A stretch of DNA of 64,000 nt from Escherichia phage EcS1. The translations under genes were made by a program, and so were the position numbers. Under the pieces are notes generated by a model. That model made no database searches, had not been told where the DNA came from, and saw only the letters and a program-made list of their open reading frames with translations. This document shows positions 1-64,000 of this stretch, piece after piece (within the stretch, counting starts at the first letter, position 1; each line of letters starts with the position of its first letter). The DNA lies in sequence record NC_055721.1; one strand, written 5' to 3'.

Positions 1-2169
1 TTATGAGCCCAGATTCAATAGTTTAGCAAAGTCAGTAGCTTGTTCAGCAGTCATACCATACCGACCTTTCATGTATTCAGATAGAACTAAGTTTTCTTTT
101 TCAAACTTCTTAATTCGATCTTCTTGTTTTTTAGAAGCCGAGTTAGTAAGTTTATCAAAAATATTTTTAGCTAGTTTATGCTCATTAATCACTTCAGTAT
201 AAGTGTTCTTAAATGACATAGCATAAGTCTTTAATTTAACTGCAGCTTTAGAAGTAACACCGCTTTCATTAAAGAATTTGTCCATTGCAGCCAGACAACT
301 ATGTTTGTTAATATGACGAGAATAAAAAGAATACGTTCCGGTCTCTACTGTATATTCATCGTAGTCAACAGTATCGATAAGTTCGATAAAGTAATCACTC
401 ATACGTTTGTATAATGATTTTAACTCAGTATTCTTGTAAGCGTATTTCCACACTGCAGGACGAAGAACAATGAACTCTTTAACATCATCGATCATTTCTG
501 CACAAGTTTTAATATTATGGAACGCCATACCATAGATACTTTTACCATCTGAATCATGGAAATCATCACGGTTCTGGAAGATGGTCCATTCATCTTTGAG
601 GTCATAAACATCTTTAGCCGATAAGAACAAATCACTAGCAATAAAGTGTCCTTCAGCATTTTTAACGAGACGGTAGCCGTTAGGTGATTTAGGACGAACA
701 GTACTTGGTCCTTTACTAGCTTCTTCTTTAACGGTAATGCCTTGAGCTTCTGTGAGTTCAGACATCTTGTAAGTTTCTACGATATCTTCACCAAAGAATG
801 TTTTAATTAAAGCAAGAGTTTTCATCTCAAGCTCTGAGTTCGCATCAAACATAACGATATCATCGAATGTTTTAAGCTCAGGATAGCCCTTAGGCAATTT
901 ATCTTCACGAGTTAATTTAGCTAAACCACGAATCGTATCAAGCTTCTTATTGCTCTTAACGTCGTTTAGAAGAACAACCAACTTCTCTGTAGAATAGCCG
1001 TACAGTCGATTCGCTGAAGCCGTTTTAGAGTTAGAAGTCCATTTAATGCGCTTACGTGTAGGTGTAGCACACATTTCATAAGCACAACCAACTTCAGCAA
1101 AGTGTTTAGGAATTTCATGCATCTGCTGAAGCTGACGAATATTATAACCTTTGACACCAAATGTAGTAACACGATGCTGTAAGAAGTTTCGTGCATCATA
1201 AGACAAACCATCAATCATACGATGAATCTTACGGGCATTAGTTTCAGCCGCGAAATCTTTCAAGTCTTCTTCTAAAACTTTCTTACCAAGTTCATTAATA
1301 CGTTTACGAACGTTTGCTGCAGTTTGTTCATCAAATGAAAGTTCTTCACGTGATGGAGTGATATCAAGTTCACCAAGTTTAAAACGAATAAACGTGATAT
1401 CATTTTTAATTTGAAGCCATGACTTAGGCAAATCAGGACATTCATTCAATGGGTAAACAATATTACCATACAGAGCATAGATGCCTTTATTTTCAAAACC
1501 TGTATAGTTGTAGGACATACTATAAGTGTCTTCGAATTCAGGGAAGAATTCAATTTCTGTTTTAGTTCCAGTGAGTTCTACTTTACCAGCGAAAGGACGA
1601 AGAACATAACGAATTTCTTTCAACCAAGCTGAAAGGTCATTCATTTTAACTGGGACAGTAATTTCAATACCAGTTTCATCACCTTCTTTCATTTCTTCAA
1701 CGAATGTAGGTTTCAGAACAGGTTCACCACCATCAAGCATTGCGTTGAAACCACGAATCATTCCATCATGATAAGACACAACAGTAAAGGTTTCGGTATA
1801 ACTGAATGGTGATTTAGAACCAAGACCCAACGCACCAATGAAGTCATTACTATTAGACTTAGTTGAAGCAAAATAAGTAGTGTACAGATTCAGAACGTCA
1901 TCTTCACTTAGCCCAGGACCAAAGTCACGAATAACAAATCGTGGGTCTAGCTGTGAAGGAGCCTTAATCGTAAATGGTTTAGTTTGACCATTCAAGAAAT
2001 GAGCATCAATACAGTTACAAGATAATTCGCGAACGATAGCACGAATCTTATTCTTGTAGAGGTTAGAAGACAAGATTTTAAATGCCTTCGCTGAAGTTGC
2101 GATACTAAACTTTTTAGATGCTTGGTTACCTGAACCCAGGATTACTTCATCGTCTGTAACTAATTTCAT
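1..2169 (-). CDS. rIIA: rIIA protein (membrane-associated, GHKL-ATPase-like N-terminus)
   Basis: 722 aa; N-terminus matches my recollection of T4 rIIA (KAFKILSS.LY.NKIRAVVRE...DPRFV.RDFGPG...GLGSKSPFSY); complete ORF, TAA stop at 1-3. Confidence 0.9.
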   Translation of the reverse strand: MKLVTDDEVILGSGNQASKKFSIATSAKAFKILSSNLYKNKIRAIVRELSCNCIDAHFLNGQTKPFTIKAPSQLDPRFVIRDFGPGLSEDDVLNLYTTYFASTKSNSNDFIGALGLGSKSPFSYTETFTVVSYHDGMIRGFNAMLDGGEPVLKPTFVEEMKEGDETGIEITVPVKMNDLSAWLKEIRYVLRPFAGKVELTGTKTEIEFFPEFEDTYSMSYNYTGFENKGIYALYGNIVYPLNECPDLPKSWLQIKNDITFIRFKLGELDITPSREELSFDEQTAANVRKRINELGKKVLEEDLKDFAAETNARKIHRMIDGLSYDARNFLQHRVTTFGVKGYNIRQLQQMHEIPKHFAEVGCAYEMCATPTRKRIKWTSNSKTASANRLYGYSTEKLVVLLNDVKSNKKLDTIRGLAKLTREDKLPKGYPELKTFDDIVMFDANSELEMKTLALIKTFFGEDIVETYKMSELTEAQGITVKEEASKGPSTVRPKSPNGYRLVKNAEGHFIASDLFLSAKDVYDLKDEWTIFQNRDDFHDSDGKSIYGMAFHNIKTCAEMIDDVKEFIVLRPAVWKYAYKNTELKSLYKRMSDYFIELIDTVDYDEYTVETGTYSFYSRHINKHSCLAAMDKFFNESGVTSKAAVKLKTYAMSFKNTYTEVINEHKLAKNIFDKLTNSASKKQEDRIKKFEKENLVLSEYMKGRYGMTAEQATDFAKLLNLGS

Positions 2170-2179
2170 AATTTTCCTA

Positions 2180-2404
2180 TCAATTCAAATGATATTTCAT
2201 AAGTTCTGCCACTTTAAGAAGTTCGTCTTGAGTAGCGGTTTGTTTAATAATTTTATCACGCAATTTAGCAGCATCATCTTTAAATTCAAGAGCCATATGT
2301 CGGTCCCAGAACTTATCAATCTGTCTGAATTCGAGAGCTATTGCTTTGTCGAATAATTCTAGGTTAACATTATATACGCGCATTTGTTGAAGCCTTATGT
2401 TCAA
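2180..2404 (-). CDS. hypothetical protein (rIIA.1 position)
   Basis: 74-aa ORF immediately upstream of rIIA, co-directional; no recognisable motif. Confidence 0.45.
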   Translation of the reverse strand: MNIRLQQMRVYNVNLELFDKAIALEFRQIDKFWDRHMALEFKDDAAKLRDKIIKQTATQDELLKVAELMKYHLN

Positions 2405-2702
2405 TTACATAATCGGATTTAAATGTCCCACACTCAGCGAACGCCTGACGCATAGCTCTTATTGTAGTTTGATTATTGTAATGCATATAAAGAAGTTTAA
2501 TAGCAAACACTTGCATATTAGGAGAAATACGTTCATTCTTACGTAAAGAACCGCATATTGATTCTACCATACGATTAAACGTTTCAAGTTTATCTTGGTC
2601 TTTGCTACCTTTATCAACAACTAATTTAGCTCTGTGTTCAAGTGTATAAGCCATCTGATCAACATCAACTAATGTACACCCATCACTCATTTGTAACCAC
2701 AT
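2370..2702 (-). CDS. hypothetical protein
   Basis: ORF caller start at 2768 is a TTG inside a terminator hairpin; a likelier start is the ATG at 2700-2702 (MWLQMSDG) preceded by GAGGAA. Confidence 0.45.
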   Translation of the reverse strand: MWLQMSDGCTLVDVDQMAYTLEHRAKLVVDKGSKDQDKLETFNRMVESICGSLRKNERISPNMQVFAIKLLYMHYNNQTTIRAMRQAFAECGTFKSDYVIEHKASTNARI

Positions 2703-2723
2703 AATATTTTCCTCAGGTTCAGA

Positions 2724-2760
2724 TACAAAAAAGGACATGGCAATAATACACCATGTCCTT
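2724..2760 (-). terminator. rho-independent terminator-like hairpin
   Basis: 10-bp stem aaggacatgg/ccatgtcctt with A-run on the plus strand (U-run in the minus-strand transcript). Confidence 0.5.
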
Positions 2761-2768
2761 TGTAGCAA

Positions 2769-2921
2769 TTAGTCTACACGACTAACCTGGCCTGTAACCT
2801 TAACGCGAGATCCATCCGCCTTAGTCACAGTGATAGTAACAAGATCACCAGTTAGAGGTTGGTTATCAGCCCACAAGTAGCCGTAAGACCCATCAACGAG
2901 AGTAATCCACCATCTATACAT
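2769..2921 (-). CDS. small hypothetical protein (50 aa)
   Basis: Unlisted ORF MYRWWITLVDGSYGYLWADNQ... with AAGGAG Shine-Dalgarno 7 nt upstream of ATG (2919-2921) and TAA at 2769-2771. Confidence 0.35.
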   Translation of the reverse strand: MYRWWITLVDGSYGYLWADNQPLTGDLVTITVTKADGSRVKVTGQVSRVD

Positions 2922-2966
2922 ATAAAGCTCCTTTTATAGTAGGACGTATTGTCCTACCATTATTTA

Positions 2967-4805
2967 TTACGACATCCAGGCCTTACGAAGTTTAGGGTCA
3001 TCACCTAGAAGCATTTCAAATTGTTCTTTCCAATCATCAGGTAATTGAATAACATCATAGACCGGTTTCATGATTACTCGTTCATATTCATCACGTTTCA
3101 ATGAACCAAGACCTTTAATATATCTGATACTGTAACCCTGGAGACGTTCCTTGGCAGTTTCATATTCAGCCAAGTCATACAACCATTCTTCTTTCTTGCC
3201 TTTAGTAGCAATGATTACAGGTGTCTTAACGAAACGAATACGTCCTTGTTCGAACAGTTCAGGCCATTGAGTAAAGAATGCTAATAATGAAGGATAAATC
3301 GAACCAGTTCCATCTACGTCAGCATCAGTCATGATACCGATATTTCGATAGTTCAGTGAATCAGCCTTTTCACCGATTACTAGACCAGTGATAGCACAGA
3401 TATCAAATGCTTCTTTGTTCTTAAGAATATCACCTGAACTCATACCCCAGGTATTCATGAACTTACCACGTAATGGATATCCACCATGTAGTTCACGGTC
3501 ACGAACTTCAATCAAATATCCGATTGCTGAGTCACCTTCCGTCAAGAACAGAGTAGTTTCAATTTTATCATTGCCATATTTGTTTGGCTTGATATGTTTG
3601 GCTACTTTTGCCTTCTGAGCTTTCTTTTGAGCCTTGGTTTCAGCAGCTTTTTCAGCAGCAATTTTACGTGCTAATGCAGCTTCGATAATAGGCATCAATA
3701 CTTCATCTGATTTCAGAATTTGTTGAGCAATCTTTTTAGTATCAAGCTGGATATGAGAACGAATCTCGCCAAATGGTGATGTCAAACGTTCTTTAGTCTG
3801 TGAATCGAAACGCATGTTCTTCATACCACGAACAAACATAACGAATGTCAGACATTCTTTAACACGAGCCTTAGTGACTTCAATTTTATGTTTACGCTTA
3901 ATAGCTGGAAGAAGTTCTTCACAGATATCATCCATCACACAATCAATATGGTGTCCGCCATTCTTAGTGTGAAGGTTATTCACATAAGTCAGATGACGAA
4001 AACCGTCAGGAGAACGACCAATTGCGATAGAACAATTGTCCACGTCAAAGATAACTGCTTCTTCATCAAACTGTTTCGCGAACTTTTTGAAAATACCTTG
4101 AACTTTTTTACCATTGAATTTAAACTCGATATCAGGATAAATTACAGCTAAAGTTTGAAGTCTGTCAAGAATAATATCCAAATAAACTTGAGAGAGCCCA
4201 TTAGTTTCAAAATGACTAAAATTAGGAATAAATGAAACAATAGTTCCTGTTTTAGAAGTTACATGTTCTTTATTCTTAGCTGGTTTTGTTTCCCAACTAA
4301 TATTCTCTGCGCCATTTGAACAGCGAACTACAATTTCATTTTTACCATCACATGTTGCACCTGCGAAGGTAGTAGAGAAGATATTGGTTAATGAAGAACC
4401 AACACCATTCATCCCACCTGTTTCACGGTCAGCATCTTCACCAAAGTTACCACCTGCCTTAGGACGAGTCCATGCAGCTACTGGACCTGGGATTTCAGTT
4501 CCTTCAGGAGTCATCACTGGAGTCTGAGGAATGCCACGTCCGTTATCTTCAACAATAACTTTAGAACCACGAACTTCTACTGAAATTTTATTAGCATGAG
4601 CAAAACGAGTACGAATCGCTTCATCAACCGAGTTATCAATGATTTCATCAATCAATTTAACAACGCCAGGAACATAGGTTACTTTTTCAAATTTGCCAAA
4701 CAGAAAACGTTCTTGGACTTCATTAGAAGAAGAGCCAATGTACATCCCGCTACGTTTAATAATATGCTCACGGTCAGACAGAATTTTAATTTCGTTCTTA
4801 ATCAT
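2967..4805 (-). CDS. 39: DNA topoisomerase II large subunit, fused 39/60 type (GyrB-like ATPase + TOPRIM)
   Basis: 612 aa; near-identical in long stretches to my recollection of T4 gp39 (MIKNEIKILSD.EHI.KRSGMYIGS, VTGGMNGVGSSLTNIFS, TKNGGHHIDC); C-terminal part continues into gp60-like sequence in one ORF. Confidence 0.9.
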   Translation of the reverse strand: MIKNEIKILSDREHIIKRSGMYIGSSSNEVQERFLFGKFEKVTYVPGVVKLIDEIIDNSVDEAIRTRFAHANKISVEVRGSKVIVEDNGRGIPQTPVMTPEGTEIPGPVAAWTRPKAGGNFGEDADRETGGMNGVGSSLTNIFSTTFAGATCDGKNEIVVRCSNGAENISWETKPAKNKEHVTSKTGTIVSFIPNFSHFETNGLSQVYLDIILDRLQTLAVIYPDIEFKFNGKKVQGIFKKFAKQFDEEAVIFDVDNCSIAIGRSPDGFRHLTYVNNLHTKNGGHHIDCVMDDICEELLPAIKRKHKIEVTKARVKECLTFVMFVRGMKNMRFDSQTKERLTSPFGEIRSHIQLDTKKIAQQILKSDEVLMPIIEAALARKIAAEKAAETKAQKKAQKAKVAKHIKPNKYGNDKIETTLFLTEGDSAIGYLIEVRDRELHGGYPLRGKFMNTWGMSSGDILKNKEAFDICAITGLVIGEKADSLNYRNIGIMTDADVDGTGSIYPSLLAFFTQWPELFEQGRIRFVKTPVIIATKGKKEEWLYDLAEYETAKERLQGYSIRYIKGLGSLKRDEYERVIMKPVYDVIQLPDDWKEQFEMLLGDDPKLRKAWMS

Positions 4806-4850
4806 TTCATTTCCTCATGTAGTGGATGTATCTTACTACTCTCTATAAAA

Positions 4851-4876
4851 AGCAAAAAGGGCCTAAGCCCTTTTAC
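4851..4876 (-). terminator. terminator-like hairpin (bidirectional-looking)
   Basis: aaaaagggc-ctaa-gcccttttt; GC stem flanked by A-run and T-run, between gene 39 start and the upstream ORF. Confidence 0.55.
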
Positions 4877-5087
4877 AAATTTTACAATTCTCGTCGTGGT
4901 GCTTTCCTAATTCATGGAAAGGTATCACTACCCAAGCTTTAGCTTCTTTCTTCAAACGTCGAACTTGTTTATTAGTCAAGCGAACTGGAGAATATTTGGT
5001 TAAAACTCGAGTGCCTATTTGGATTTTAGTTAGAAACGATACACACTCACGATACCGATGAATACCATATAAAAATTCAATTTTCAT
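4863..5087 (-). CDS. hypothetical basic protein
   Basis: 74-aa ORF; its last codons run into the terminator hairpin; start overlaps the stop of the upstream lipoprotein ORF. Confidence 0.35.
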   Translation of the reverse strand: MKIEFLYGIHRYRECVSFLTKIQIGTRVLTKYSPVRLTNKQVRRLKKEAKAWVVIPFHELGKHHDENCKICKRA

Positions 5088-5335
5088 TATCTGAACCTGA
5101 TTGTACTATTCTTGAATAACATACCACTACAAACAGCACCTTCTACCTTAATACCAGTGGGGCCTGTGGCTTTAAAGCCTGTGGACTGTGTGTCTTTCTC
5201 AGAACAAGAGAAGAAACTATATCCAGTGATTTCGATATTAGTGAAACCATTAGCCTGAAGAATGCGTGTTGCATTGTCTGAGTCAGTACAACCTACAGCC
5301 AGAATAGCGACAAGAGCGATCAGAATCTTTTTCAA
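5087..5335 (-). CDS. putative lipoprotein (TTG start)
   Basis: MKKILIALVAILAVGC: signal peptide plus lipobox; initiation codon is TTG (5333-5335) with AAGG 7 nt upstream. Confidence 0.5.
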   Translation of the reverse strand: MKKILIALVAILAVGCTDSDNATRILQANGFTNIEITGYSFFSCSEKDTQSTGFKATGPTGIKVEGAVCSGMLFKNSTIRFR

Positions 5336-5413
5336 ATTTTAGCCTTAATGGTTAAAGTGTAACGTTTCATACCGACACGTATCTTATATACGCCTGGTTT
5401 AATAGGACGAGCT

Positions 5414-5608
5414 TTAGGCAACATTAGGATTTCCTTTATGGTTATCATAGAAGCCACCATGTACATAACCAGGCGCCGTTACAGAACGTTCTGCAATGCC
5501 TTCACACATCAATGCAGTACATTCTACAGGTTCGTCACGTTCTGAAATTTTACGAATCTTTTCAATTTTTTCTGCACAAATAGTACAGTGGTATTCATAA
5601 ATTGGCAT
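5414..5608 (-). CDS. FmdB-family zinc-ribbon protein
   Basis: MPIYEYHCTIC...VECTALMCEG: characteristic MPIYEY + CxxC...CxxC zinc ribbon. Confidence 0.5.
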   Translation of the reverse strand: MPIYEYHCTICAEKIEKIRKISERDEPVECTALMCEGIAERSVTAPGYVHGGFYDNHKGNPNVA

Positions 5609-5613
5609 AGTAC

Positions 5614-6063
5614 CTACTTAAAACGAATTTCATTAAGACGTTCAATAGCCCAAAGACGAGAAGCTTCATCTTCTACATAGATATTGATAGTACCATTGAC
5701 TTCAATAACAGGTTTCTTAGGCTGTGCTTTAGCAACATCAGGGTCCACCCAATGTTTCTCAGGCCATTCATATAAAGCCCGATCAGAAATTAACATGAAA
5801 TGACGACGCAAACTATCTAGAATAGCGCAATAGCTCCACTCATAACTTCCGTCTTTAGTATAAAGCTTGATTTTTAAAACGCGATTTGAAACGTCTTCAT
5901 CATCAGCATCTTTTCTGGTATCACGTTTAATAACTTCAAATGGATTATTTCTTAAGTCTTTAGCCAAGCGACGGTCTAAAGGACTAATGGAAACCATCAA
6001 AGCATGATACCCATCATCAGTTAGAACATAAGTGTGTTTTAAATGAAACATTAGTTTAACCAC
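5614..6063 (-). CDS. hypothetical protein
   Basis: 149-aa ORF in co-directional array between gene 39 and dexA; no recognisable motif. Confidence 0.45.
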   Translation of the reverse strand: MVKLMFHLKHTYVLTDDGYHALMVSISPLDRRLAKDLRNNPFEVIKRDTRKDADDEDVSNRVLKIKLYTKDGSYEWSYCAILDSLRRHFMLISDRALYEWPEKHWVDPDVAKAQPKKPVIEVNGTINIYVEDEASRLWAIERLNEIRFK

Positions 6064-6440
6064 GCTGCAGTAATGGCTTTAATCGCACGTTCAGCTTGCT
6101 CTTGATTAGAGACACTGAACATCATTTCAGATTTGTCTAAAGACTGTTCAACCTGAGCTTCGCTAAGTTCAGTAAAGAATTTAGCTTCTTCGTCTAACAA
6201 CATAAAACTATGGTCAATAGACCCAATAACATCGCCAGCAGCAGAACCGTTTACAAACAAAACGTGGTCGGCATTGTCCATACTATCTAAATGTAAGACA
6301 GTGAATTCAGTGCCATTTTCTGTAATTAATCGAGATGCACTTTTATTGTAAATATGGGCATTGATAAACCCATTCACATCAGCCAGTGCATAGCGAGCAC
6401 CTAATTTAAATTCTTTAGCCATTAAATAGCTTCCTTCCAA
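6051..6440 (-). CDS. hypothetical protein
   Basis: 129-aa ORF; overlaps neighbours by a few codons as typical for T4-like early genes. Confidence 0.45.
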   Translation of the reverse strand: MEGSYLMAKEFKLGARYALADVNGFINAHIYNKSASRLITENGTEFTVLHLDSMDNADHVLFVNGSAAGDVIGSIDHSFMLLDEEAKFFTELSEAQVEQSLDKSEMMFSVSNQEQAERAIKAITAAWLN

Positions 6441-6619
6441 TAAGTTGTACCTTTCGCAGTGATATGACGAACTGCTACATAAATGGCTAAATCACCTTCA
6501 TACACATAAGCATAAGAATGATGTTCAAGACCAGAAGTTACTTCTTTCTGCACAACAGATAAGATAGGGCTGTACAGGATATCTTCAAATTGGTCTTGAG
6601 TAAGTGGTTGTTTAGACAT
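6422..6619 (-). CDS. hypothetical protein
   Basis: 65-aa ORF directly downstream of an early promoter cassette; GGAG Shine-Dalgarno before ATG. Confidence 0.45.
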   Translation of the reverse strand: MSKQPLTQDQFEDILYSPILSVVQKEVTSGLEHHSYAYVYEGDLAIYVAVRHITAKGTTYWKEAI

Positions 6620-6639
6620 TTTATATCTCCAGTTTGTTA

Positions 6640-6680
6640 GTGTAGGAACACTATACCATGTTCCTACACCGTTGTAAACA
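6640..6680 (-). promoter_or_regulatory. T4-type early promoter with embedded inverted repeat (PeSL-like cassette)
   Basis: Minus strand reads GTTTAC-18-TATAGT with TG extension; 10-bp inverted repeat GTGTAGGAAC/GTTCCTACAC flanks the -10. Confidence 0.5.
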
Positions 6681-6687
6681 CTTTAGA

Positions 6688-7086
6688 TTAAATTGTTCCG
6701 AAGTGCTTTGGTTTTGCTTTGCCTAAGTCTTCTAAGTTACTGATTTCAACCCAAGCAAAATCACCTTGGAATACAATGTTAGCATAATCACCATCAACTA
6801 GAGTACACAAAGCATACAATTCCTGGCCTTTTTGATGACCATCATTTGAGACGATGGATTCTTTTGTTTTAACATAATGTCCTTCAAGAGAAGGATTAAT
6901 AAGAGTTGCAAACTTACGACGGACATAACCTACTTGACCATTATCTGCTTTGATAACGAGTTCATCAGCAATACCACCAGCGGTAGCCCATGGACGGATA
7001 TCAAGAACTACACCTTGCAGACCTTTGATGCATGAACGAGAAGCAGAAGAAACTTGTACACGAGAACCAACAATAATATGAGACAT
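6688..7086 (-). CDS. hypothetical protein
   Basis: 132-aa ORF just downstream of dexA; no recognisable motif. Confidence 0.45.
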   Translation of the reverse strand: MSHIIVGSRVQVSSASRSCIKGLQGVVLDIRPWATAGGIADELVIKADNGQVGYVRRKFATLINPSLEGHYVKTKESIVSNDGHQKGQELYALCTLVDGDYANIVFQGDFAWVEISNLEDLGKAKPKHFGTI

Positions 7087-7096
7087 TCAATTCACC

Positions 7097-7780
7097 TTAG
7101 CGAGTTTTAGGAAGAGATAAAGGATCGGCATTACTTTCATCAGGGACTTCATCAAGTCCAAGTGCATACCGTTGAGCATATTTTAACATCAAAATATCTT
7201 TAGCACAATCGTGAATCGAATCATGCATAACGAAACCATTTAACGTGTCTGCTGGCAATGGAGTAGTAGACAAACCACGGACCATCGAATAACATTCAAT
7301 TGCTGTACGGATATCACGTTGATTCCAGAACTTACATGGTTCAGCAGTGAAGGTATCAATTTCTTCTTCAGCTACACCTGCATCACGTTGGATTTCACGG
7401 ATATGGTCAGTAAAGATTGGGAAGTCAAATGACATACCACGGCACCAACCTTGTGAATTCCATGCATCGACGCCTTGTTCTTTTAAGTACATCAAGGCTT
7501 CAGTGATGCCATCTACAATAGTCATATCATTTTCAGATGGGGCCAAGTTAGCTCGTGCTTCTGCTGACTGCCCTTTCCACCATTTGATGGTTCCTTTAGA
7601 GAACGTACGATGACCTTTCTGTGCAGCAAGATTAAATTTAATACGCTTACCACGAGCCACAAGTTCATCAAATGTTTCTACGACAGTCGGATCGGCATTA
7701 AAGGCAATTAACGCAAGGTCAATTACTGCTGCATTAGGTGTTGACCCGAAGGTCTCATAGTCAATTGTAAAATCAATCAT
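7097..7780 (-). CDS. dexA: exonuclease A (DnaQ-like 3'-5' exonuclease)
   Basis: 227 aa, same length and position as T4 DexA; N-terminal DxE-type exonuclease motif (IDFTIDYETFG). Confidence 0.8.
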   Translation of the reverse strand: MIDFTIDYETFGSTPNAAVIDLALIAFNADPTVVETFDELVARGKRIKFNLAAQKGHRTFSKGTIKWWKGQSAEARANLAPSENDMTIVDGITEALMYLKEQGVDAWNSQGWCRGMSFDFPIFTDHIREIQRDAGVAEEEIDTFTAEPCKFWNQRDIRTAIECYSMVRGLSTTPLPADTLNGFVMHDSIHDCAKDILMLKYAQRYALGLDEVPDESNADPLSLPKTR

Positions 7781-8012
7781 CGGTTGCTACCTTAAATTGT
7801 AAAATCAAATCAGCCACATGTTCACTGATACAAATATCAGGAGCTAGACCTGTGAACCAAATGATTGAGTCAGTTTTAGCTTTAATTGCTTCAAGTTTGT
7901 CAATTAATTCCCAGCCTATTCGCTGGGCAGTATCGTTATCTTTTGCTGAACGATGTTGGACTTTAATTGAATTAAGCAAATCAAGAAAATGTTCTTCGTG
8001 TAATCTGTACAT
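7773..8012 (-). CDS. hypothetical protein (dexA.1 position)
   Basis: 79-aa ORF between dda and dexA. Confidence 0.4.
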   Translation of the reverse strand: MYRLHEEHFLDLLNSIKVQHRSAKDNDTAQRIGWELIDKLEAIKAKTDSIIWFTGLAPDICISEHVADLILQFKVATDD

Positions 8013-8019
8013 ATTTCAC

Positions 8020-9345
8020 CTATACAAAATAAACATCATGACGAGCACGGGTAGCTGAAACGTATGCTAATTGCTTAGCTAAATCAATGTCAGCCAATGT
8101 GATGCACGGAGTATAGATGAATGTATTGTCTACGCTTATACCCTGTGACTTATGAATCGTACTACAAGGAAGAGCTTTAACTTTCAAGAAGGTTCGCTTA
8201 GCGTCCCAGAAGTCAGCCCAATGTGGTCGTCTTCCTGCTGATTTTAACTCACGATATGTTGTAGCAACTTTAGCCAAGAACATATCAAATTTCTGTTTCT
8301 CGTTTGCATCAGCAAGGACTTTAATAGTTTCACGTTGATAATCGTCATCTTCGTCTACAGTTTCGACTTCAAGATGCCAATATGAAATCATTTGCTTAAC
8401 AGAAACATCTCGTGCCTTCAAGAAAGTAGAAGTGAGTTTACAATCAAGAATACGAATCATTTGTCCATTATTGAAGATAATCTCATTGAACTTCTTACCA
8501 TCAAATTCGAGTTGCTTCATGTATGGCTCTTGCATAACTAGCACTTCGCCAACGATAAATGGGTTCTCTGTTTCATAAAGCTTACGACGAATAATACCAT
8601 TTAACTTATCGACTGACTTATTAGTATAAGCAAGCATACGAGTTTCAAATAAGTCTTCAGGGCTTTTAACCACATCAAAATACTTCATCATGTATTGTTG
8701 GAGAGGTTTATCACCACCAAAACCATGGAATCCATGACCATCTTCAATACATTCACGGAACCAACCACCAGTACGAATTTCAGTAGCGACTTTAATGATA
8801 GGTCCATTAGAACGTTTCACTTCAGTCAATGTGACTTGTTTGAAACGTGAGTCACTGAAGAAAGGTGACTTGGATGGTAGACTATCACCAGGAGAAACAG
8901 GACGAAGTTGTTCTTCATCACCAATACCAATGACAGTACAATGAGATGGAATAGTGTTCATCAAAATCTTGAACAGAGCGCCATCATACATCGACCCTTC
9001 ATCACAAAACAACACGCGACATTTAGCTAAGTCAGGCATTTCTTTCTGTTCGAAGATGCTTTCAGCTTCGTAAGTTGTTGGTGAAATTTTCAAGACACTA
9101 TGAATCGTAGCAGCTTCATGCCCAGACAATTTAGATAATACTTTTTTAGCCTGGTGAGTAGGTGCAGCCAACATTATCCCTAGCTCACCATTACGAACTA
9201 GATGTTCTAAAATGAATTTAGTCATGGTTGTTTTACCAGTCCCTGCGGGACCGTTAATCATGACATGGAATTTCTTTGTTTTAATAGCTTCAATTACTAC
9301 ATCAAATGCAGATTTTTGACCTACCGTTAAGTCTTCAAATTTCAT
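8020..9345 (-). CDS. dda: Dda DNA helicase (SF1B)
   Basis: 441 aa; Walker A INGPAGTGKTT and overall strong match to my recollection of T4 Dda (LAAPTH.AKK.LSKLSG.EA.TIHS, KALP.ST.HK.QG.SVD, TPCI). Confidence 0.9.
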   Translation of the reverse strand: MKFEDLTVGQKSAFDVVIEAIKTKKFHVMINGPAGTGKTTMTKFILEHLVRNGELGIMLAAPTHQAKKVLSKLSGHEAATIHSVLKISPTTYEAESIFEQKEMPDLAKCRVLFCDEGSMYDGALFKILMNTIPSHCTVIGIGDEEQLRPVSPGDSLPSKSPFFSDSRFKQVTLTEVKRSNGPIIKVATEIRTGGWFRECIEDGHGFHGFGGDKPLQQYMMKYFDVVKSPEDLFETRMLAYTNKSVDKLNGIIRRKLYETENPFIVGEVLVMQEPYMKQLEFDGKKFNEIIFNNGQMIRILDCKLTSTFLKARDVSVKQMISYWHLEVETVDEDDDYQRETIKVLADANEKQKFDMFLAKVATTYRELKSAGRRPHWADFWDAKRTFLKVKALPCSTIHKSQGISVDNTFIYTPCITLADIDLAKQLAYVSATRARHDVYFV

Positions 9346-9644
9346 TACGCTACAGTCACCCTTTTAACGAAAAGTGTATCAAAAATTCGTTTGAAACGAA
9401 TCTGCTCCTCTTCATTATATCTCACATGTTCTGTTACGCGTTTATCGAACCACCACCATCGTGGGTAGAATGTAGTAATAGGTCTACCGACTTTTAAATT
9501 ACGTTCGATAAAACTTTTTTCTAAAGCTAAAATCTCTTCAGCTTTATCTTTATGCTTGAAAATTGTAGCTGTATCGCCATTTTCAAAAGGTAGTTCATAC
9601 CCATCTTTATCTTTCCAGACAAGAGTGTATCCATAATGCATCAC
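9345..9644 (-). CDS. hypothetical protein (dda.1 position)
   Basis: 99-aa ORF, stop/start overlap with dda. Confidence 0.4.
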   Translation of the reverse strand: MMHYGYTLVWKDKDGYELPFENGDTATIFKHKDKAEEILALEKSFIERNLKVGRPITTFYPRWWWFDKRVTEHVRYNEEEQIRFKRIFDTLFVKRVTVA

Positions 9645-10351
9645 ATCTTACCTCTAATCAATTGAATCATATTAGCACTCAGAGGAAGACCTTTCACAAT
9701 TTTCTTTTTGTCTAACCATGAAAGATTTTCAAAACGAGTCAAACCTTTGATTACTATATCATAAGAATGAACAGTTTCTTCAGCTTTAGAAGCCTTAGGC
9801 TTTTTCATAATTGGATTGGCTTTATGGCCTTTCATAAGACGTTTGATTTCAGATTCACCACCAATGATACGGGCCGACAAGCCTTTCTTCATTTCTTCAG
9901 GAAGACCTTTTTGGCTCAGATGTGCCTTACGTTTATCGATATTAGCCTGGATACGATTAATAGTTTTCTTGGCTTGTTTTGAAAGCTCACATGTACCATC
10001 AGAGACTTCAGCTTCTTTAGCATCTACTGAACGAACAATACGGCCAGCGATTTCATCTCGTTTTTGGATAAGTTCAAGAAGTTCAAAGTCACTACGAGCC
10101 TTGTTATACTTTTGCTTAACTGGGATGACATTACCTTCGATATAACCTAAAGCATTGTTGAAACGTTCTAACGTGAGCTTGTCATCTTCTTTATTATCGT
10201 TAAAGAGCTCGCCTGAGTACGCACAGCGGCTTTGAGTGACAACATTTGTTAGATACTTCAATGAAAGATTAAACTCTTTAGAGCGGCGACTAGCGCTATT
10301 ATACGTATTCACTAGACGGTTAGCTATGATAACTTCTTGTGGTTTAGCCAT
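9641..10351 (-). CDS. hypothetical protein with degenerate HNH-like motif and basic C-terminal half (srd position)
   Basis: CAYSG...LTLERFNNALGYIEGNV...N..K resembles an HNH finger lacking the catalytic His; identity with T4 Srd not verifiable by eye. Confidence 0.4.
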   Translation of the reverse strand: MAKPQEVIIANRLVNTYNSASRRSKEFNLSLKYLTNVVTQSRCAYSGELFNDNKEDDKLTLERFNNALGYIEGNVIPVKQKYNKARSDFELLELIQKRDEIAGRIVRSVDAKEAEVSDGTCELSKQAKKTINRIQANIDKRKAHLSQKGLPEEMKKGLSARIIGGESEIKRLMKGHKANPIMKKPKASKAEETVHSYDIVIKGLTRFENLSWLDKKKIVKGLPLSANMIQLIRGKM

Positions 10352-10395
10352 AATATTATCCTCAGATGCTTCAAGTTAAAATGTGGTATAATGAA

Positions 10396-11004
10396 TCAAG
10401 GTCTTTTCGATTCTATCATAACAGTTACTTGGGTGTAAATAGAATCAATAGCTGTTTGATCTAGAATTATCAATTCACTTCCTGCTGGTATCATCCACTC
10501 ATCTTCTCTATTAACCATATCTAACTTATCACCACGGTCAGTAGTTCCAAAAGGTGAACTTCTAGGTCTAAACTCAGATTCTGGCGCAGCCAGCAACATA
10601 TTGATCATTTCTTGTTGAAAGTTAAATGCTTTAGGGGCATCTATAAGCTTTAAAATTGTACGTGTTTCATATACATAAGTGCCTGCGAACTGACGAGCCA
10701 TGGCAAAATCAGTCGTGAACGACGTAACACGATGACCAGTATTAAAAGTATCGCCAATATCAAGGTCTTGGATTTGACGTAATGTAGAGTGACTTATGCC
10801 ACGATACAATTCATCTGGGGCTCTTGATAAACGAGAAGAAATAACTTCATTCAAGTTCTCATGGAACTTAGGCAATAACTTATCATTCATACATTGCCAT
10901 AAGATACTTTGTTCCCAGTCATCATAACCTGAGATTAATTCTTCATAAAATGGGACTTTTGATTCATCAAATTCGATATAAGTATAAAGCATGATGTCCT
11001 CCAC
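10396..11004 (-). CDS. ADP-ribosyltransferase, ModA/ModB-like
   Basis: 202 aa, length and position of T4 ModA/ModB; R-S-E triad context (ELYRG, VTSFTTD, EDEWMIP). Only one mod copy present. Confidence 0.65.
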   Translation of the reverse strand: MEDIMLYTYIEFDESKVPFYEELISGYDDWEQSILWQCMNDKLLPKFHENLNEVISSRLSRAPDELYRGISHSTLRQIQDLDIGDTFNTGHRVTSFTTDFAMARQFAGTYVYETRTILKLIDAPKAFNFQQEMINMLLAAPESEFRPRSSPFGTTDRGDKLDMVNREDEWMIPAGSELIILDQTAIDSIYTQVTVMIESKRP

Positions 11005-11050
11005 AGTTAGGTTAGGAAGACATCATATCATGAGAGGATTTAAATGTAAA

Positions 11051-11245
11051 CTATTTTGCCCAGGGAGCCCAAGGCGGAGGGTCTATAAAGAGAGAAGATA
11101 ATTCTTGAGCTAATGCAGGCGAAATTGTGACACTATGTTTGAGACCTATACCGACAATTTCATCAGCAATTTCTTTAGATGATTTTGGAACCGGCTTTTC
11201 TTCCGGTTCAGACAGCATGTCAAACAAATCCATTACATGTACCAC
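11051..11245 (-). CDS. hypothetical protein
   Basis: 64-aa ORF. Confidence 0.35.
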   Translation of the reverse strand: MVHVMDLFDMLSEPEEKPVPKSSKEIADEIVGIGLKHSVTISPALAQELSSLFIDPPPWAPWAK

Positions 11246-11778
11246 TTCAGAGACATTTCACGATTCACTTCATGTTCATTAAAACATGTACCAATCGCTT
11301 TACGTTCTTTTTGAACAGCTTCAGACCATTCATATTCTAGTCCAATATCACCTAGGAAGTCCCAGATTTTACGAGCTATAGCATCAACATCATTTTCATG
11401 AGTAATAGCAAACTTATTACCGCCTTCATACATTTCACGACTATCATATTTGAATAAACCAGTTTCGCCATTTGGACCAATATACCCACGTCGACTAAAT
11501 GACTGGATGATACTGAACGGCGATCCTGGGATACTTTCTACATCATGAGTGTGCATTATTTCAACTAAGCCATCTTTAGGGAACTTCATATTTTCAAATT
11601 TTCGAAGCACTTGCTCATAATCGTTTCGAGTGGTCTTTAAGATAGCTAGAGTAAAGACAGGACCTTCAAAAGGAATAACACCTGAAGCACGTTTACGACT
11701 TAGTTTGATTTTGTAAATTTTTGCGCTTTCCACAAATAGCACCTTCTTCATAATTAGGATTTTCAAGGAAGAACTCAT
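11233..11778 (-). CDS. hypothetical protein (frame C of a three-frame overlapping set; possible frameshifted gene)
   Basis: 181-aa ORF; no Shine-Dalgarno at candidate internal starts; overlaps upstream ORF by 86 nt. Confidence 0.3.
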   Translation of the reverse strand: MSSSLKILIMKKVLFVESAKIYKIKLSRKRASGVIPFEGPVFTLAILKTTRNDYEQVLRKFENMKFPKDGLVEIMHTHDVESIPGSPFSIIQSFSRRGYIGPNGETGLFKYDSREMYEGGNKFAITHENDVDAIARKIWDFLGDIGLEYEWSEAVQKERKAIGTCFNEHEVNREMSLKWYM

Positions 11779-11920
11779 CAGTCATCTTCATGAGTGCCGT
11801 AGCATTCTTGATGAAGAAAGTTCTCAATTTCACAACACGATAATACATTTCAAAATCTTTAGCTTTAATCACAGCTTCCACTTCCGGAATCGGACGAACC
11901 TGAGTCATATGAACCACCAT
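11693..11920 (-). CDS. hypothetical protein (frame B; open frame extends upstream of its ATG)
   Basis: 75-aa ORF; protein-like sequence continues upstream of the first ATG, suggesting fusion with the neighbouring frame. Confidence 0.3.
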   Translation of the reverse strand: MVVHMTQVRPIPEVEAVIKAKDFEMYYRVVKLRTFFIKNATALMKMTDEFFLENPNYEEGAICGKRKNLQNQTKS

Positions 11921-12248
11921 CGTTTGAACAGCTTCTTGAGCTTGAGTGAGAAGGACTTGAGTAGCCGCCTGTTGAAACGTGAGTCATTGCAACTAGATTC
12001 ATATCATTATCATAACGACGTTGTTCTTGGCGATTCCTAATGGCCTGAGTGTCAAAAGGGCGAGCATTCTTACCTACATTACCTGCCTTTACAGCTTTCC
12101 GTTCAACAGTAACTTCTTCGATCATACCATCACCAACATAAATGTATTCACGAACTGTATTATCGCTTAAATCTAAAAATTGCGCTTTTGGTTCTTCAAA
12201 CAAACTTTTAATCCACTTAATCATAATCACCTCGGTTTTGAATATCAT
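11865..12248 (-). CDS. hypothetical protein (frame A; Ser/Gly-rich out-of-frame-looking tail)
   Basis: 127-aa ORF ending in SSPSHSSSRSCSNDGGSYDSGSSDSGSGSCD, which overlaps the protein-like frame B. Confidence 0.3.
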   Translation of the reverse strand: MIFKTEVIMIKWIKSLFEEPKAQFLDLSDNTVREYIYVGDGMIEEVTVERKAVKAGNVGKNARPFDTQAIRNRQEQRRYDNDMNLVAMTHVSTGGYSSPSHSSSRSCSNDGGSYDSGSSDSGSGSCD

Positions 12249-12260
12249 ATCACTTCTATT

Positions 12261-12292
12261 AAAAGCAAAAAAGGACTCCCAAAGGAGTCCTT
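12261..12292 (-). terminator. rho-independent terminator downstream of soc
   Basis: aaggactcc-caaa-ggagtcctt hairpin preceded on the plus strand by a 10-nt A-run. Confidence 0.6.
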
Positions 12293-12296
12293 ATCA

Positions 12297-12533
12297 TTAT
12301 GGGTTAGGAGTCACTTCAAATAATTTCTTATTGAAAGTAATCCATGCATCCAATTGTCCATCTTCAAACTTGTTAGTGGTATAAAGAGCCGTATCAGATA
12401 GACTCAAATGATACTGAGTACCTGCAATCTGATGAGCTGTAGAATAAACACTAAAAGCGATTGAAACTTCTTGACCTTTGATAGTGCCATCTTTAACAGC
12501 ACGGTCTTTAGTCTTGATATTAACGTAATTCAT
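12297..12533 (-). CDS. soc: small outer capsid protein Soc
   Basis: 78 aa; YVNIKT...GKE.S.AF..YS..H.I.G..Y matches my recollection of T4 Soc; late promoter upstream, terminator downstream. Confidence 0.8.
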   Translation of the reverse strand: MNYVNIKTKDRAVKDGTIKGQEVSIAFSVYSTAHQIAGTQYHLSLSDTALYTTNKFEDGQLDAWITFNKKLFEVTPNP

Positions 12534-12560
12534 AAATTTCTCCTATTTAATTACAGGAGT

Positions 12561-12568
12561 ATTTATAT
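12561..12568 (-). promoter_or_regulatory. T4 late promoter (TATAAATA) for soc
   Basis: Plus-strand tatttata = TATAAATA on the coding strand, about 28 nt upstream of the soc ATG, followed by AGGAG. Confidence 0.55.
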
Positions 12569-13104
12569 TAATAGCCTCTGTCTTGTCGAGCAAAATTCTC
12601 TGCATTTTTCAGATAATATAGTTCGAAGATTTCTTTTGAATCCATACCAAGAGCCATGAACATATTCAACACGAAATGCATGATATCAATCATTTCGAAT
12701 TTAATTTCGAGTTGGTCAGCATTAGTCATATTAGAAATCTTTTTGGCGTTAGCTTCTATGTGACGTGCTTTCCATTTTTTCCATACGGCACTTGCATCTT
12801 TATCACCACGAGACATTTCACCAAGAGATGTAATCAGTTCTTGGAACTCGTCATCAATACACATTTTCTGGTCACGCAACCAATTTAATACTTCACCAGC
12901 AGTTTCTAGCGAATCTGGGTGACGATTAGTGAAAGGTTTATCTTCAGCCAAACGGACTTGTAAAGATTTCTGCATGTCAAGCATAACCTGCAGAGGGTCT
13001 TTATGTTCTTGTACTAATGTGCTGTAATACACTTCTTTAGCTTTATCAGCACCAGCAATCAAACCACTACATTCATTAAAGTGAGCCATTTTATTTCCTT
13101 TCAA
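12568..13104 (-). CDS. 56: dCTP pyrophosphatase gp56 (MazG-like)
   Basis: 178 aa, all-alpha MazG-like composition with acidic E..E..D motifs; position between soc and 61 as in T4. Confidence 0.75.
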   Translation of the reverse strand: MKGNKMAHFNECSGLIAGADKAKEVYYSTLVQEHKDPLQVMLDMQKSLQVRLAEDKPFTNRHPDSLETAGEVLNWLRDQKMCIDDEFQELITSLGEMSRGDKDASAVWKKWKARHIEANAKKISNMTNADQLEIKFEMIDIMHFVLNMFMALGMDSKEIFELYYLKNAENFARQDRGY

Positions 13105-13128
13105 TTCAAGTAGAAATCAATTATACCA

Positions 13129-13428
13129 TTAAAGTTTGTAAGCATCAGTTGTGACATAACCTAAGTCTTCAGAGATTTCACGATACTTTTGAAGCTTATC
13201 TGTTTTGTCTAGGATACGATTCGTTGAAGGAGCGAATTCAAAATCAGAATGCCACTTAACATATTCAATACATGCTAATACATCGGTTAGCTCATTATAA
13301 AGTTTTTCACGATTGGTTTCACCTTCATATTCCGAGTCAAAACCAAACTGAATAATTTTAGAACAGATTTGTGCAACTTCATTGCACTCTTCGGATAATT
13401 TTAACAACGAGTGTTGTAAGCGATTCAT
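13129..13428 (-). CDS. small MazG-like NTP pyrophosphohydrolase-like protein
   Basis: 99 aa; LSEECNEVAQ...EKLYNELTDVLACIEYV fits the MazG EE..E...E..D pattern; sits where T4 has 61.x/sp/dam. Confidence 0.45.
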   Translation of the reverse strand: MNRLQHSLLKLSEECNEVAQICSKIIQFGFDSEYEGETNREKLYNELTDVLACIEYVKWHSDFEFAPSTNRILDKTDKLQKYREISEDLGYVTTDAYKL

Positions 13429-14450
13429 TATACTTTCCTATATCGGCTCATACGCATTTTCGCCATGAGACCTTGTTCAGTGTTGTTACGAATATAACTC
13501 ATAATTTCTTCAGCAGTTGCGCCATCATCTTTAATCATATCGTTGATGTCTTTTGATTTCCAAGGGGATTTATCCCAGAAAACAACACGCTCACCTGCTT
13601 CAATAAGTTTGTTCATACGCTTTACAGTATCTGGATGACGTGGTTCATTATCCATAATCCAAATACGGTTATCTTTATAAGGAACTACATTCAAATCCAA
13701 TGACCCGCCTGTGATGGCAATAGCATTATCGATGAACAATGAGTCTATTGGTCCTTCCATGACGTATATGTCTTTGCGTTCGTCAACTGTATCTGTTCCA
13801 TATATCTTGGTCGCTTGGTCATGTGCTTTAATTGTGATGTACTTTTGAGGTGCATCTTTTCTGAGAGCTCGTCCTTGGAATGATTCGATTTCTTTATTTC
13901 GGTTGAAGATAGGAATAACCAAGCGTGGTTCATTCTTTTCATTCGCGTAGGTCCCAGGATTAATTGTGTTGACCAAAGCAGGCCATTGCATAGTGAACCA
14001 TAATCTATCCCATCGTTTCTTAGGGATGCATCGAGCTTCTACATATTTCACAATTGGATGGTCATCTGGTAAACGATCAAGCCGTACACAGTATTCCAAT
14101 TTTTCGATCTTAGGGAGTTTAGCCTTAAATAAAGGTTCTTCTGATTTTTGAACAGGTCGTTCAGATATTTTAGCCTTACGTTTCTCTAAAAGATATTCAC
14201 GATACAAAGGTTCGTCATAATCTTTAAGATATTGAGACACCCATGAATCATAATCACAGTTAAAACAGTGAAAGCGAACACCATCATTAGCAGGATAAGC
14301 CCAGAAACGAGCCTTATGTTCATCTCTTAACGAGTCACCACAAATAGGACATCTTGCATTTAATTTAAAGTCCGAACCAGTAACACGTCTGAATCTTGGT
14401 AATATACTGAACACTCGTTCTGCATATTCTCTATCAACCCAACTACTCAT
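13428..14450 (-). CDS. 61: DNA primase gp61
   Basis: 340 aa; zinc ribbon CPICGDS...HCFNCDY and extensive match to my recollection of T4 gp61 (PRLVIPI.N, FQGRAL.KDAPQKYITI, LDNEPRHPDT). Confidence 0.9.
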   Translation of the reverse strand: MSSWVDREYAERVFSILPRFRRVTGSDFKLNARCPICGDSLRDEHKARFWAYPANDGVRFHCFNCDYDSWVSQYLKDYDEPLYREYLLEKRKAKISERPVQKSEEPLFKAKLPKIEKLEYCVRLDRLPDDHPIVKYVEARCIPKKRWDRLWFTMQWPALVNTINPGTYANEKNEPRLVIPIFNRNKEIESFQGRALRKDAPQKYITIKAHDQATKIYGTDTVDERKDIYVMEGPIDSLFIDNAIAITGGSLDLNVVPYKDNRIWIMDNEPRHPDTVKRMNKLIEAGERVVFWDKSPWKSKDINDMIKDDGATAEEIMSYIRNNTEQGLMAKMRMSRYRKV

Positions 14451-14460
14451 TGAGCCTCCT

Positions 14461-14492
14461 AAACAAAAATGGGCCTCTTAATAGAGACCCAT
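14461..14492 (-). terminator. terminator-like hairpin
   Basis: A-run then gggcctct-taat-agagaccc hairpin (one G-U pair) between the upstream ORF and gene 61 start. Confidence 0.45.
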
Positions 14493-14496
14493 CTTA

Positions 14497-14964
14497 TCAC
14501 AACTTATTTGGATTAATTTTAAGACGCTTACGCTTTTTAGCCTTAATAACTTCAGGACCTTTATTTGTAATAGCACCGGTTGTAGTTCCAGTAGCAATAT
14601 TAGAAACACTACCACCCGAATCGCCTGCAACCATTTCTTCGAACAATGGAAGAGCTTGGAATATCTCTTTTTGTTCTGATTCAGTTATTTTAAAACGAGA
14701 CGCAACTGCCGACCAGGCGGACATCGCACTGGATATACCAGCAAGCCCTGGGACAGTTGTAATCATTCGTTTCATTGAACGAACAGCAGCATGAAATGGG
14801 GTGTAAGATTCCTTTTCGCCTGGAGTTTGTGGACGCTTCAGGACAGAACCTTTTTCGTCTATAATTCCATTTTTAAAGGCACCCCATTCAGAAAAATCTT
14901 TTTGCATTAATCGCACAAACTTATATGCGTAAACACTATCTACAGCAGTTTTAATAGGTATCAT
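14497..14964 (-). CDS. hypothetical protein
   Basis: 155-aa ORF between helicase 41 and primase 61; Gly/Ser/Thr-rich central region, basic C-terminus. Confidence 0.4.
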   Translation of the reverse strand: MIPIKTAVDSVYAYKFVRLMQKDFSEWGAFKNGIIDEKGSVLKRPQTPGEKESYTPFHAAVRSMKRMITTVPGLAGISSAMSAWSAVASRFKITESEQKEIFQALPLFEEMVAGDSGGSVSNIATGTTTGAITNKGPEVIKAKKRKRLKINPNKL

Positions 14965-14980
14965 AGTACCCTCCTATTAT

Positions 14981-15412
14981 TTAATAGGGCTCAGGTGCTG
15001 CGAAACGAGGAGGCTTCATTTTATCACGTTCCATAAATGCTTCAAAGATTTGGTCATCGACTGATTTTACTTCAGATACGAAGCATTCAAATCCTTCAAT
15101 GAGGTCTACATATTTCTCAGACTCAGGCCAAATAGAAACTAAAGATGCGAATGCATGATGACTAAATGAGACTTTAAAATCGTGTTTATTTGGGTTGCAT
15201 GCTTCTATAAAATCAACAAGCAAATCAAATGACATCTTTTTATTAGTGAATCCACCTATTAGATAGTCTTTTACTTTAGCATAAGCGACACGACCTGTAC
15301 TATGAAATTGAATAATTCCATCTGGGTCTCTGGTTAGATTGTTATTATTCAAATACAGTCCAAAAGTCCAACCACTCATATTAATGATTTTTGCTTCAAC
15401 TAATTGATTCAT
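14981..15412 (-). CDS. hypothetical protein
   Basis: 143-aa ORF. Confidence 0.4.
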   Translation of the reverse strand: MNQLVEAKIINMSGWTFGLYLNNNNLTRDPDGIIQFHSTGRVAYAKVKDYLIGGFTNKKMSFDLLVDFIEACNPNKHDFKVSFSHHAFASLVSIWPESEKYVDLIEGFECFVSEVKSVDDQIFEAFMERDKMKPPRFAAPEPY

Positions 15413-15663
15413 AGGTCCTCTTTTTCATATAATTCAAGAGCTTTCATTTCTTTACGAAATTCTTTTTGTTGACGACGAATTTGACGTTTGGACGGGCGAG
15501 TTACAAAAACTTTAGCTGAAACACAACCGAATCGTAACTTATCAGATGCATCTTGGTCAATAATGAGTTCAAAGGAGGCTTTGAAACTATACTCGGCTTT
15601 AGTGCCTTTTGCGTATACAAAGCCTGGGTAGTAATGAATATAAGTTTTCATCCTAGAATCCAT
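15409..15663 (-). CDS. hypothetical basic protein
   Basis: 84-aa ORF; start overlaps the upstream stop. Confidence 0.4.
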   Translation of the reverse strand: MDSRMKTYIHYYPGFVYAKGTKAEYSFKASFELIIDQDASDKLRFGCVSAKVFVTRPSKRQIRRQQKEFRKEMKALELYEKEDL

Positions 15664-15941
15664 TTAGCGAGTTCAGCGTTATCAAAAGATGCATCGCAGT
15701 ACATGTTGTAGTTCAGATTCATTGCTGCGCCTTCACCACTAATAGCAGCCATAACAGCTTTCAATGAACCTGGGTTATGAATCTCAACATTCTTACGAAC
15801 ATCAGCCCGGATTTGTGTTTCAACATCAGCTTGCGGTTCAGACATAGACCATTCGCACATATCTTTATCTAAGTTAGCCATCGCTGGCGCTGCAGAACAT
15901 GATGCAAGAGCTAAAGATAATACAACTACAATACGTTTCAT
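15648..15941 (-). CDS. sp: spackle-like periplasmic protein (signal peptide)
   Basis: From ATG 15939-15941: MKRIVVVLSLALASCSAAPAMA...DKDMCEWSM; resembles my recollection of T4 Sp; GAGGA Shine-Dalgarno. Caller start at 15971 is less likely. Confidence 0.5.
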   Translation of the reverse strand: MKRIVVVLSLALASCSAAPAMANLDKDMCEWSMSEPQADVETQIRADVRKNVEIHNPGSLKAVMAAISGEGAAMNLNYNMYCDASFDNAELAKWILG

Positions 15942-15995
15942 TTTGTTATCCTCAATTTGTTCAAACATCATACCACATCCTTGTGGTAATGTAAA

Positions 15996-17426
15996 CTAGA
16001 ATTTTAAGTTAGCAGCTAATTCATCAAGAGCACCACGGTCTACACGAGATTGACGACCAACTTCAGCTTGTTTCTGCATAGCGCCAGCAGCTTCATTTAC
16101 TGTGTTCGTCTGTGTAGGCAAATCTGTGTTCTCAACTTCATACCATCGTTGGTTACCTTTCTTAACACCTACTTGGAACTTGTTGATGTAGTTCTTATCA
16201 CCATAACGAGACTTAATCTGTTTGAATAATTGTACACCCATTTGTGCAAATTCTTCTGTCTCAATAATAGCCAGCATAAAGTCTGCTGTCGCTGGAAGAC
16301 CCGCCGATTCTGCAACGTCAGCCATATCGATATCGCTTGCGTCCCAAGCACCACGACCAACCTGAGCGCCAGTCCACAAAATTGTATTAGTTTCCACTGC
16401 GAAACCACGAAGTTCTTCTGCTACAGCTTTAACAATCGCGTAACTATTTTCACTGAATTGCTTGATACGAGAACTACCACAGATAGCCAAGTAGTCAATA
16501 ATGACAACATCAGGAACAAAGTTTGCTTTCAGTTTCAGTTCATTTAAGTAAGCACGGAATGTGTTAGCATTCGCACCACCAGTTGGATATTGTTTAATCT
16601 TTAGACGGCCAAGTGTATTACTTTCACGCCATTTTTCCATCTTAGCTTTGTATTCAGCATAAGAAATATTACCGTCATCAATATCATCTAATGTGACATC
16701 AATAAGGTTTGAGTCGATACGCTTAGCACATACTTCCTCTGCCATCTCCATGGAGATATAGAGGACATTAAGACCAGACTGTAGATAATCAGCAGCTAAT
16801 GAACAAAGTCCCAAGGACTTACCCACGTTAACCCCTGCCATCAATACGTTTAATGTCTTACGTTCGGCACCACCTTTAGTGATACGGTTCAGAATATTCA
16901 GACGGAATGGAATCTTAGCTGTCTTGTTTTGATACGATTCCCAACGTTCTTCATAATCATCCATCCAGTCATGACCAAGTTCAGCATCAAAACAAATAGC
17001 CAATGCGTCACGCATGATGTCTGGTATTGCGCCTACATCAGGAAGTTTTTTATTCTGTTTATCTTTCGGCAGATCGGCATTAGTCTGGATTTCAATAATA
17101 CGAGAAGTGGCATTATACATAGCCGCTTTTTGGACATATTTCTCAGTTTCTTTAACTAACCAATCTTGGTCCTCATTAGTCATAGCCAATGAGCCAAGAA
17201 GATTCTTAGCGCCAGAAACTTCTACTTCAGATGCAGTACTATTGTCTAAAGCGATGTCTAAAGCATTTTTAGTAGGGATGACAGAGTATTCATTTACATG
17301 TTCTTTCATTACTTTGAATAGAGTCTGTGCAGGACCCGAATCAAAATAGTCTGCAGCCATATAAGGCCACACCTTTGTAAAATACCCTTGGTTAAAGAGT
17401 AATTGGGCTAAAATTGTTTCTACCAC
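15996..17426 (-). CDS. 41: replicative DNA helicase gp41 (DnaB-like)
   Basis: 476 aa; Walker A GVNVGKS, RecA-like core; length and position of T4 gp41. Confidence 0.9.
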   Translation of the reverse strand: MVETILAQLLFNQGYFTKVWPYMAADYFDSGPAQTLFKVMKEHVNEYSVIPTKNALDIALDNSTASEVEVSGAKNLLGSLAMTNEDQDWLVKETEKYVQKAAMYNATSRIIEIQTNADLPKDKQNKKLPDVGAIPDIMRDALAICFDAELGHDWMDDYEERWESYQNKTAKIPFRLNILNRITKGGAERKTLNVLMAGVNVGKSLGLCSLAADYLQSGLNVLYISMEMAEEVCAKRIDSNLIDVTLDDIDDGNISYAEYKAKMEKWRESNTLGRLKIKQYPTGGANANTFRAYLNELKLKANFVPDVVIIDYLAICGSSRIKQFSENSYAIVKAVAEELRGFAVETNTILWTGAQVGRGAWDASDIDMADVAESAGLPATADFMLAIIETEEFAQMGVQLFKQIKSRYGDKNYINKFQVGVKKGNQRWYEVENTDLPTQTNTVNEAAGAMQKQAEVGRQSRVDRGALDELAANLKF

Positions 17427-17436
17427 TTTGACCTCA

Positions 17437-17802
17437 TTATAATTGATACCATTTTGGTTTTATTTCACTTAATGCCTGTTGAATCTGTATCATAATACAT
17501 TTTTCAACGTGTTCGGCCAGTTCGGCTTTTCTTTCTTCAGATGGAGTCCCGAAATCAACAGTACATTCACCTTTTGGTGAAATATTAATCCCAGTAACAT
17601 ATACGATATGAGGAGTCCCATCAGGCAAGGTAAGCAATATTTCTTGCTTCACTCGACCCATAGACTCCTTAATTATTTTTAGAGACCTCTCATAGAAACG
17701 AGAGTCCTCGTTTGAGGACTCCTCTTCTGTTTCTACTTCGAAATTACTGAGGTCTGCTAAATCAGCATCAGTAACATTATTCATCTTCACCTGCGAAATC
17801 AT
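17437..17802 (-). CDS. 40: hypothetical protein at gene 40 position
   Basis: 121-aa acidic ORF between uvsX and 41; assignment by position only. Confidence 0.4.
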   Translation of the reverse strand: MISQVKMNNVTDADLADLSNFEVETEEESSNEDSRFYERSLKIIKESMGRVKQEILLTLPDGTPHIVYVTGINISPKGECTVDFGTPSEERKAELAEHVEKCIMIQIQQALSEIKPKWYQL

Positions 17803-18952
17803 CTAATTCGGATTCAATATCAGCAGCACTGACGCCTTTTGATTCAGGCACAATGAACTTTTCAACTTTAGACATAATCAAATCATCAACTTCAGCATCA
17901 ACTGTAGCGTTAGAATCGATTGCACCTAATTGATAATGACGTTTGATTGCTTCACGGAATGGTTCATGTTTGAACAATGGAGACCAGAACTCAGTTGAGC
18001 TTGTGTCTTTTGCTCGCCATGATTTTTCTTCACGAATCATTTCACCCGTTTCGATGTCAAGATATTCACGTGAATACCAACCATTCTTAGGTTTAACAAC
18101 AAAGCCTAAGGTCTGAGCCATATCAAGTAGACCAGAATAAGGGTCAATACCACCATCAAATTTAACGTCAATAAAGAACTTAGATTTCTCTTTAACCGCA
18201 CGAGATTTCTCTGCATTCAATACGAACTGGAAGCCTTCAAGTTCTTTACCGGCTTCTTTAATCTGACGTTTACCAATAATGAATACGGTGTCAGCAGAAT
18301 ACATCACACCGGTACCACCAGTCATGACAGTCTTACTAAACATTTCCATAGTTTCGATGGTATGGTTAACCGCAACACAAGGGATGTCTTTAATACTGAA
18401 GAACGGAGTAACGATACGGAACAGAGACTTCAGCTGCTTAGCACGAGTCATATCGGCTACAGTTTTCTCGTTCAATGCATCTTCTGTTTCTTTCTTAGAA
18501 GCCATATTACCAATTGAGTCGATGAAGATAATAACCTTCTCACCACGTTCAATTGCTTCAAGTTGGTTTACCATATCAATCTTCAGTTGTTCTACTGACT
18601 GGATCGGTGTATGGATAACACGTTCTGGGTCAACTTTCATTGCACGCAGATAAGCTTCAGAGATACCGAATTCACTATCATAGAACAGACAGATAGCTTC
18701 TGGGTATTTGTTCATGTATGCTGAAACCATCGTTAAACCCATGTTGGATTTAAAGTGTTTAGAAGGACCAGCAAAGATTGTTAAGCCTGATTGCATACCA
18801 CCATCAAGGGCACCAGAGATTGCGATATTCAGCATCGGAATCTTTGTACGAACCACATCTTTATCATTGAAGAACTTTGACTTAGTCAGTTCAGCAGTCA
18901 TTTTAGAGGTGGATGCTTTAATCAGACGAGATTTCAGGTCAGCGAGTGCCAT
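17777..18952 (-). CDS. uvsX: UvsX recombinase (RecA-like)
   Basis: 391 aa; long identical runs with my recollection of T4 UvsX (DLKSRLIKASTSK.TAELT.SKFFN.KDVVRTKIPM.NIA.SG, GPSK.FKSN.GLTMVS.YM). Confidence 0.95.
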   Translation of the reverse strand: MALADLKSRLIKASTSKMTAELTKSKFFNDKDVVRTKIPMLNIAISGALDGGMQSGLTIFAGPSKHFKSNMGLTMVSAYMNKYPEAICLFYDSEFGISEAYLRAMKVDPERVIHTPIQSVEQLKIDMVNQLEAIERGEKVIIFIDSIGNMASKKETEDALNEKTVADMTRAKQLKSLFRIVTPFFSIKDIPCVAVNHTIETMEMFSKTVMTGGTGVMYSADTVFIIGKRQIKEAGKELEGFQFVLNAEKSRAVKEKSKFFIDVKFDGGIDPYSGLLDMAQTLGFVVKPKNGWYSREYLDIETGEMIREEKSWRAKDTSSTEFWSPLFKHEPFREAIKRHYQLGAIDSNATVDAEVDDLIMSKVEKFIVPESKGVSAADIESELDDFAGEDE

Positions 18953-19003
18953 TCATTATATTCCATATTTCTCCATTATATTTTTCTCACAGGTTTAAAG
19001 GAT

Positions 19004-19036
19004 AGTTTATATTAACACTAAATGATTAAAGCAGGC
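19004..19036 (-). promoter_or_regulatory. T4 middle promoter-like element (MotA box + -10) upstream of uvsX
   Basis: Coding strand CTGCTTTAA (MotA-box-like TGCTTtA) followed about 14 nt later by TAATAT. Confidence 0.4.
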
Positions 19037-19579
19037 CTATTTGGCCCACTTGATAATGCTTGTGATAATTGAATTGCGAGATGCAGGATAAATGCCTTCT
19101 ACATTATTTGAATCGTCATGTTTCAAGATTTGTCTGATACTTAAATCGTTATCATCTGCGAATTCATGGAATGATTTAATAATTTGGTTAAAGCCAAATG
19201 GGCTCAATGAGATCAAATCATCTTCAAAATCTGTTTTGATTTCATTACGAGTTAGAATCAATGTATAAACTTTGTGATTATCAATTAATCGATTAAAGTC
19301 CACTTCGTACTGTTCAACACATTTCTCATTGCGTAGTTTACCATAAACCCAATTACTGATATAACCACGATCTAATAGATAGATTTTGCTAGAATCGAGA
19401 TAATTTAGCATCGTTTCGAAGCAAGATACTTCATTACGACTTTTGATATCAAATCGACCATCATCTGTACGTTTTGGGAAGTCAATGAGCTCATAACGAT
19501 CAGAAATTTGACAGATATCACGAATCAATGTTGTTTTACCAGCATTGTCAGGTCCGTCAATATAAATTATTTTAGCCAC
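19037..19579 (-). CDS. P-loop kinase-like protein (nucleotide/sugar kinase fold, substrate unknown)
   Basis: 180 aa; Walker A GPDNAGKTT at residues 8-16; sits where T4 has beta-glucosyltransferase. Confidence 0.5.
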   Translation of the reverse strand: MAKIIYIDGPDNAGKTTLIRDICQISDRYELIDFPKRTDDGRFDIKSRNEVSCFETMLNYLDSSKIYLLDRGYISNWVYGKLRNEKCVEQYEVDFNRLIDNHKVYTLILTRNEIKTDFEDDLISLSPFGFNQIIKSFHEFADDNDLSIRQILKHDDSNNVEGIYPASRNSIITSIIKWAK

Positions 19580-20478
19580 AAATCACCTTCAATAATGATG
19601 TCTTCACGTTTAGGAATGTTGTATGGAGAATGAATGTTACACCGAAAGTAAACAAGTTCTGCTAGTCCAGGATGAAACACCTTTTCAGGGTTTTCATTAT
19701 ACAAGATAACAGGAGTTGCTTTTAACACACGATAATATTCTTTCTTGTTCAACTTGATAAGATGTATTTTATCATAGTTATACTCAGAAGCATCATATGT
19801 ATCATTTGGGTCAGTGATATACAAGTCAAGGTTTAAACCCTTACAAGTTCTAATGACCTTTTTGAAGTTATAACATTTATCACTAATACGGAATGGATGG
19901 AATACACCCTTAAACTTGATAGGGTCTGTGTTGCGAGAGAACGTCTGCATGACGTCAGGATTAATTACTCGCTGTGAGACTATAATCTTATCTTCATCTG
20001 CGCCGTATGCAACCAGGGTATCTTTCTGACACTTGTTCAACACAAATGTACGAAGGCTTTGATTCACTGATAGAACATCAAGATCAATAAACTCATCAAT
20101 GTAATACCGTTCTACTTCACGGTCTTTAGTGATATTGAAATTATAGATGACTTCATTTTTACCTGGATAACCTGTGATATCAGTCACAAGATGAGCACAA
20201 TCAAAGTAATCCATTAATGAATCGATGACAAACCAGTTCTCTTCCCAGAAATGCTTACGAGATTCATATGCATTATCTTTATACCAGACAGGACAGAATG
20301 TGATTTCAGGGAACAGTTCTCTCAACTCTTCTTCGTCATCATTATTCTTTGGAATACAAATGATGTCACCGGGACTAGCCCGGTGTAATTGGAGTTGAAA
20401 GTTACCGTCTTTAAGAATAGCATAATTACCAGTTTCGTAAGAACGCATTGAAAAGATAGGAACGATCAATTTAGCCAT
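19567..20478 (-). CDS. hypothetical protein; positional candidate for hmC sugar transferase
   Basis: 303-aa ORF with start overlapping gp42 stop; no motif I can assign by eye; occupies the bgt locus. Confidence 0.4.
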   Translation of the reverse strand: MAKLIVPIFSMRSYETGNYAILKDGNFQLQLHRASPGDIICIPKNNDDEEELRELFPEITFCPVWYKDNAYESRKHFWEENWFVIDSLMDYFDCAHLVTDITGYPGKNEVIYNFNITKDREVERYYIDEFIDLDVLSVNQSLRTFVLNKCQKDTLVAYGADEDKIIVSQRVINPDVMQTFSRNTDPIKFKGVFHPFRISDKCYNFKKVIRTCKGLNLDLYITDPNDTYDASEYNYDKIHLIKLNKKEYYRVLKATPVILYNENPEKVFHPGLAELVYFRCNIHSPYNIPKREDIIIEGDLWLK

Positions 20479-21176
20479 TATTTTAAGAACCTTTTAACAT
20501 AATCAAAGTCACGCTCAAAGACGTGGGCTGACACCATAGAGTGAGTGTATGAACCCATTTTAACACCACATTCATCAGCAATATATTTCATCAATTTCTG
20601 CTGAAGATAAAAATCAAGTTGCATAACTACAGCACAGTTCTGAGAACGCATATGACAGTGAGTATGAAGACGATCATCACGGATATAATACGTTATGGAA
20701 TCCGTGCAAGGGTATTCTAGGGTCTCATCACTATCAAGCAGTGTTTGGTCGCTTGATTCGAGAATCTGGAACACAACACGTCGCGAGTTAGGCTTCTCTT
20801 TAAGTTCTTTGAGAAGGGTTGGTAACTGGGCAACAATACGAGGTCCATAAAAAGTGTTGAAGTTTGCAGGCAATGTGTCACTTTTTGGTTTTGAAATGAA
20901 TTTAGCAACATTAGGATATTCCTTAAATGCTTCTACTGCATCAGTACCACCAGAAATCATGAATTGCCAGAATGATTCAGCGTAATCATAATCGATACGA
21001 TTGATACGTTCGTCTTGGAAGATGGCAGATTCTGGTTCGAACACTTCAATTACTGCCGAGCCAATTTCATGACATCGACCTATACGAGAATCAGTCACAA
21101 AATCTGGTGACTTCAAGATGAGCTCATTCATCTCTTTAAATGCTTCTTCAAACGTCCAGGCTTTAACTGAAATCAT
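20478..21176 (-). CDS. 42: dCMP hydroxymethylase gp42 (thymidylate-synthase fold)
   Basis: 232 aa; PCTDSITYYIRDD and MRSQN...D match the T4 gp42 catalytic Cys region and the cytosine-specifying Asp; NSRRVVFQ resembles the phosphate-binding SRR. Confidence 0.8.
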   Translation of the reverse strand: MISVKAWTFEEAFKEMNELILKSPDFVTDSRIGRCHEIGSAVIEVFEPESAIFQDERINRIDYDYAESFWQFMISGGTDAVEAFKEYPNVAKFISKPKSDTLPANFNTFYGPRIVAQLPTLLKELKEKPNSRRVVFQILESSDQTLLDSDETLEYPCTDSITYYIRDDRLHTHCHMRSQNCAVVMQLDFYLQQKLMKYIADECGVKMGSYTHSMVSAHVFERDFDYVKRFLK

Positions 21177-21517
21177 AGTACCTCTTGTCGTTTTTTACTT
21201 TCATTAAAAATAAATTGATAGATCGATTTTAACTCATCAGGAACTGCAGCGAGTTTAAATGCTTCGACTTCAAGGTTCTCGACAGGAAGATTATGTTTCT
21301 TCTTCAAGGACCCAATAGCATCGGTAACTTTAAATCGACGTTCTAACAACTTATGCATTTCATAATCAATGTCTTCAATTTCATTACGCATTACATTGAG
21401 AAGTCGAGAAGGACTTGGCTTGACATCAAATGGATTATAAGTTGCTGGGTCTTCTCCCGCCTGAATACGGCGGGATTTAATAGAGATTTCGTTCATCATA
21501 TGGTTGATACGTCTCAT
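21173..21517 (-). CDS. AroQ-type chorismate mutase-like protein
   Basis: 114 aa; LLNVMRNEIEDIDYEMHKLLERRFKVTDAIGSLKKKHNLPV...ES...Q follows the CM_2 pattern; start overlaps gp42 stop (ATGA). Confidence 0.55.
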   Translation of the reverse strand: MRRINHMMNEISIKSRRIQAGEDPATYNPFDVKPSPSRLLNVMRNEIEDIDYEMHKLLERRFKVTDAIGSLKKKHNLPVENLEVEAFKLAAVPDELKSIYQFIFNESKKRQEVL

Positions 21518-22773
21518 TCTGGGTACCTCATTGCGTCGTCTGCATTATCAGTAATTGATACAATCTGGATTGAATTCAGTGGCATATCGTTCTTAGATAA
21601 TTGTCGTTTGTAATAACGTTCACAATAAGTACAAGTTGAACCACAGACTTCATTAGCACAATCAAAGTCAGGATGTTTGAACCAACGTTTCTTCAAGAAG
21701 CCATCTAACAATGATGTTTCAATATTCACTGTGTGTTGATAGTCAACTTCAGATTCATTAGTATAGATCGTTTCTAGTGGCTTCCAGAGCTCAAGGAGGT
21801 TACCTTCGAAATGTTCTGATGAATAAGCTTCCAGAACTTTCATGATGTACTCTGTTGACCCTGTACGTCCTGACACTTTGAACTGAGTGATACCAATGTC
21901 ACGATACAACGCTAAATCTTGTGGACGTACAAAACGTGTACGAAGCCAGTTGAATGGGTCAGTGTCTCGTGCTTTGATACAGTGCTGCATCGGATACCCA
22001 TCTAACTTCTGGGCATCTTCTGATGTGATATCAGTAGAGTGGAAAATATAACATGAATCACGATAGCTACAATGAGTGGTATAACCTTTGCCTGCGTTAG
22101 AACAGAATTCATTAACCAGGATTTCAAAGATAATGCCAGCTTCATTACAATATTTCGCAGCTTGTTTCAAGAATGATACGCTACGGTTCTTGTGAATACC
22201 ACAACACACTTTTTTGATGTTGTATTGTTCATGAAGATACTTAATCTGAGTTACCGCATCTACGTGCAGGATAGTCGAGATTTCGAATTCGATTTCAGTA
22301 TTAACTTCACGAACGATTTGCATTACGATTGGGTTAGCAACAGTAATACGATACACACCGATTGACCACAAGTACTGGACATATTCTTGGATAGCTACTT
22401 TCTTCCAATCGTCGAGTTCACGTTTAGAACCAGGGTTAATGCTGTTGAACGTGTAGTTGAAGCAAATACCAAGTTCATTACAACGAGCAACATATTCTTC
22501 TAATTGAGAATTTTTTACATCAGGAAGACGAAAATCAGGGCGAGCAGCAACGAAGGCCATTTCACGAGTTGACCCATAGACTTCATTAATCAATGAATCA
22601 GGGTTCTTAGCATTCAACTCTACAATTTTATCCAGTAGAGCCAAGTCAAAGTTAGTACCAATTTTAAAAGTTTGTTTTTGCATTTTCATCTCTTTTAAGC
22701 AGGAAAAGGATGCGATGTCTTTTGCAGGCTTGTTACAATTAAGGTTTATATGGAGCGTGATGTTCGAAAACAC
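21514..22773 (-). CDS. U32-family protein (putative prephenate-dependent hydroxylase; Cys cluster)
   Basis: ANPIVMQIVRE, FKVSGRTGSTEY and EFCSNAGKGYTTHCSYRDSC align with TrhP/YegQ-type U32 motifs; C-terminal CxxxCxxCxxC. Caller start is GTG; ATG at 22687-22689 (MKMQKQ) is likelier. Confidence 0.55.
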   Translation of the reverse strand: MFSNITLHINLNCNKPAKDIASFSCLKEMKMQKQTFKIGTNFDLALLDKIVELNAKNPDSLINEVYGSTREMAFVAARPDFRLPDVKNSQLEEYVARCNELGICFNYTFNSINPGSKRELDDWKKVAIQEYVQYLWSIGVYRITVANPIVMQIVREVNTEIEFEISTILHVDAVTQIKYLHEQYNIKKVCCGIHKNRSVSFLKQAAKYCNEAGIIFEILVNEFCSNAGKGYTTHCSYRDSCYIFHSTDITSEDAQKLDGYPMQHCIKARDTDPFNWLRTRFVRPQDLALYRDIGITQFKVSGRTGSTEYIMKVLEAYSSEHFEGNLLELWKPLETIYTNESEVDYQHTVNIETSLLDGFLKKRWFKHPDFDCANEVCGSTCTYCERYYKRQLSKNDMPLNSIQIVSITDNADDAMRYPE

Positions 22774-23098
22774 CTTTTTGCATTAATGATTTGAATGTAT
22801 CAGGACGCATAGCTTTGTCATCGATAATCCAATCATACGCAGGTTTGTGAGTCATAAGTTCATGATATCTGAGTCCGATCTTTTCCAGATTCTTGACTAG
22901 ACCAGGAACTATTTCAACAGAGATACGACCAGGACCACATGATGTCATACCACGAGCAGTGTAGAGGACAATTATATGACCTTCATCATAAAGCTTATTA
23001 ATCATAGACACCATGACGGTGTCCGGATGAAAGTTTTCATAATCACGATTACTATTCCAATGAGTAATCGTGTTATCAATATCAAAGCAAATACGCAT
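22739..23098 (-). CDS. HAD-superfamily phosphatase
   Basis: Likely start ATG 23096-23098 overlapping upstream stop (TAATG): MRICFDIDNTIT (DxDxT), YTAR, IIDDKA. Confidence 0.6.
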   Translation of the reverse strand: MRICFDIDNTITHWNSNRDYENFHPDTVMVSMINKLYDEGHIIVLYTARGMTSCGPGRISVEIVPGLVKNLEKIGLRYHELMTHKPAYDWIIDDKAMRPDTFKSLMQKGVFEHHAPYKP

Positions 23099-24777
23099 TA
23101 GATAGGTTCCCACTGATGTTTGATATCACCACCGACAGGACGATATTCTACACCAGTTTCTTTATCAAGCAGAACCCATTTGCCTGGGTTCTTAGTGATT
23201 AACGTAGCCACAACCGGTTCAGCTTCATCAAATGAAACTGTATCATCTTGAAGTCTACGGCCCATTTTACGTAACTGTTTTGTTAGTAGCATCATGCCAT
23301 AATAATATGCAGCAGTTGCTTTCAATGGGTTGTTCTTGAAATAACCACCAAGTGCAATCCAAATAATGGCTACAGCAAGATGATGATATTCATTGAACAT
23401 ATCAGTCTTTTCATATTTGTATACTAAAGGAGCAATATTGACCCAAGCATTTTCATCATCAATGGTAAGGCCACCCCAAGCATGATTAGCATTAAAACTA
23501 TCATAGCCAGAAATAGCATAAAGAACTTTTGCTTCATCATACAAACGAGGGCCATAAATTTCAGTCTCGCCAAAGTAGCCACGAGGGTCAATGAACCGGA
23601 CTTTGCCGTCATATTGAATCATGGTATTGCTAAAGTTAGGGTCACCATGAATAACTGAATACTGACGGCCTTGAGTTTCATGATGATGATAAATCAAATG
23701 AGATAATGCTTGTTTGAGCATTGGTTTCAAACGTCCAAGTTTAACACCATTAACATGGGTTATTTTGCCGAATGAATTCACTACACCTTGAATACTTTCG
23801 CAACGGTCAATAACCTTAGTGTAGAACTCTTTAGTGAAGTCACGTTCAATTGTATTTTCAGAAGCATATACTTCATTACCAAAGTTTAATGCTTCAAGAA
23901 TGTCTTCAATTTTATTAAACTGGTGGTCTGCTGGTAAACCGTACAACCATTCAAATGCTGGAAGACCTTTAATGCGTTCCATTACAAAACTATTTTCTGT
24001 AACGGCTTCGATAAATGGTGTAGCATCAGAACTAACTGAACGATACCAAGATAGTTCTTTCTCTTGGAGTTTTTTACCTTGCTCAGTTACTGCAATCTTT
24101 TCTACAGTATGTTCATGCATTTCAACAGAGTTAAAACTACGGTTCAGTTCACGATCTTTGTGCGCGTCATGAAGCTTAATCATATCACCTAAATCAATAA
24201 GATTTAGAAGTTCAGAATAAGTGAATACTTTAGGGTAGATAAATTCTACAAAGTCTCGTCCACGACAAGCATCATGAATTTCTTCTTTGCTTTCGCCTTG
24301 CCAGAATTCCCAATCTCTGAATTGATAGATTCCAACTACGTTACCACCAGTGTCACCTACGTTTTTAATTGAATCACCGTCGAACTTATAACGACATTCA
24401 TTACCTTTAACATAGATCGCATTTTGGTCCCAAGACCATGAACCAAAGTCAGGAATAATGTCGCACCAGTTAACGATTACATTATGACCTTCAAGGAACT
24501 TACTCATCGTAGCTAATGCATAAGCAGAACCGTATGCTTCATCTACTGTATGAACAATGATATTCAAACCTTCTTGTTCGGCATAAGCCACTACAGTTTC
24601 AGCGAATTTTGAATGCACGACTACATAAATTTCATCTGCACCAAGGTCTGCATAGATGTCATGCAAGTTCTTTAAGATTGTATGTTGTTTGTAGTTAACC
24701 AACACCTTTGGGATATGATGTGTAACTGGATACAAACGAGTTGCTAATCCAGCTCCTAGAATAACTGCCTTTTTCAT
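23098..24777 (-). CDS. bifunctional sugar-1-phosphate nucleotidylyltransferase / APH-type sugar kinase
   Basis: 559 aa; N-terminal MKKAVILGAGLATRLYP (RmlA/MurU-like); C-terminal IHGDPNFSNTM and FIDPRG (aminoglycoside/choline-kinase fold). Confidence 0.65.
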   Translation of the reverse strand: MKKAVILGAGLATRLYPVTHHIPKVLVNYKQHTILKNLHDIYADLGADEIYVVVHSKFAETVVAYAEQEGLNIIVHTVDEAYGSAYALATMSKFLEGHNVIVNWCDIIPDFGSWSWDQNAIYVKGNECRYKFDGDSIKNVGDTGGNVVGIYQFRDWEFWQGESKEEIHDACRGRDFVEFIYPKVFTYSELLNLIDLGDMIKLHDAHKDRELNRSFNSVEMHEHTVEKIAVTEQGKKLQEKELSWYRSVSSDATPFIEAVTENSFVMERIKGLPAFEWLYGLPADHQFNKIEDILEALNFGNEVYASENTIERDFTKEFYTKVIDRCESIQGVVNSFGKITHVNGVKLGRLKPMLKQALSHLIYHHHETQGRQYSVIHGDPNFSNTMIQYDGKVRFIDPRGYFGETEIYGPRLYDEAKVLYAISGYDSFNANHAWGGLTIDDENAWVNIAPLVYKYEKTDMFNEYHHLAVAIIWIALGGYFKNNPLKATAAYYYGMMLLTKQLRKMGRRLQDDTVSFDEAEPVVATLITKNPGKWVLLDKETGVEYRPVGGDIKHQWEPI

Positions 24778-24815
24778 ATGTTTTCCTCATTTAAGTACAT
24801 CCATTGTACCATCAT

Positions 24816-24959
24816 TTAATTAAAGCACTGGAACTTAGCTTGTAACCAAAGCATGACCCAAGCAACCATAAGTGTAGGAATCATTACTGGAGTCATGATA
24901 CTCCAGTAAATAGTTGCGCCAAAGAATAACAATAATAAAAATATGGCTAGATATTTCAT
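24816..24959 (-). CDS. small hydrophobic membrane protein (47 aa)
   Basis: Unlisted ORF MKYLAIFLLLLFFGATIYWSIMTPVMIPTLMVAWVMLWLQ...; ATG overlaps the isomerase stop (TGATG). Confidence 0.35.
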   Translation of the reverse strand: MKYLAIFLLLLFFGATIYWSIMTPVMIPTLMVAWVMLWLQAKFQCFN

Positions 24960-25585
24960 CAGTCACCGCGCAATTGAGCACCTAATGCACCACCTGGATG
25001 GAAGCGTAGGAAGTCGTCAGGAGTAAAGCCACGTTCGGCTGAAAGGTTAATTGCAAAGGTATCAATCAGAGCCAAGAGCAACGTCGTGGACATTGTAGGC
25101 GCCAACTTATGCTCATCAATCTCAACTGCCTTGCCTGTACAGAAAGTATAGTCAAACAAAGCTAGTACACCAGAATTCAAATCAGGATTGCAATGTAAAA
25201 GGATTTGTTTAACACCAGGACGAATTCTTCGTAGATGTTTAACCACCCCAATCATTTCTTCAGTCTTACCAGAACGAGAGATATGAATCAATACATCATC
25301 AGGACCAATGAAACCTGCATCGCCATGAGAATAATGTCCAGTGTTCAAGTAAAGACTTGGAATACCCAACGAGGCCATTGTTTCTGAAGCCTTAGTGGCG
25401 ATATTAGCGTTTTTACCTACGCCGGTGATGATTACACGGCCTTTGTAATCGGAGAGCCCAGGGCCACGCAGGCATTGCAGTATTTGATTATACGAGTTCT
25501 CATGGTCAACTACAATATCAGATAAAGTAATAAGAGCTGAAGTTTGTAGTACTAAAGCATCTCTTGCACGTAAAATAGGATTCAT
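24959..25585 (-). CDS. D-arabinose-5-phosphate isomerase-like SIS-domain protein (KdsD/KpsF-type, no CBS pair)
   Basis: GRVIITGVGKN, HISRSGKTEE, LAPTMSTT, FHPGGALG align with KdsD; likely start ATG 25583-25585 (MNPILRA) overlapping the upstream stop. Confidence 0.75.
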   Translation of the reverse strand: MNPILRARDALVLQTSALITLSDIVVDHENSYNQILQCLRGPGLSDYKGRVIITGVGKNANIATKASETMASLGIPSLYLNTGHYSHGDAGFIGPDDVLIHISRSGKTEEMIGVVKHLRRIRPGVKQILLHCNPDLNSGVLALFDYTFCTGKAVEIDEHKLAPTMSTTLLLALIDTFAINLSAERGFTPDDFLRFHPGGALGAQLRGD

Positions 25586-26001
25586 TAGATATTTTCTTCC
25601 ACACATTTATTAACTGTTGAGTAATAATTACTAGCAGCATTCACATAAGTATTTTTATGGAGTTCTGCAGCTTTATAATCGCCTGATTCAAGAGCAACGG
25701 AATAATTATATTCGATCTTAGATAGTTTAACATCAATTATCTGTTGACATTTACGAGCTAATGCTGAACGTTTCTCTGCATTTGTTGTTCTGAGCAATGC
25801 TTCACGTTCACCTGGAAACTCAACACGTTCTACTTTCATGTTCGCGTACTTATCACAGTTACCACCACATTGATTAGATACACGTTCGTAGATAAGCCCA
25901 GTTCCACCTTTGAATTTAAGATTCCCGTCATAAGGCTGGTTGATATTTGTTCCAGCACATCCTACAAGACTTAATGATAATGCAATGATTAATAGTTTCA
26001 T
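25585..26001 (-). CDS. putative lipoprotein (imm/imm.1 position)
   Basis: MKLLIIALSLSLVGCAG: signal peptide with lipobox; 138 aa, Cys-containing mature part. Confidence 0.5.
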   Translation of the reverse strand: MKLLIIALSLSLVGCAGTNINQPYDGNLKFKGGTGLIYERVSNQCGGNCDKYANMKVERVEFPGEREALLRTTNAEKRSALARKCQQIIDVKLSKIEYNYSVALESGDYKAAELHKNTYVNAASNYYSTVNKCVEENI

Positions 26002-26049
26002 AATATTCCTTAATTTTTATAGATACTACCACGTCCTTGTGGAAGCAAA

Positions 26050-28761
26050 TTAGAAATCAAACATATCAAACAATGTTGCTTTCTTCTCGTAGTCAATCTT
26101 AGCAGCATCAGTGAATGATGTCAGAGGTTTAGTGAATGTCTTCGCGAACAGAGCTGGGAAGTCAATCCACTTCAGAACTTCAGAACGAATCTCTGGTGTG
26201 ATGTCTGAACCTGATGGCCAACTGATGCATGTATCACCAAATGGGTTCTGTTCTTTAAGTGGAAGAACCATAACCTTTTCACCTTCAGTAATAGAAGGAA
26301 CGTTAGGCATACCTTTGGTTGCACGGTTATAAGTCAAAATGCCACGAATATGATACGGACATTTAGGACCAGGATAACCTTGGTTGTCATACTTCATGAT
26401 GTTGTTCGCACTTGACACTGCAGCGATCGTTTTATAGTTTTGCTGACGGAATTCGTGTTCGAATTCTTTAAAGTAAGTTTGTAACGATTCTTCACCTTCT
26501 TGAAGCATACGTCTGATACATTCTTTCAATGCTTTCTGACATGCTTTAGGAGTACTTGATTTCTGAGTTTCTAGACCCATGATTTTGAGTTTAGGTTCAG
26601 CGTATCGGGTCCCTTCCATGTCCCACACATTCAGTGCATATCGTTTCTTAGCAGTCCAGAAACCGCCAATACCTTTAGAACCAAGTGGTGGTCCTGAAAT
26701 AGCTTCACGGTCCATGAACATCAAATGTTCTTTGTTGTTCATGTATTCACACATTTCACGGAAACCTTTATCAATAGCTGGTTCGAGTTTATCTTTACCA
26801 AACTTATCTAGGAAGTCTACTAAATGGTTCGTATCACGGAAACGATCTTCACCTACTTTTTCTACTAACTTATCAACACAAATATAAACTGAGTCAGTGT
26901 CACCAGCGATAACATAACTATGACCTTCAGTTCCTACAACCGAGTTCATATATTCGTTAATCTTACGTTCAATCCATTGGATTGCCATTTGACCAAACAA
27001 TGTGATTGCAGATGCATTACGCAAGTCGTAATAACGGAACCATACGTTACCAAGTGCACCATAAAGTGAGTTGATAAGTAACTTACGGTTAATCTGTGCT
27101 GTGTTACCTGCGATAGAAGCACGGTCGCATTTATCAAGCAAGGCTTGTAATGATTCTTTGGTCAGACAACCTAGAAGTTCTTTCATTTCATCAGTGAAGT
27201 CTTTATTGTATGTGAATTCTTCGATACAATCTTCATTACCAAACGAAGTATGTTGTAACTTCTCTTTAACAAGTTCCATGTTACGCTGAGCGCCAAGCAT
27301 ATAACCTTTATGCTCTTTACGTTGTAAGAACACCTTAGTGATTTCTTCTGGGATAACACCTTGGTAAGTCTTGTCATACATCCAGCCATTAGGAGAACAT
27401 GAATATTCATCCGAAGGACGTGGTGCAGTCTTATTGATGTAATCATGAATAGGATGTAATTGGAACTGTCCAGCCAATGTTTCTGGGCTGATATTAACTT
27501 GACGAATGATACTTGGGTACAGAGATGTTAAGTCACAAGACATAATGTACTTGTAGCTATTCGGAACAGGTTCTTTTACGTACGCACCTGGATAGCTTTG
27601 CTTAACATGTGAACGACATTGTGGAATAACTTTCTTCTTGGTCTTCAATGAGTTGAAAATGATTGCGTCCCATGTTTTAATAGGACTAAACACAGATTGA
27701 ATCTGCATCTTAGCATAATAACCCATTGACAAGCTCAAGTTAATGAACTGTCGTTTCTGGTCAATTCGTTGCACACGTTCAACGTCAATAATGTTATAAG
27801 AAATATATCGTTGATGGTTTGTTTCACGCAACTTATTAATTGGACCATCATAAGCCAGCTTACCTTCACCTAATTCATATTCTGCTACATAGTCAAGTGA
27901 ATATGAAGGTTGGTTTGTGAAACTGAATTTCTTATAGAGTTCGATGTAATCTAGATGGCTGATACCATAAATCTGAATTACTTCACGTTCACCATACATG
28001 TTCTGGATAATTTTAGACTTAGTACGTCGATGTGGAGATAACCGATTCGCAGTCTTTTCACCAAACACATTTTTAATGCGGTTATAGATGTAAGGGATAT
28101 CAAATGATTCGGTGTTCCAACCAGTGAAAACAACTGGAGTCTTTTCAGTCCAGAGGTTCAGATATTGAAGTAGAAGTTCTTGTTCATCTTCACATGGGAT
28201 GTAAACAACCTTATCAAGAATTCGTTGTGGAACTGCATCGCCACCTTCGCTTTCAGGAAGACCAGCTCGTTTAATGTCCCAACGAGTTACGTTGCCATAA
28301 GGAGAATTCAACAGGTCGAACACATAGTAACGGTCGTCAATTGAGTCATAGTGTGTAATAGCATCAATTGGATAGTTCGCCTGGGATGGATCAGGGAACT
28401 CAGGAGCAGTTACTTCGATGTCACAGTTAGCAACACGAATCAAACGATCGTCATAATGAATGTCTTTGCTATAAGTGTCAGACAGATAGGCTAACTTAAA
28501 GTCATCCATACCCATCGCATCTAGACCCATGTCTTCCATACGACGAATCCAGTTATTTGCATCACGCATATTAGGGAACGTTTTCTTAACACAGCCCTTA
28601 CCATAGATATCAAGATATTTTGTAGCTTGCCCTTGTGGACCATGCATGAACAGATTAGGTTCATATTTCACTTCACGAGAACGTTCTTTACCTGAAGAGT
28701 CAATATAACGTTCGTATAATGTGTCACCAACTTGTTCGATAGTTAAATAGAATTCTTGCAT
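26050..28761 (-). CDS. 43: DNA polymerase gp43 (family B)
   Basis: 903 aa; closely matches my recollection of RB69/T4 gp43 (MKEFYLT.EQ.GD...ERYID, YGDTDS, KKRYA, SLYPSII). Confidence 0.95.
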   Translation of the reverse strand: MQEFYLTIEQVGDTLYERYIDSSGKERSREVKYEPNLFMHGPQGQATKYLDIYGKGCVKKTFPNMRDANNWIRRMEDMGLDAMGMDDFKLAYLSDTYSKDIHYDDRLIRVANCDIEVTAPEFPDPSQANYPIDAITHYDSIDDRYYVFDLLNSPYGNVTRWDIKRAGLPESEGGDAVPQRILDKVVYIPCEDEQELLLQYLNLWTEKTPVVFTGWNTESFDIPYIYNRIKNVFGEKTANRLSPHRRTKSKIIQNMYGEREVIQIYGISHLDYIELYKKFSFTNQPSYSLDYVAEYELGEGKLAYDGPINKLRETNHQRYISYNIIDVERVQRIDQKRQFINLSLSMGYYAKMQIQSVFSPIKTWDAIIFNSLKTKKKVIPQCRSHVKQSYPGAYVKEPVPNSYKYIMSCDLTSLYPSIIRQVNISPETLAGQFQLHPIHDYINKTAPRPSDEYSCSPNGWMYDKTYQGVIPEEITKVFLQRKEHKGYMLGAQRNMELVKEKLQHTSFGNEDCIEEFTYNKDFTDEMKELLGCLTKESLQALLDKCDRASIAGNTAQINRKLLINSLYGALGNVWFRYYDLRNASAITLFGQMAIQWIERKINEYMNSVVGTEGHSYVIAGDTDSVYICVDKLVEKVGEDRFRDTNHLVDFLDKFGKDKLEPAIDKGFREMCEYMNNKEHLMFMDREAISGPPLGSKGIGGFWTAKKRYALNVWDMEGTRYAEPKLKIMGLETQKSSTPKACQKALKECIRRMLQEGEESLQTYFKEFEHEFRQQNYKTIAAVSSANNIMKYDNQGYPGPKCPYHIRGILTYNRATKGMPNVPSITEGEKVMVLPLKEQNPFGDTCISWPSGSDITPEIRSEVLKWIDFPALFAKTFTKPLTSFTDAAKIDYEKKATLFDMFDF

Positions 28762-28800
28762 TGTATATCCTTTAGTTTATTGTCCGAGTTATTAGGACAT
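28762..28800 (-). promoter_or_regulatory. gp43 translational operator (RNA hairpin + Shine-Dalgarno)
   Basis: mRNA GUCC-UAAUAACUC-GGAC carries the AAUAACUC loop known from the T4 gene 43 operator, followed by AAGGA and AUG. Confidence 0.6.
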
Positions 28801-28813
28801 TATACCCCGAAAG

Positions 28814-28833
28814 GATGGGAGCGAACTCCCATC
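28814..28833 (-). other. stable RNA stem-loop with UUCG tetraloop between regA and 43
   Basis: mRNA GAUGGGAG-UUCG-CUCCCAUC; 8-bp stem; no U-run, so probably a processing/stability element rather than a terminator. Confidence 0.4.
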
Positions 28834-28836
28834 ATA

Positions 28837-29208
28837 TTATGCACCAATAGTGTATTTGGATTTCAATGTCCATTCATCTTTCTGTTTGAAAGAGATAACA
28901 CGGAAATTGTTTTGCATTGAAGCAAGAGTCTGTCCACGTCGTAGAGTTAATAGACCCCAGTCAGATAGTAATTGAGCAATTGAATCACGACGAATTTCAT
29001 CTTCGAGATCAATATTAACTTGACGTCCGTCCATCTTCAGCATTTCTTTGAAGTGGACAATATAATAATGACCTTGTTTCTGAAGGATATGACAACTCTG
29101 ATATAATACTTTATCTTTGTTGTTAGCAATACCCATACGAGTCAAGGTTTCTTTTACTTTCAGGAAGTCTTCTGGTTGTTTCAGTTCAATTTCAATCATT
29201 TTTACCAT
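28837..29208 (-). CDS. regA: translational repressor RegA
   Basis: Near-identical to my recollection of T4 RegA (KPEDFLKVKETLTRMGIANNKDKVLYQSCHILQK, NNFRVISFKQK). Confidence 0.9.
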   Translation of the reverse strand: MVKMIEIELKQPEDFLKVKETLTRMGIANNKDKVLYQSCHILQKQGHYYIVHFKEMLKMDGRQVNIDLEDEIRRDSIAQLLSDWGLLTLRRGQTLASMQNNFRVISFKQKDEWTLKSKYTIGA

Positions 29209-29780
29209 TCCAATGCTTGTTTTTTAAATTGTTTTTGTTCTTTCACGTTTTTAGTCACGGTCTTTAAGAAATCGTCAGTAACTAGTCCTTTCATTTTCTT
29301 AAGCATTTCAGGCAGATGTTCTTTAGCTTTATAAGTGTCAAGATACATCCGAGCATCATCTGCATTAATTGTATGATACTTCATCAATAATTTAATAACA
29401 AAGACTATATTGATATTATCGGTTTGAGCTTTAGCCCATTTGCTAAATCTCTTAGCTTTTGGGATTGAATTCAAATAATAGTTGTAATGAGCTTGATCAG
29501 ATAACCCACTACCTAATAGATTCATTCGATATACTGAAATCATACAATCGACATGTTGACTCAAAGAATTATCTATAAAGAACTTACTATAACTCTCTGA
29601 AGTTGCTAGGTTACGTTGGGCCTTTCCAAATGTAATATCATTCATTATTGCGAACAATTCGTTCTCAGCCTTCTCTTTGAACGAATCTGCCAACTCTTGA
29701 ATTTTAACTTGATCGCGTGATTTCCAAGCGACCTCATGTTCGTTAAGTTCAACATCATCATCAAAAAGACTTACAGCCAT
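29202..29780 (-). CDS. 62: clamp loader small subunit gp62
   Basis: 192 aa; position between regA and 44; length as T4 gp62. Confidence 0.75.
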   Translation of the reverse strand: MAVSLFDDDVELNEHEVAWKSRDQVKIQELADSFKEKAENELFAIMNDITFGKAQRNLATSESYSKFFIDNSLSQHVDCMISVYRMNLLGSGLSDQAHYNYYLNSIPKAKRFSKWAKAQTDNINIVFVIKLLMKYHTINADDARMYLDTYKAKEHLPEMLKKMKGLVTDDFLKTVTKNVKEQKQFKKQALEW

Positions 29781-30730
29781 TGTAGCTCCAATGCCAATTG
29801 AATAAAGAGATAGGTCATATGAATTTCAGCATTAGCCGCTAATCCATGATATTGGTTATTTTCGCCTATGATTTCATACATACGAACAATACTTGGGGCA
29901 GGCAATTTAGTATACAAATCATTAGCCAGTTTCTCAAGGAAGTTAGCATAATCATTGACATGTTGTGGTGCTAATGAACGAAGAGTTTTAAAGTCTTTGC
30001 CTTTCAAAGAATCTACGACATCATCAATAGGCGAACGAGTGTTCATGACTAAGCTTAAAATACCAGCATCAATTACACCTTTCTGAGAATATTGGTCTAA
30101 TTGGTTAACTACACGTCTGAAATCAGGAAAGTTTTCTTTAACTAAAGCTGCAATAACTTTAAGTTCTTGCACTTCAATATTTTCATTCTTACAAATTGCA
30201 ATTGAACGATGAATCATTTCTTTCATCATTGTGTTTTTATCTTCTGGAGTTGCTTCACCAAAAGTAATGACACGGCAACGAGATTGAAGTGGTCCAATGA
30301 TTCCATCAATGCTATTCGCTGTAATAACTACCGAACAGTTTGAAGAATACGCATCAATAAATGAACGCATATAACGTTGGGATTCTGCTACGCCATTTGA
30401 ATCGTATTCATCGATAACAATTACTTTACGTTTGCCACTAATTGTTACAGATGATGCAAAACGAGTCAATTCATTACGAACAAAGTCAATACGACAATCA
30501 GAACCTTTAACAAAAAACATATCTGAATCAGTATCAGCACATAATGCTTTAGCTACAGTTGTTTTACCTGTGCCTGGAGAAGATGATACAAGAATCAAAT
30601 TAGGGACAAGACCTTTGTTCACAATACCTTGGAACATTTCTTTGTCATGCGCTGGTAGAATACATTCTGAAAGAGTTCCTGGACGATATTTAAGTTCCCA
30701 CATAAATTCAGAATTATTGACTGTCAACAT
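29771..30730 (-). CDS. 44: clamp loader ATPase gp44 (AAA+)
   Basis: 319 aa (same as T4 gp44); Walker A SSSPGTGKTT, Walker B VIVIDEYD. Confidence 0.9.
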   Translation of the reverse strand: MLTVNNSEFMWELKYRPGTLSECILPAHDKEMFQGIVNKGLVPNLILVSSSPGTGKTTVAKALCADTDSDMFFVKGSDCRIDFVRNELTRFASSVTISGKRKVIVIDEYDSNGVAESQRYMRSFIDAYSSNCSVVITANSIDGIIGPLQSRCRVITFGEATPEDKNTMMKEMIHRSIAICKNENIEVQELKVIAALVKENFPDFRRVVNQLDQYSQKGVIDAGILSLVMNTRSPIDDVVDSLKGKDFKTLRSLAPQHVNDYANFLEKLANDLYTKLPAPSIVRMYEIIGENNQYHGLAANAEIHMTYLFIQLALELQWL

Positions 30731-30787
30731 TATTATTTTCCTCAGTTAGTTAAAATTATTACTCCATGGGGAACAAGTCCCCATATC

Positions 30788-31477
30788 TTAGAAGCCGTGT
30801 GTAGATGTTGCTTCCATTGCGATAACGTAAGAAGACTGACCACCTTCAAACTTACATGCAAACTTCTTATCTTGAGCCCATAACATAACTTTATAATCGG
30901 CTGGAATCATTTTCATGTTCGACATATTGATAACGAAGTTGAAATCAGTAGTGCCATCATATTCACCTACTTGCAGAGAATAAAGCACATTAGTCAAAGA
31001 TGAATCAGAAACACCGTTATAACCACGGATTTCAATATTACCATCTTTATTAGTGATAGCAAGTGTGTCAATTTGTAGACCACGTGAAACACGCATCAAC
31101 TGTTGAAGGTCTTCACCTTTAAGTTCGAAGATGACCTTAGCCATCGGGAATGGAATAGGTTTATTTGGGAACGCGATTGTACTTGCATCAGCGATTGGCC
31201 AATGAATTGTTGAACGTTGGTCTTTAATAACCAAAGTGGTTTGATCATTAGAGATACTGATGTTAGCATCTTCACCAACTAGACCAAGAATACTTAAAAA
31301 GCCTGGCAAATCATAAATTGCTGCTTCGATATCAATTTCATCAGAGATAGTTGAGTCACCATAAATTGTACCTGTTACAGAACGAGTCATGATGAATTTA
31401 CCTTTCTTCAACATAATACCAGAGTTAATAGAGGAAAAGTTTTTCAGAATATTCAGTGTGTCTTTAGAAAGTTTCAT
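30788..31477 (-). CDS. 45: sliding clamp gp45
   Basis: 229 aa; MKLSKDTLNILKNFSSINSGI matches my recollection of T4 gp45. Confidence 0.9.
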   Translation of the reverse strand: MKLSKDTLNILKNFSSINSGIMLKKGKFIMTRSVTGTIYGDSTISDEIDIEAAIYDLPGFLSILGLVGEDANISISNDQTTLVIKDQRSTIHWPIADASTIAFPNKPIPFPMAKVIFELKGEDLQQLMRVSRGLQIDTLAITNKDGNIEIRGYNGVSDSSLTNVLYSLQVGEYDGTTDFNFVINMSNMKMIPADYKVMLWAQDKKFACKFEGGQSSYVIAMEATSTHGF

Positions 31478-31522
31478 TTCAATACCTTATTAAGAAGAAA
31501 TATAATTATACAATAATAATCA

Positions 31523-31909
31523 TTAAGCCATTTCAGCAATGACTTCGTCCACAACGATCTCTGCTGCTCGGACCAATTGGTCATCAGCATCAACGCAATA
31601 ATCATCTTCAAGACGATCAGAACCAGAAGCAGACTGAATTACTTTAGCACCAGCTTTAATTGAATCATTATAATGAGCACGCATGATTTCAATCCATTTT
31701 TCATTCACTGCATCATCGATACCTGCATAGTAGGCCCAACGAACTTCAGGTTGTTTCAATTTAGCTTTGATACGTTCTTGAAGTTCTACAGGCATTTGTA
31801 GGACCCATGCACGACGAATTTTATTATCATTATTCGGGTTCGAATCAGTACGTACGTTTTTAGGAGCGATATCTTTAGCAGTAATACCAGTAGCAGTCAT
31901 ATAAGTCAT
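31523..31909 (-). CDS. rpbA: RNA polymerase-binding protein RpbA (by position)
   Basis: 128 aa between 46 and 45, length as T4 RpbA. Confidence 0.5.
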   Translation of the reverse strand: MTYMTATGITAKDIAPKNVRTDSNPNNDNKIRRAWVLQMPVELQERIKAKLKQPEVRWAYYAGIDDAVNEKWIEIMRAHYNDSIKAGAKVIQSASGSDRLEDDYCVDADDQLVRAAEIVVDEVIAEMA

Positions 31910-31918
31910 AATTTTCTC

Positions 31919-32113
31919 TCAATCAAATATTTCTTCAAGGAACCAGGCGACAGATCGTCCGGAATATATTTTTTGTAACTCAGAAGGATTATCTTTAAAT
32001 CCTTCCTTTAACATCGTATCAGTTACCATTATTTCGGTATCTGAAAATAAGCTAACTAATTTATAGCGCCTTATTTCAGGCGCACATAAAAGGTGTTGGT
32101 TTTGAAGTATCAT
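31919..32113 (-). CDS. hypothetical protein (45.2 position)
   Basis: 64-aa ORF. Confidence 0.4.
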   Translation of the reverse strand: MILQNQHLLCAPEIRRYKLVSLFSDTEIMVTDTMLKEGFKDNPSELQKIYSGRSVAWFLEEIFD

Positions 32114-33792
32114 TGCATTACCGTAAAGCGACCTACCTTCAACATTTGAAGATGTTGGCCATAAGCTTGTGGGTCATGGTCTCGATGACTTATTATAAAC
32201 ACGTTTGTGTTCTGCAAACTATTCAAAATAGTCGATATTGATTTAACACCATCAACATCAGTAGCAGAATCGAATACTTCATCCAAAATCAGAGTGGATA
32301 TATTAACACCAGAAACACGAGAAGCAATATCACGCCATGTAAACAAAAGAGCGATATCAATACGTGCCTTTTCACCTTGACTAAATGAAGCATAACTAAA
32401 GTCTTCACGGCCACGAGATTTAATAGTTTCATTAAACTCTTCGTCCAATGTGAACGAGTAATCGGCTTCCATAATTTTCAAATACATATTAATCTGTTTA
32501 TTAAACAGTGGAATGTACTTTTTAATAATGGCACCTTTAATTCCAGAATCTTTCAACATCTCGGTTATGATACCACGATGATATTTTTCCATTACTAAAG
32601 ATGTTTTAGACTTAACTATTTTATCAAGTTCTGTTTGAAGCTTAGCAATCTCATCAGCATGGTCAATGAACTCGGCTGCTGTTTGGTCAATAAGAGCTTT
32701 AACTTTCTTAGCTTTATCGACAGCAGTCAGAACAATACTCTTCTGACCTTGGATGTTGTTTTTAATATCAACTGCTTTACCACGTTGAAGATGATATTCG
32801 TCTTGAATAGCTTTCAAGTCACGTCTTTGTTGTTGTATTGTATCAATATTTTTTTGAAGCTCTTTGTTCTTATCTTTAATCTGAGAAACAACATTACCAT
32901 GAGCTTCAAGATGTTGCATACATGTAGGACAATCACCGCCAGCTTCGTACAAACCGATAACCTTAGTAAAGGTTCTGAGTTCATTTTGAAGTGTGTATGT
33001 TTTGCCATCCAGCTTATCTAGGGAGTCGCTAGGGTCATCACCAATGACTACCTCAAGTAAATCATCAGTTAACTTTTCTATGTTCGCCTTGGCAGTCCTG
33101 GCTTCACTTAATAGTTCATCATACATATTCTGAAGACGAGCAACATTATCACCAGACAATTTCTTCTGACGTTCGACGTTGTCTTGATAAATCTTAACTT
33201 GTTGAACAACTCCATCATGACGTGTGTCAAGAACGTTCACTTGACTATTCACTTCACGAATCATTGTTTTGTTCAGTTTGTCCATATCAGCCAGCATAGA
33301 CACTTCGAGCAAATCTTCAACGAGTTTGCGTCGAGCGGGTGTCGATAAGCCCATGAACGGAGTATATCCCGCCGTTCCAAGTACGACAATCTGCTTAAAT
33401 GATGAATATGACATTCCAATGAGCTTTTCGAATTGGTCTTGGAAGTCTCGTACACTTGCGGACTCGTCAAGTTTTGCACCATCACGCTCAATTTCAAAGA
33501 CATTAGGTTTTTGTCCACGTTTGATATAAAACTGATGTCCGTCAAATTCCATCCAAAGTTCGACTAACATATCTTTCTTATTAGAACTGTTTACTAATTG
33601 TCCTTTCTTAATATCACGGAAAGGTTTGCCAAATAAAGCAAATGTGATTGCTTCAAGCATTGTACTCTTACCACCACCGTTCTTGCCAGTGATAAGAGTC
33701 TTTTGGACTTTGTCAAGTTCAATCTCAATAGTCTGTTGACCTACCGACATAATATTCTTGTACTTGACTTTTTTGAGTTTAAAAGTCTTCAT
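32110..33792 (-). CDS. 46: recombination nuclease subunit gp46 (SbcC/Rad50-like)
   Basis: 560 aa (as T4 gp46); Walker A GKNGGGKST, long coiled-coil middle, signature/Walker B LILDEVFD near C-terminus. Confidence 0.9.
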   Translation of the reverse strand: MKTFKLKKVKYKNIMSVGQQTIEIELDKVQKTLITGKNGGGKSTMLEAITFALFGKPFRDIKKGQLVNSSNKKDMLVELWMEFDGHQFYIKRGQKPNVFEIERDGAKLDESASVRDFQDQFEKLIGMSYSSFKQIVVLGTAGYTPFMGLSTPARRKLVEDLLEVSMLADMDKLNKTMIREVNSQVNVLDTRHDGVVQQVKIYQDNVERQKKLSGDNVARLQNMYDELLSEARTAKANIEKLTDDLLEVVIGDDPSDSLDKLDGKTYTLQNELRTFTKVIGLYEAGGDCPTCMQHLEAHGNVVSQIKDKNKELQKNIDTIQQQRRDLKAIQDEYHLQRGKAVDIKNNIQGQKSIVLTAVDKAKKVKALIDQTAAEFIDHADEIAKLQTELDKIVKSKTSLVMEKYHRGIITEMLKDSGIKGAIIKKYIPLFNKQINMYLKIMEADYSFTLDEEFNETIKSRGREDFSYASFSQGEKARIDIALLFTWRDIASRVSGVNISTLILDEVFDSATDVDGVKSISTILNSLQNTNVFIISHRDHDPQAYGQHLQMLKVGRFTVMQ

Positions 33793-34004
33793 GTATTGTT
33801 CTCACGAATATATTGTTCAGACCATTTTATCATATCTTCAGTATGCCCAAAACCCGCATTAAGACTGTCCATCCATACAATGCCTGGAGCGTATTCAGAA
33901 GTTACGTATAATGTTCCATTGAACCAAGTTCCTTCTTCAGTCCATTCAATATTACCAATATAGCCATCACCTAATCTGAATTCATGATAATAAGTTTTCA
34001 TCAT
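33789..34004 (-). CDS. hypothetical protein (46.1 position)
   Basis: 71-aa ORF with start/stop overlaps on both sides. Confidence 0.4.
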   Translation of the reverse strand: MMKTYYHEFRLGDGYIGNIEWTEEGTWFNGTLYVTSEYAPGIVWMDSLNAGFGHTEDMIKWSEQYIRENNT

Positions 34005-35026
34005 TGGTTCTGTACCTCAACATAAAGTTGCTTAGATAATGCTTTCAAAGATTTAATATCTTCTTTAGATGCATCAGGCAGAGCTTCAATATATTCTTCC
34101 ATTAGTTCAAACAAACTCTTGACTTCGATTTCTTCATCGTCATCTGATTCGACAGAGTTATCAACCTTTGAAACAACACGTAATGAATGAACTACTTTTT
34201 CAAGTTCTGATTCGAACTTAGTAAGCTCTTTATCGACTTTTTCAACGATAACACGAACTGCAAGATTTTTAAAGTCTTCGAAGTTTATTGTGTCGTTTGG
34301 ATAGAAGATTTTTCTGTGCCAAGTAGTTTCATTGGGAATGAAATCCATGGAGCCCTTGGTTGTATCTTGAACCCAGAAACCTCGAGGGTCGTTTTCGTCA
34401 CCTGCTGTAAGGGTCCAAGGAGTACCGATATATTTGACGTTAGAAGCTTCACTGATAGTGTGGAAATGACCGGACCACACTTGTTTGTATTTTTTGAGGA
34501 AGTCTGGTTCGAGCCCATGAGATTTCATTCCTTTATAGAAGTAAAAGCCATTCAGCTCCCAGTGACCAATACAATATTCAGCAGAAGATGTACGAATATG
34601 CTCTAAGATTTCGGTTGTGTTTTCATCGCACATCCATGGAATCAAGTCAATCAGCGTACCGTCGAATTCCATTGTCATTGGTTTTTCAACAACAGTGATG
34701 TTTTTATACTTACCAAGAACTTCTGTTGCAGCATTAGGCGTCAACGTGTTCTTATAATGCATGTCGTGGTTTCCGACAATAGTAATTAAATGAATATCTG
34801 CTTCATCTAATCTTTCAGCAATTTCACGAGCGAATTCCATACACTTATGAGTAATAGCTTTTCGGACATCAAATATATCACCATATTGGATAATAGTTTT
34901 AATGTTGTGTTTCTTTGCGTAATCGATATGGTCTTGAATACCTTTACGCTGAATTTCTTGGACCCATGGGTCATCTGCCTTTACACCTAAGTGCCAATCA
35001 CCAGAATGTATAATTTTCATGTTCAC
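34001..35026 (-). CDS. 47: recombination nuclease subunit gp47 (SbcD/Mre11-like)
   Basis: 341 aa; calcineurin-like phosphoesterase motifs (HSGDWHLG, GNHD, GHWE/GHFH). Confidence 0.9.
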   Translation of the reverse strand: MNMKIIHSGDWHLGVKADDPWVQEIQRKGIQDHIDYAKKHNIKTIIQYGDIFDVRKAITHKCMEFAREIAERLDEADIHLITIVGNHDMHYKNTLTPNAATEVLGKYKNITVVEKPMTMEFDGTLIDLIPWMCDENTTEILEHIRTSSAEYCIGHWELNGFYFYKGMKSHGLEPDFLKKYKQVWSGHFHTISEASNVKYIGTPWTLTAGDENDPRGFWVQDTTKGSMDFIPNETTWHRKIFYPNDTINFEDFKNLAVRVIVEKVDKELTKFESELEKVVHSLRVVSKVDNSVESDDDEEIEVKSLFELMEEYIEALPDASKEDIKSLKALSKQLYVEVQNQ

Positions 35027-35062
35027 CTCTTAGTTGGTTCATTATATCTAACGCCCTAGATA

Positions 35063-35085
35063 GCAAAAAAGGGCCGAAGCCCTTA
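35063..35085 (-). terminator. rho-independent terminator
   Basis: A-run then aagggc-cgaa-gccctt hairpin upstream of gene 47. Confidence 0.55.
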
Positions 35086-35376
35086 AATTGGTTTAGTCAA
35101 TACCCAGCCATTTGCTTCTGCTTCTTTACGAAGAGCTTCAAATTTTCTGAGCATATGTTCTTTAGACTTTCTAATTTGTTCGAAATCTGGTACTTTAGCC
35201 TTAGCAGCTGTTTCGCAGACATAGCATCTCATTGAAAGTTTAGGACCAGTATATTGAGTAGAGCAAGTCATACACTTACCCATATACCACCCATCAGGCC
35301 AATCATTCACACTACGCCATTCGTTAGAGATCAGGTCTTTCATCGAAAAAATCCACGTCTTCGGCTGATTTAACAA
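35083..35376 (-). CDS. zinc-ribbon protein
   Basis: CMTCSTQY...CYVCE; likely start MKDLISNEW. Confidence 0.4.
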   Translation of the reverse strand: MLNQPKTWIFSMKDLISNEWRSVNDWPDGWYMGKCMTCSTQYTGPKLSMRCYVCETAAKAKVPDFEQIRKSKEHMLRKFEALRKEAEANGWVLTKPI

Positions 35377-35509
35377 TGATTTCAGTAATCACACGTTTTC
35401 CTTTTTCTGTACGATGATAATTCTCGGCAGCCTTTTTCAAGGCCTCTTTAGAATAGACAATACCATCACGATTAATAAAATCTGATTTAGCAATTACCAC
35501 TTGTACCAT
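35324..35509 (-). CDS. hypothetical protein
   Basis: 61-aa ORF in the interval where T4 has alpha-glucosyltransferase. Confidence 0.35.
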   Translation of the reverse strand: MVQVVIAKSDFINRDGIVYSKEALKKAAENYHRTEKGKRVITEIIVKSAEDVDFFDERPDL

Positions 35510-35691
35510 GGTTTCACCTGTACATCATCAACCCAAACAACTTCTTTAGGATTAGCTTTAATGATCGTACCTTCAGTGCCTAGAACGCGGTAGTGTGTCT
35601 CGGAGAGCTTCACTGCCATAACACCATTAGATACAGATAGAGTGAACCCTGCGTTCACCTGGAGTCGTTTAAACTTTGCTTGAATGAGCAT
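35494..35691 (-). CDS. hypothetical protein
   Basis: 65-aa ORF. Confidence 0.35.
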   Translation of the reverse strand: MLIQAKFKRLQVNAGFTLSVSNGVMAVKLSETHYRVLGTEGTIIKANPKEVVWVDDVQVKPWYKW

Positions 35692-36022
35692 TGATGATGT
35701 CCCAAATCTGTTTACGAGTTGTCTGCCAGCCTACAGTAATGATTTCATCATTAAATGGCTGACGTAAGATAGTACGAGATTTTTCAATAGCGTACTTATA
35801 TGCAGCAAAATTATTTTCCAGAACAGCAGCCTGAGCATGGAGGTTCAGACGGTCAAGTTCACGTTTGTTCTTACGATAAATCTTTTGAGCTTTAGCATTA
35901 GCTTCTACGCGAGCAGCTTCTTGCATACGAGCAATTTCTTCTTGATATTCATTTTCGCTATGTTCAAGTTCTTCACGAAATGCTTCACCTGGTGCTAGGT
36001 CATTCTGATATTCTGGAGTCAT
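35669..36022 (-). CDS. hypothetical protein
   Basis: 117-aa ORF, helical/charged. Confidence 0.4.
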   Translation of the reverse strand: MTPEYQNDLAPGEAFREELEHSENEYQEEIARMQEAARVEANAKAQKIYRKNKRELDRLNLHAQAAVLENNFAAYKYAIEKSRTILRQPFNDEIITVGWQTTRKQIWDIINAHSSKV

Positions 36023-36024
36023 AA

Positions 36025-36330
36025 TTATTCCGGTTTATAATTTAATTCAACGAAGAAACCTTCGTCATTAACTTGGTACTCGTAAGAAAGGACTCCCGAT
36101 TCGGTCGTTATTTCTTCTATACCAGGATTCTTGGGGTCAATAATAATAGGTAACTTTTCGATATCCCTTAGATACATTTTAAGTAAATAAGGAATAACGT
36201 TTTGGTCACCTACTTCTTCTAGGAACCCATTGAGGTTAAGCTTGAGCCTCATATAAAAAATCCAATGCATTATCATCTTCAAGATCAAGTGCTTTATCTG
36301 ACCCTGGCACTTTAACAAGAGATGATTCAT
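36025..36330 (-). CDS. hypothetical protein
   Basis: 101-aa ORF directly downstream of gene 55 (overlapping its 3' end). Confidence 0.35.
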
Positions 36331-36769
36331 ACTGCGTCATTTTATCGTAGATGTCCTGAATAAAGGTTTCATCTGCTAACGCAACCATATCATCGTCACG
36401 TGCGTCATACACATTGTGAACGAAATAGCTGTATTTCTTCGCGACTTCACGACGTTCTTTTTTGATACGTTGAACAAAGGCGTTGAAACAAGCCTGGGTT
36501 ATATACGCATGTGGGTTGTTGTACTTAGTTTCGTCGAAGTTTTTAAGACCTTTAATTGCAGCCTCAATACCGTCTTCAATCATTTCTTGCTTCCAGGATT
36601 GGGTATATCCAGAGAAGTTAAAACGTTTTGAAAGACCTTCTGAAATAAGCATAATAGCTTCACCAATCTTATCTGTCATTCGAACTAACGAATCAGGTTC
36701 GAGAGCACATCGTCTTTTCCAATCACAGATTTCAAGATAAAGCTCTTTATTATTTACATAGTTTGCCAT
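36236..36769 (-). CDS. 55: late sigma factor gp55
   Basis: Near-identical stretch to my recollection of T4 gp55 ([72 protein letters not shown]). Confidence 0.9.
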
Positions 36770-36835
36770 TTGTTTCTTCCGTCACTCAATATTAATATCT
36801 ATTATATCATTCAAAGGCGGAAGCAGTTTAAAGCA

Positions 36836-37102
36836 TTAACCTTTAATAACGTAGTACAGTTGAAACACCTTTTCAAGAATCTTGCAGAATTCATCGAATG
36901 TGATTTCGAATTCAGCAGCTTCTTCATAAGCAGTTTCTTTAAAGTTTTCCCAAAGAGAAGGATATTGTTTAACGTTCAACATTGAGACATGAGTTTCCCA
37001 ATAAACACCATAGTCTTCTTCATCAAACCAAACACCCATATCACCATCAACTGTGAACTGGCCAAGGCCTAATACAACTAATGAAGCAGTATTAATTTTC
37101 AT
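36836..37102 (-). CDS. hypothetical acidic protein
   Basis: 88-aa ORF. Confidence 0.4.
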   Translation of the reverse strand: MKINTASLVVLGLGQFTVDGDMGVWFDEEDYGVYWETHVSMLNVKQYPSLWENFKETAYEEAAEFEITFDEFCKILEKVFQLYYVIKG

Positions 37103-37356
37103 GCAATTACCTCATGCAGTCGAACGATTTTATCAACTAATTGAGAGAAGCCATAAGCATTCATATCATATTCGATGACATCATTCTCGATTTCAGAATT
37201 AAACTCAGCCAACAAATCAATAGCAGGAGTATCAAACAAATGAGAGACTGTGGTTTCCCAAGTTGCTCCTACTAATGTATCAACACTCACTTGGCCATCT
37301 TCGAAAATAGAAATCAGGATATCAAGTTCATCTTCATGGAAATCAATTTTATTCAT
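37099..37356 (-). CDS. hypothetical acidic protein
   Basis: 85-aa ORF, stop/start overlap. Confidence 0.4.
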   Translation of the reverse strand: MNKIDFHEDELDILISIFEDGQVSVDTLVGATWETTVSHLFDTPAIDLLAEFNSEIENDVIEYDMNAYGFSQLVDKIVRLHEVIA

Positions 37357-37583
37357 TGTAAGTTCTTAGCGCAATCGTATGCGTCGTCAAATCCACCAAA
37401 AGCATCAACTGAAATATAATTGCCAGTTGTCGTAGCTTCATATACCCAGAAGGCTTCAAAGTCTTCTTCAATTAGATAATCAAGGCCAGCAGGAGATGTC
37501 CCTTCAACTAACACTCGGTCGTCATCAAGTTCTTTAACAAATAGACCAGCTAGTTGCAAGTCCATGATTTCTTGCTTAGTCAT
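37353..37583 (-). CDS. hypothetical acidic protein
   Basis: 76-aa ORF; ATG embedded in the AATGAC junction shared with the upstream stop. Confidence 0.4.
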   Translation of the reverse strand: MTKQEIMDLQLAGLFVKELDDDRVLVEGTSPAGLDYLIEEDFEAFWVYEATTTGNYISVDAFGGFDDAYDCAKNLQ

Positions 37584-37824
37584 TCAAATATTCCTCAAGT
37601 TCTTCAAGAGTTCGACCATTATCCCAAGCTTCTTCAGTTGTTACATGAGTATACTTGATTTTAGAATCAATTAAATAAATTCTAATTTCTGGCCAAAATC
37701 TTTGAACTTCTTTGATAACATTGTTTAAGAAAACAGATTGAGAAATCTTTTGAGAACGATCGATGCTTCCGTCTTCGCATTTAGCTGTTAAAATGGCTGA
37801 TACACCTTCAGGTAATTCAATCAT
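37576..37824 (-). CDS. hypothetical protein
   Basis: 82-aa ORF ending ...ELEEYLND. Confidence 0.4.
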   Translation of the reverse strand: MIELPEGVSAILTAKCEDGSIDRSQKISQSVFLNNVIKEVQRFWPEIRIYLIDSKIKYTHVTTEEAWDNGRTLEELEEYLND

Positions 37825-38084
37825 TCAAATATTCCTCAAGTTCTGTTCTAGTTAACCCTTCAGTCCACATATATTCTAGTGAGTACTTAGCTACTTCATT
37901 AGTCCCTACTGGGAAATATTTGAAGTGATCATTAAGGTCACTTCAAATAATTATTGGATAGAACTCTTCTGGCTTGTGAAAGAGATTCTGCATCAGTGTA
38001 GGCTCTGCACGTCTTTATAGTCGAATGCCATCCACTTGATTTAGAATGCATAACAATGATAGTTATGCCGTTTTCATGTCGCAT
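37817..38084 (-). pseudogene. frameshifted paralog remnant of the 82-aa ORF
   Basis: 48-aa ORF (37938-38084, MRHENGITII...) followed in another frame by an open segment ending ...TELEEYLND, mirroring the neighbour's C-terminus; 24-bp junction repeat at 37580-37603 and 37821-37844. Confidence 0.3.
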
Positions 38085-38371
38085 AGCCATTCCTCTTTAT
38101 AACCTGGAACTCGGATTAGCAAATCATAACCTTTGCCGGTATTTGCTTCAATATCCATTCGCACAGAACAATTAGAAAATATTTCAGCGAACTTTTTGAT
38201 ATCCATATCACAACGAATATCAGTTGGCAAAGAATAAAGAATACCTCTGCCACCTAGATTAATCATTTTTAAAGTAGGACCAAACTCGCGACAGAGTCGA
38301 TGTCCTACTTCATTATATCGTGTGTATGGAAGAAAGCCATTATCAGCTTTAAAGAACACATGAAATTTCAT
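38063..38371 (-). CDS. hypothetical protein
   Basis: 102-aa ORF. Confidence 0.4.
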   Translation of the reverse strand: MKFHVFFKADNGFLPYTRYNEVGHRLCREFGPTLKMINLGGRGILYSLPTDIRCDMDIKKFAEIFSNCSVRMDIEANTGKGYDLLIRVPGYKEEWLCDMKTA

Positions 38372-38733
38372 CGTGCATTCTTCACAATTTTGAGATCACA
38401 GAAGCCTTTCTTGCGTTGGTTCTTCATGCGACGAATAGTCTTATCAGAAATAACGCCTTTCTCTGGATCGTAGACACCTACACCAAATGCGGGAGTACCA
38501 AATTCAGACAAAATATAGCCAACTACAAGTTCACGGATACGAGCTTTACCAATCTTTTGTCCATCTTCTTTCATGGTGCCATGAAGAGACTGTTCCCAGA
38601 CATCAAGATGTTCAGGCGTAACATATTTCTCTGCAGCCAAAAGAGATTCGACTTTAGCAAATGCAAAAGAGTTCAGAACGTTTTTAATAGCTTGAGACAT
38701 TATGTTTTCCTCAGTTTGTTTTGACATAGGCAT
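38368..38733 (-). CDS. hypothetical protein
   Basis: 121-aa ORF. Confidence 0.4.
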   Translation of the reverse strand: MPMSKQTEENIMSQAIKNVLNSFAFAKVESLLAAEKYVTPEHLDVWEQSLHGTMKEDGQKIGKARIRELVVGYILSEFGTPAFGVGVYDPEKGVISDKTIRRMKNQRKKGFCDLKIVKNAR

Positions 38734-38761
38734 CTTAATTCAAAATGCCTATAGCAAATCA

Positions 38762-38995
38762 TTATCTAGTTAAAAGGTACAACAAACGCACGGCTTCATT
38801 ATTACTTACATTAATGCCTAGTTTTTTAAGTCCTATAATAAATGGTGTTTTGTTTACCGTATTATCCAGCATAAAACTATCTAAAATATAACCAACTGTA
38901 ACAACATCAGAAAGAAGGTCATATGTCAAATAAACGATAGAACCATTATGTTCGACCTGCATGTTTTTTGTTGAACGTTTGATTTCAAAGGTCAT
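38762..38995 (-). CDS. hypothetical protein
   Basis: 77-aa ORF. Confidence 0.35.
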   Translation of the reverse strand: MTFEIKRSTKNMQVEHNGSIVYLTYDLLSDVVTVGYILDSFMLDNTVNKTPFIIGLKKLGINVSNNEAVRLLYLLTR

Positions 38996-39002
38996 AAAGT
39001 CC

Positions 39003-39299
39003 TCACATCAGATGCTTGTAGACTTCACGAACAAGAAGGTCTAATTCTGTAGGAAAAACATCGCTAATTAAAGCACAGCAAGCATTAGCAATACGTTGAG
39101 GGTTTTGATGAGCTTGTATAGTACAGACTTCAGTCATGCAAGAACGAGCACGCAAAACAACTTGAGTGTCATCAATTTCAACATACAAACGTTCTTGTCC
39201 ACGGGATTCAGAGCGAATCAAGATAGATAATTCAATTTTCTTGGATTTAGATATGATGACCATGTTAACTCCTTTGTTTATGTAGGAACATCTTAACAT
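39003..39299 (-). CDS. hypothetical protein
   Basis: 98-aa ORF; likely start MVIISKSK. Confidence 0.35.
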   Translation of the reverse strand: MLRCSYINKGVNMVIISKSKKIELSILIRSESRGQERLYVEIDDTQVVLRARSCMTEVCTIQAHQNPQRIANACCALISDVFPTELDLLVREVYKHLM

Positions 39300-39328
39300 G
39301 AAGAAGGGTGCTTGTAAACACCCTTTGA

Positions 39329-39640
39329 TTAGTCTTCTATGAGGTCTTGGTCGTAGCCAAGTTCGATGAGTTTGTCTTTGAAGTATTTGATGTTGTACAT
39401 CTTTTCATCATTAACAAATATGACAGGATAGCGTATAGAGAGCGTAGGGAACCCTGCTCTCTTGGCTAGTGTAACAATAAGAGGTCTATTATGAACTATC
39501 CCCTGCTCCGTCTGACCAACAACTGGATAGAAAGTAAAGGGGATCTCAAGTTCTTTTAGGAGCTTAGTAGCCGTAAGACAGCCTGGGCATCGCCAGACTG
39601 TTTCAGGAATACCATAGATTTCAACTTTCAATTTGTCCAA
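39329..39640 (-). CDS. nrdH: glutaredoxin-like protein NrdH
   Basis: 103 aa; CPGC redox motif; position next to nrdG/nrdD. Confidence 0.65.
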   Translation of the reverse strand: MDKLKVEIYGIPETVWRCPGCLTATKLLKELEIPFTFYPVVGQTEQGIVHNRPLIVTLAKRAGFPTLSIRYPVIFVNDEKMYNIKYFKDKLIELGYDQDLIED

Positions 39641-39956
39641 GGTTCACCAACCCTACATTGAAGTCCCATTGTTGTTCGCCAATATAAACAGCAACAACAA
39701 AACCTGTTTCAGCCCATTGGATAGCAACAATAATATCATTAGTATCTTCGGCTTCAAGAGCTTCTTCAAAGATGCCCATTTGAACATCGCTAAAGAACTC
39801 AGGATTCAAGGTGCAATTATAAAACTGCATGCCATCATCAAGTTCGTCCCAACCAACATTTTTAGTAATTACAAATTCTTCAATACGTTTCATATTAACC
39901 TTTGATTTTGATTTCAAACTTACCAGTTTTGTCAATAGACTTAGTAGCGTCTTCAA
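39621..39956 (-). CDS. hypothetical protein
   Basis: 111-aa ORF. Confidence 0.4.
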   Translation of the reverse strand: MKTLLSLLTKLVSLKSKSKVNMKRIEEFVITKNVGWDELDDGMQFYNCTLNPEFFSDVQMGIFEEALEAEDTNDIIVAIQWAETGFVVAVYIGEQQWDFNVGLVNLGQIES

Positions 39957-40137
39957 GTTTCTTAGTCAGAGCTTCAAGTTTCTCTTTAGTGAGGATTTTA
40001 TCAGCTGAAGGACTAATCAAACCAACAAGCATAATAAGCAGTCCAATTGGAATCAGACACAATACACCAGCTGTCATTGCGATAGCTAGAAGAATCATTG
40101 CAATAGCGATACGGATTTTATCGAAAAACTTTTTCAT
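39895..40137 (-). CDS. small membrane protein
   Basis: 80 aa with one long hydrophobic segment (IAIAMILLAIAMTAGVLCLIPIGLLIMLVGLI). Confidence 0.4.
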   Translation of the reverse strand: MKKFFDKIRIAIAMILLAIAMTAGVLCLIPIGLLIMLVGLISPSADKILTKEKLEALTKKLEDATKSIDKTGKFEIKIKG

Positions 40138-40262
40138 TATTTACCTTAGTAAGCTAGAAAGAAAAGGAAAGAATACATGCTTGGGAACTCTTCACCCGCA
40201 GCAATTACATAGTTGTACGTGATTTCAGCTACTGCTTCAACTACTTCATGAATAACACTCAT

Positions 40263-40736
40263 TTAAATTTCCTCAGACCATTTATTGTCGTGGTTTCGCC
40301 ACATTGTTTGATTGTCACTACCACGCCAAGGCTTCAGAGTAGGTAATGATTGTTCGTATTTACCATCAATAATAACATCAACATTTTGAAGCAACTCAAG
40401 ATGTTTTATTTCTTCAAACTTATACCCAGTCCAAATCCAGATGTCTTTGTGCGGATGAGAATTATACAAACATTTTAATAAAGCATCAATTGTTTCTCGG
40501 TTATCAGGATAAAGTGGGTCACCACCAGTGATAGTTAACCCTTGAATATACTCAGGCTCAAGAAGCTCTCTGATTTCATCAATTGTTTCGCCTGTGAACT
40601 TCTTTCCATTACGTGGGTTCCACGTGCTCTTGTTATAACAACCTTCACATTTATGCGAACAACCTGTGACAAAAAGAACGACCCTGCATCCAGGGCCATT
40701 TACGAAATCATAAGGATAGATTCTATCGTAGTTCAT
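40263..40736 (-). CDS. nrdG: anaerobic ribonucleotide reductase activating protein NrdG (radical SAM)
   Basis: 157 aa; GPGCRVVLFVTGCSHKCEGCYN cysteine cluster. Confidence 0.9.
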   Translation of the reverse strand: MNYDRIYPYDFVNGPGCRVVLFVTGCSHKCEGCYNKSTWNPRNGKKFTGETIDEIRELLEPEYIQGLTITGGDPLYPDNRETIDALLKCLYNSHPHKDIWIWTGYKFEEIKHLELLQNVDVIIDGKYEQSLPTLKPWRGSDNQTMWRNHDNKWSEEI

Positions 40737-42546
40737 GTTTTGTACGATTCACCATTTCTTTGTTCTTACCTACGTTGAAGCCTCGAACTGATGGATTGCC
40801 TAAGTAGCCACACGTACGACGAACGGTATTCATTTTGGTAGGGTCTTTCTCGCCACAATGACGACAAATAAAGCCTTCTTCGGTAGGTTTCATCTCGTCA
40901 TGACTACCACATGTAAAGCATTTATCAACAGGCATATTAACACCAAAATAATCAAGCTTCTCTACAGCGTAGTCCCAAACGGCTTCAAGACCCTTAAGAT
41001 TATCTTTCATGTTAGGCAGTTCAACATAACTGATATGACCACCTTTAGCAATAAAGTGGAATGGTGCTTCACGATCAATCTTCTCGAATGGAGAAATCTT
41101 TTCTTCTACTGAAACATGGAAACTATTAGTGTACCAGCCTTTATCAGTGACACCAGGAACGAGTCCATGAACTTCAGTGTCAATCTTACAGAACCGATAA
41201 CAAAGATTCTCAGCCGGTGTTGAGTAAAGGCTAAATGAGTATCCTGTTTCTTGTGTCCAAAGTGTAAGGTAGTCATTAATAGTTTTGAGAACTATTTCGC
41301 CAAAACCTTTATAAGTCAAGAGGTCTAATTCGTGAAGTCCAATATAACCTAATGAGATAGATGATCGACCATTTTTAAAGAGCTCAATAATCTTATCGTC
41401 AGGTTTCATTCGAACACCAAATGCACCTTCTTGATACAAAATAGGAGCAACAGAAGCAGTCGTATTTTCTAATGAAGTGATACGACTCATTAATGCTTTA
41501 CGACAGATATGAAGTGTATCGTCTAAACGATGCATGAACTCAGTGAGATCCATACCACCTGCTTTAATAACATCAAGAGCAATGCGTGGCAGGTTTAATG
41601 TCACTACGCCAAGGTTATTACGACCATCAAGAATTTCTTGGAACTTATCGTTTTCCCATACGCTCAAGAAGCTACGACAACCCATTGGTGATACTGGAAC
41701 AAATGAACCTGTAATCTTTCGGTTGTTCTTAGATGAAATGATATCAGGATACATACGCTTTGAAGCACATTCTAACGCAAGTTGTTTGATATCATAGTTC
41801 ATATCGCCAGGATTCAGGTTGATATATTTTTCAACAAACATCACAAGTTTAGGGAACACCGGAGTAATTCCGTCTCGACCTAGTCCACGGATACGGTTCT
41901 TCAGAATAGCTTTCTGAATCATTCGTTCAGTCCAAGAAGTCCCGGTTCCGAATGTAACAGTCACGAAAGGAGTTTGTCCATTAGAACTAAACAAAGTGTT
42001 CACTTCATATTCATACGCCTGGAAAGCATCAAATACATCTTTCTCTGTTTTAGATTGAGCGTAATTAATCGAGTCTTCAACTTTATATTCTAAAGAATCA
42101 GCTAGATGCTTCAAATAAGTTTTAGAGACATAAGGAGCAAGTACTTTATCTACATTAGCGAAAGTAGTTCCACCATATTGATGAGAAGCAACCTGTGCAG
42201 TGATTTGGGACATAATAGCACAAGCAACACCAATTGATTTAGGCGTTTCAATTTGTGCATTACCAAGTTTGAAGCCGTTCTTTAACATGCCTTCTAAATC
42301 GACAAGACAACAGTTAGTAAACGGAAGAGCAGGGCTATAATCCATGTCATGAAAATGAATTAGGCCCTGCTCGTGTGCGGATAGTACATCAGCTGGAAGA
42401 ATACTCTTAGCAATATGCTTTGAAGCAATCCCAGCCATTAAATCTCGTTGCGTCGGAAAGACATTTCCGTCTTTATTAGCATTTTCATTAAGAAGGTCTT
42501 TATTTGACTTATTAATGACCGAGAGAATATCTTGTTCGATTGTCAT
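40723..42546 (-). CDS. nrdD: anaerobic ribonucleoside-triphosphate reductase NrdD
   Basis: 607 aa; C-terminal zinc ribbon CFTCGS...CRHCG and glycyl-radical tail RTCGYLG. Confidence 0.9.
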   Translation of the reverse strand: MTIEQDILSVINKSNKDLLNENANKDGNVFPTQRDLMAGIASKHIAKSILPADVLSAHEQGLIHFHDMDYSPALPFTNCCLVDLEGMLKNGFKLGNAQIETPKSIGVACAIMSQITAQVASHQYGGTTFANVDKVLAPYVSKTYLKHLADSLEYKVEDSINYAQSKTEKDVFDAFQAYEYEVNTLFSSNGQTPFVTVTFGTGTSWTERMIQKAILKNRIRGLGRDGITPVFPKLVMFVEKYINLNPGDMNYDIKQLALECASKRMYPDIISSKNNRKITGSFVPVSPMGCRSFLSVWENDKFQEILDGRNNLGVVTLNLPRIALDVIKAGGMDLTEFMHRLDDTLHICRKALMSRITSLENTTASVAPILYQEGAFGVRMKPDDKIIELFKNGRSSISLGYIGLHELDLLTYKGFGEIVLKTINDYLTLWTQETGYSFSLYSTPAENLCYRFCKIDTEVHGLVPGVTDKGWYTNSFHVSVEEKISPFEKIDREAPFHFIAKGGHISYVELPNMKDNLKGLEAVWDYAVEKLDYFGVNMPVDKCFTCGSHDEMKPTEEGFICRHCGEKDPTKMNTVRRTCGYLGNPSVRGFNVGKNKEMVNRTKHELR

Positions 42547-43022
42547 TTAATACTTTTCCTGAGTTGTTTCTTGTATTCTTTTACAAGAGCAGCCTTAGAA
42601 TCAGACTCTTTGAAGATGAAGCTTTGGGCTTTCATTTCAGCAATCATTTCATCTTTGCCTAATCTTGAGAACCATTTGGCTTTGTCAGTGACATAATTTG
42701 GATGGATATTGTTTTTAGAATAGTCAGTTTTCAGATAGACAAGCAAATTCTCAAGCCACTCGAGGTAGTCAACATCTTGACCTTTCAAACCAGAGCGGTT
42801 GAACTTATGCTTCATTTGTCCTTCTGCAGCGTTACATAGATTACACAACAAACCACGAACCTTACCGGCTTTTGGTCCAGTCAGTTCGTGGTCATGGTCA
42901 AGATGGTTAGCTTGGATGTCAGAAGAGAGCTCGCGTTTACAGAGCAAACACTTACCGTGTTGTGCATCATAAAAGTTTTGTTTTTGTTCTTTGTACAGTT
43001 TGCCAGTTAATAACATGTTCAC
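42543..43022 (-). CDS. 49: endonuclease VII gp49 (Holliday junction resolvase)
   Basis: Near-identical to my recollection of T4 gp49 (LLTGKLYKE.KQ.FYDAQ.GKCL.C.REL...QANHLDHDHEL.GPKAGKVRGLLCNLCNAAEGQMKHKFNRSGLKGQ). Confidence 0.9.
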   Translation of the reverse strand: MNMLLTGKLYKEQKQNFYDAQHGKCLLCKRELSSDIQANHLDHDHELTGPKAGKVRGLLCNLCNAAEGQMKHKFNRSGLKGQDVDYLEWLENLLVYLKTDYSKNNIHPNYVTDKAKWFSRLGKDEMIAEMKAQSFIFKESDSKAALVKEYKKQLRKSIK

Positions 43023-43046
43023 CTCAATATAAGATGAACATATTTA

Positions 43047-43349
43047 TCAAATTAAAACAAAGACTTCATTTTCACATTTATCTGAACCTTTAATACTAGA
43101 TTCAGTGAACAAGGCCCAACGATCGTCTATATCTTTCACGCCAAGAGTTGTGTTTGATTTAGAAACTAAAATCTTATACACACCAAAATATTTTCCACCT
43201 ACGACATGTTCATAGTCACCTTCTAAGATGACGATTTCATCGCCAGGCTCTACTAACTTTGCAAGTTCAATATAAGCATCCTTCATTAGGTCATAAATCA
43301 AAGTTGCTTGGTTAAACATAGGCGATACTATCAATTTACGATTTAGCAT
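43047..43349 (-). CDS. hypothetical protein
   Basis: 100-aa ORF. Confidence 0.4.
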   Translation of the reverse strand: MLNRKLIVSPMFNQATLIYDLMKDAYIELAKLVEPGDEIVILEGDYEHVVGGKYFGVYKILVSKSNTTLGVKDIDDRWALFTESSIKGSDKCENEVFVLI

Positions 43350-43797
43350 TTAATAGACCTTCTAAATGAACAATATATTCAGCAGCTTTCTGCATAGTGT
43401 CATATTCTTCTGAATCACAATTTTCTTGTCCAGCGAATGCACGTAATGCCATACTGATAGGAACGATTTTACCACCAAAATGATTAAGCTTAATCTCATT
43501 CATACCAGCAACTGGATCCCCATGACCAATTTCTTGAAGCTCTGACAAAATATTATCGTTACACCAGAAACAGTAGAACCAAGAATCAGGGTTATCAATA
43601 ATACGAATGACTTTAGCTGTGTCTAAACAAATGACAGATGTAATAACTAAACGAGTTCCGCTATAGCCATCTTCAGCATCAGTTAAGACTTGGAAACGAA
43701 AGCCTTTAACAAGTTCAGGGAACTGTTTAATAAGTTCTTCGTCTTCTTTAATAACTTCGTATTGTTTACCAACTAAAGATTCCATTTTTATCCTCAT
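43336..43797 (-). CDS. hypothetical protein (pin/49.x position)
   Basis: 153-aa ORF. Confidence 0.4.
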   Translation of the reverse strand: MRIKMESLVGKQYEVIKEDEELIKQFPELVKGFRFQVLTDAEDGYSGTRLVITSVICLDTAKVIRIIDNPDSWFYCFWCNDNILSELQEIGHGDPVAGMNEIKLNHFGGKIVPISMALRAFAGQENCDSEEYDTMQKAAEYIVHLEGLLNAKS

Positions 43798-43905
43798 AAT
43801 CTAAGAGTTCATTTTCTGTAGGCTCATCATAACACACTTCAGAATCTTTGTAAACCTCTTCAGGCTCTGGCTCGACAGTTTCCCATCGAGCCGAATACCA
43901 TGGCT

Positions 43906-44208
43906 TTAAACCTGCACCCATGACGTTACTGTGTGAGTCACAACTTTTTCTTGTTTCTCTACGATATAGACATCAGGGTCGCTATAGTACCAGTCGCTAT
44001 GATAAGAACCAGAACGTGATTCACATACTTGGATATAAACATTATGCTTATGAGACCAGTAAATCATATTACGATATTGGTACTTATGATTTTGAGTCCA
44101 TTCATCGTCTTCAATTTCTTCTAAGTATTCAGTATCATCGAAATCGTAGTTTTCAGAATAACCATTATGGTCTTCAAGGATTTCTTTTAAAATTTCAGCA
44201 TTAGTCAT
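43906..44208 (-). CDS. hypothetical protein
   Basis: 100-aa acidic, Tyr/Trp/His-rich ORF. Confidence 0.4.
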   Translation of the reverse strand: MTNAEILKEILEDHNGYSENYDFDDTEYLEEIEDDEWTQNHKYQYRNMIYWSHKHNVYIQVCESRSGSYHSDWYYSDPDVYIVEKQEKVVTHTVTSWVQV

Positions 44209-44395
44209 TTAGTTTCACCATACAATCGCCATATTTCCACTTACTCATAACCTTATGGCCATTAGTGTAAGTGACTTCGACAATTGCTTTATGATTTTTA
44301 ATTTTCATGATTACACCTGTTTCAAGTGCACCATACCCATAATAAATGGCGACTACATCGCCTACGTTCAAAAGAGAACCGCGATAGTCGTTCAT
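44201..44395 (-). CDS. hypothetical protein
   Basis: 64-aa ORF. Confidence 0.35.
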   Translation of the reverse strand: MNDYRGSLLNVGDVVAIYYGYGALETGVIMKIKNHKAIVEVTYTNGHKVMSKWKYGDCMVKLND

Positions 44396-44544
44396 TTAAC
44401 CTCGAAGCTTTTGGAGCTCTTCATCATCAATCCAGGATTCAAGACCACTTGGAAGAGCACATTCTACTTCCCATAGAAGAGATTCAATCTTTTGGAGACG
44501 TTCTAGTTCGTCAAGCTTAATGAGCACTTCTTTATCTGTAACAA

Positions 44545-44868
44545 TCATTTATTCGCCTCGTAGTTTTTATCAACACACCAACTACAATCAACTTGGAAAT
44601 CAGGTTCACCATATTCCCAGCGATGCCCTACAACATTACCTTCAACATCGTATTCTTCTTCAACACCAACGTAAGACCATTGGATTGTATGAAGTTCTTT
44701 ACCTTGAAGAACATTGGTTTCACCCCATTGATTATTAAAAGCAAACCAAGGATTTGCAATTGCATTAGCAATCATATGAGATTCAAAAGCAGATTCTAAA
44801 TCGGATTGGTCACCAGCAGGTAAAACTAATTCAATCAACATTTTTAAAATTCCAGAATGAAGCAACAA
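44545..44868 (-). CDS. hypothetical protein
   Basis: 107-aa ORF. Confidence 0.4.
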   Translation of the reverse strand: MLLHSGILKMLIELVLPAGDQSDLESAFESHMIANAIANPWFAFNNQWGETNVLQGKELHTIQWSYVGVEEEYDVEGNVVGHRWEYGEPDFQVDCSWCVDKNYEANK

Positions 44869-44997
44869 TGAGCCATACAGGCCATAAGATTAAAGCAATA
44901 ACATTCACACCAAATTCATTCTCTTTGATAAGAGATGCTAATGTCTTAGCATATCCTATACCCATAATGATATAAGCAACTAAACAAATACCTTCGA

Positions 44998-45276
44998 TCA
45001 TTTCAAATATTCTCTGAGTTCGGTGAATCCACCAATTGCTGCACCTTTAGGGTCAAAGATTTGAGGCATTGTCAAACCTGATTGAGAAGGACGATTCAGT
45101 CGTACCAACAGTTCAGAAATGACTTCAGGGTCAAACAGAAGACCGTCAGGACCTTTTCCACTAACAACTGAGATAAACTCATATGAAATTTTCTTTGCGT
45201 CCAGCAGACGTTTAGCGTTGATACATGGGATACATTTATGAATGCTTTCGTCGTAACCAAAAATCTTGTACATCAC
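44998..45276 (-). CDS. nrdC: thioredoxin/glutaredoxin NrdC
   Basis: 92 aa; KIFGYDESIHKCIPCINAKRLL...GLTMPQIFDPKGAAIGGF matches my recollection of T4 NrdC. Confidence 0.8.
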   Translation of the reverse strand: MMYKIFGYDESIHKCIPCINAKRLLDAKKISYEFISVVSGKGPDGLLFDPEVISELLVRLNRPSQSGLTMPQIFDPKGAAIGGFTELREYLK

Positions 45277-45595
45277 TTTCTATTTCCTTAATCGTATCTT
45301 TAAGCCCGGCATCAAAATCAGGATGATTTGCTACATGATAAAGATGACGATCTGATTGAATACGTTGATGAACATCACTATAAATCATGCTGATAGCTTT
45401 ATCTCGACCTATAGTGCAGGTTCGTTTTAATTGAGAGTCAGTGGGCATCACACCCATCTCTTTATAATAACTTACAATGAGTTCAAGCATCATTCGCTCA
45501 GCGACGTTCAGATATTCTTTACGCTTTTTCTGTTTCGTCATTACCAATACTTCCTTTAACAGAGATAAGCATAGTTTTATCGCCAAGCATTTCAA
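45236..45595 (-). CDS. hypothetical protein
   Basis: 119-aa ORF. Confidence 0.4.
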   Translation of the reverse strand: MKCLAIKLCLSLLKEVLVMTKQKKRKEYLNVAERMMLELIVSYYKEMGVMPTDSQLKRTCTIGRDKAISMIYSDVHQRIQSDRHLYHVANHPDFDAGLKDTIKEIESDVQDFWLRRKHS

Positions 45596-45673
45596 TCAAA
45601 TCTTTAATACAACTATCAGGCATTGGTTGAACCGATACTAACATTTTAGCCAATTCATTAGGGTCTAGAATTT

Positions 45674-45961
45674 TCATTGTGTAGCTCGTTTATATGCTTC
45701 GTGAGCAGCTACTGCAACTTTGTCGTCTTGACATAATTTCGTTTCTGGTTGTTTAGCCAGATAATGAAACGCTAGTGACTTAAGCTTGATTATTGAAAAT
45801 GCTACATTAGTCTGGGTAGTAGATAATAAATTAATGAAATCAGCATGTTCGCCATTATCTTCGGCTTCTTGCAAGAACATTTTGCAAACAACACTGTCTA
45901 ACTCTTTAAAAAGAGCATTCATTTCATCAGAGCGCTTGAGATTAGTATCAAATGGATTCAT
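45674..45961 (-). CDS. hypothetical protein
   Basis: 95-aa ORF. Confidence 0.4.
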   Translation of the reverse strand: MNPFDTNLKRSDEMNALFKELDSVVCKMFLQEAEDNGEHADFINLLSTTQTNVAFSIIKLKSLAFHYLAKQPETKLCQDDKVAVAAHEAYKRATQ

Positions 45962-46485
45962 TACTTCACCTCTGGAAATACTTGAGCGATACGAACCTTG
46001 ATAGCTTCATCAAGAATAGTTGTCCACGCATTATTGATGCGATTACGAATCAGTTCATCAATTTTATTTTCGTTTTGACTGATGACATGCAGAATATGAT
46101 GCTCAAGCTTTTTATTAGCTCGTTGGGCTTGGTCAACAAGATAATCTTGAATTGCATTAGATGCAATCTTTTCAGCTTCTTCGCGAATCTTAAAATTAGC
46201 AATATCAGAAGCTTGAATACCTTTCCAACCTTGGTCAGACAGTAGTTTATTCATTTGCTTATTGACTTCATCTTTAACAGAAGGAATATCAACAGGGTGT
46301 GCCTTAATTTCTTCTTTAATTAAGGTAGACACACGGTTATTTGTGTCTTTCAAAATCAAGTCTTTAGTGATGTTCTGAATAACAGAACGACGAAGGTTAA
46401 CTTGAGCTTCAGTTCCTTCAGGGAACAATTGGCGTACTGCATGTGTATCAAGAGACATACTAATCATTTTAATCCTCGAAATCAA
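45961..46485 (-). CDS. hypothetical protein
   Basis: 174-aa ORF; caller start is TTG, ATG at 46465-46467 is likelier; its start lies in copy 1 of the 126-bp tandem repeat. Confidence 0.4.
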   Translation of the reverse strand: MISRIKMISMSLDTHAVRQLFPEGTEAQVNLRRSVIQNITKDLILKDTNNRVSTLIKEEIKAHPVDIPSVKDEVNKQMNKLLSDQGWKGIQASDIANFKIREEAEKIASNAIQDYLVDQAQRANKKLEHHILHVISQNENKIDELIRNRINNAWTTILDEAIKVRIAQVFPEVK

Positions 46486-46716
46486 TTTTAATATCAGGGC
46501 GACCCATTTTACTCATAATAAGTTTAAGCAAATCACCTTCGTTAAAAGATGAACTACTACAACACGAAGCATGAGGTGTGAGATCGTCATCATTTTAATC
46601 CTCGAAATCAATTTTAATATCAGGGCGACCCATTTTACTCATAATAAGTTTAAGCAAATCACCTTCGTTAAAAGATGAACTACTACAACACGAAGCATGA
46701 GGTGTGAGATCGTCAT
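46465..46716. repeat. perfect 126-bp tandem duplication (2 copies)
   Basis: 46465-46590 and 46591-46716 are identical base for base; the unit spans the 3' end of ORF 46595-46852 and the start of ORF 45961-46485. Confidence 0.9.
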
Positions 46717-46852
46717 ATTCTACGCCATCAATTATAATGTTGTATCCTTCGGCATCGTTACTACAGCCTAATTCGCATTCACTATAATCATAAAGTTTCT
46801 GTACTTTAATATTCATCATTGTCCTCAAAAGCAGAAGGTTTAGCAATACCAA
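46595..46852 (-). CDS. hypothetical Cys-containing protein
   Basis: 85-aa ORF; C-terminal about 40 codons lie in copy 2 of the tandem repeat. Confidence 0.4.
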   Translation of the reverse strand: MVLLNLLLLRTMMNIKVQKLYDYSECELGCSNDAEGYNIIIDGVEYDDLTPHASCCSSSSFNEGDLLKLIMSKMGRPDIKIDFED

Positions 46853-47219
46853 TCAGACACACTATACCGCCTACAATAGATATAGACCATAATATAACAC
46901 CACCAAAGAACCAGATAAGATTCTCCATAGGAGTTTGCTTAATGTCCATAGGGCGTAAATCAAATACGACCTTTTCACCAACCTTCAATTGAGAATAAGT
47001 AGAAGGTTTTAGGCGCAAATCGAAATAAACATTATCTTCTGTTTTAAAAACACCAATAAATTCCGTACTCGCATATCGCCCTGTTCCTTGTCCTGAATAG
47101 AGTTGAGTTGTTTCTACAGTATATGACTTCTCGGACATGTAATCATTGTTATGACTAAATGTAAACATTACGCTGATAATGATACATAAAGCAATTAAGA
47201 ACTTAGAGCGAGTTGTCAT
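46806..47219 (-). CDS. membrane protein
   Basis: 137 aa; N- and C-terminal hydrophobic segments. Confidence 0.4.
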   Translation of the reverse strand: MTTRSKFLIALCIIISVMFTFSHNNDYMSEKSYTVETTQLYSGQGTGRYASTEFIGVFKTEDNVYFDLRLKPSTYSQLKVGEKVVFDLRPMDIKQTPMENLIWFFGGVILWSISIVGGIVCLIGIAKPSAFEDNDEY

Positions 47220-47452
47220 TTTAATTCCTTCACAAATTTATGGTGACATTCACGACATTTCATTTTAAGGACTGGAGTTGACCAGTCCACTAATTGTACT
47301 TGCATAGTACCACACTTTGGGCATGGTGTTACTTGCTTACAGGCTGCTTCACGCCTGTCTACCATTGCAATAGTAGCACCCCAGTCGATTTCAAATACTT
47401 CTTCATCGCCTAAAGCTTCTAACTTATCGATTAAATTCTGTGTCTTAGGCAA
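47216..47452 (-). CDS. zinc-ribbon protein
   Basis: 78 aa; CPKCG...CRECHH. Confidence 0.4.
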   Translation of the reverse strand: MPKTQNLIDKLEALGDEEVFEIDWGATIAMVDRREAACKQVTPCPKCGTMQVQLVDWSTPVLKMKCRECHHKFVKELK

Positions 47453-48491
47453 TTAACACCTCGATAGCATTTTTCAGCACATCGCGTTGAACTAAAAGAT
47501 TTGCATCTTGATGCGCAAGTTTTTGCAAACGCTTTTCAATTTCAATACGTTCTTGGCCATTTTTCTCTAGCTTGTCATCAATAGTCTTAATTGATGCACG
47601 CATCAAATTAGCATGATGAATTTCAATTTTAACTTCTTGCGGGTCGAAAGTATTAAATGACGCTGGTGTAGCTAATGAGCTTGCAGTGTAAGTTCCTGAC
47701 ATTTCTTTTGACACGGTATCGCCTTTTGGTGAAAGAATAAAGTCTGCACTATGTATATTGCGTTTATCGTATTGTTCTATTGTGCAAATATCAAGTTGAG
47801 TGAAAGCATTATATAACTGAGCAGCAAAACGGTCGCGAATTCTGGTGTAATTGTAAGCACTTTGGTCTTTATAATTACGAGCCTGAATCCGACAACGAAT
47901 CTGAGTGCCTTCAACAGTAAAGATAACACTTGTCATGTATTTGTTAGAAGGAGACTCAGTTCTAGTGTATGGCAAAATTTGACGGTCTTCACCTTCGACC
48001 AGTCGAGAGCCTTGCTCAAGAAGCCATTTAAGATTCAAATGCAAATTACCACATACGGTTTCAATATGAGATGGAGCTTGAGTAGATGGAGAAACCATAA
48101 AACGATTAGTAAAACTAACACCCTTACCATATTTTAAATTAACAATAGGCTTCAATTTATAATCTTTCAACTTGCATTGTGCTTTAATAGCACCTGCAGC
48201 ACGTGAACGACATAATGCTTTATAGAAGCCTTCAGCAGTATTACCAATTGAATGAAACTCAATCTTAGGTTTGAACTTATGAATAATAGGAAAATCTTCA
48301 GCAACTTTATTGATGAATGTAGCGCCAATGAAAGCTTGAGAAGAACTATTAGCCAAAGGTTTGAACATAGTCTCCATATCTGCATCAAGAGGATATTCAA
48401 TTTTCAATTGATTCGCCATTGGCCCACGAAGAATAAAACGCAAAGTGTCTAGTACATATTGACGCATTTCTTTAGAAGTTTTAATAATCAT
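47445..48491 (-). CDS. hypothetical protein with C-terminal coiled coil
   Basis: 348-aa ORF. Confidence 0.45.
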   Translation of the reverse strand: MIIKTSKEMRQYVLDTLRFILRGPMANQLKIEYPLDADMETMFKPLANSSSQAFIGATFINKVAEDFPIIHKFKPKIEFHSIGNTAEGFYKALCRSRAAGAIKAQCKLKDYKLKPIVNLKYGKGVSFTNRFMVSPSTQAPSHIETVCGNLHLNLKWLLEQGSRLVEGEDRQILPYTRTESPSNKYMTSVIFTVEGTQIRCRIQARNYKDQSAYNYTRIRDRFAAQLYNAFTQLDICTIEQYDKRNIHSADFILSPKGDTVSKEMSGTYTASSLATPASFNTFDPQEVKIEIHHANLMRASIKTIDDKLEKNGQERIEIEKRLQKLAHQDANLLVQRDVLKNAIEVLIA

Positions 48492-48593
48492 TTTCTCACC
48501 TTACTGGCGCAGCCAGTATCTATTATCGTCGGATTTAAATAGGCCTTAACTAAAAGACCTTGATTCATTATACCGTACTCTTTATTAAAGCAA

Positions 48594-49406
48594 TTAGGCC
48601 TCATTAAACACTACTGAAGAAGGACGTTTGAAGAAAGAATGAGTGTTATCATCTTTAGCATGTTCAAACGTTGCTTTGAATTCGATTTCACCACGATAAT
48701 CAGCTGGAACTGCCTTTGGCAGAGAACCATAAACCGTGGCACCATTTTCTAAACGAACTGTCATCTTAAAGACAGGACCGTAGATATCCATCCAATCTTT
48801 AACTGAGACAACAATTCCTTTCACCACTAATTTACCCACAGGAGCTTCGCCTTTGTTGGCTTTCAATGATTCATAATAGTTATTGAACCATTGTTCAGAG
48901 TGTGCCTGAATCGCTTTCAGGATGTTCTTGTGGGCTCTTACTTCAACCATACCCACACGAGTTTCACCTAAGTCCCATAGTTTGTATGGAGCTTTCATTT
49001 CAATAAAGTTGAATGCTTTAAGTTCTAAGTACATATTAAAAGTTAAGCGCAGCTTCCACCAACCATGATCGCCTGTGTACTCAGGTTTATCCATTGACTC
49101 AAGTTCAGTAACATATGGAAGATAACTACCAGCATGATATGCTTCAACTTCACCTAATTCATTTTCCCACAAGTAGCCATCAAATGGAGCATGTGGACGA
49201 TCATCTTTACCCCAAGTAGGGCTAACACAACGATCAAATGAATCACGGCCATATTTTGATTTAGTCCAACCTGCATTTAATTCATATGCACGTTGTTCAA
49301 CACGTTTTCGTTGAGCTCTGTAAGCTGCACGATTTTCTTCGATTAAATCAGAAACGATTTTAGTTAGCATTTTATTCTCCTTGTTGGTGTAGGAGCATAA
49401 TACCAC
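48594..49406 (-). CDS. hypothetical protein
   Basis: 270-aa ORF; likely start MLTKIV at about 49369 with GGAG upstream. Confidence 0.45.
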   Translation of the reverse strand: MVLCSYTNKENKMLTKIVSDLIEENRAAYRAQRKRVEQRAYELNAGWTKSKYGRDSFDRCVSPTWGKDDRPHAPFDGYLWENELGEVEAYHAGSYLPYVTELESMDKPEYTGDHGWWKLRLTFNMYLELKAFNFIEMKAPYKLWDLGETRVGMVEVRAHKNILKAIQAHSEQWFNNYYESLKANKGEAPVGKLVVKGIVVSVKDWMDIYGPVFKMTVRLENGATVYGSLPKAVPADYRGEIEFKATFEHAKDDNTHSFFKRPSSVVFNEA

Positions 49407-49426
49407 GTTCCTACACCATTGTAAAC
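49385..49426 (-). promoter_or_regulatory. T4-type early promoter with embedded inverted repeat (PeSL-like)
   Basis: Coding strand GTTTAC-18-TATTAT; inverted repeat GGTGTAGGA.../...TCCTACACC, same arms as the 6640 site. Confidence 0.5.
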
Positions 49427-49428
49427 AC

Positions 49429-49635
49429 TTAGTTCACTACTATGTAAATCATCCATCCAGGCCAGAAGAACATCATAGACAGAGTCAATAGGTTACGTTT
49501 AAGTTTTTGATGCCATTCACGACACATGTGATCAGGCATACCTAAAGCCCAAGCACTAAGACACATGAAGTAAAAACCTGTGCCTAGATACACACATACA
49601 CCAAGGAAAATCAAAGCCATAATAATTGGAGTCAT
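49429..49635 (-). CDS. small membrane protein
   Basis: 68 aa, two hydrophobic segments. Confidence 0.4.
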   Translation of the reverse strand: MTPIIMALIFLGVCVYLGTGFYFMCLSAWALGMPDHMCREWHQKLKRNLLTLSMMFFWPGWMIYIVVN

Positions 49636-50000
49636 TAGTAAAAAGTCCTGTTTAAAGGTTCACCGGTGAACCAAGCTGAAGTCATCAGCTCTTGACCTTT
49701 AAGAGCAGTATCGCGTGATGCTACGATAACAATCTTTCTTGCATCAAGAAACTCTGTAGCCTTGATTTGAGCTCGGTCCATTTCGATAAGGTCTAAAGTG
49801 TTGCACTTTAACTTGAATCGCTTATGCTTTGGTTGGAACGAATTGTTCTCAAGTTCTTCATCTACGATAACCGAAGTAATCCATTTCTCGTTTTCATATT
49901 TGTCAATAGCTTTTTGCATTTCAGCCCTGAAATCTTCACGAGCCTCATTCAAAAAGTGTTCACATTGTCTAATGATTGAATCTGCAAAGTTCATTACCAA
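49635..50000 (-). CDS. hypothetical protein
   Basis: 121-aa ORF. Confidence 0.4.
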   Translation of the reverse strand: MVMNFADSIIRQCEHFLNEAREDFRAEMQKAIDKYENEKWITSVIVDEELENNSFQPKHKRFKLKCNTLDLIEMDRAQIKATEFLDARKIVIVASRDTALKGQELMTSAWFTGEPLNRTFY

Positions 50001-50159
50001 GGGTCCTTTTGTGAAAGTGGAATGTCATCAGCCCAGATAGACGCTATAGCAATTTCTTCGCCTTCAAGCAAGAGTTCAATGCGTAAAGTTGAATCCTTAT
50101 AGCTTGGAGACATGACATTGAAGCTTAAATTTTCTTTTAGATATTCTTTTAATTCTTCT

Positions 50160-50642
50160 TTAGTCATGAGAAACCTCTTTAGGGTGATACTTTAATTGTA
50201 AGGCATCATGGACCTTAATAGCTTCGACATAAATTGTTGAGACTGTGAAGTCATAAACCCATTGAACAATTTCTTTATCTTTAAGCATCCATGGCTTATA
50301 GAATGACCATACGTCTTGGTGCTGTTTAAAAACATGGTCCATCTCGCGACGTGCTTCACGAGCCCAATACAAGAACGTTCCGATAACTTGAGCCCAATAT
50401 TCAGGTCGAACACTAATATGAGCTGGGCCTAAGTGGTGCATCTTTTCAGTAACTAACAGTTCTCGCCAGGCGTTTCTGAGTTCACCCAGAACGTTTGGTT
50501 TTGTACCGTGATTAAACTTATACAGGTCTTCACAGATACGTACTGCAGCCTTCTCTGGCTTACCTTGTGGCTTCCCAGCGTAGATATGAGCTGGAGGATA
50601 GATGCTGGTGTTTTGGACCCAATTGTTCATTAAAATAGACAT
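50160..50642 (-). CDS. hypothetical protein
   Basis: 160-aa ORF. Confidence 0.4.
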   Translation of the reverse strand: MSILMNNWVQNTSIYPPAHIYAGKPQGKPEKAAVRICEDLYKFNHGTKPNVLGELRNAWRELLVTEKMHHLGPAHISVRPEYWAQVIGTFLYWAREARREMDHVFKQHQDVWSFYKPWMLKDKEIVQWVYDFTVSTIYVEAIKVHDALQLKYHPKEVSHD

Positions 50643-50733
50643 TAGTAACCACCATGAGGACTGTTATCATTGACGCCTTGACTCATTTTATAGAGCATGA
50701 AAGCAAAAGCTATTACTATAATCGATAATGAAG

Positions 50734-51225
50734 CTATAAGCATGTTTTCACCGTTTCGTTAGATTGGACACTGATATAATTATCAGAATACTTACGCTGC
50801 ATAATATAATCGTATGGGTCATCAATATCATAACGCATCCAGAATACGCCCATATTAACGTTATATGGGTCATTGCCAGAAGAACCAGTAGCACGTCCTA
50901 CATCACGACGAGAATAACGATGATGTCCATGTTGGTCATATGCTGTTTCGTAAGAAGTACCAGTGCCAGTGATACCTTCAATAGTGATTTCTTCACCGCC
51001 ATTAGTGATGAACTTAGCACCTTTAGCGAAATGATTTGGGTTACCATTTTCAGATGAGACCATCACGATAACATCTTCAATATTTGGGTCATCATTGTAT
51101 GTTCCAAGATGCCATACTGCTTGATATTGATTTTCTGCAGTAACCGTTGTGATTCGGAACTTCTCGTCCCATACGCCATTAACAAAACGTTTGAACTTAA
51201 TATCATATTTCACTAAAGCACTCAT
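50734..51225 (-). CDS. hypothetical protein
   Basis: 163-aa ORF. Confidence 0.4.
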   Translation of the reverse strand: MSALVKYDIKFKRFVNGVWDEKFRITTVTAENQYQAVWHLGTYNDDPNIEDVIVMVSSENGNPNHFAKGAKFITNGGEEITIEGITGTGTSYETAYDQHGHHRYSRRDVGRATGSSGNDPYNVNMGVFWMRYDIDDPYDYIMQRKYSDNYISVQSNETVKTCL

Positions 51226-51527
51226 GCTGGAACCTTTTTAGTTTTTAAACCATGAACTAAAACAATAATTGCTGCAATAGCACCACCCACCATAATCATT
51301 AACAATGGGTCAATAAAGAAACGTTCTAAAGCTTGATGCCATTCAAGCCATTCCATACGCATACGGAAGAAAGCCATGAATTGTTCACCTTCACGGTCAA
51401 TGAACAGATTCACTATCCACCAATAAGCAAATACAATTGTAGCCATTTTATTTTCCTCGCTTATACGAGTAGAAACGAGCCTGATAGTTATTATCGAAGA
51501 ACTGCCAACCTTGCCAGATTGCATCAT
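51222..51527 (-). CDS. membrane protein
   Basis: 101 aa, hydrophobic segments. Confidence 0.4.
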   Translation of the reverse strand: MMQSGKVGSSSIITIRLVSTRISEENKMATIVFAYWWIVNLFIDREGEQFMAFFRMRMEWLEWHQALERFFIDPLLMIMVGGAIAAIIVLVHGLKTKKVPA

Positions 51528-51654
51528 CAGGCTGAAGATTCAGTTCAAAGCCACCTTCTACTTTAGAGATTTCAGTTACGACTGCTGACCATTCAGCAAC
51601 CACTCCAAACCAAATTACATCACCAACTTTAACTTCATTGATAGGCTTTAACAT
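51448..51654 (-). CDS. hypothetical protein
   Basis: 68-aa ORF downstream of an early promoter cassette. Confidence 0.4.
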   Translation of the reverse strand: MLKPINEVKVGDVIWFGVVAEWSAVVTEISKVEGGFELNLQPDDAIWQGWQFFDNNYQARFYSYKRGK

Positions 51655-51671
51655 TTTATTCTCCGGTTCGT

Positions 51672-51713
51672 TTCAGTACAGCCATCATACCATGTACAAT
51701 GGCTGTTGTAAAC
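51672..51713 (-). promoter_or_regulatory. T4-type early promoter with embedded inverted repeat (PeSL-like)
   Basis: Coding strand GTTTAC-18-TATGAT; inverted repeat ACAGCCAT/ATGGCTGT flanks the -10. Confidence 0.45.
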
Positions 51714-52007
51714 TTATAAATTCACTAATCTTTCTCGATCACCACGCCAACTAAGATCAATAGGAATCTTGTGATAAGAAGCAATATCATTTCTATTAGC
51801 CAATAATTTAGAGACCTTAACTTGGGTGTCTTTAATCAATTCCTGAAGTCTTTCACTTGTGGCTGATGGGTTATATTCCTTTTCTATAAAAGAGTCCAGA
51901 ATCATCTTCTCAACTAACGATTTGAACTGTTCTTCAATAAGGTCCGATAAAGGACCTTTTTCGTATTGAGCTTTATTACCAAATACATCTTTACCAGTTT
52001 TAAGCAT
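51714..52007 (-). CDS. hypothetical protein
   Basis: 97-aa ORF. Confidence 0.4.
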   Translation of the reverse strand: MLKTGKDVFGNKAQYEKGPLSDLIEEQFKSLVEKMILDSFIEKEYNPSATSERLQELIKDTQVKVSKLLANRNDIASYHKIPIDLSWRGDRERLVNL

Positions 52008-52013
52008 AAATCC

Positions 52014-52992
52014 TCATTTCAACATTGTTACTTCAGCGATTTCCATCCAGTTATCATGGTCAGTAGCTACGAAGTCTGCTACATAAAGAGCCGTACGGAG
52101 TGAGACGTTACGAAGACGATTAACGTTAGACTTCATCCATTGTAAAGCTTCGATTGTTTCACTGTTTGATAAGCCACGTTTCTGCAACATATCTGTGTTC
52201 ATGATTACATCTTCAACGCGAACCATGATTTCTTCGTTTGAATGAACACCAAGGTCCAAATAAACAGAACGTGAAACCAGAGCTGCAAGATGTGGAGCAA
52301 GTTTAGAACCACGTTCTAATTCTTTGTCAACATCAACGTTAGTGATGAACACAACAGTTCCAGCAAATTCGAATTCTTTATCGATGTCTTTGTCATCAAG
52401 ATAAGACGAAGCAGTGCTCCAACAAACTTTACGAGTCTCACCAGTGTCTAAAGCAGCTTTCAGAAGGTTCAGGATATCCATGTCAGAGAAGATATCAACA
52501 TCATCAATCAGAAGCACATTACCTTCTTCTTTATTGTTCCAGAGTTGTTCGTAGAGACCGATACCTGAAATTTTGCCATTAATGCTTTTGAAAACAATAT
52601 CACCTTTTGCATCAGCACGTTTTAGAGCTTTCTCAAGGCTGTATGTCTTACCAATACCTGCAGCACCAGAGATGATTAAAGAACGAATGTTACCATTTAT
52701 GATACCAGTTGTCATCATGTTCATTACGTTAAAGCGCTTAGTGATACGAGCTTTCATTTCTTCAACTGATTCAACTTCCAGTGGAGAAGTTTCAACACCT
52801 TCCATTTCGATATCAGTTTTGAACACCCATACACCACGTTCTTTGCCATCGATTTGAACGAATACTTTGCCATCTCCCAAGTGTGCTTCATGAGCTGGAA
52901 CCATGTCCGGGAACCAAGTACGAGAAGCAATGTATTTACCAGAGATTTCGTTACCGCGGTAAGTACCTTTATTGATTTGAACGTTGAACATT
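52014..52992 (-). CDS. P-loop ATPase (AAA-like) with N-terminal unknown domain
   Basis: Walker A ISGAAGIGKTY, Walker B LLIDDVD; likely start ATG 52990-52992 (MFNVQINKG) with GGAG upstream. Confidence 0.5.
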
Positions 52993-53012
52993 TTATTTCT
53001 CCAAGTAAGTCT

Positions 53013-53057
53013 GTTTTGTTTCGATGTAGCTATAATAACATGTTTGAAGCAGATGTA
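53013..53057. repeat. 45-bp conserved upstream element, copy A (MotA-box-like TGCTTCA)
   Basis: Differs at one position from copy B at 53509-53553; lies upstream of ORF 52014-52992. Confidence 0.7.
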
Positions 53058-53062
53058 CACAC

Positions 53063-53491
53063 TTATTTGCAAAGATTCCACTGAATCAAAGTATATTTTT
53101 CGTTGTAACCAGCTTTTTCCATTTGAGCAGCAAATTCTTCAAAGTTTTTAGAAGATTCAAAGAAATTCACAGCCAATTTAGTAGGCTTAGCAACACGTTT
53201 TTCAGATTTAACTTCAACTGCTTTAACAACTTCAACCACTGGAGCTGATTCAATGATATCACATGAACCATCTGAATAACGAGCCCATACTTCGTTACCA
53301 ACTTTAAACATTGCTGCTTTACGACCGTTAGGCATTTCTACCATTTTACCTTTCAACTTAGTTACTTCAGTAATAACTTTGTCACCATACTCTTCAAAAC
53401 GATCTTTAGCCATTACGCCATCAGTAGAAGCAATCATTGGGAAGTTGAAATGGTAATAAGCAAAATTACGAATTGCATAATAAGTTTTCAT
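53063..53491 (-). CDS. hypothetical protein
   Basis: Likely start MKTYYAIRN at 53489-53491. Confidence 0.4.
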   Translation of the reverse strand: MKTYYAIRNFAYYHFNFPMIASTDGVMAKDRFEEYGDKVITEVTKLKGKMVEMPNGRKAAMFKVGNEVWARYSDGSCDIIESAPVVEVVKAVEVKSEKRVAKPTKLAVNFFESSKNFEEFAAQMEKAGYNEKYTLIQWNLCK

Positions 53492-53508
53492 TTTTAACTC
53501 CATTTACT

Positions 53509-53553
53509 TGTTTTGTTTCGATGCAGCTATAATAACATGTTTGAAGCAGATGT
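53509..53553. repeat. 45-bp conserved upstream element, copy B
   Basis: tgttttgtttcgatgcagctataataacatgtttgaagcagatgt; upstream of ORF 53063-53491. Confidence 0.7.
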
Positions 53554-53569
53554 GTACTTTTATTTTTGC

Positions 53570-53612
53570 AAATCTAAAAATAAATGCCCGAAAGGGACCA
53601 CAAAGGTCCCTT
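53570..53612 (-). terminator. rho-independent terminator
   Basis: A-rich run then gggacc-acaaa-ggtccc hairpin downstream of ORF 53615-53896. Confidence 0.5.
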
Positions 53613-53614
53613 TA

Positions 53615-53896
53615 TTAAGAGTGTTTATTAATCTGATTATGAGCTAGTTTTTTAGGTAAGAACCAAATAGCTTTAAACAAAGATACAATACCAATACAGA
53701 TAGCAATCCATAACCATAACGTCAAGAAGAACCAGAAATCAGTAGCTGTATCAACTACACCACGTTTAATCAGTTGACGAGTAATAATGTAGCCTACTAT
53801 AAAGTAGACAATAAGGATGAACCCAAATAATACCATAAGTGTTATACTCATATTTCGTCCCAATATAACTTGAACTCTATTTGATGACGAGCCCAT
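53615..53896 (-). CDS. membrane protein
   Basis: 93 aa with three hydrophobic segments. Confidence 0.4.
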   Translation of the reverse strand: MGSSSNRVQVILGRNMSITLMVLFGFILIVYFIVGYIITRQLIKRGVVDTATDFWFFLTLWLWIAICIGIVSLFKAIWFLPKKLAHNQINKHS

Positions 53897-54093
53897 CTTT
53901 TAAATTTACGAACTTGATTCTTAGTAGGTTTACAAGCAAACTTACTATTCACTCTGAAACCAGTTTCTCTGCAAACAGCTTCAAGATACCAACGTCTGCC
54001 TGTTCGAGGATGAGCTCTCCCGTAAGAGAGCCAGGTTTTCATTATACTATCTGTTGTAATAAGCATCATGGTTTTCAAGATAAACCTCTTCAA
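53848..54093 (-). CDS. hypothetical basic protein
   Basis: 81-aa ORF. Confidence 0.35.
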   Translation of the reverse strand: MKRFILKTMMLITTDSIMKTWLSYGRAHPRTGRRWYLEAVCRETGFRVNSKFACKPTKNQVRKFKRWARHQIEFKLYWDEI

Positions 54094-55060
54094 CGAATTT
54101 GTCCCAAAAGCTCATATCGACTTTAGAAGGCATACCGTTCTTGTGAGCCTGAACAGATAAACGCTCTACATCATCTACACAGATTTCTAACCATTCTTGA
54201 ACTTGTTTAAACGGAACAGTACCAGTTTTAACTTTAGTCAAGAATTCAGCATCTTTCAAAGGATATTTCAAGTCGCCAGTTGAATAGATTTCTTGAAGTT
54301 GAATACCACCACGTAATGCATGACTCAAAGCTTTCCAATCGATACCTTGGTTAGCTTCGGCCTTACGAGCACGTTCGCCATATTCGTCCCATAGTTTCAT
54401 GAGAGAATGTTTCATTTCTTTAATTGTGATAGTTGTCTGGAACTTACGGCCCAACACTTCATAGAAATGTTGTTGACCTGATTTATGGTCTGTAAACGTT
54501 GTCCATTCCAGGAATTCACCTAATGGAAGTTGAGAAGCAAAGTCAGACACACGCCAACGATCATTGATACCTTTCTGTTCTGGACGGTCAGAGTATTTCC
54601 ATTCAGGGATAGGTTCGATGACTTCGATTACTTTACGTAGGTCGGCCAGTCTTGAACCCTTTACACCATATTTCGCAGCTTGCTTACGGACATAACCAAG
54701 ATAGGCTTTCATGTCTGTCGTATAGAACTTGCTACGGTTGTCTTGGATAAACTTCCAGATATCAGGCAGGTCAGACTTAACTACAAGATTGCTAGGAGTA
54801 TGAAGCATGTCAAGAGCAACAGTTTCTCCTTCAGCAGCGAGTTTGAAGAAATACTTGAGAGAAAAGAGTTCATGGTCAACGTCATCTTTAGAGTTCTTAG
54901 AAGAACTGTTGTTAGTGTTCAAGTTAGTGTGATTCATTGCCTGGCACATCAAGATATCACGTGGATGTGGCACAAAGATTTCTTTATAGTCGACATCACT
55001 TTCTGGAGTAGATGTGCCATAAAGATGTGAGCCAAAATAACCTTTCATTACTGTTTTCAT
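54047..55060 (-). CDS. Pol-beta-superfamily nucleotidyltransferase
   Basis: 337 aa; N-terminal GSHLYGTSTPESDVDY fits the hG[GS]-x(9-13)-DxD NTase core. Confidence 0.5.
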   Translation of the reverse strand: MKTVMKGYFGSHLYGTSTPESDVDYKEIFVPHPRDILMCQAMNHTNLNTNNSSSKNSKDDVDHELFSLKYFFKLAAEGETVALDMLHTPSNLVVKSDLPDIWKFIQDNRSKFYTTDMKAYLGYVRKQAAKYGVKGSRLADLRKVIEVIEPIPEWKYSDRPEQKGINDRWRVSDFASQLPLGEFLEWTTFTDHKSGQQHFYEVLGRKFQTTITIKEMKHSLMKLWDEYGERARKAEANQGIDWKALSHALRGGIQLQEIYSTGDLKYPLKDAEFLTKVKTGTVPFKQVQEWLEICVDDVERLSVQAHKNGMPSKVDMSFWDKFVEEVYLENHDAYYNR

Positions 55061-55500
55061 AAGTAGATATGTTCCCGTTTAGCGAATTTAACCAGCTCAT
55101 TAGCTTGTTTAATCTTGCCTTCAATTTCAGCTTTATCTGTACTTTTTTTAGAAGTTACTTGAATATTTCCAATTTGCTTATACGTATAGAAATATTCTAC
55201 TTCATGCTGGTGATACATTTCGCCGTCAGGATGTTGTTCACGATTCACTACAGAACGCATCTTAGTTTCAATAATAGGCCAAACCGCCCAATCAGATGGA
55301 GTCTTAATGATTGCAACAGAGATTTTATATTTCTCATACTTGTAGTCATTAATATAACCTAAAATACGTGCAGCAGGATCCATCATCGCAAAACGAATAT
55401 CAGCATGACTTGCACGAGGCATTTGATTCACGATGCTCATTGTGAGCTTCTTTTTAGTCGTTACGATTTCAATATCCACGGATGAATTCCCATTGACCAT
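55057..55500 (-). CDS. hypothetical protein
   Basis: 147-aa ORF. Confidence 0.4.
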   Translation of the reverse strand: MVNGNSSVDIEIVTTKKKLTMSIVNQMPRASHADIRFAMMDPAARILGYINDYKYEKYKISVAIIKTPSDWAVWPIIETKMRSVVNREQHPDGEMYHQHEVEYFYTYKQIGNIQVTSKKSTDKAEIEGKIKQANELVKFAKREHIYL

Positions 55501-55771
55501 TATGATAACGAATCATTGACTCAGGGTCTAATCGACCTTCAGTCACAGAAGTATTGCCTGTAATAATATTATGCTTAACTTTAATTACTTCACCGTTTTC
55601 AAAAGTGAAAATAGCAATAGGGTAAAGAGATATTAAACCTCTTTCGACTGAAGCATTAAACACGGCCTTACGGTCGTTTACTACACAATTACTATATTCT
55701 TTAAGCATTTTGAAGTCCAAAGGCTGCAATAGCTGTGTTATCACGAGGGTTAACCATAGAAGCTTTGCCAC
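55469..55771 (-). CDS. hypothetical protein
   Basis: 100-aa ORF. Confidence 0.4.
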   Translation of the reverse strand: MAKLLWLTLVITQLLQPLDFKMLKEYSNCVVNDRKAVFNASVERGLISLYPIAIFTFENGEVIKVKHNIITGNTSVTEGRLDPESMIRYHNGQWEFIRGY

Positions 55772-56255
55772 GAGGGTCTGTCAAGAACAGAGTACCGTCT
55801 GGAGCTACAGCAACAACTGTATAACACTTACTATCTTTAAACAAAATATCAGAGGCCACTACAGGAGTGAATTCAGGTTCAGACACGCGTTTCATTTTAC
55901 AAGGCATCATAGCTTCGTTGAATGTAACTTTCTCATTGCCAATAGAGTCAACAGACATTTCGCCTAAGTTACTAGCATTCATTGAAGTACTATTAACCAT
56001 AGTGTATGTCTTACCCATAAGGTCAATAATAATCAAATGATTATCGTTAGATGAAAGATGTTGAGCATACATCACAGTTTTACTTGGTGTTTTATGAATC
56101 AAGCGGATAATATACTTAGTCCAATCAGAAATAGAATATCGTCCTCGATCAAGATAGATATTATCACCAACAGCGAACTCTACTAATTTAGTTTTTGATA
56201 CGTTTTTAGAATGACCAATCATTTTGTGTTCCTCAATGAGGGCCTTGCGGCCCAT
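55701..56255 (-). CDS. hypothetical protein
   Basis: 184-aa ORF. Confidence 0.4.
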   Translation of the reverse strand: MGRKALIEEHKMIGHSKNVSKTKLVEFAVGDNIYLDRGRYSISDWTKYIIRLIHKTPSKTVMYAQHLSSNDNHLIIIDLMGKTYTMVNSTSMNASNLGEMSVDSIGNEKVTFNEAMMPCKMKRVSEPEFTPVVASDILFKDSKCYTVVAVAPDGTLFLTDPRGKASMVNPRDNTAIAAFGLQNA

Positions 56256-56260
56256 TTTAA

Positions 56261-56749
56261 TTATTTAGATTTTTCTACATCAATGAATTCAAGGCTCGGG
56301 CAGTATTTAGACTTTTTAGCCTTAATAAAACTTACCAGCAAAGATGGTTCTTTTTCAGGCACGCCTGATTCAATACGTTCACGTCGTTTACGATAGCGAC
56401 GTTCTTCAAAATAATCTTTAATATATTCATAGACCCAATGGGTACCAAATGCAATACCTAAACCCACTGCGATTGTAGTAGCTAACATGATAGCGCCGAC
56501 AATAACACCTGGAACAATAGCACCAATTGTACCTAAATGAATGCCAATATAACTTGCCAGCCAAATAGCTATTTCATGACCTAAGAACCAAGCAAAGAAT
56601 CCAATAATCAAAGCTTTAAATGATGCAAAGCAAGTAAAGAACAAAGTTTTCCAGAAATAAGGACATAATGAAGTAGGAATACGCCATTCACTGTTATTAC
56701 AATAGAACATATTCAGTTTGTAGTGCCAAGAATTACGTTTAATTTGCAT
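56261..56749 (-). CDS. membrane protein
   Basis: 162 aa; several TM-like segments and a basic RYRKRRER patch. Confidence 0.4.
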   Translation of the reverse strand: MQIKRNSWHYKLNMFYCNNSEWRIPTSLCPYFWKTLFFTCFASFKALIIGFFAWFLGHEIAIWLASYIGIHLGTIGAIVPGVIVGAIMLATTIAVGLGIAFGTHWVYEYIKDYFEERRYRKRRERIESGVPEKEPSLLVSFIKAKKSKYCPSLEFIDVEKSK

Positions 56750-56966
56750 TTAATGCCTCTTTCATTGAAGGAATAACTGAAGTCAGATAACGAACCATTG
56801 CTTCTGCTTCTTGTTTAGTAAATGTAATCGTATCTCGGTCTTGACCAATTATAACGATATCAACGTTTTTAAATTTAGAACGGCTCAAATGAGTCGTTTC
56901 ATTTTTGAAAGGTCCTACATCCGATTTGATTACGGCTTTAGTTCCAATTCCAGTCCATAACAACAT
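56739..56966 (-). CDS. hypothetical protein
   Basis: 75-aa ORF. Confidence 0.35.
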   Translation of the reverse strand: MLLWTGIGTKAVIKSDVGPFKNETTHLSRSKFKNVDIVIIGQDRDTITFTKQEAEAMVRYLTSVIPSMKEALNAN

Positions 56967-56974
56967 AATACACC

Positions 56975-57238
56975 TTAGAGCAAGTTATATTCGGGATCAT
57001 TAGCTTTGATAGCTTCGAGAATGTTATTATAACCTTCAGAATCTTTACGCACAATAGTCATACAATATGGTAATGATTCAGTTTGTTTCACGAAACGTTC
57101 GAGATAATGAACATTAGGTTGGTTCATACCATACATCAATGAACCAGTAGCGCCTTCATATTGGCAAACTTCAACTAGCATTTTATTGTTATATTGGCGA
57201 GATAAAATAAAGTCGCCTACATGAATTTTAGTTGTCAT
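56975..57238 (-). CDS. hypothetical protein
   Basis: 87-aa ORF. Confidence 0.35.
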   Translation of the reverse strand: MTTKIHVGDFILSRQYNNKMLVEVCQYEGATGSLMYGMNQPNVHYLERFVKQTESLPYCMTIVRKDSEGYNNILEAIKANDPEYNLL

Positions 57239-57410
57239 TGAAAACCTCTTTAAGCATCAAATAGAGCTCTTTAGTTTGCTGCTCATCTAGAACAACAAGG
57301 TCTTTAACTTGTTCTAAGGTAATTTTAGGACCACGGTCCATTATGTTGTATTGGCTAACAGAACAAGTAAAATTAGCATCATATGATTTATTGAATATAA
57401 CTTTTTTCAT
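57228..57410 (-). CDS. hypothetical protein
   Basis: 60-aa ORF. Confidence 0.3.
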   Translation of the reverse strand: MKKVIFNKSYDANFTCSVSQYNIMDRGPKITLEQVKDLVVLDEQQTKELYLMLKEVFNDN

Positions 57411-57411
57411 A

Positions 57412-57705
57412 TTACCTCAATTGTGAGTCTTTTGACCCACGGCGGTTGTAGTAGCTTTTAACCATGTTATCAGCCTTGCTTTGACATTCAACACAAAGTA
57501 GACAACCACGAACAGCCTGACGACGAGCCAAAGGAATAGGTTCATCACAATCCTCACAGAATTCATTACTTTCACGTTTTGAAGCAATTTCTAATTCAAG
57601 GCGAGCCCAAGAAACTGCATCATCGATAACGGCTTCACGAGTAGCAAAACCTTCATCACTTGGACCCCATCCGTTCATTATAAGTTCTCCTGATTGAGAG
57701 GACAT
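57412..57705 (-). CDS. DksA/TraR-family C4 zinc-finger protein
   Basis: CEDCDEPIPLARRQAV.GCLLCVECQ; real start probably the second ATG (MNGWGP, about 57678), since the first ATG lies inside the promoter -10. Confidence 0.55.
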   Translation of the reverse strand: MSSQSGELIMNGWGPSDEGFATREAVIDDAVSWARLELEIASKRESNEFCEDCDEPIPLARRQAVRGCLLCVECQSKADNMVKSYYNRRGSKDSQLR

Positions 57706-57745
57706 CTTATAATGACCTCTCTGTGTTGTAAACTAGTCTTCGTAC
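57700..57745 (-). promoter_or_regulatory. T4-type early promoter (GTTTAC-18-TAAGAT) with inverted repeat
   Basis: gtaaac at 57728-57733, -10 at 57704-57709; inverted repeat GAGAGG/CCTCTC around the -10. Confidence 0.45.
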
Positions 57746-58200
57746 CAAAAATCAGACCAATCGTTCATTTCTTGTTGCTCAAAATGGTCTTGAGCAGTTA
57801 TACGTTCAGCATAAGCAGCATCATCAGGGTCACTGAACTTGTCATCACGAAGTTCCTGAAGGAACATCATAGCATCTTCTTTAGAAGGCATGACTCGGTT
57901 CAAGTTATGAGCAGAACGATGTTGATGAGCACCATCAAATACACCACAATCAGCAATTGATGTTTCGGTTTCATAAGAACGTTCTTCACCATCTGACATA
58001 TAAACACAGATAATCTTAACAAACATAGCAGTATATGGTGTTGAACTATGAGTACCTAAAGCAACTGGATAAGGCTTACTCAAGATAATGTATTTGCTGA
58101 TTTCAGATTCATCAACTTTAGTGTTAGTACGATTAACTCCGTACACATGATACATGATACGACCTGGGTAGAACTCGGAAACAGATTTGATACGTTTCAT
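57733..58200 (-). CDS. hypothetical protein
   Basis: Likely start ATG 58198-58200 (MKRIKSV); the caller's longer ORF runs through promoter and terminator. Confidence 0.4.
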   Translation of the reverse strand: MKRIKSVSEFYPGRIMYHVYGVNRTNTKVDESEISKYIILSKPYPVALGTHSSTPYTAMFVKIICVYMSDGEERSYETETSIADCGVFDGAHQHRSAHNLNRVMPSKEDAMMFLQELRDDKFSDPDDAAYAERITAQDHFEQQEMNDWSDFWYED

Positions 58201-58230
58201 TTTAATTTCCTCAGTTTGTTTCAGTAGGTC

Positions 58231-58260
58231 TATAGTATCACGTCCCTCGAGGATGTAAAC
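58231..58260 (-). promoter_or_regulatory. T4-type early promoter (GTTTAC-17-TACTAT)
   Basis: gtaaac at 58255-58260; CTCGAGG palindrome in the spacer. Confidence 0.4.
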
Positions 58261-58264
58261 ATCT

Positions 58265-58297
58265 AAACAAAAAGGCACTCCTCTTTTGAGAAGTGCC
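58265..58297 (-). terminator. rho-independent terminator
   Basis: A-run then ggcactcctc-tttt-gagaagtgcc hairpin downstream of ORF 58303-58683. Confidence 0.5.
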
Positions 58298-58302
58298 GAT
58301 AA

Positions 58303-58683
58303 TTATTCCAACGAAAGCAAATATTTCGTTTGGTAACATACGCCTACGATCTCATCGACCGTGTTCTGGATAGCGGATGGTAACGTTTTGTGAATAGTGT
58401 TGGATTCATTTACTATCATGTCCAACATCTTGATTGTGTCAGTCGGGAATGCAGGTTGAGGTGCAGGCACGAATTTTTTGCCACTGAATCCTAACCATTG
58501 TTCGCCAAACTTGTCGGTTAACTCTGGGATTTCACTAAAGAACTTATCATAAGCTTTATGTCTTGAATAGTTCTTAGTTTCGAAATGTGCTGAATGGAAG
58601 TATGATGCTGAAGCAAGCAAAAGACTAATATATGAATCAGCTGGTTCTACTTTCCCATCCTTTATGAACTCATTAAATTTCAT
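58303..58683 (-). CDS. hypothetical protein (rI.1 position)
   Basis: 126-aa ORF immediately downstream of rI. Confidence 0.4.
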   Translation of the reverse strand: MKFNEFIKDGKVEPADSYISLLLASASYFHSAHFETKNYSRHKAYDKFFSEIPELTDKFGEQWLGFSGKKFVPAPQPAFPTDTIKMLDMIVNESNTIHKTLPSAIQNTVDEIVGVCYQTKYLLSLE

Positions 58684-58963
58684 TTTCTAAAGGAACCTTC
58701 ATACGATTAGCGTATTCTTGACCTGCACTTTTCCCATCAATAGAACAGTTGTTATAGCACTCACCTTCTTGTTCTTGCCATTTAGCACTAATAAAAGCAA
58801 AGAACTTTTCGGACTGTTGTTTACTCGGTTCTTTGAACTTAGAATAAACTGTTAATGCTCCTTCAACGTATTGATTGAAACTAGCATCTTGTGCCGATGA
58901 AACTGATGGAGCCAAACAGGCTCCAATTAATATTGTTGTTGATAAAACACGAATAAGGCCCAT
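58673..58963 (-). CDS. rI: lysis inhibition regulator RI (periplasmic)
   Basis: 96 aa with N-terminal signal anchor; EKFFAFI...GQEYANRMKVPLENEI parallels my recollection of the T4 RI C-terminus. Confidence 0.6.
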   Translation of the reverse strand: MGLIRVLSTTILIGACLAPSVSSAQDASFNQYVEGALTVYSKFKEPSKQQSEKFFAFISAKWQEQEGECYNNCSIDGKSAGQEYANRMKVPLENEI

Positions 58964-58972
58964 AAGGACTCC

Positions 58973-59185
58973 TTATTTTTGCCCTGTATTTTTCTTATGC
59001 TGCAGAACAGCCTTAACCGTAACGAGGTATTTTTCTAGCAATCGACAGTGAATGTAATCAGCTTCGAATCCGTTATCTTTGAAATCTTGTTTAGAAGCAG
59101 CGATAGCCGTTCCTAGCTCACGACGGATTTCATCGAGAGATTCAGTGCGTAGATTACGAAGTTTCTTTTCGCTCAAATATTGCAT
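58973..59185 (-). CDS. hypothetical protein
   Basis: 70-aa ORF with late-promoter motif and AAGAGG upstream. Confidence 0.4.
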   Translation of the reverse strand: MQYLSEKKLRNLRTESLDEIRRELGTAIAASKQDFKDNGFEADYIHCRLLEKYLVTVKAVLQHKKNTGQK

Positions 59186-59212
59186 GTAGACCTCTTAGGT
59201 TAGTTACACAAG

Positions 59213-59220
59213 TATTTATA
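59213..59220 (-). promoter_or_regulatory. late promoter motif TATAAATA
   Basis: Plus-strand tatttata about 27 nt upstream of the ATG at 59185. Confidence 0.4.
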
Positions 59221-59231
59221 TTCTTTTACAG

Positions 59232-59576
59232 TTAGTCCCACATCATCTGGGCGACGCCTTTTTCGTACTTACGAGCAGCAATTTCGTCCCAGTTGTAGTC
59301 GGTACCATTTTTCAACGAACTTTTTATTTCCATTTTATGCATATTACGAGGAATAGGCATTGAATATTGAGACCAACGAAGAGTTTTCCAAAAGGAATCA
59401 CGATGGCGTTCTTTCTGAAGCTTCTCAGCTTGAGCAGGCATTTCTAAATTATCTTCAATGTAACGTTTAATGCAATAAGAATCTTTACGTACATGATAGA
59501 AGATATTTGTGTTCTGGTCATTCCACTTTGAAGATGTAGTGCAATGCCAGCCTTTACGACGGATAGTTCTTGACAT
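59232..59576 (-). CDS. hypothetical protein
   Basis: 114-aa ORF; AGAGG Shine-Dalgarno. Confidence 0.4.
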   Translation of the reverse strand: MSRTIRRKGWHCTTSSKWNDQNTNIFYHVRKDSYCIKRYIEDNLEMPAQAEKLQKERHRDSFWKTLRWSQYSMPIPRNMHKMEIKSSLKNGTDYNWDEIAARKYEKGVAQMMWD

Positions 59577-59634
59577 ATTAACCTCTGAGTTTACATTAAA
59601 GTAGCTCAGTGGTAATAGAATCCTGATTTAAACA

Positions 59635-59757
59635 TTAGCTGTTCCTTACGATTTCTACAACTATCATAATCATTGCTAGAAAACCCATAGCAGCATAATC
59701 ACTTGTACCAAGTGCAATAAGCGATAGGATAAGCATAGCAATGGAATAGATAATCAT
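59635..59757 (-). CDS. small hydrophobic peptide (40 aa)
   Basis: Unlisted ORF MIIYSIAMLILSLIALGTSDYAAMGFLAMIMIVVEIVRNS with AGAGG upstream. Confidence 0.3.
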   Translation of the reverse strand: MIIYSIAMLILSLIALGTSDYAAMGFLAMIMIVVEIVRNS

Positions 59758-59758
59758 A

Positions 59759-59929
59759 TTAACCTCTGTCAATTATTTCATAGATTTCATTTAGCGAATC
59801 ATTACCGTCTCGAGCTATAATAAGTTCTTCAAGACTGATTTCTTTTTCACCACAACCTAACTGTACAAAATGTTCTTTTAAGAGAGAACGTAAAGCTTCT
59901 AGAGCTTCTTGTTTAGTTTGTACTGTCAT
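59759..59929 (-). CDS. small hypothetical protein (56 aa)
   Basis: Unlisted ORF MTVQTKQEALEALRSLLKEHF...; stop abuts the next ATG (TAATATG); start overlaps the tk 3' end. Confidence 0.3.
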   Translation of the reverse strand: MTVQTKQEALEALRSLLKEHFVQLGCGEKEISLEELIIARDGNDSLNEIYEIIDRG

Positions 59930-60506
59930 ACATACCTACTTTATCACACCAATGTTTTCTGCACAATGAAACATACTTATCATTACCACCCATTACTACT
60001 TGGGCTCCATCAATAACAGCATTACCTTCTTCATCGAGACGAGCTACCATTGTTGCTTTACGTCCGCAATGACAGACACCTTTAAGTTCTACTAACTTAT
60101 CGGCTACGGCTAACAATGCTTTAGAACCTTCGAACAGATCGCCACGGAAGTCAGTTCTGAGCCCGTAAGCCATCACAGGGACATCATATAAATCAACAAT
60201 ACGACACAGTTGGAACACCTGTTCAGCCATTAAGAACTGTGCTTCATCAATCAGAACACAATGAATATCTCGTTGAGCTTGAGCCCATTTAAAGAATTCA
60301 AGGATGTCCATATCACGTGTGATAATGTTAGCTTCTTGACGAAGACCAATGCGAGAAACAACTTCAGAGGCCGAATCACGATCATCTAAAGCAGGTTTCA
60401 TTACTAGCGTACCCATACCACGTTCTTTGTAGTTATGAGCTACCGAAAGAAGCGCAGTACTTTTACCAGCGTTCATTGATGCAAAATTAAAATAAAGTTG
60501 AGCCAT
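59913..60506 (-). CDS. tk: thymidine kinase
   Basis: 197 aa; P-loop SMNAGKST, Walker B VLIDEAQF, C-terminal zinc-binding Cys pairs; as T4 Tk. Confidence 0.9.
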   Translation of the reverse strand: MAQLYFNFASMNAGKSTALLSVAHNYKERGMGTLVMKPALDDRDSASEVVSRIGLRQEANIITRDMDILEFFKWAQAQRDIHCVLIDEAQFLMAEQVFQLCRIVDLYDVPVMAYGLRTDFRGDLFEGSKALLAVADKLVELKGVCHCGRKATMVARLDEEGNAVIDGAQVVMGGNDKYVSLCRKHWCDKVGMYDSTN

Positions 60507-60718
60507 TATTTAGGTTCCTTTGATTCAATCCATTCAGGGGTAGTTTGAAAGAACCCTTCACCAGCATGGTTTTTGCAGGTCTTATTGGAACAATACAACC
60601 ACCAGTCCCATTCGCTATAAGGTAGTTGATTAAACATACCGTCATTACATAAAGTGAATACAATAGGCCAATGACAATCTTTACAACGACATTTATCTTT
60701 TGTATGAGCTTGTGGCAT
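60506..60718 (-). CDS. Cys-rich small protein
   Basis: 70 aa; CRCKDC...C...C..C. Confidence 0.4.
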   Translation of the reverse strand: MPQAHTKDKCRCKDCHWPIVFTLCNDGMFNQLPYSEWDWWLYCSNKTCKNHAGEGFFQTTPEWIESKEPK

Positions 60719-60918
60719 TATAGTTTACCTACTTCACATCCAGCTGGAGGAGTCCAAAAATTCTCTTGGACAAAGTCAATTAAAGCCTGACGTTGAAAAT
60801 CAGCTTCAGTTTCGCGAGTTCGCCATTCCATATCTGAAATTTCTGAATCGCAATTAGCTTCTTCTGCTGCACGAGCTGCATCTTCGAAACGCTTTAATAC
60901 TGCAAAGAATTCTTTCAT
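60718..60918 (-). CDS. hypothetical protein
   Basis: 66-aa ORF. Confidence 0.35.
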   Translation of the reverse strand: MKEFFAVLKRFEDAARAAEEANCDSEISDMEWRTRETEADFQRQALIDFVQENFWTPPAGCEVGKL

Positions 60919-61093
60919 TCTGATATACTCTCAAGAAATTGGTTTAATGCGAATTGAGCATTATTTTTGTATTCAAGGGCTTTATCATACCCATCCATAT
61001 CACCTTGTGAAGACTCATAACAAAGGTCTCCTTCGGCTTCTACAACATCAGCGACTAAATCAAGAATAACTCGAACATGTTCTTTAGTAATCA

Positions 61094-61291
61094 TTATACA
61101 CCTATTACGTCAAGAAGCTCTTTATACACAGAAGCTAATTCATCAGCGGATTCTTTAACTAATTGACTAGGCCCTTCCATTGATTGATACTGATGGTCTT
61201 TAGCTGCATCAATTAGTCGATCAATAACTTCACAAATCATAGCATGTTCTTCATCAGATCGTGTGCTCATATCCATTGGACCCTTAAACAA
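61094..61291 (-). CDS. hypothetical protein
   Basis: 65-aa ORF (TTG start per caller). Confidence 0.3.
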   Translation of the reverse strand: MFKGPMDMSTRSDEEHAMICEVIDRLIDAAKDHQYQSMEGPSQLVKESADELASVYKELLDVIGV

Positions 61292-61506
61292 AATTCTTCA
61301 ATATGTTGTGTTCGTTTCTTTTTATCAATATAATTATATTCGATAAAAGTGCCAAGATATTCTTTTTCTTGAACTTTAGAAATAATAGGACAACGAGTTT
61401 TGCGGACTTCTTGCCATTGTCTAATTATTGTTGCTTTATTTTTTGGATCAAATGGGTGTGGATAGTGTATTTTCATTAGGAGCCCAATCAACAATAACCA
61501 CGTCAA
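61267..61506 (-). CDS. hypothetical protein
   Basis: 79-aa ORF. Confidence 0.35.
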   Translation of the reverse strand: MTWLLLIGLLMKIHYPHPFDPKNKATIIRQWQEVRKTRCPIISKVQEKEYLGTFIEYNYIDKKKRTQHIEEFCLRVQWI

Positions 61507-61939
61507 TATTAGGTGTGAACATATTGATTAATGCTTCAACTTTAGTCCAATCACCACCTGCAATACCACATCCAATACGAGGCATATAGATTTGAGGAAT
61601 ACAAATCTGATTCTCGGCCCATTTGTTCAATTCTATCAAAGAATCTACTAATGCACCATAGCGTAAATCAGGCCCAGCATAATATTGAGTATAAAGATTA
61701 AAGCAAATATTTTCTTGCTTATTGAAGCGAGTGCTTAATACGGCTTTAGTAAAGGTACCAAGTTTTCGGATATCAGCAAAATCTGTATCTTTGTCAATAG
61801 CTTCAATAGGATAATAAGCTTTAGCTAATTGACCCGCTATGCCACCACCCATTGTATGGAAACAGTTACAGCCATGAGCGATATTTTTACCTGAAAGAAA
61901 CAAGGCGACGATGTCGCCTTTAATATATTTTGTAATCAT
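61448..61939 (-). CDS. macro-domain protein (ADP-ribose binding/hydrolase-like)
   Basis: 163 aa; HGCNCFHTMGGGIAGQ and RIGCGIAGG resemble the macro-domain glycine-rich motifs. Confidence 0.5.
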   Translation of the reverse strand: MITKYIKGDIVALFLSGKNIAHGCNCFHTMGGGIAGQLAKAYYPIEAIDKDTDFADIRKLGTFTKAVLSTRFNKQENICFNLYTQYYAGPDLRYGALVDSLIELNKWAENQICIPQIYMPRIGCGIAGGDWTKVEALINMFTPNIDVVIVDWAPNENTLSTPI

Positions 61940-62289
61940 CTTTTACTCAATCCACGGTTATAAGAATCAACTAATCTATCTACCATTGAAGCACACATAT
62001 CTTTATAATGTGCTTGTGCTGGTATACATTCTAGCGTCATCAATCGACCTTCATATCGACGAATTAGCGTATCGTTTTTAAAACGAGACTTACTATCCCT
62101 TTCGCCATCTTTATATGAAGACATCATTTGTAAAGAAAAACCATTGATGCAGTCGATATTAGTAGGAGAACAGTAATCCTTCGCTGTTCGCGTAACATAT
62201 TCTAATACCTCAGTCGGTTCAGTCGACTGTTCTGCATGGACTCCCAGACCCACGGTTAACCCAAGGATTAGAACTGTTTGTTTTAGCAT
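61936..62289 (-). CDS. secreted/periplasmic protein
   Basis: 117 aa; MLKQTVLILGLTVGLGVHA signal peptide; four Cys in mature part. Confidence 0.45.
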   Translation of the reverse strand: MLKQTVLILGLTVGLGVHAEQSTEPTEVLEYVTRTAKDYCSPTNIDCINGFSLQMMSSYKDGERDSKSRFKNDTLIRRYEGRLMTLECIPAQAHYKDMCASMVDRLVDSYNRGLSKR

Positions 62290-62927
62290 TATTCCACCGT
62301 TTGATGTAACATCTTATTTGATTTAAGATAGTTCGCTTTAGATAGAACATCAGAAGCATATTTGTTTCCGGCCTTTACTGCCCAACCTGCATTATAACTA
62401 GACAGAGCCTTACGCATATCACCTTTATGAATTTCAAGCCAATAGCTTAATTCAATATATGCCCATGCTGCAGAATTTTCTCTACTCTTGACCATTCGAA
62501 TAATTTCACGGTCAGACATGTTGTAGCCTAATTGCTTAGTACGACTACGTAACGTTGGAAGATAATTCTGAAACATTCCATACGCATGATGTTCTTTCGA
62601 CTTTTTTGTAAGAACTCCAGCAGAAGATTCTTGCCAAGCCAAACCGGCCATAATATACCCAAGGCCATTATTATTGTATCGAGCGTTGTGCTCTTTGAAC
62701 TTACCCGACTTCTGATATTGTTCACCAAAAGCATACGCGAATTGTAAATTATCGAGTTGTTCATTACTGAAGTTAGGCGTAGACCCATGGGCCATAGAAC
62801 TAATAGCCAATAGAACTACTGCTATTGCTTTTTTCATGATTTCTCTCTTATAGGTCAATAACTTTTGTGCTAATTTTTCCTTCAAGACGTTTGTTGTTGA
62901 TGAATGCCATACGACATGTGAGCCCAT
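62289..62927 (-). CDS. lytic transglycosylase (SLT domain) with signal peptide
   Basis: Likely start MKKAIAVVLLAISSMAHG; SLT motifs AGLAWQESS, YGMFQ, SYNAG. Confidence 0.6.
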   Translation of the reverse strand: MGSHVVWHSSTTNVLKEKLAQKLLTYKREIMKKAIAVVLLAISSMAHGSTPNFSNEQLDNLQFAYAFGEQYQKSGKFKEHNARYNNNGLGYIMAGLAWQESSAGVLTKKSKEHHAYGMFQNYLPTLRSRTKQLGYNMSDREIIRMVKSRENSAAWAYIELSYWLEIHKGDMRKALSSYNAGWAVKAGNKYASDVLSKANYLKSNKMLHQTVE

Positions 62928-63306
62928 AAGAGCTAGCCGTTTGACCTTTGTCTACTGTCATACCAAGCCACAAGTTGCGGTCAGTAATTTCGAGACGGAG
63001 TGGACGATATTCTACACCAGGAAGAATATGATCTTCAATATCAGGCAATGGTTTCAGACGTAGATATTCTACGACATCAACCACTTTTCTGTGAAGTTTA
63101 TGGAACAAGTTGAACACATAAGTTTCGTCGATTTCACGTTGGATAGCACGGTCCAATAGATGAGGTGAATACTTAAGGTGAAAAACTTCTTTTATACCAT
63201 ATTCTTTACAGGCCTTTTTAAGTTCAGCATTGATTGAGTTAAACTCCGTTTCAAAGATACGACGGAGTTTGTTACGACGGATATAAACACTAGAATCAAT
63301 AGACAT
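62848..63306 (-). CDS. regB: endoribonuclease RegB
   Basis: 152 aa; VYIRRNKLRR.FE.EF..IN.E...A.K..G...FHLKYS.HLLDRAIQREIDETYVF.LFHK matches my recollection of T4 RegB. Confidence 0.9.
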   Translation of the reverse strand: MSIDSSVYIRRNKLRRIFETEFNSINAELKKACKEYGIKEVFHLKYSPHLLDRAIQREIDETYVFNLFHKLHRKVVDVVEYLRLKPLPDIEDHILPGVEYRPLRLEITDRNLWLGMTVDKGQTASSYGLTCRMAFINNKRLEGKISTKVIDL

Positions 63307-63333
63307 TTTCTTCTCCTTTGTTTGTGTAAGGTC

Positions 63334-63362
63334 ATCTTAACACATCCTTAGGAGAAGTAAAC
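63334..63362 (-). promoter_or_regulatory. T4-type early promoter for regB (GTTTAC-17-TAAGAT)
   Basis: gtaaac at 63357-63362, -10 at 63334-63339, about 28 nt upstream of the regB ATG. Confidence 0.45.
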
Positions 63363-63679
63363 TAGTAAGATTCTACTGGTTGGAATACTGCACGACAGGC
63401 CCACATGCTTGCTTCTTTCAGACGTTCTTTAGCAGTAGAAACTTGGTGCACACGGTCCATAAGATCATCTAAGACCTTAACATCTTCATTATATGCTTTA
63501 GAGTATTGATCAGAGAGTTCAGTTTCAATTTCAGTAAACAATGCACCTAACTCAACTTCAAGAGATTTGATACGATTTACAGTTTCGATCTTTTTATTGG
63601 TATGAGGCTTATAGCCTTTGATGTCTTCAATCATAATGAATTTCCTCATTAGTTTCTTTATCATATTCAACAAGTTCAA
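63362..63679 (-). CDS. hypothetical protein
   Basis: 105-aa ORF, helical/charged. Confidence 0.4.
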   Translation of the reverse strand: MNLLNMIKKLMRKFIMIEDIKGYKPHTNKKIETVNRIKSLEVELGALFTEIETELSDQYSKAYNEDVKVLDDLMDRVHQVSTAKERLKEASMWACRAVFQPVESY

Positions 63680-63878
63680 TAGGTTCTAAGTGACCATAAC
63701 CTCTGGTACCGAGATAACTATTGCTATCTTCATATGTCATGGTTTTAGGATTCCAGCCTGAATCAGCCCAAGCTTCCATTAAACCTTGTTCACCTGAATT
63801 ACTGAACCAGCTACAGAATTCAGCTATTGCTTTTTCACTACCCTTTATAATAACTTGCGCCATGTAGGCTCCATACAA
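63627..63878 (-). CDS. hypothetical protein
   Basis: 83-aa ORF; likely start MAQVIIKG. Confidence 0.35.
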   Translation of the reverse strand: MYGAYMAQVIIKGSEKAIAEFCSWFSNSGEQGLMEAWADSGWNPKTMTYEDSNSYLGTRGYGHLEPIELVEYDKETNEEIHYD

Positions 63879-64000
63879 ATGATTCGTTGGTCATAAGTGA
63901 TAAGACTTGATGTTCTAAGTCCGTCGAGTTTGCCGCCTAAAAATACGACAGAAAAATGTGGATGCTTATTCATCAAACTCACATCAGGAGATGTACATAA

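Follow-up and report, generated by a model that had tools for sequence, protein, structure and literature searches.

A U32-family protein and a chorismate mutase of Escherichia phage EcS1 as a possible oxygen-independent route to 5-hydroxycytosine

The genome of Escherichia phage EcS1 contains adjoining genes for a putative U32-family Fe-S protein and a predicted chorismate mutase (CM), which are translationally coupled to a gene for a thymidylate-synthase (TS) homolog. Judging from the sequences, we give a somewhat better than even chance to the pair being a second, oxygen-independent route to the 5-hydroxycytosine (5hoC) building block of arabinosylated phage DNA. The phage CM would convert host chorismate to prephenate outside the feedback control of host PheA and TyrA, and the U32 Fe-S enzyme would use prephenate as the hydroxyl donor to hydroxylate a cytosine deoxynucleotide, most probably dCMP, at C5. 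The 5-hydroxylated product would then pass through kinases, polymerase and arabinosyltransferases along the known route. The TS homolog would carry out this hydroxylation by means of flavin and O2, as shown for its RB69 ortholog, and both routes together would make an aerobic/anaerobic enzyme pair, matching the anaerobic ribonucleotide reductase of the phage, NrdD and NrdG, both of which are encoded in the window, i.e. the whole stretch of 64,000 nucleotides of NC_055721.1 that was analysed.

U32 "peptidases" have been proposed to be hydroxylases of a new class, with prephenate as their source of oxygen; prephenate was established genetically as the oxygen donor for UbiU/UbiV and proposed as such for all U32 enzymes, hydroxylation in vitro has been shown for none of them, and deoxynucleotides or DNA are the known substrate of none (PMC10990095). 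An in vitro assay is missing because the substrates are ribosomes, tRNAs and membrane-bound polyprenyl phenols (PMC10990095). Operons of the type found in EcS1 make 5-hydroxycytosine, the base that RlhA (in RefSeq, 23S rRNA 5-hydroxycytidine C2501 synthase) produces in rRNA, and phage U32 genes are repeatedly found beside those for CM, DAHP-synthase::CM, nucleotide kinases and glycosyl- or methyltransferases. On this basis, the suggestion made in the preliminary description of this DNA, that the phage may supply prephenate to a U32 hydroxylase acting on C5 of a pyrimidine, fits the evidence well. Since an O2-dependent hydroxylase for 5hoC is already proven, the pair would probably serve as a second route, independent of O2, and not as the sole source of the base or a step in its further modification. 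A role of U32 proteins in 5hoC nucleotide synthesis is absent from the literature accessible to us, for which the earlier remark on the lack of a characterised phage example also holds.

The three genes are located on the minus strand (U32, 21514..22683; CM, 21173..21517; TS homolog, 20478..21176) and, as had been noticed before, are joined through overlapping stop and start codons: ATGA at 21514-21517 is common to the U32 stop and the CM start, and ATGA at 21173-21176 to the CM stop and the start of the TS homolog, with a GAGG Shine-Dalgarno sequence 5-8 nt upstream at each junction. They are part of an entire RB69-type arabinosyl-5hoC cluster placed between uvsX and gene 43 and syntenic with that of RB69. 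The other members of the cluster, also on the minus strand and 54-78% identical to the RB69 proteins, are a thymidylate-kinase-like nucleotide kinase orthologous to RB69 gp45 (19037..19579; phrog_761, E 4e-35; 63% identity to ORF045c) and a glycosyltransferase orthologous to RB69 gp46:47 (19567..20478; phrog_3891; 54-62% identity to ORF047c/046c), the latter predicted in RB69 to be the first DNA arabinosyltransferase (PMC13326640, Table 1). Beyond the U32 gene, there follow a HAD phosphatase, AfhF or RB69 gp51 ortholog (22739..23113; TIGR01689, capsule-biosynthesis phosphatase, E 3e-13; 66% identity to ORF051c), proposed to be an arabinose-1,5-bisphosphate 5-phosphatase (PMC13326640), and a bifunctional sugar kinase/NDP-sugar pyrophosphorylase, AfhE or RB69 gp52:53 ortholog (23098..24777; Pfam NTP_transferase and a kinase-like C-terminus; 69-78% identity to ORF052c/053c). 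The arabinose-5-phosphate isomerase (API; SIS domain), an RB69 gp55 ortholog, is found at 24959..25606 (Pfam SIS; NCBIfam KpsF/KdsD, E 1e-32; 74% identity to ORF055c). EcS1 is a T4-like phage, a Kagamiyamavirus, and Kagamiyamaviruses were predicted to make 5hodC (PMC13326640).

The TS homolog (232 aa; Pfam Thymidylat_synt) had initially been taken for gp42 dCMP hydroxymethylase and the DNA base for hmC. Neither assignment could be retained: the protein is, by its sequence, an ortholog of the flavin- and O2-dependent 5-hydroxy-dCMP synthase (78.4% identity to RB69 gp48), and the predicted base is arabosylated 5-hydroxy-C. In E. coli ThyA numbering, the alignment revealed L143E, D169N, conserved C146 and QLDF in the N177 region, the published signature of 5hodCMP synthases being D169N, L143E and Asp replacing N177 (PMC13326640). 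The T4 gp42-type enzyme was rejected, as the position of ThyA D169 is occupied by Asn, as in the hydroxylating branch, whereas gp42, with its folate-dependent one-carbon chemistry, has Asp. For RB69 gp48, the flavin and O2 dependence was shown experimentally (18O2 label), and a gp48-type TS homolog is by itself enough for 5hodC formation in E. coli (PMC13326640). The DNA adducts of RB69, which has U32, and of DLP3, which lacks it, were both found by NMR to be plain arabinosyl chains on 5hoC (PMC13326640); the base chemistry being the same, U32 therefore contributes no extra adduct in aerobic growth.

The assignment of the neighbouring protein to the U32 family stands, while the length of 419 aa originally given for it does not. 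The ORF 21514-22773 matched Pfam Peptidase_U32 (PF01136) with E 7.3e-11 and 42.2 bits against a gathering threshold of 22.4, over residues 128-318 of the 419-aa reading, and phrog_5757 with E 5e-258. In the AlphaFold2 model (pLDDT 90.3), a TIM-barrel fold is predicted as in 5D88 (U32 peptidase Mk0906), which was the best PDB match in Foldseek (E 5e-7, TM(target) 0.69) and is, to our knowledge, the sole U32 structure solved; other matches were generic TIM barrels. The GTG start at 22773 was rejected, since a reading from there overlaps the 3'-terminal part of the HAD phosphatase gene lying upstream (stop 22739). N-termini of homologs and Shine-Dalgarno spacing place the start at ATG 22683 (389 aa) or, alternatively, ATG 22689 (391 aa), the former giving the same length as that of the direct RB69 ortholog, ORF050c (RB69p050; 389 aa, 82.6% identity). 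Motif similarities noted by eye were upheld by profile alignment to TrhP, in which VANPIVMQIVRE pairs with SDPGLIMLVRE and FKVSGRTGSTEY with KIEGRTKSFYY.

The protein belongs to a clade of its own, phrog_5757, and to no characterised subfamily in NCBIfam, where only the UbiU model produced a score (17 bits versus a cutoff of 440). With hhalign, the best E. coli match was RlhA (probability 68%, E 4.7e-5, 202 columns), followed by TrhP (15%), UbiU (5%) and UbiV (<1%). The Cys-rich segment pointed out earlier proved real and conserved, with ten Cys invariant in 34 family members, including a C-terminal Cx4Cx3Cx2C. The canonical [4Fe-4S] motif is CX6CX15-16CX3C in RlhA/TrhP and C169/C176/C193/C232 in UbiU. 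In EcS1, just two of the four canonical cluster Cys are at homologous positions (C207 and C213 in the 391-aa numbering, aligned with RlhA C169 and C176) and the CX3C pair is missing; the invariant C196, C237, C162 and C181 could be substitutes for the missing ligands. Existing labels of the protein are "peptidase" or "collagenase" (GenBank, PHROGs), and orthologs in related phages have already been named by domain ("U32 peptidase", "chorismate mutase") by some depositors and UniRef. The only functional label in the literature accessible to us is "sugar or heterocycle reductase", given to the RB69 protein in a table, with no discussion or supporting analysis, in a paper that mentions neither chorismate nor prephenate (PMC13326640, Table 1).

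The 114-aa product of the middle gene was confirmed as a predicted monofunctional AroQ-type CM. It consists of a 36-aa N-terminal extension and a catalytic domain at approximately residues 37-113, which matched Pfam CM_2 (PF01817) over all 80 profile positions (E 5.3e-12, 46.2 bits versus a cutoff of 27) and, across the entire domain, the P. furiosus CM, PDB 1YBZ (E 8e-8); all NCBIfam CM equivalog models scored under their cut-offs (best 32.6 versus 71.2). The low-confidence structural model (pLDDT 66.8) has helices at 36-74, 82-89 and 94-113, in the three-helix pattern of a predicted AroQ fold, and five of its six best PDB matches in Foldseek were annotated CMs, with weak E-values of 0.2-3; the top one, 1YBZ, was a "conserved hypothetical" in that listing. 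The active-site residues of E. coli CM (EcCM) are R11', R28, K39, D48, R51, E52, S84 and Q88 in the numbering of 1ECM. EcS1 residues R44, R61, K72, E85, S107 and Q111 correspond to EcCM R11, R28, K39, E52, S84 and Q88; all of them are invariant among phage CMs apart from E85, kept in EcS1. The positions of D48 and R51 are occupied by Asn and Val, respectively, in all T4-like phage CMs.

Within T4-like phages, no protein of the cluster was better conserved between EcS1 and RB69 than U32 (82.6% identity versus 72% for gp43, 70% for UvsX and 78% for TS). The U32 gene, with or without that of CM, represents an insertion exactly between the HAD and TS genes, which in Acinetobacter phage Berthold abut with nothing between them. 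Both U32 and TS were present in each of the 16 T4-like loci that were examined, and every U32-bearing strabovirus record listed is from a lineage that also has a TS of the 5hodCMP-synthase type. The Dhakaviruses (JS10/JS98, with E. coli hosts) have the cluster without U32 and CM, and RB69-like Mosigviruses have kept U32 with an unrelated 79-aa ORF in place of CM, RB69 itself being devoid of CM. Acinetobacter is an aerobe; the TS homolog is carried by 57 Acinetobacter records, and the ten most frequent organism names in the 227 phage records with U32 do not include this genus, nor do the ten most frequent in NrdD-bearing records, the correlation of U32 with aerobic or anaerobic hosts being phylogenetically confounded.

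The clade to which U32 belongs is a large one, with 478 clusters at E<=1e-30, and apparently phage-borne. In about 30 distant viral loci, U32 was found in operons with glycosyltransferase (GT), API, full-length AfhE-like kinase/pyrophosphorylase, HAD and TMPK-like kinase genes, and no 5hodCMP-type TS was detected within 10 kb of it. DAHP-synthase::CM fusions adjoin U32 in five loci, DAHP synthase alone in one and a 94-aa monofunctional CM in one (loci with the fusion or CM include L034, L036-38, L045 and L186). In a complete genome of 48,884 bp with a kinase-GT-U32 trio, no TS-fold ORF was found (best E 0.11 with filters off), and there was no Pfam match to ThyX, TET or DNA methyltransferase among its 34 non-structural ORFs. 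Relatives of the 49-kb phages, 57-60% identical, retained the module of DnaE, RecA and dCMP deaminase, and homologs of U32, GT and kinase were not detected in the 1.4-3 kb of sequence available upstream of DnaE; the absence of the trio where the module is kept suggests that it is a cassette.

Eight close U32 relatives were found in 100,044 species genomes, seven of them attributed to lineages generally regarded as obligate anaerobes, with the reservation that MAG binning of phage contigs can err: Erysipelotrichales, Lachnospiraceae, an unclassified Bacillota MAG, Romboutsia (two), Phocaeicola and Tannerella, the eighth being a candidate-division BRC1 MAG. In the Phocaeicola isolate and in the Bacillota and BRC1 MAGs, an NMP-kinase::SAM-methyltransferase fusion is followed by an ORF of no known function and then by U32, and the Tannerella MAG exhibits the same ORF pattern, unannotated. 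Such fusions near U32 point to a 5-OH handle installed at the nucleotide level. In many uncultivated phages without the TS homolog, proteins of the U32 clade would probably be the only base hydroxylase, feeding glycosylation or O-methylation.

We see about an even chance that a broader statement applies, namely that viruses with this distinct and widespread U32 clade perform O2-free C5 hydroxylation of pyrimidine deoxynucleotides at the expense of one prephenate per base. The clade would be the anaerobic twin of 5hodCMP synthase in enterobacterial T4-like phages and the sole hydroxylase in many phages whose attributed hosts are anaerobic Bacillota and Bacteroidales, where the 5-OH group would serve as the handle for DNA with glycosylated or 5-methoxy pyrimidines. 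CM or DAHP-synthase::CM of the phages' own would meet the demand for prephenate. For EcS1, we estimate this demand at ~6.6e4 prephenate molecules per genome copy (175,437 bp, ~37.5% GC).

It should be added that several points count against the proposed route: the sufficiency of the TS homolog in E. coli, the Dhakavirus clusters without the pair, the Mosigviruses without CM, the two out of four cluster Cys in U32, and D48N, R51V and sub-cutoff NCBIfam scores in CM. The co-occurrence with sugar-activation genes is also compatible with a role in sugar chemistry.

Other explanations share part of this evidence. U32 could hydroxylate residual cytosines to 5hoC in polymeric DNA after replication, CM still being the source of prephenate. 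The nucleic-acid U32 enzymes characterised so far all have polymeric substrates (RefSeq names of RlhA and TrhP; PMC10990095), and the glycosyltransferases of the cluster likewise work on DNA; nevertheless, TS-less cassettes have dedicated nucleotide kinases, some fused to methyltransferases, and in one locus (L003) the dCMP deaminase gene overlaps U32, all of which argues for mononucleotide chemistry and makes the polymer a rather improbable substrate. A somewhat smaller chance is left to U32 acting on a small molecule of the pathway, whether a sugar or not, for example by oxidising or hydroxylating a pentose intermediate. The reductase label given to the RB69 protein and the frequent company of API, AfhE-like and HAD genes speak for it; that label came without supporting analysis, the adducts of U32-positive RB69 and U32-negative DLP3 are both plain arabinosyl chains on 5hoC, and kinase-GT-U32 cassettes and kinase::methyltransferase-U32 operons contain no sugar-activation gene at all.

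Modification of RNA, with ho5U or ho5C in host or phage tRNA or rRNA tuning translation in the manner of TrhP and RlhA, is the only biological role so far demonstrated for U32 enzymes acting on nucleic acids (PMC10990095), and RlhA ranked as the closest E. coli paralog. We consider it very improbable in view of the translational coupling to a dCMP hydroxylase gene within a DNA-modification operon, the restriction of U32, among the strabovirus records listed, to lineages with a 5hoC-type TS, and the neighbours of U32 in distant phages (DNA polymerase, dNMP-type kinases, dCMP deaminase and dUTPase); moreover, TrhP and RlhA are already present in the host. Taking annotations at face value, the 389-aa protein would be a collagenase-type peptidase, as named in GenBank and PHROGs, and the 114-aa protein either some unrelated protein rich in helices or an AroQ member without mutase function, e.g. 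an isochorismate-pyruvate lyase, for which the lack of D48 and R51 equivalents might be quoted. This is hardly credible: peptidase activity of U32 proteins has historically been weak and characterised members are hydroxylation factors (PMC10990095), ten Cys are invariant in U32, six core CM residues are conserved, and CM or DAHP-synthase::CM was recruited beside the U32 clade several times.

If the proposed prephenate-dependent hydroxylation of dCMP is true, the phage protein would be the first of the U32 enzymes to act on a soluble small molecule, one that is commercially available, and would have a natural genetic link to CM. It would explain how phages in which O2-dependent hydroxylation has taken the place of folate-dependent hydroxymethylation can still replicate in the anoxic gut, and shikimate-pathway genes (CM and DAHP-synthase::CM) would constitute a new class of auxiliary metabolic genes for DNA modification. 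The data hint that the phages of anaerobic gut bacteria hold DNA hypermodifications yet to be explored, which may be glycosyl-5-hydroxy or 5-methoxy pyrimidines. They also correct the misleading annotations "peptidase/collagenase", "dCMP hydroxymethylase" and "hypothetical protein". The proposed route would further be relevant to phage therapy (RB69-like, Klebsiella, Serratia, Yersinia and Proteus phages) and to predicting which defence systems are evaded under which condition.

Among known systems, the already-known hydroxylase of the pathway (RB69 gp48, DLP3 gp80 and the HY126 enzyme) has its ortholog in the EcS1 TS homolog, encoded in the same operon, and is unlike U32 in fold and in its O2-dependent chemistry. 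RB69p050 is the direct counterpart of EcS1 U32, in a phage without CM. CmoA/CmoX of Synechococcus phage S-B43 reportedly use prephenate to form carboxy-SAM, on which a methyltransferase-type enzyme draws to modify DNA, with neither U32 nor hydroxylation. This carboxymethylcytosine pathway is described as combining prephenate with C5 modification of cytosine in a phage (PMC12783734). The DAHP-synthase::CM fusions beside U32 are similar in architecture to those of Bacteroidota, where their nearest named homologs are found (45-49% identity), and differ in being placed inside a nucleotide/sugar modification operon, presumably for prephenate supply and not for aromatic amino acids.

RlhA (E. coli YdcP) has in common with the phage protein the U32 fold and family and the CYI-H segment surrounding the first and second cluster Cys, aligned by hhalign, and its C5-hydroxycytosine product and, according to the literature, dependence on prephenate and Fe-S are those proposed here. 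It differs in its size (653 aa), extra domains, rRNA substrate and CX6CX15CX3C motif, whereas the 389-aa phage U32 is no RlhA equivalog, lacks CX3C, has other invariant Cys and a C-terminal Cx4Cx3Cx2C, and is encoded among DNA-precursor genes. Parallels in the arrangement of routes are TrhO/TrhP (tRNA ho5U) and UbiI-H-F/UbiU-V (ubiquinone), where one product is formed both by an O2 enzyme and via a prephenate/U32 route, as proposed for 5hodCMP; TrhP and UbiU-V also have VANPxxxxxVRE and K-x-x-GR motifs in common with phage U32. The bacterial routes are encoded by unlinked genes and draw prephenate from housekeeping PheA/TyrA, whereas in EcS1 the two proposed routes are encoded side by side, together with a dedicated CM, in translationally coupled genes.

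Escherichia phage EcS1 (Kagamiyamavirus ecs1, Straboviridae) is a T4-like phage with a genome of 175,437 bp, whose closest deposited relatives, at approximately 82% nucleotide identity, are Erwinia, Kosakonia and Serratia phages, e.g. Gravdalen, Kc304, CHI14, X20 and LC53. Its U32-family gene and the adjoining chorismate mutase (CM) gene are located between uvsX (17777-18952) and DNA polymerase gene 43 (26050-28761), in a region where all genes are on the minus strand. The preliminary description had the pair translationally coupled to a dCMP hydroxymethylase. The coupling was confirmed: one ATGA is common to the U32 stop and the CM start (21514-21517) and another to the CM stop and the start of the downstream gene (21173-21176), with GAGG 5-8 nt upstream at each junction. 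The enzyme label has to be replaced, as the downstream 232-aa product (20478-21176, minus strand) is not of the T4 gp42 type; this thymidylate synthase (TS) homolog is 78% identical to RB69 gp48 and shows L143E and D169N, the substitutions that mark the hydroxylating branch. A scan for sigma-70 promoters and terminators from 18.5 to 26.5 kb gave counts no better than in shuffled sequences and was uninformative on operon structure.

The neighbouring genes are orthologous to an experimentally defined 5-hydroxycytosine (5hoC) pathway, and the RB69 cluster order is kept, at 54-78% identity, for arabinose-5-phosphate isomerase, bifunctional kinase/pyrophosphorylase, HAD phosphatase, glycosyltransferase (GT) and TMPK-like kinase. 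DNA of RB69 and of Acinetobacter phage DLP3 carries arabinose chains ether-linked to 5-hydroxycytosine, not to hydroxymethylcytosine, and RB69 gp48 was demonstrated to make 5-hydroxy-dCMP, to bind flavin and, by 18O2 labelling, to take its oxygen from O2 (Lee et al., NAR 2026, PMC13326640). For the HY126 enzyme, He et al., as cited in the same paper, report flavin in the crystal structure and reconstitution of the reaction in vitro. The U32 ortholog, RB69p050, is confined there to a table, where it is called a "sugar or heterocycle reductase"; the paper uses none of the terms U32, chorismate and prephenate, and its discussion notes pathways of rRNA and tRNA pyrimidine hydroxylation without connecting them to the cluster (PMC13326640). 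A full-text search, the reach of which ended short of Mahler et al. 2025 and He et al. 2026, returned no paper tying U32, chorismate mutase or prephenate to phage 5-hydroxycytosine.

Interleaved with the modification genes beside gene 43 are a 138-aa ORF (25585-26001, minus strand) with a lipoprotein-type signal (…SLSLVGC), assigned to phrog_1754 of unknown function, and a very hydrophobic 47-aa ORF (24816-24959, minus strand; phrog_3610), the counterpart of RB69 ORF054c; Dhakavirus JS10 has a superinfection-immunity gene at this place. Further along the same strand, a 355-aa ORF (52014-53081) gave weak AAA_16 and STAND-NTPase matches, and a 337-aa ORF (54047-55060) matches RlaP-type (pol-beta family) nucleotidyltransferases of RNA-repair pathways.

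Assignment of the larger protein of the pair to the U32 family, proposed from motifs aligned by eye, held in profile searches: the ORF at 21514-22773 matches Peptidase_U32 (42.2 bits, threshold 22.4; E 7e-11), and the same motif matches reappeared in profile alignments to TrhP and RlhA. Its length of 419 aa did not hold, since the GTG from which it was counted overlaps with the phosphatase gene upstream; judging from the N-termini of homologs and the distance to the Shine-Dalgarno sequence, translation starts at ATG 22683 or 22689. The protein then has 389-391 aa, similar to RB69 ORF050c. The AlphaFold model is confident (pLDDT 90.3) and its best structural match in the PDB is 5D88, the sole U32 structure among the matches. 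A PDB search by sequence gave chance matches only. The best E. coli match is RlhA, the enzyme for 5-hydroxycytidine in rRNA; the protein falls in no characterised subfamily, and PHROGs labels it "peptidase". Ten cysteines are invariant in a 34-member alignment; the canonical CX3C pair of cluster ligands is missing. Two of the ten, in THC-SYRDS-CYIFHS, align with the first two RlhA cluster ligands (ALCVAYSGQCYISHA), and further invariant cysteines and a C-terminal Cx4Cx3Cx2C are present. A strict regular expression for the central cysteine pattern matched only 26 of 124 family representatives, which shows that the spacing varies. No other protein of the region is as well conserved between EcS1 and RB69 as U32: its identity is 82.6%, that of DNA polymerase 72% and that of UvsX 70%, so U32 is under strong selection.

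The 114-aa ORF (21173-21517, minus strand) likewise bears out the family assignment that its AroQ pattern had suggested, covering the whole Pfam CM_2 profile (46.2 bits, threshold 27; E 5e-12) and aligning end to end with the Pyrococcus furiosus enzyme 1YBZ (E 8e-8). It retains equivalents of EcCM R11, R28, K39, E52, S84 and Q88, whereas D48 is replaced by Asn and R51 by Val. The best structural matches of its predicted three-helix pattern are chorismate mutases, though weak, and its PHROGs label is "unknown function". The domain is preceded by a 36-aa extension, predicted to be disordered (21410-21517, minus strand) and nearly invariant in the closest relatives (S-R-R-I-Q-x-G-x-D-P-A-T-Y-N-P-F). 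In Proteus phage CMs the extension is longer and contains a similar Y-P-G-I-D/E-[IV]-P-P motif; CMs from Klebsiella and Enterobacter phages, which are 79 aa long, lack it. This extension might be a docking peptide for U32.

Among cultured phages, 227 records gave a tblastn match to the U32 gene, with 60% identity or more in 220, and the close matches among those listed were all from phages of Enterobacterales or Shewanella. CM was found in 57 records, including phages of Klebsiella, Serratia (LC53 and 92A1 among them), Yersinia, Proteus, Enterobacter, Erwinia, Edwardsiella, Providencia, Pectobacterium, Morganella and Shewanella. The 5hodCMP-synthase ortholog is present at 60% identity or above in 341 records, 57 of which are from Acinetobacter phages. 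The phosphatase gene and the TS homolog are directly adjacent in Acinetobacter phage Berthold, which makes U32 plus CM a clean insertion or deletion at that junction. Two counter-examples should be added to this distribution: Dhakaviruses such as JS10 infect E. coli without U32 and CM, and RB69-like Mosigviruses retain U32 with an unrelated 79-aa ORF in place of CM. The latter, RB69 ORF049c (phrog_8601; 7170-7409 in the RB69 locus), is found where CM would be, downstream of U32, and its start overlaps the U32 stop in the same way. We considered it as a divergent CM and rejected this, as it had no Pfam match and an hhalign probability of 0.06 against the phage CM profile.

The wider U32 clade comprises 478 clusters (50% identity) at E<=1e-30, nearly all of 350-390 aa, and the contexts examined were phage-like. 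Synteny analysis revealed recurrent U32 operons in about 30 distant viral loci (45-57% identity). One arrangement consists of GT, arabinose-5-phosphate isomerase, full-length AfhE-like kinase/pyrophosphorylase, (DAHP synthase::CM), HAD and then U32; another of TMPK-like kinase, GT and U32, followed by DnaE. In the 466-kb JGI contig L003 (1448-9086) the order is TMPK, UDG, DnaE (1615 aa), dCMP deaminase and then U32; this contig is jumbo-phage-like, and its deaminase gene overlaps U32. Its gene content hints that some members of the clade may act on dUMP rather than dCMP. DAHP-synthase (DAHPS)::CM fusions adjoin U32 in five loci (L034:8344-9399, L045:11070-12188 and L036-L038), and DAHPS alone in one (L025:9384-10130); the fusions are shikimate-pathway auxiliary genes inside a DNA-modification operon.

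It may be asked whether these distant phages encode a TS-type hydroxylase, as RB69 does. No TS of the 5hodCMP type was found within 10 kb in any of the approximately 30 loci. The sole TS-fold match, on the 230-kb viral contig L028 (5500-6351), was rejected as a 5hodCMP synthase, for it retains L143, D169 and N177 of the canonical ThyA type; it bears a six-residue AAGAGG insertion beside the substrate-binding loop, and GT, NTP-transferase/kinase and U32 are located downstream of it. The search for a TS-type hydroxylase outside the U32 locus covered one phage genome of about 49 kb in full by tiling (48,884 bp, 79-bp terminal repeat, tiles without conflicts), and other genomes to +/-10 kb. The tiled genome yielded no ORF with a TS fold (best E 0.11, filters off), and its non-structural ORFs gave no Pfam match to ThyX, TET or DNA methyltransferases, leaving U32 as the only visible candidate to make the acceptor hydroxyl for the glycosyltransferase. 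Relatives of the phages of about 49 kb retain DnaE, RecA and dCMP deaminase; within 1.4-3 kb upstream of their DnaE no homologs of U32, GT or kinase were detected, which suggests that the kinase-GT-U32 trio is a cassette.

Prephenate is the oxygen donor of UbiU/V, and the same was proposed for all U32 proteins; in the reaction put forward, the substrate undergoes two-electron oxidation, hydroxide is released via decarboxylation of prephenate to phenylpyruvate, and Fe-S clusters probably relay the electrons (PMC10990095). In the mechanism proposed for the phage, CM would supply prephenate outside host feedback control, and with this prephenate U32 would hydroxylate dCMP at C5, cytosine in DNA being the less likely substrate; the C-terminal cysteine motif possibly holds a second cluster. 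Prephenate would be consumed stoichiometrically, at about 6.6e4 molecules per genome copy (calculated from 175,437 bp at ~37.5% GC), and such demand would explain the repeated acquisition of CM or DAHPS::CM by phages. In EcS1 this route may serve in anoxic cells, in which the flavin/O2 enzyme would be idle. The phage has the means for O2-free dNTP synthesis, since NrdG (157 aa, radical-SAM activase) and NrdD (607 aa, glycyl-radical anaerobic ribonucleotide reductase) are encoded at 40263-42546 (minus strand); an endonuclease VII ORF follows at 42543-43022. Acinetobacter phages are not among the ten commonest organism names of 2,891 NrdD-bearing records.

The core idea of the preliminary description is probably right, with its context in need of updating. 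That U32 is a prephenate-linked hydroxylase we hold with considerable confidence, and a pyrimidine deoxynucleotide or DNA as its substrate is a good, somewhat less secure, expectation; for the full explanation, a prephenate-fed, O2-independent U32 route to 5hoC, the balance tilts only slightly in favour. We describe the EcS1 pair as a putative viral, DNA-precursor-directed U32 hydroxylase with dedicated prephenate supply; the proposal lends itself to direct testing, and such an enzyme would give access to U32 enzymology.

Host oxygen was approached in two ways. The closest named homologs of the DAHPS::CM fusions are from Bacteroidota (45-49% identity), and inference of hosts from this donor lineage was set aside: taken by itself it is uninformative on oxygen, as aerobic marine genera are among the top named matches. 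More informative is the scan of 100,044 species, one genome per species, with eight close U32 relatives: MAGs of Erysipelotrichales, Lachnospiraceae, Bacillota, Romboutsia (two), Tannerella and candidate-division BRC1, and an isolate assembly of Phocaeicola faecalis. Seven of the eight assemblies are attributed to lineages commonly considered obligate anaerobes, a correlation confounded by phylogeny and MAG binning. The gene contexts supply two independent pointers. One is the Erysipelotrichales contig, where U32 is accompanied by a 94-aa monofunctional CM (CM_2 E 8e-19) as well as by a TMPK-like kinase and a GT; the other is a fusion gene in three further assemblies, described below. The Bacillota MAG contig L188 also has, 4 kb downstream of its first U32, a second, very divergent U32-like ORF (11218-12351; PF01136 E 1.4e-4, and 2e-21 to the EcS1 protein).

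On the Phocaeicola (L190:3927-5204), BRC1 (L189:3816-5147) and Bacillota (L188:3903-5147) contigs, one gene joins a guanylate-kinase-like NMP kinase to a class I SAM methyltransferase; it is followed by a conserved ORF of 264-282 aa, which gave no Pfam or PHROG match, and then by U32, with overlapping genes. The Tannerella contig is alike in ORF sizes and order, with a 442-aa ORF at the position of the fusion (L192:3866-5194). On the simplest reading, a mononucleotide is hydroxylated, then methylated and phosphorylated in these operons, which may constitute a 5-methoxy-pyrimidine DNA pathway; hydroxylation followed by methylation would mirror the conversion of ho5U to mo5U in tRNA.

Follow-up and report, generated by a model that had tools for sequence, protein, structure and literature searches.

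Two described systems are close to the tandem repeat considered here. The first comprises the tandem duplications and amplifications of phage T4, including the dmd-tifA amplification and the rII and gene 16-18 duplications, which like the repeat in phage EcS1 are head-to-tail repeats in a T4-type genome (PMC9391042, citing Kumagai 1993, Mosig 1987 and Wu 1991). These T4 events are of kilobase scale, often multi-copy and selected, and the junctions of mapped T4 tandem amplifications lie at microhomologies of 'typically 6-10 bp' (PMC9391042). The EcS1 repeat, in contrast, has a unit of 126 bp, is present in two copies, shows 2 nt of homology at its boundaries and brings no evident benefit. The second system arises during assembly. 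Leftover end overlaps of k-mer length, 127 bp with SPAdes, are documented in phage assemblies and are routinely trimmed (PMC7372960, PMC12007190). Such a terminal overlap resembles the EcS1 repeat in being base-perfect, two-copy, free of spacer, approximately as long as a k-mer and part of a circularly assembling phage genome; it differs in its length (127 versus 126 bp) and in lying at the ends of a record rather than inside it.

EcS1 is a T4-type myovirus of the genus Kagamiyamavirus with a genome of 175,437 bp, and the window, by which we mean the whole stretch of 64,000 nucleotides analysed here, is the first 64 kb of its sequence record (NC_055721.1). The genome was reportedly published by Saad et al. 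in 2018 (Arch Virol 163:3207). The nearest genomes in the phage collection, of which EcS1 itself is not a member, are those of Winklervirus X20, CHI14, CBH8, Kc304 and others, at ~77-81% nucleotide identity.

A perfect tandem repeat across a gene junction

By direct string comparison, positions 46465-46590 of the window are identical, base for base, to positions 46591-46716, each segment being 126 nt in length. The relation S[k]=S[k+126] holds for k = 46463 to 46590, that is, for 128 consecutive positions, and the whole tract at 46463-46716 measures 254 nt, made up of 2 x 126 nt and a 2-nt 'AT' extension. Tandem Repeats Finder reported the tract with a period of 126, 2.0 copies, 100% matches, 0% indels and a score of 508, and it was the sole tandem repeat reported in the 64-kb window. 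The perfect 126-bp identity of the two segments, to which the earlier note had drawn attention, is thus borne out by both methods. The copies are exactly two and lie head to tail, with no spacer, mismatches or indels. The joint between them, at 46575-46604 on the plus strand, reads GGTGTGAGATCGTCAT on its left side and CATTTTAATCCTCG on its right. Other 20-mers that are repeated in the window form just two short runs, near 37580/37821 and 53028/53525, and an exact repeat of 126 nt is therefore far beyond chance. The boundary homology of the repeat, 2 nt ('AT'), is indistinguishable from chance: for a blunt join at the base composition of the window, the probability of at least 2 nt is 0.175, and that of at least 6 nt is 0.002.

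The tract lies among four consecutive annotated EcS1 genes, gp087, gp088, gp089 and gp090, which were recognised by exact protein look-ups. Genes gp088, gp087 and their neighbours are all on the minus strand, and the features of the locus are the following.

46463..46716, no strand assigned: whole tandem-repeat tract (Tandem Repeats Finder and string comparison)
46591..46716, minus strand: first-transcribed copy, carrying the true 3' end of gp088 (sequence, translation and X20/CHI14 alignment)
46465..46590, minus strand: second-transcribed copy, carrying an orphan gp088 3' fragment and the working gp087 start (sequence, translation and alignment)
46513..46593, minus strand: 26-codon by-product ORF, MMTISHLMLRVVVVHLLTKVICLNLL and stop (frame translations)
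45961..46467, minus strand: gp087 (BBC78135.1), 168 aa, intact (100% identical to EcS1 KNT65_gp087; PHROG; X20 homologue)
46595..46816, minus strand: gp088 (BBC78136.1), 73 aa, small Cys-containing protein, intact (exact EcS1 annotated protein; PHROG; X20 homologue)
46806..47219, minus strand: gp089, 137-aa predicted membrane protein (phrog_2547), between gp088 and gp090
47216-47452, minus strand: gp090, 78 aa, nrdC.2-like (exact protein look-up)

On the minus strand, each unit opens with 2 nt of a codon, after which come the final 39 codons of gp088 (DDLTPHASCCSSSSFNEGDLLKLIMSKMGRPDIKIDFED), the stop codon TAA, a 1-nt spacer and the ATG of gp087, whose ribosome-binding site, GAGGA, sits within the 3' end of gp088. 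In the first-transcribed copy, the 39 gp088 codons run from 46714 to 46598 and the TAA from 46597 to 46595, followed by one spacer nucleotide; the gp087 signals found here, GAGGA at 46603-46599 and ATG at 46593-46591, are orphans. In the second-transcribed copy it is the gp088 fragment, at 46588-46469, that is orphaned, its 39 codons and TAA standing in the gp088 frame behind the gp088 stop, and the working gp087 signals are the ribosome-binding site at 46477-46473 and the ATG at 46467-46465. The earlier note had described a unit containing the end and stop codon of one ORF and the start codon of the next. This content holds, as the gp088/gp087 junction with the last 39 codons, stop and start codon, but the ORF limits given with it were wrong: by homology and the depositors' annotation, the genes are shorter than the TTG-started ORFs 46595-46852 and 45961-46485. 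The orphan start and orphan 3' coding segment that it had described were also found: following the direction of transcription, a ribosome-binding site and ATG close the first copy and the gp088 fragment opens the second.

Neither gp087 nor gp088 is broken. Both are full length and have end-to-end PHROG profile matches, gp088 to phrog_8901 (over 1-73 of 1-74/75) and gp087 to phrog_3806 (over 1-165/166). The X20 homologue of gp088, gp083, aligns over the full length, and X20 gp082 maps to 46467-45964 of the window as a single HSP comprising residues 1-168 of its 171. Any tandem duplication across a gene junction leaves each gene intact once, however, and gene integrity is thus uninformative as to whether a duplication is real or selected. 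The four cysteines of gp088 (C15, C19, C44 and C45) are all conserved in the X20 homologue, and the protein may be a small metal-binding protein; no Pfam domain was found in it, and no function is given to it by PHROGs or Pfam.

The by-product ORF arises where the copied ribosome-binding site and ATG of gp087 open the +1 frame of the orphan gp088 fragment. The copy preserves GAGGA-N5-ATG in full ahead of the 26 codons, whose product would be hydrophobic. The ORF is absent from the protein collection and carries no depositor annotation, gp087 and gp088 being numbered consecutively. By-products of this kind arise automatically, because every junction-spanning tandem duplication yields them. Within the unit, promoter-like sites were no commoner than in shuffled sequence and no terminators were found; the fold of the unit RNA was unremarkable (z = -1.05), and the unit had no Rfam match.

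Relatives and surrounding sequence

X20 and CHI14 each have one copy of the junction, and their alignment with EcS1 contains a clean gap of 126 columns, the assignment of which to one or the other of the two identical copies is arbitrary. The gp083/gp082 junction of X20 and CHI14 resembles that of EcS1: the two genes are the same, they stand in the same order and their translational signals overlap (GAGGATTAA-A(A)-ATG). Nucleotide identity across the junction is ~77%, and the proteins are 68% and 76% identical. The relatives differ in having a single copy, a spacer of 2 nt as opposed to 1 nt in EcS1, and no gp089 gene. Comparison with related phages, a check that had been proposed along with the original observation, accordingly gives a single copy in both genomes. 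This shows the single copy to be the ancestral state; the comparison cannot tell a second copy carried by the phage from one that exists in the record alone.

Searches for a second sequence of the EcS1 type covered several collections. Exact scans of viral contigs found neither the novel joint nor the left flank. A degenerate pattern of the junction hit 56 loci in metagenome contigs, 0 of which were homologous, a scan of GTDB genome contigs found nothing, and complete E. coli genomes gave no match. No contig encoding gp087, gp088 or gp089 turned up in exact-protein look-ups, which allowed for alternative starts. A homology search with gp087 returned EcS1 itself at 100% and a next best match at 76%. 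The four local proteins all form singleton clusters, and a collection of 15 billion proteins contained EcS1's own proteins and no other close relative. With no second EcS1-like sequence in the collections searched, comparison cannot decide whether the repeat is real.

The gene next to the repeated junction, gp089, is absent from X20 and CHI14. Its edge, ~90 nt from the repeat, is by comparison of these genomes an older indel or module-exchange boundary. In Karamvirus CC31 and PG7, a membrane protein is annotated next to nrdC.2 (nrdC.7 in CC31), and the sole match above 80% nucleotide identity to these phages is at 47209-47300.

Elsewhere in the window, a direct repeat of 57 nt with 91% identity occurs at 53012-53068 and 53509-53565, at a distance of 497 nt. 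Its minus-strand (coding) sequence contains ...CATCTGCTTCAAACATGTTATTATAGCTACATCG..., in which a TGCTTCA motif resembling the T4 MotA box lies upstream of a -10-like element, and the pair may, on this resemblance, represent a repeated middle-promoter cassette. An exact direct repeat of ~24 nt is found at 37580-37603 and 37821-37844, with a spacing of 241 nt; apart from the 126-bp tract and the 53-kb pair, it is the only exact repeat of at least 20 nt in the window. Four phage records reach 99% identity or higher over some short part of ~59500-60650, and the genome is otherwise at most 84% identical to the whole collection. The match of at least 99% does not fall within 60650-61500; a highly conserved short element could account for it, as could a segment near tk that was exchanged recently. 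The adjoining ~550 nt at 60718-61267 contain no ORF of 70 aa or longer. A megablast search with 60650-61500, which covers most of this stretch, matched no phage record, and 60718-61267 gave no tRNA or Rfam hit. In X20, a homing-endonuclease gene (7337-7993) lies just downstream of dexA (in the compared stretch 7337-8673). The dexA gene of the window, at 7100-7780, is ~890 nt closer to the start of the record than X20 dexA, which suggests that EcS1 lacks the X20 homing endonuclease.

Rotation of the record and origin of the second copy

Bases 1-3 of the window are TTA, the rIIA stop codon, and seven Winklervirus genomes (CHI14, CBH8, X20, Kc304, Gravdalen, Vettismorki and Virsaitis27; ten records) align with the window from base 1 of both. 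In X20, the rIIA coding sequence is 1..2169. Judged by these starting points, the EcS1 record is deliberately rotated to the T4 convention, beginning at the rIIA stop codon, and the original contig ends must therefore be internal somewhere.

We lean, on balance, towards the view that the second copy is an untrimmed contig-end overlap and is not in the phage. The DNA of T4-type phages is permuted, and EcS1 would assemble as a pseudo-circular contig in which the first and last bases repeat each other. The depositors would have cut and re-joined this contig so that the record begins at the rIIA stop codon. If the overlap was left in, the old ends would become an internal, blunt, base-perfect 126-bp tandem duplication. 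We infer that the old contig ends lay at the repeat site and overlapped by 126 nt; unlike the documented leftovers, the EcS1 repeat would then be internal rather than terminal because the record was rotated. An end overlap predicts what is seen in several respects. There are exactly two perfect head-to-tail copies, which form the only tandem repeat of the 64 kb, and the rotated record puts old contig ends inside. The boundary homology of 2 nt is at the chance level of a blunt join. The position of the repeat is arbitrary, in a coding region that carries no signal and has one copy in the relatives.

The length of the unit can be read in two ways. The number 126 equals k-1 at k = 127, the overlap left by graphs of the Velvet or ABySS type. 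SPAdes leaves 127, which counts against an end overlap, and a simple SPAdes origin at k = 127 was rejected because the period is 126. In 2017-18, the pipelines of the same laboratory were 454 GS Junior with Newbler 2.6 or PacBio RSII with SMRT Analysis. Neither Newbler nor SMRT Analysis gives an overlap of k-mer size, a further point against an end overlap, although with overlap-layout assemblers the leftover overlap can have any length. Elsewhere, too, the assembly is clean: 34 of the 35 conserved X20 proteins map essentially end to end in single HSPs, ModA being partial at 56% identity, and no frameshifts, which we sought as a sign of sloppy assembly, were found in the 35 conserved genes. 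Two other rotated records from the same laboratory, RP12 and RP31, have no end overlap at the record ends. This result says little, because these records, both of which begin 29 nt before the end of ORF001, were apparently re-oriented too and different bioinformaticians were involved. Finally, an end overlap has to be weighed against the fact that tandem duplications do occur in T4-type phages.

The chief alternative is a real duplication in the sequenced EcS1 clone, very recent and selectively neutral, and we give this a substantial chance, though one short of even. Sister genomes, or genomes replicating together, might have undergone illegitimate recombination or template switching, with 46465 joined to 46716 at 'AT', and the duplication would merely place 126 extra bp between gp088 and gp087, with no gene lost. 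T4 readily forms tandem duplications and amplifications at short homologies (PMC9391042, citing Kumagai 1993 and Wu 1991), and the region is a plastic one, with the gp089 indel relative to Winklervirus ~90 nt away. Both flanking genes are full length, so there would be no counter-selection on the duplication. Several of the points that weigh against an overlap favour a real duplication: the length is not that of the usual 127-bp SPAdes artefact, the 454 and PacBio platforms of the laboratory would resolve a true 252-bp repeat, and the remainder of the assembly is clean.

A neutral duplication fits the details of the repeat less comfortably. Like the duplicated segments of T4, the EcS1 segment is single-copy in relatives, but its 2 nt of homology fall short of the 6-10 bp typical of T4. 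The latter result lowers the case for a typical T4 microhomology event, and not that for a real duplication by another route. There are just two copies, with zero divergence, and no independent genome carries the repeat, the EcS1 proteins forming singleton clusters. Recombination would be expected to remove such a repeat quickly. In T4, about one percent of perfect 126-bp tandem repeats should disappear with each infection cycle, and a real, unselected copy must therefore be very young and short-lived. The rotation of the record, moreover, offers an easy non-biological route to the same structure. The earlier note had proposed either a very recent event or an assembly artefact, and given the single-copy relatives and the lack of a functional signal in the unit, exactly these two readings survive.

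We think it very improbable that the duplication is real and has been kept by selection, either through altered expression of gp087 or through a new micro-protein. On this account, the stop of gp088 and the start of gp087, tightly coupled across a 1-nt spacer, are moved apart by the 126 nt, which uncouples the translation of gp087 from that of gp088. The intact copied GAGGA-N5-ATG does open the 26-codon ORF, and gp087 retains its own ribosome-binding site. These by-products are nonetheless automatic in any junction-spanning duplication, and the ORF lacks depositor annotation. The arrangement is not conserved, the relatives having one copy and a 2-nt spacer, no structure or promoter signal was found, and zero divergence leaves no time for selection to show. 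If this account were true, the locus would show a T4-type phage caught in the act of creating an ORF de novo by duplicating a gene junction.

Least probable of all, and close to negligible, is that the repeat is a programmed element: a regulatory cassette, for example, or iterons, or the target-site duplication left as a mobile-element footprint. This reading can point to just a direct repeat in a hyperplastic early-gene region, there is nothing between the copies that could be an inserted element, and the 64-kb window holds no further copies of the unit. The X20/CHI14 alignment effectively refutes it, the unit being ordinary coding sequence that runs collinear with the one-copy junction of these phages.

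Meaning for EcS1 and related phages

An assembly artefact and a neutral duplication are both well-known kinds of event, and nothing at this locus is new biology. If the second copy is an untrimmed contig-end overlap, the EcS1 reference is 126 bp too long and its correct length is 175,311 bp; EcS1 is the only member of Kagamiyamavirus found in the collections searched. When a pseudo-circular contig is rotated, an end overlap that was left untrimmed can be concealed within the record and mimic a fresh duplication there. If the repeat is instead real, it would be a routine, short-lived small duplication in a recombination-prone T4-type phage, with no effect on the flanking genes.

What the first reader, a model, noticed from the sequence alone, without database searches (positions are those of the whole stretch)
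54047..55060. Pol-beta-superfamily nucleotidyltransferase of unknown role in the nrdC-rI accessory region
GSHLYGTSTPESDVDY at residues 8-23 fits the GS-x(9-13)-DxD catalytic core shared by minimal NTases, CD-NTases (cGAS/DncV-like) and antibiotic NTases, followed by about 300 aa of helical sequence. In a region of fast-evolving early genes this could be a signalling-nucleotide enzyme or an anti-defence factor.
Basis: partly seen in the sequence, partly recalled or inferred. Interest (0 to 1): 0.5.

Follow-up and report, generated by a model that had tools for sequence, protein, structure and literature searches.

The report
T4 NrdC.11-type RlaP nucleotidyltransferase gene
This gene is the ordinary counterpart of phage T4's nrdC.11, a member of the known RlaP family of enzymes that add one or two nucleotides to broken RNA ends, so it most likely helps the phage repair cut tRNAs and is not a signalling-nucleotide enzyme.

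Summary
The ORF is real: 54047..55060 on the minus strand, 337 aa. The G-S…D-x-D motif sits at residues 10-25, not 8-23.

The protein is 100% identical to the annotated "nucleotidyltransferase" of Escherichia phage EcS1 and 68.5% identical to T4 NrdC.11. Homologs occur in 1518 phage records.

It passes Pfam's threshold for PF10127 (RlaP). A December 2025 preprint shows that two bacterial RlaP enzymes add 1-2 NMP to RNA 3'-OH ends. That preprint lists T4 NrdC.11 as an uncharacterised RlaP.

The catalytic residues are essentially invariant in 458 homologs. Nothing links the protein to CD-NTase/cGAS/OAS enzymes or to known defence systems.

My own additions:
- This is a "long" subfamily. Only its N-terminal ~125 aa align with canonical RlaP.
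- Its cellular members sit in Hen1-Pnkp, Ro60-RtcB and Rnl1-type ligase operons.
- In 21 of those loci a canonical short RlaP lies immediately downstream.

Best reading: a template-independent RNA 3'-end nucleotide adder that works with phage Pnk and RNA ligase against nucleotide-excising anticodon nucleases. This is inferred, not shown.

Novelty: already known. Interest: low to moderate.

The parts
54047..55060 (-). Complete gene for a 337-aa nucleotidyltransferase. It is the ortholog of T4 nrdC.11 and a member of the long subfamily of RlaP/PF10127. The stop codon is at 54047-54049.
   Evidence: ORF and translation. Pfam PF10127 at 43.6 bits, above the cut-off of 23. PHROG 388, E 1.6e-128. 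100% identical to the Escherichia phage EcS1 'nucleotidyltransferase'. 68.5% identical to T4 NrdC.11.
54776..55060 (-). N-terminal Pol-beta-type NTase core, residues 1 to about 95. This and the following ~40 residues (8-135 in Pfam) are the only part that aligns with canonical RlaP.
   Evidence: Secondary structure of the model. The Pfam match covers residues 8-135, equal to profile positions 25-143 of 249. hhalign of the long against the short clade aligns only residues 3-133.
54986..55033 (-). Motif G10-S11-H-L-Y-G-T-S-T-P-E-S-D22-V-D24-Y25: the nucleotide-binding G-S turn and the two metal-binding aspartates.
   Evidence: Read directly from the sequence. G10 458/458, S11 445/458, D22 457/458 and D24 458/458 in the 458-homolog alignment.
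54875..54877 (-). D62, the probable third catalytic carboxylate. It lies on beta strand 61-67.
   Evidence: Asp or Glu in 458/458 homologs. It aligns with the invariant D88 of canonical short RlaP. Strand assignment from the model. The catalytic role is inferred. D84 (54809-54811) is also 98% Asp/Glu.
54650..54673 (-). Motif K130-Y-G-V-K-G-S-R137, specific to the long subfamily.
   Evidence: K130, Y131, G132, K134, G135 and R137 are invariant in the 65-sequence alignment and at least 94% conserved in the 458-sequence alignment. Canonical RlaP has no equivalent. A role in RNA or NTP binding is inferred.
54311..54340 (-). Motif D241-W-K-A-L-S-H247-A-L-R250 in the C-terminal helical module.
   Evidence: H247 and R250 are present in 458/458, K243 in 457/458 and D241 in 455/458 homologs. 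The function of the motif is inferred.
55057..55060 (-). ATGA overlap. The stop codon of the upstream 147-aa gene (55057..55500, PHROG 7981, function unknown) overlaps the start codon of the NTase gene, so the two are probably translationally coupled within one minus-strand transcription unit.
   Evidence: Sequence read on the minus strand. ORF table. PHROG match. The coupling itself is inferred.

Best explanation
Identity (near certain): the gene encodes the ortholog of phage T4 NrdC.11. It is a catalytically intact Pol-beta-fold nucleotidyltransferase of the RlaP family (PF10127), in a distinct 'long' subfamily.

Mechanism (inferred):
1. Two or three acidic residues (D22, D24, D62) hold two divalent metal ions.
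2. The enzyme transfers one or a few NMPs from NTPs onto the 3'-OH of a broken RNA, without a template.
3. During infection it would act on host tRNAs cut by defence anticodon nucleases that also trim away a nucleotide, such as RloC.
4. The phage 3'-phosphatase/5'-kinase (Pnk) first heals the ends. The NTase then restores the missing nucleotide. RNA ligase 1 finally seals the anticodon loop.

The gene is an accessory, dispensable early-region gene. It would matter only on hosts carrying such nucleases.

The confidence figure below refers to the mechanism. The family assignment itself is about 0.95.
For: Family and orthology:
- PF10127 scores above its gathering cut-off, and PHROG 388 matches.
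- The protein is 68.5% identical to T4 NrdC.11, in the same position relative to NrdC.10 and rI.

Intact active site:
- G10, D22, D24 and D62 are conserved in 457-458 of 458 homologs.

Biochemistry of relatives:
- Two Pseudomonas RlaPs add 1-2 NMP to RNA 3'-OH ends. They do not act on DNA or proteins, they prefer broken-tRNA mimics, and they partly rescue aminoacylation of a tRNA lacking one anticodon-loop nucleotide.
- The same preprint places T4 NrdC.11 in the family (PMC12776372).

Published predictions:
- RlaP was predicted to restore nucleotides before ligation, and its distribution in jumbo phages mirrors that of RNA ligases (PMC7824862).
- RloC's excision of the wobble nucleotide was proposed to defeat T4 Pnk plus Rnl1 (PMC2610378).

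New evidence here, for this long subfamily specifically:
- Of 80 cellular loci encoding full-length relatives (33-53% identity), 20 carry RtcB, Pnkp, Hen1, Ro60/TROVE or an Rnl1-type ligase within 8 kb.
- Operons include Hen1-Pnkp-long-short RlaP, Ro60-RtcB-x-long-short, and ligase-long with a 4-nt overlap.
- Four distant phage contigs have Pnk, RnlA or RtcB within a few kb of the NTase gene.
- One homolog is fused to an HD_4 phosphohydrolase domain.
Against: - No member of the long (NrdC.11-like) subfamily has been assayed.
- Only the N-terminal ~125 residues are detectably homologous to the assayed short RlaPs (hhalign probability 57%, E 1e-4). The ~200-aa C-terminal module, which presumably selects the substrate, is different.
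- In 21 cellular loci the long form sits directly upstream of a canonical short RlaP. This argues that the two are not redundant, so the long form may do something else.
- In T4-type phages the gene is not adjacent to pnk or rnlA, and neither gene is present in this 64-kb window.
- No phenotype is known. T4 loses the nrdC.11-mobD.3 block without loss of viability (PMC9825161).
- The closest solved folds are HalB (an oligodeoxyadenylate synthase) and aminoglycoside NTases, not RNA-specific enzymes.
Confidence: 0.55

Rival explanations
1. Signalling-nucleotide enzyme. On this reading the protein is a CD-NTase/cGAS/DncV-like or OAS-like synthase. It would make a cyclic or 2'-5'-linked oligonucleotide that manipulates CBASS, Pycsar, Thoeris or similar pathways.
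For: Only the shared Pol-beta G-S...D-x-D core, which all these families possess.
Against: - Pfam shows no SMODS, Mab-21 or OAS1_C match at E<=1.
- PADLOC, which holds CBASS cyclase models, gives no match.
- The domain after the core is a KNTase/HEPN-like helical bundle, not the CD-NTase C-terminal lobe (assigning the HEPN hits to the C-terminal bundle is my inference).
- Cellular relatives are embedded in RNA-repair operons, not next to effector genes.
Confidence: 0.03
2. Nucleotidylation of a protein or small molecule. On this reading the enzyme AMPylates or NMPylates a host protein, for example a defence toxin in the way MNT antitoxins modify HEPN toxins. Alternatively it modifies a small molecule in the way aminoglycoside NTases do.
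Against: - These matches are weak (9-14% identity) and reflect the generic NTase plus helical-bundle architecture.
- Assayed RlaPs did not label proteins (PMC12776372).
- Gene neighbourhoods point to RNA ligases and RNA end-healing enzymes, not to toxins.
Confidence: 0.12
3. A different nucleic-acid activity from canonical RlaP. Examples are processive or primed synthesis of short homopolymers, as HalB does, or tailing of host or phage RNAs for regulation or decay. Another possibility is acting as a specificity or partner subunit of a short RlaP rather than as a simple 1-2-nt repair adder.
For: - The long form co-occurs in tandem with a short RlaP in 21 cellular loci, which implies non-redundancy.
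- The subfamily has its own invariant motifs: KYGxKGSR and DWKxxSHxxR.
Against: - Identity to HalB is only 12% and no sequence-level relationship is seen.
- Phages carry the long form alone: no short RlaP lies within 8 kb of it in the 80 viral loci or anywhere in the window, so it must be able to act without a short partner.
- The operon context is still RNA repair.
Confidence: 0.2

Closest known systems
Phage T4 NrdC.11 (uncharacterised ORF between nrdC.10 and mobD)
   Same: - Full-length ortholog: 68.5% identity over residues 1-335.
- Same length class.
- Same orientation and neighbourhood: the NrdC.10 homolog (74% identical) lies downstream, with rI and tk upstream in the transcription direction.
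   Different: In this phage two extra small genes and a DUF7279 ORF lie between the NTase gene and nrdC.10, and there is no mobD homing endonuclease next to it. No functional difference is evident.
[quoted passage not shown]
   Same: - Pfam family membership above threshold.
- G-S...D-x-D plus a third carboxylate.
- Two-part architecture: an NTase domain followed by a helical domain.
- Genomic linkage of cellular members to RtcB, Pnkp/Hen1 and other RNA ligases.
   Different: - Only the N-terminal ~125 residues align.
- The protein is ~337 aa against ~250-275 aa, with a beta insert and a different, separately conserved C-terminal module.
- The preprint's similarity network puts T4 NrdC.11 in a separate cluster (cluster 5, against cluster 1a for the assayed enzymes).
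- Activity of this clade has not been tested.
HalB nucleotidyltransferase of the Hailong anti-phage system (PDB 9dbh)
   Different: Only 12% identity and no sequence-profile relationship. HalB has 217 residues. HalB is a host defence component that makes oligodeoxyadenylate. The similarity is at the level of the fold only.
Kanamycin/aminoglycoside nucleotidyltransferases (ANT(4'), KNTase) and the NTase-like protein 3c18
   Different: About 10% identity, low global TM-scores (0.24-0.30), and a different substrate class.
CD-NTases (cGAS/DncV) and OAS
   Same: Only membership of the Pol-beta superfamily and the G-S...D-x-D signature.
   Different: No sequence, profile or fold match was recovered. 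The gene context is also different.

Membership tests
RlaP / Pfam PF10127 | Sequence match to the family profile above the curated gathering score | tested here: met
   43.6 bits against a cut-off of 23, E 3.7e-11. The match covers only profile positions 25-143 of 249.
RlaP / Pfam PF10127 | Full-length homology, including the C-terminal helical domain of canonical RlaP | tested here: not met
   hhalign of 65 long-clade sequences against 17 canonical short RlaPs aligns residues 3-133 only (probability 57%, E 1e-4). A canonical neighbour gene matches the whole Pfam profile (positions 5-248, E 1.9e-62).
RlaP / Pfam PF10127 | Conserved Pol-beta catalytic residues (G-S turn, D-x-D, third carboxylate) | tested here: met
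   G10 458/458, D22 457/458, D24 458/458, D62 Asp/Glu 458/458. D22, D24 and D62 align with D49, D51 and D88 of short RlaP.
RlaP / Pfam PF10127 | Genomic association with RNA ligases and RNA end-healing genes (the basis of the family's name) | tested here: met
   For cellular members of this same long clade, 20 of 80 loci have RtcB, Pnkp, Hen1, Ro60 or an Rnl1-type ligase within 8 kb, several in one operon. Four distant phage contigs also do. This is not met in the window itself, which has no pnk or rnlA in its 64 kb.
RlaP / Pfam PF10127 | Addition of 1-2 NMP to RNA 3'-OH ends | not testable with these tools
   Shown only for the P. fluorescens and P. aeruginosa enzymes (PMC12776372).
T4 NrdC.11 orthologous group (PHROG 388) | Full-length high-identity match and conserved position in the nrdC-rI block | tested here: met
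   PHROG 388, E 1.6e-128, residues 1-336. 68.5% identity to T4. NrdC.10 and rI flank the gene as in T4.
CD-NTase (cGAS/DncV-like, SMODS) and OAS | Profile or fold match to the CD-NTase/OAS catalytic domain and its C-terminal lobe | tested here: not met
CD-NTase (cGAS/DncV-like, SMODS) and OAS | Synthesis of cyclic or 2'-5' oligonucleotides | not testable with these tools
   Would need LC-MS of reaction products.
Minimal NTase (MNT) antitoxins / aminoglycoside NTases | Profile match to NTP_transf_2 or KNTase families above threshold | tested here: not met

The most novel reading that the evidence does not exclude
The NrdC.11-type 'long RlaP' is not just another RlaP. In bacteria it is kept in tandem with a canonical RlaP inside RNA-repair operons, and it carries its own invariant C-terminal motifs. 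It may therefore catalyse a distinct step. Possibilities include nucleotide-specific or template-guided restoration of the excised anticodon nucleotide, or HalB-like synthesis of a short oligonucleotide. T4-type phages would have captured only this half of the pair as a dedicated counter-measure to nucleotide-excising anticodon nucleases such as RloC.
Probability: 0.2. Interest if true: 0.6.

Novelty: already known. Interest (0 to 1): 0.25.

Why it matters
T4's Pnk/Rnl1 tRNA repair pathway is the classic phage counter-defence. An open question since 2008 is whether phages can also reverse lesions in which the nuclease removes a nucleotide, as RloC does.

NrdC.11-type enzymes are conserved in well over a thousand T4-like phages, and they are the obvious candidate for that missing step. 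This idea is already in the literature, and nothing about this particular copy is unusual.

The practical value here is twofold:
- A corrected annotation. Many database records call this protein 'thioredoxin'.
- A sharper, testable hypothesis for a widespread phage gene of untested function.

Tried and rejected
- NCBIfam: no meaningful match.
- PADLOC: none.
- PDB sequence searches with the protein, with the long-clade profile and with the short-clade profile gave no relatives. The PfRlaP crystal structure is therefore not in the PDB copy, and a direct structural comparison was impossible.
- Foldseek against the PDB gave nothing below E 1e-3.
- The AFDB50 fold library was unavailable.
- An exact-sequence contig look-up for the EcS1 protein found nothing.
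- Burroughs & Aravind 2016 (PMC5062991), which named RlaP, is not held in the library. I could not check whether the long/short distinction is already described there.
- I tested whether the neighbouring P-loop protein NrdC.10 is a functional partner and rejected the idea. It accompanies the NTase only in close T4 relatives (38 of the 82 viral loci clustered). It is absent next to the Caulobacter phage Cr30 homolog and next to all 80 cellular homologs. The same holds for the other immediate phage neighbours.
- The promoter/terminator consensus scan of 51.5-57.5 kb was uninformative: promoter-like sites were fewer than in shuffled sequence.
- The megablast search found no phage record covering most of the 3.5-kb query. 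The source phage itself is therefore not in that collection.

Full report
**Observation**

The window carries an intact ORF at 54047..55060 on the minus strand, with an ATG start and 337 codons. The plus strand of the same interval is full of stop codons.

The peptide GSHLYGTSTPESDVDY is present, at residues 10-25 (window 54986..55033). The spacing fits the Pol-beta superfamily signature.

The start codon overlaps the stop codon of the upstream 147-aa gene (ATGA). The gene therefore sits inside a tightly packed minus-strand cluster.

The rI antiholin is at 58673..58963 (PF24205, E 1.2e-32). A DksA/TraR zinc-finger gene is at 57412..57705. A weak glutaredoxin-like nrdC candidate is at 44998..45276.

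**Identity**

- The protein is 100% identical to the protein that NCBI names 'nucleotidyltransferase [Escherichia phage EcS1]'. EcS1 is a Kagamiyamavirus of the Tevenvirinae. The window is therefore presumably from EcS1 or a near-identical phage.
- tblastn finds homologs in 1518 phage records, and 1443 of them cover at least 80% of the protein. These include T4 at 68.5% identity, where the gene is annotated NrdC.11.
- More distant T4-like phages of Aeromonas, Acinetobacter, Vibrio, Caulobacter and Phaeobacter also carry it.
- The downstream 325-aa P-loop protein (52014..52991) is 74% identical to T4 NrdC.10.
- PHROG 388 ('nucleotidyltransferase') matches end to end, E 1.6e-128.
- Pfam assigns PF10127, RlaP, at 43.6 bits against a cut-off of 23. 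The match covers only residues 8-135.
- NCBIfam and PADLOC give nothing.

**Is the active site real?**

I aligned 458 homologs of 30-100% identity. The set drew on both protein searches, the 50%-cluster representatives and the cellular loci. Conservation was as follows:

| Residue | Conservation |
|---|---|
| G10 | 458/458 |
| S11 | 445/458 |
| D22 | 457/458 |
| D24 | 458/458 |
| D62 | Asp or Glu in 458/458 |
| D84 | Asp or Glu in 451/458 |

D62 lies on beta strand 61-67 of the model and aligns with an invariant Asp of canonical RlaP. It is therefore the likely third metal ligand.

The C-terminal part has its own near-invariant residues: K130-Y-G-x-K-G-S-R137, R230, and D241-W-K-x-x-S-H247-x-x-R250.

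**Fold**

AlphaFold2 on a 65-sequence alignment gives a confident model (mean pLDDT 91, pTM 0.77). It has:
- an alpha/beta NTase core to about residue 95;
- a helical region;
- a three-stranded insert at about residues 184-208;
- a C-terminal helical bundle.

Foldseek against the PDB finds nothing below E 1e-3. Its best matches are the NTase-like protein 3c18, HalB and ANT(4').

No cGAS, DncV, CD-NTase or OAS structure appears in either list. BFVD returns only other viral 'nucleotidyltransferases' of unknown role, from Bacillus phage G to klosneuviruses.

No RlaP structure is in the PDB copy, whether searched by sequence or by profile.

**What is known about the family**

PF10127 was named RlaP because of its linkage to RNA ligase genes. 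In jumbo phages its distribution mirrors that of RNA ligases. It was predicted to restore nucleotides lost from RNA ends before ligation (PMC7824862).

A December 2025 preprint (PMC12776372) characterised the P. fluorescens and P. aeruginosa enzymes:
- They add one or two NMPs (or dNMPs) to the 3'-OH of RNA, but not to DNA or proteins.
- They prefer Mn2+.
- They favour the broken anticodon-loop end of a tRNA mimic.
- They partly rescue aminoacylation of a tRNA that lacks one loop nucleotide.
- The authors propose RlaP as the antidote to 'smart' ribotoxins such as RloC.
- The preprint marks T4 NrdC.11 in its similarity network as an RlaP 'of unknown function', in a different cluster from the assayed enzymes.

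The RloC paper had argued that wobble-nucleotide excision could defeat T4's Pnk/Rnl1 repair (PMC2610378).

T4 tolerates loss of the nrdC.11-mobD.3 block (PMC9825161). I found no paper reporting a function or phenotype for NrdC.11.

**New evidence bearing on this subfamily**

A scan of one genome per prokaryotic species found 144 stretches that encode relatives. The 80 best are full-length, at 33-53% identity, and many lie on megabase chromosomes.

I clustered their neighbours and checked representatives against Pfam. This gave:
- RtcB in 11 loci;
- Pnkp in 7;
- Hen1 in 7;
- Ro60/TROVE in 6;
- a T4-Rnl1-type ligase in 3.

In all, 20 of 80 loci have at least one of these genes within 8 kb. By my own rough estimate, about two such loci would be expected by chance.

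The gene orders are operon-like:
- Hen1-Pnkp-long-short in Asticcacaulis and others;
- Ro60-RtcB-x-long-short-Hen1...Pnkp in a Nitrosospira contig;
- ligase-long with a 4-nt overlap in Tundrisphaera.

'Short' here is a canonical RlaP of ~270 aa that matches the whole Pfam profile (E 1.9e-62). It lies immediately downstream of the long form in 21 loci.

A profile-profile comparison of the long and short clades aligns only the N-terminal ~125 residues. NrdC.11-type proteins are thus a separate long subfamily with a distinct C-terminal module. In cells this subfamily is embedded in RNA-repair operons alongside canonical RlaP.

On the phage side:
- Among the distant viral contigs, four have Pnk, RnlA or RtcB within a few kb of the NTase gene.
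- One metagenomic homolog is fused to an HD_4 phosphohydrolase domain.
- By contrast, the immediate phage neighbours in the window have no counterparts next to the cellular homologs. These are NrdC.10, the DUF7279 ORF, the 93-aa membrane protein and the upstream 147-aa protein. They occur only in close T4 relatives, so they reflect synteny, not partnership.

**Interpretation**

The family and orthology assignment is secure. The most likely mechanism is template-independent addition of one or a few nucleotides to RNA 3'-OH ends. This would complement phage Pnk and RNA ligase 1 in repairing tRNAs from which a defence nuclease has removed a nucleotide.

The steps actually shown are the intact catalytic core, family membership and RNA-repair gene linkage of the clade. 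The substrate, the product and the biological role in T4-type phages are inferred.

The main caveat is that the assayed enzymes belong to the short clade. Tandem retention of long and short forms in bacteria suggests different jobs for the two.

The signalling-nucleotide reading has no support. Protein or small-molecule nucleotidylation, and a HalB-like polymerising activity, remain minority possibilities.

**Verdict**

This is a correct but ordinary observation:
- It is a conserved, already annotated accessory gene of T4-like phages.
- It belongs to a named family with a published functional hypothesis and recent biochemistry.
- Novelty: already known.
- Interest is low to moderate. It rests on the fact that the phage enzyme itself remains untested, and on the long/short subfamily distinction noted here.

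Noticed in passing
Cellular loci L045 8001-9802, L065 7929-9790, L073 7992-9802, L028 8001-9743 (21 loci in all): In bacteria, the NrdC.11-like long NTase is followed immediately by a canonical short RlaP of ~270 aa. The two genes often overlap by 4 nt and sit inside Hen1-Pnkp or Ro60-RtcB operons. The two forms share only the N-terminal ~125 residues. Phage loci carry only the long form. I could not check whether this pairing is already described in Burroughs & Aravind 2016.
   Followed up: partly
window 54047-55060, and database records of its homologs: Many GenBank and UniRef records name NrdC.11 homologs 'thioredoxin'. Examples are the UniRef entry for EcS1 and the Serratia phage X20 record MF036692. 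The name was apparently propagated from the locus name nrdC.11. The protein has no thioredoxin or glutaredoxin domain.
   Followed up: yes
window 52014-52991 (-): This is the NrdC.10 ortholog: 74% identical to T4, PHROG 1250 'unknown function'. It is a P-loop protein (GAAGIGKT) with sub-threshold Pfam matches to AAA_16, AAA_22 and novel STAND NTPase families. It is confined to close T4 relatives and its function is unknown. The listed ORF starts 30 codons upstream at a GTG, which is probably not the real start.
   Followed up: partly
window 53848-54042 (-): A small, basic 64-aa ORF starts 2 nt after the NTase stop codon and matches Pfam DUF7279 (E 1.9e-14). It occupies the same position in 13 of 80 related viral loci. 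Its first codons contain a GCTCTC/GAGAGC hairpin at about 54014-54031.
   Followed up: partly
protein P0162 (metagenomic contig of 2174 nt): A 495-aa homolog carries the complete NrdC.11-like NTase fused to a C-terminal HD_4 (RelA/SpoT-type HD phosphohydrolase) domain. This recalls the HD domain of bacterial CCA-adding enzymes. It is a single sequence on a short contig, so an assembly or gene-calling artefact is not excluded.
   Followed up: partly
window 53615-53896 (-) and 56261-56749 (-): Two predicted membrane proteins flank the NTase region. They match PHROG 6166 (unknown function) and PHROG 944 ('membrane protein', moron/host-takeover category). The 93-aa protein lies directly downstream of the NTase gene in 22 of 80 related viral loci.
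   Followed up: no
viral loci L154, L156, L158, L162: In distant phage contigs (about 40% identity to the query), the NTase gene lies within a few kb of an RnlA-like ligase (L154), RtcB (L156) or T4-Pnk-like genes (L158, L162). This differs from T4-type genomes, where these genes are far apart.
   Followed up: partly
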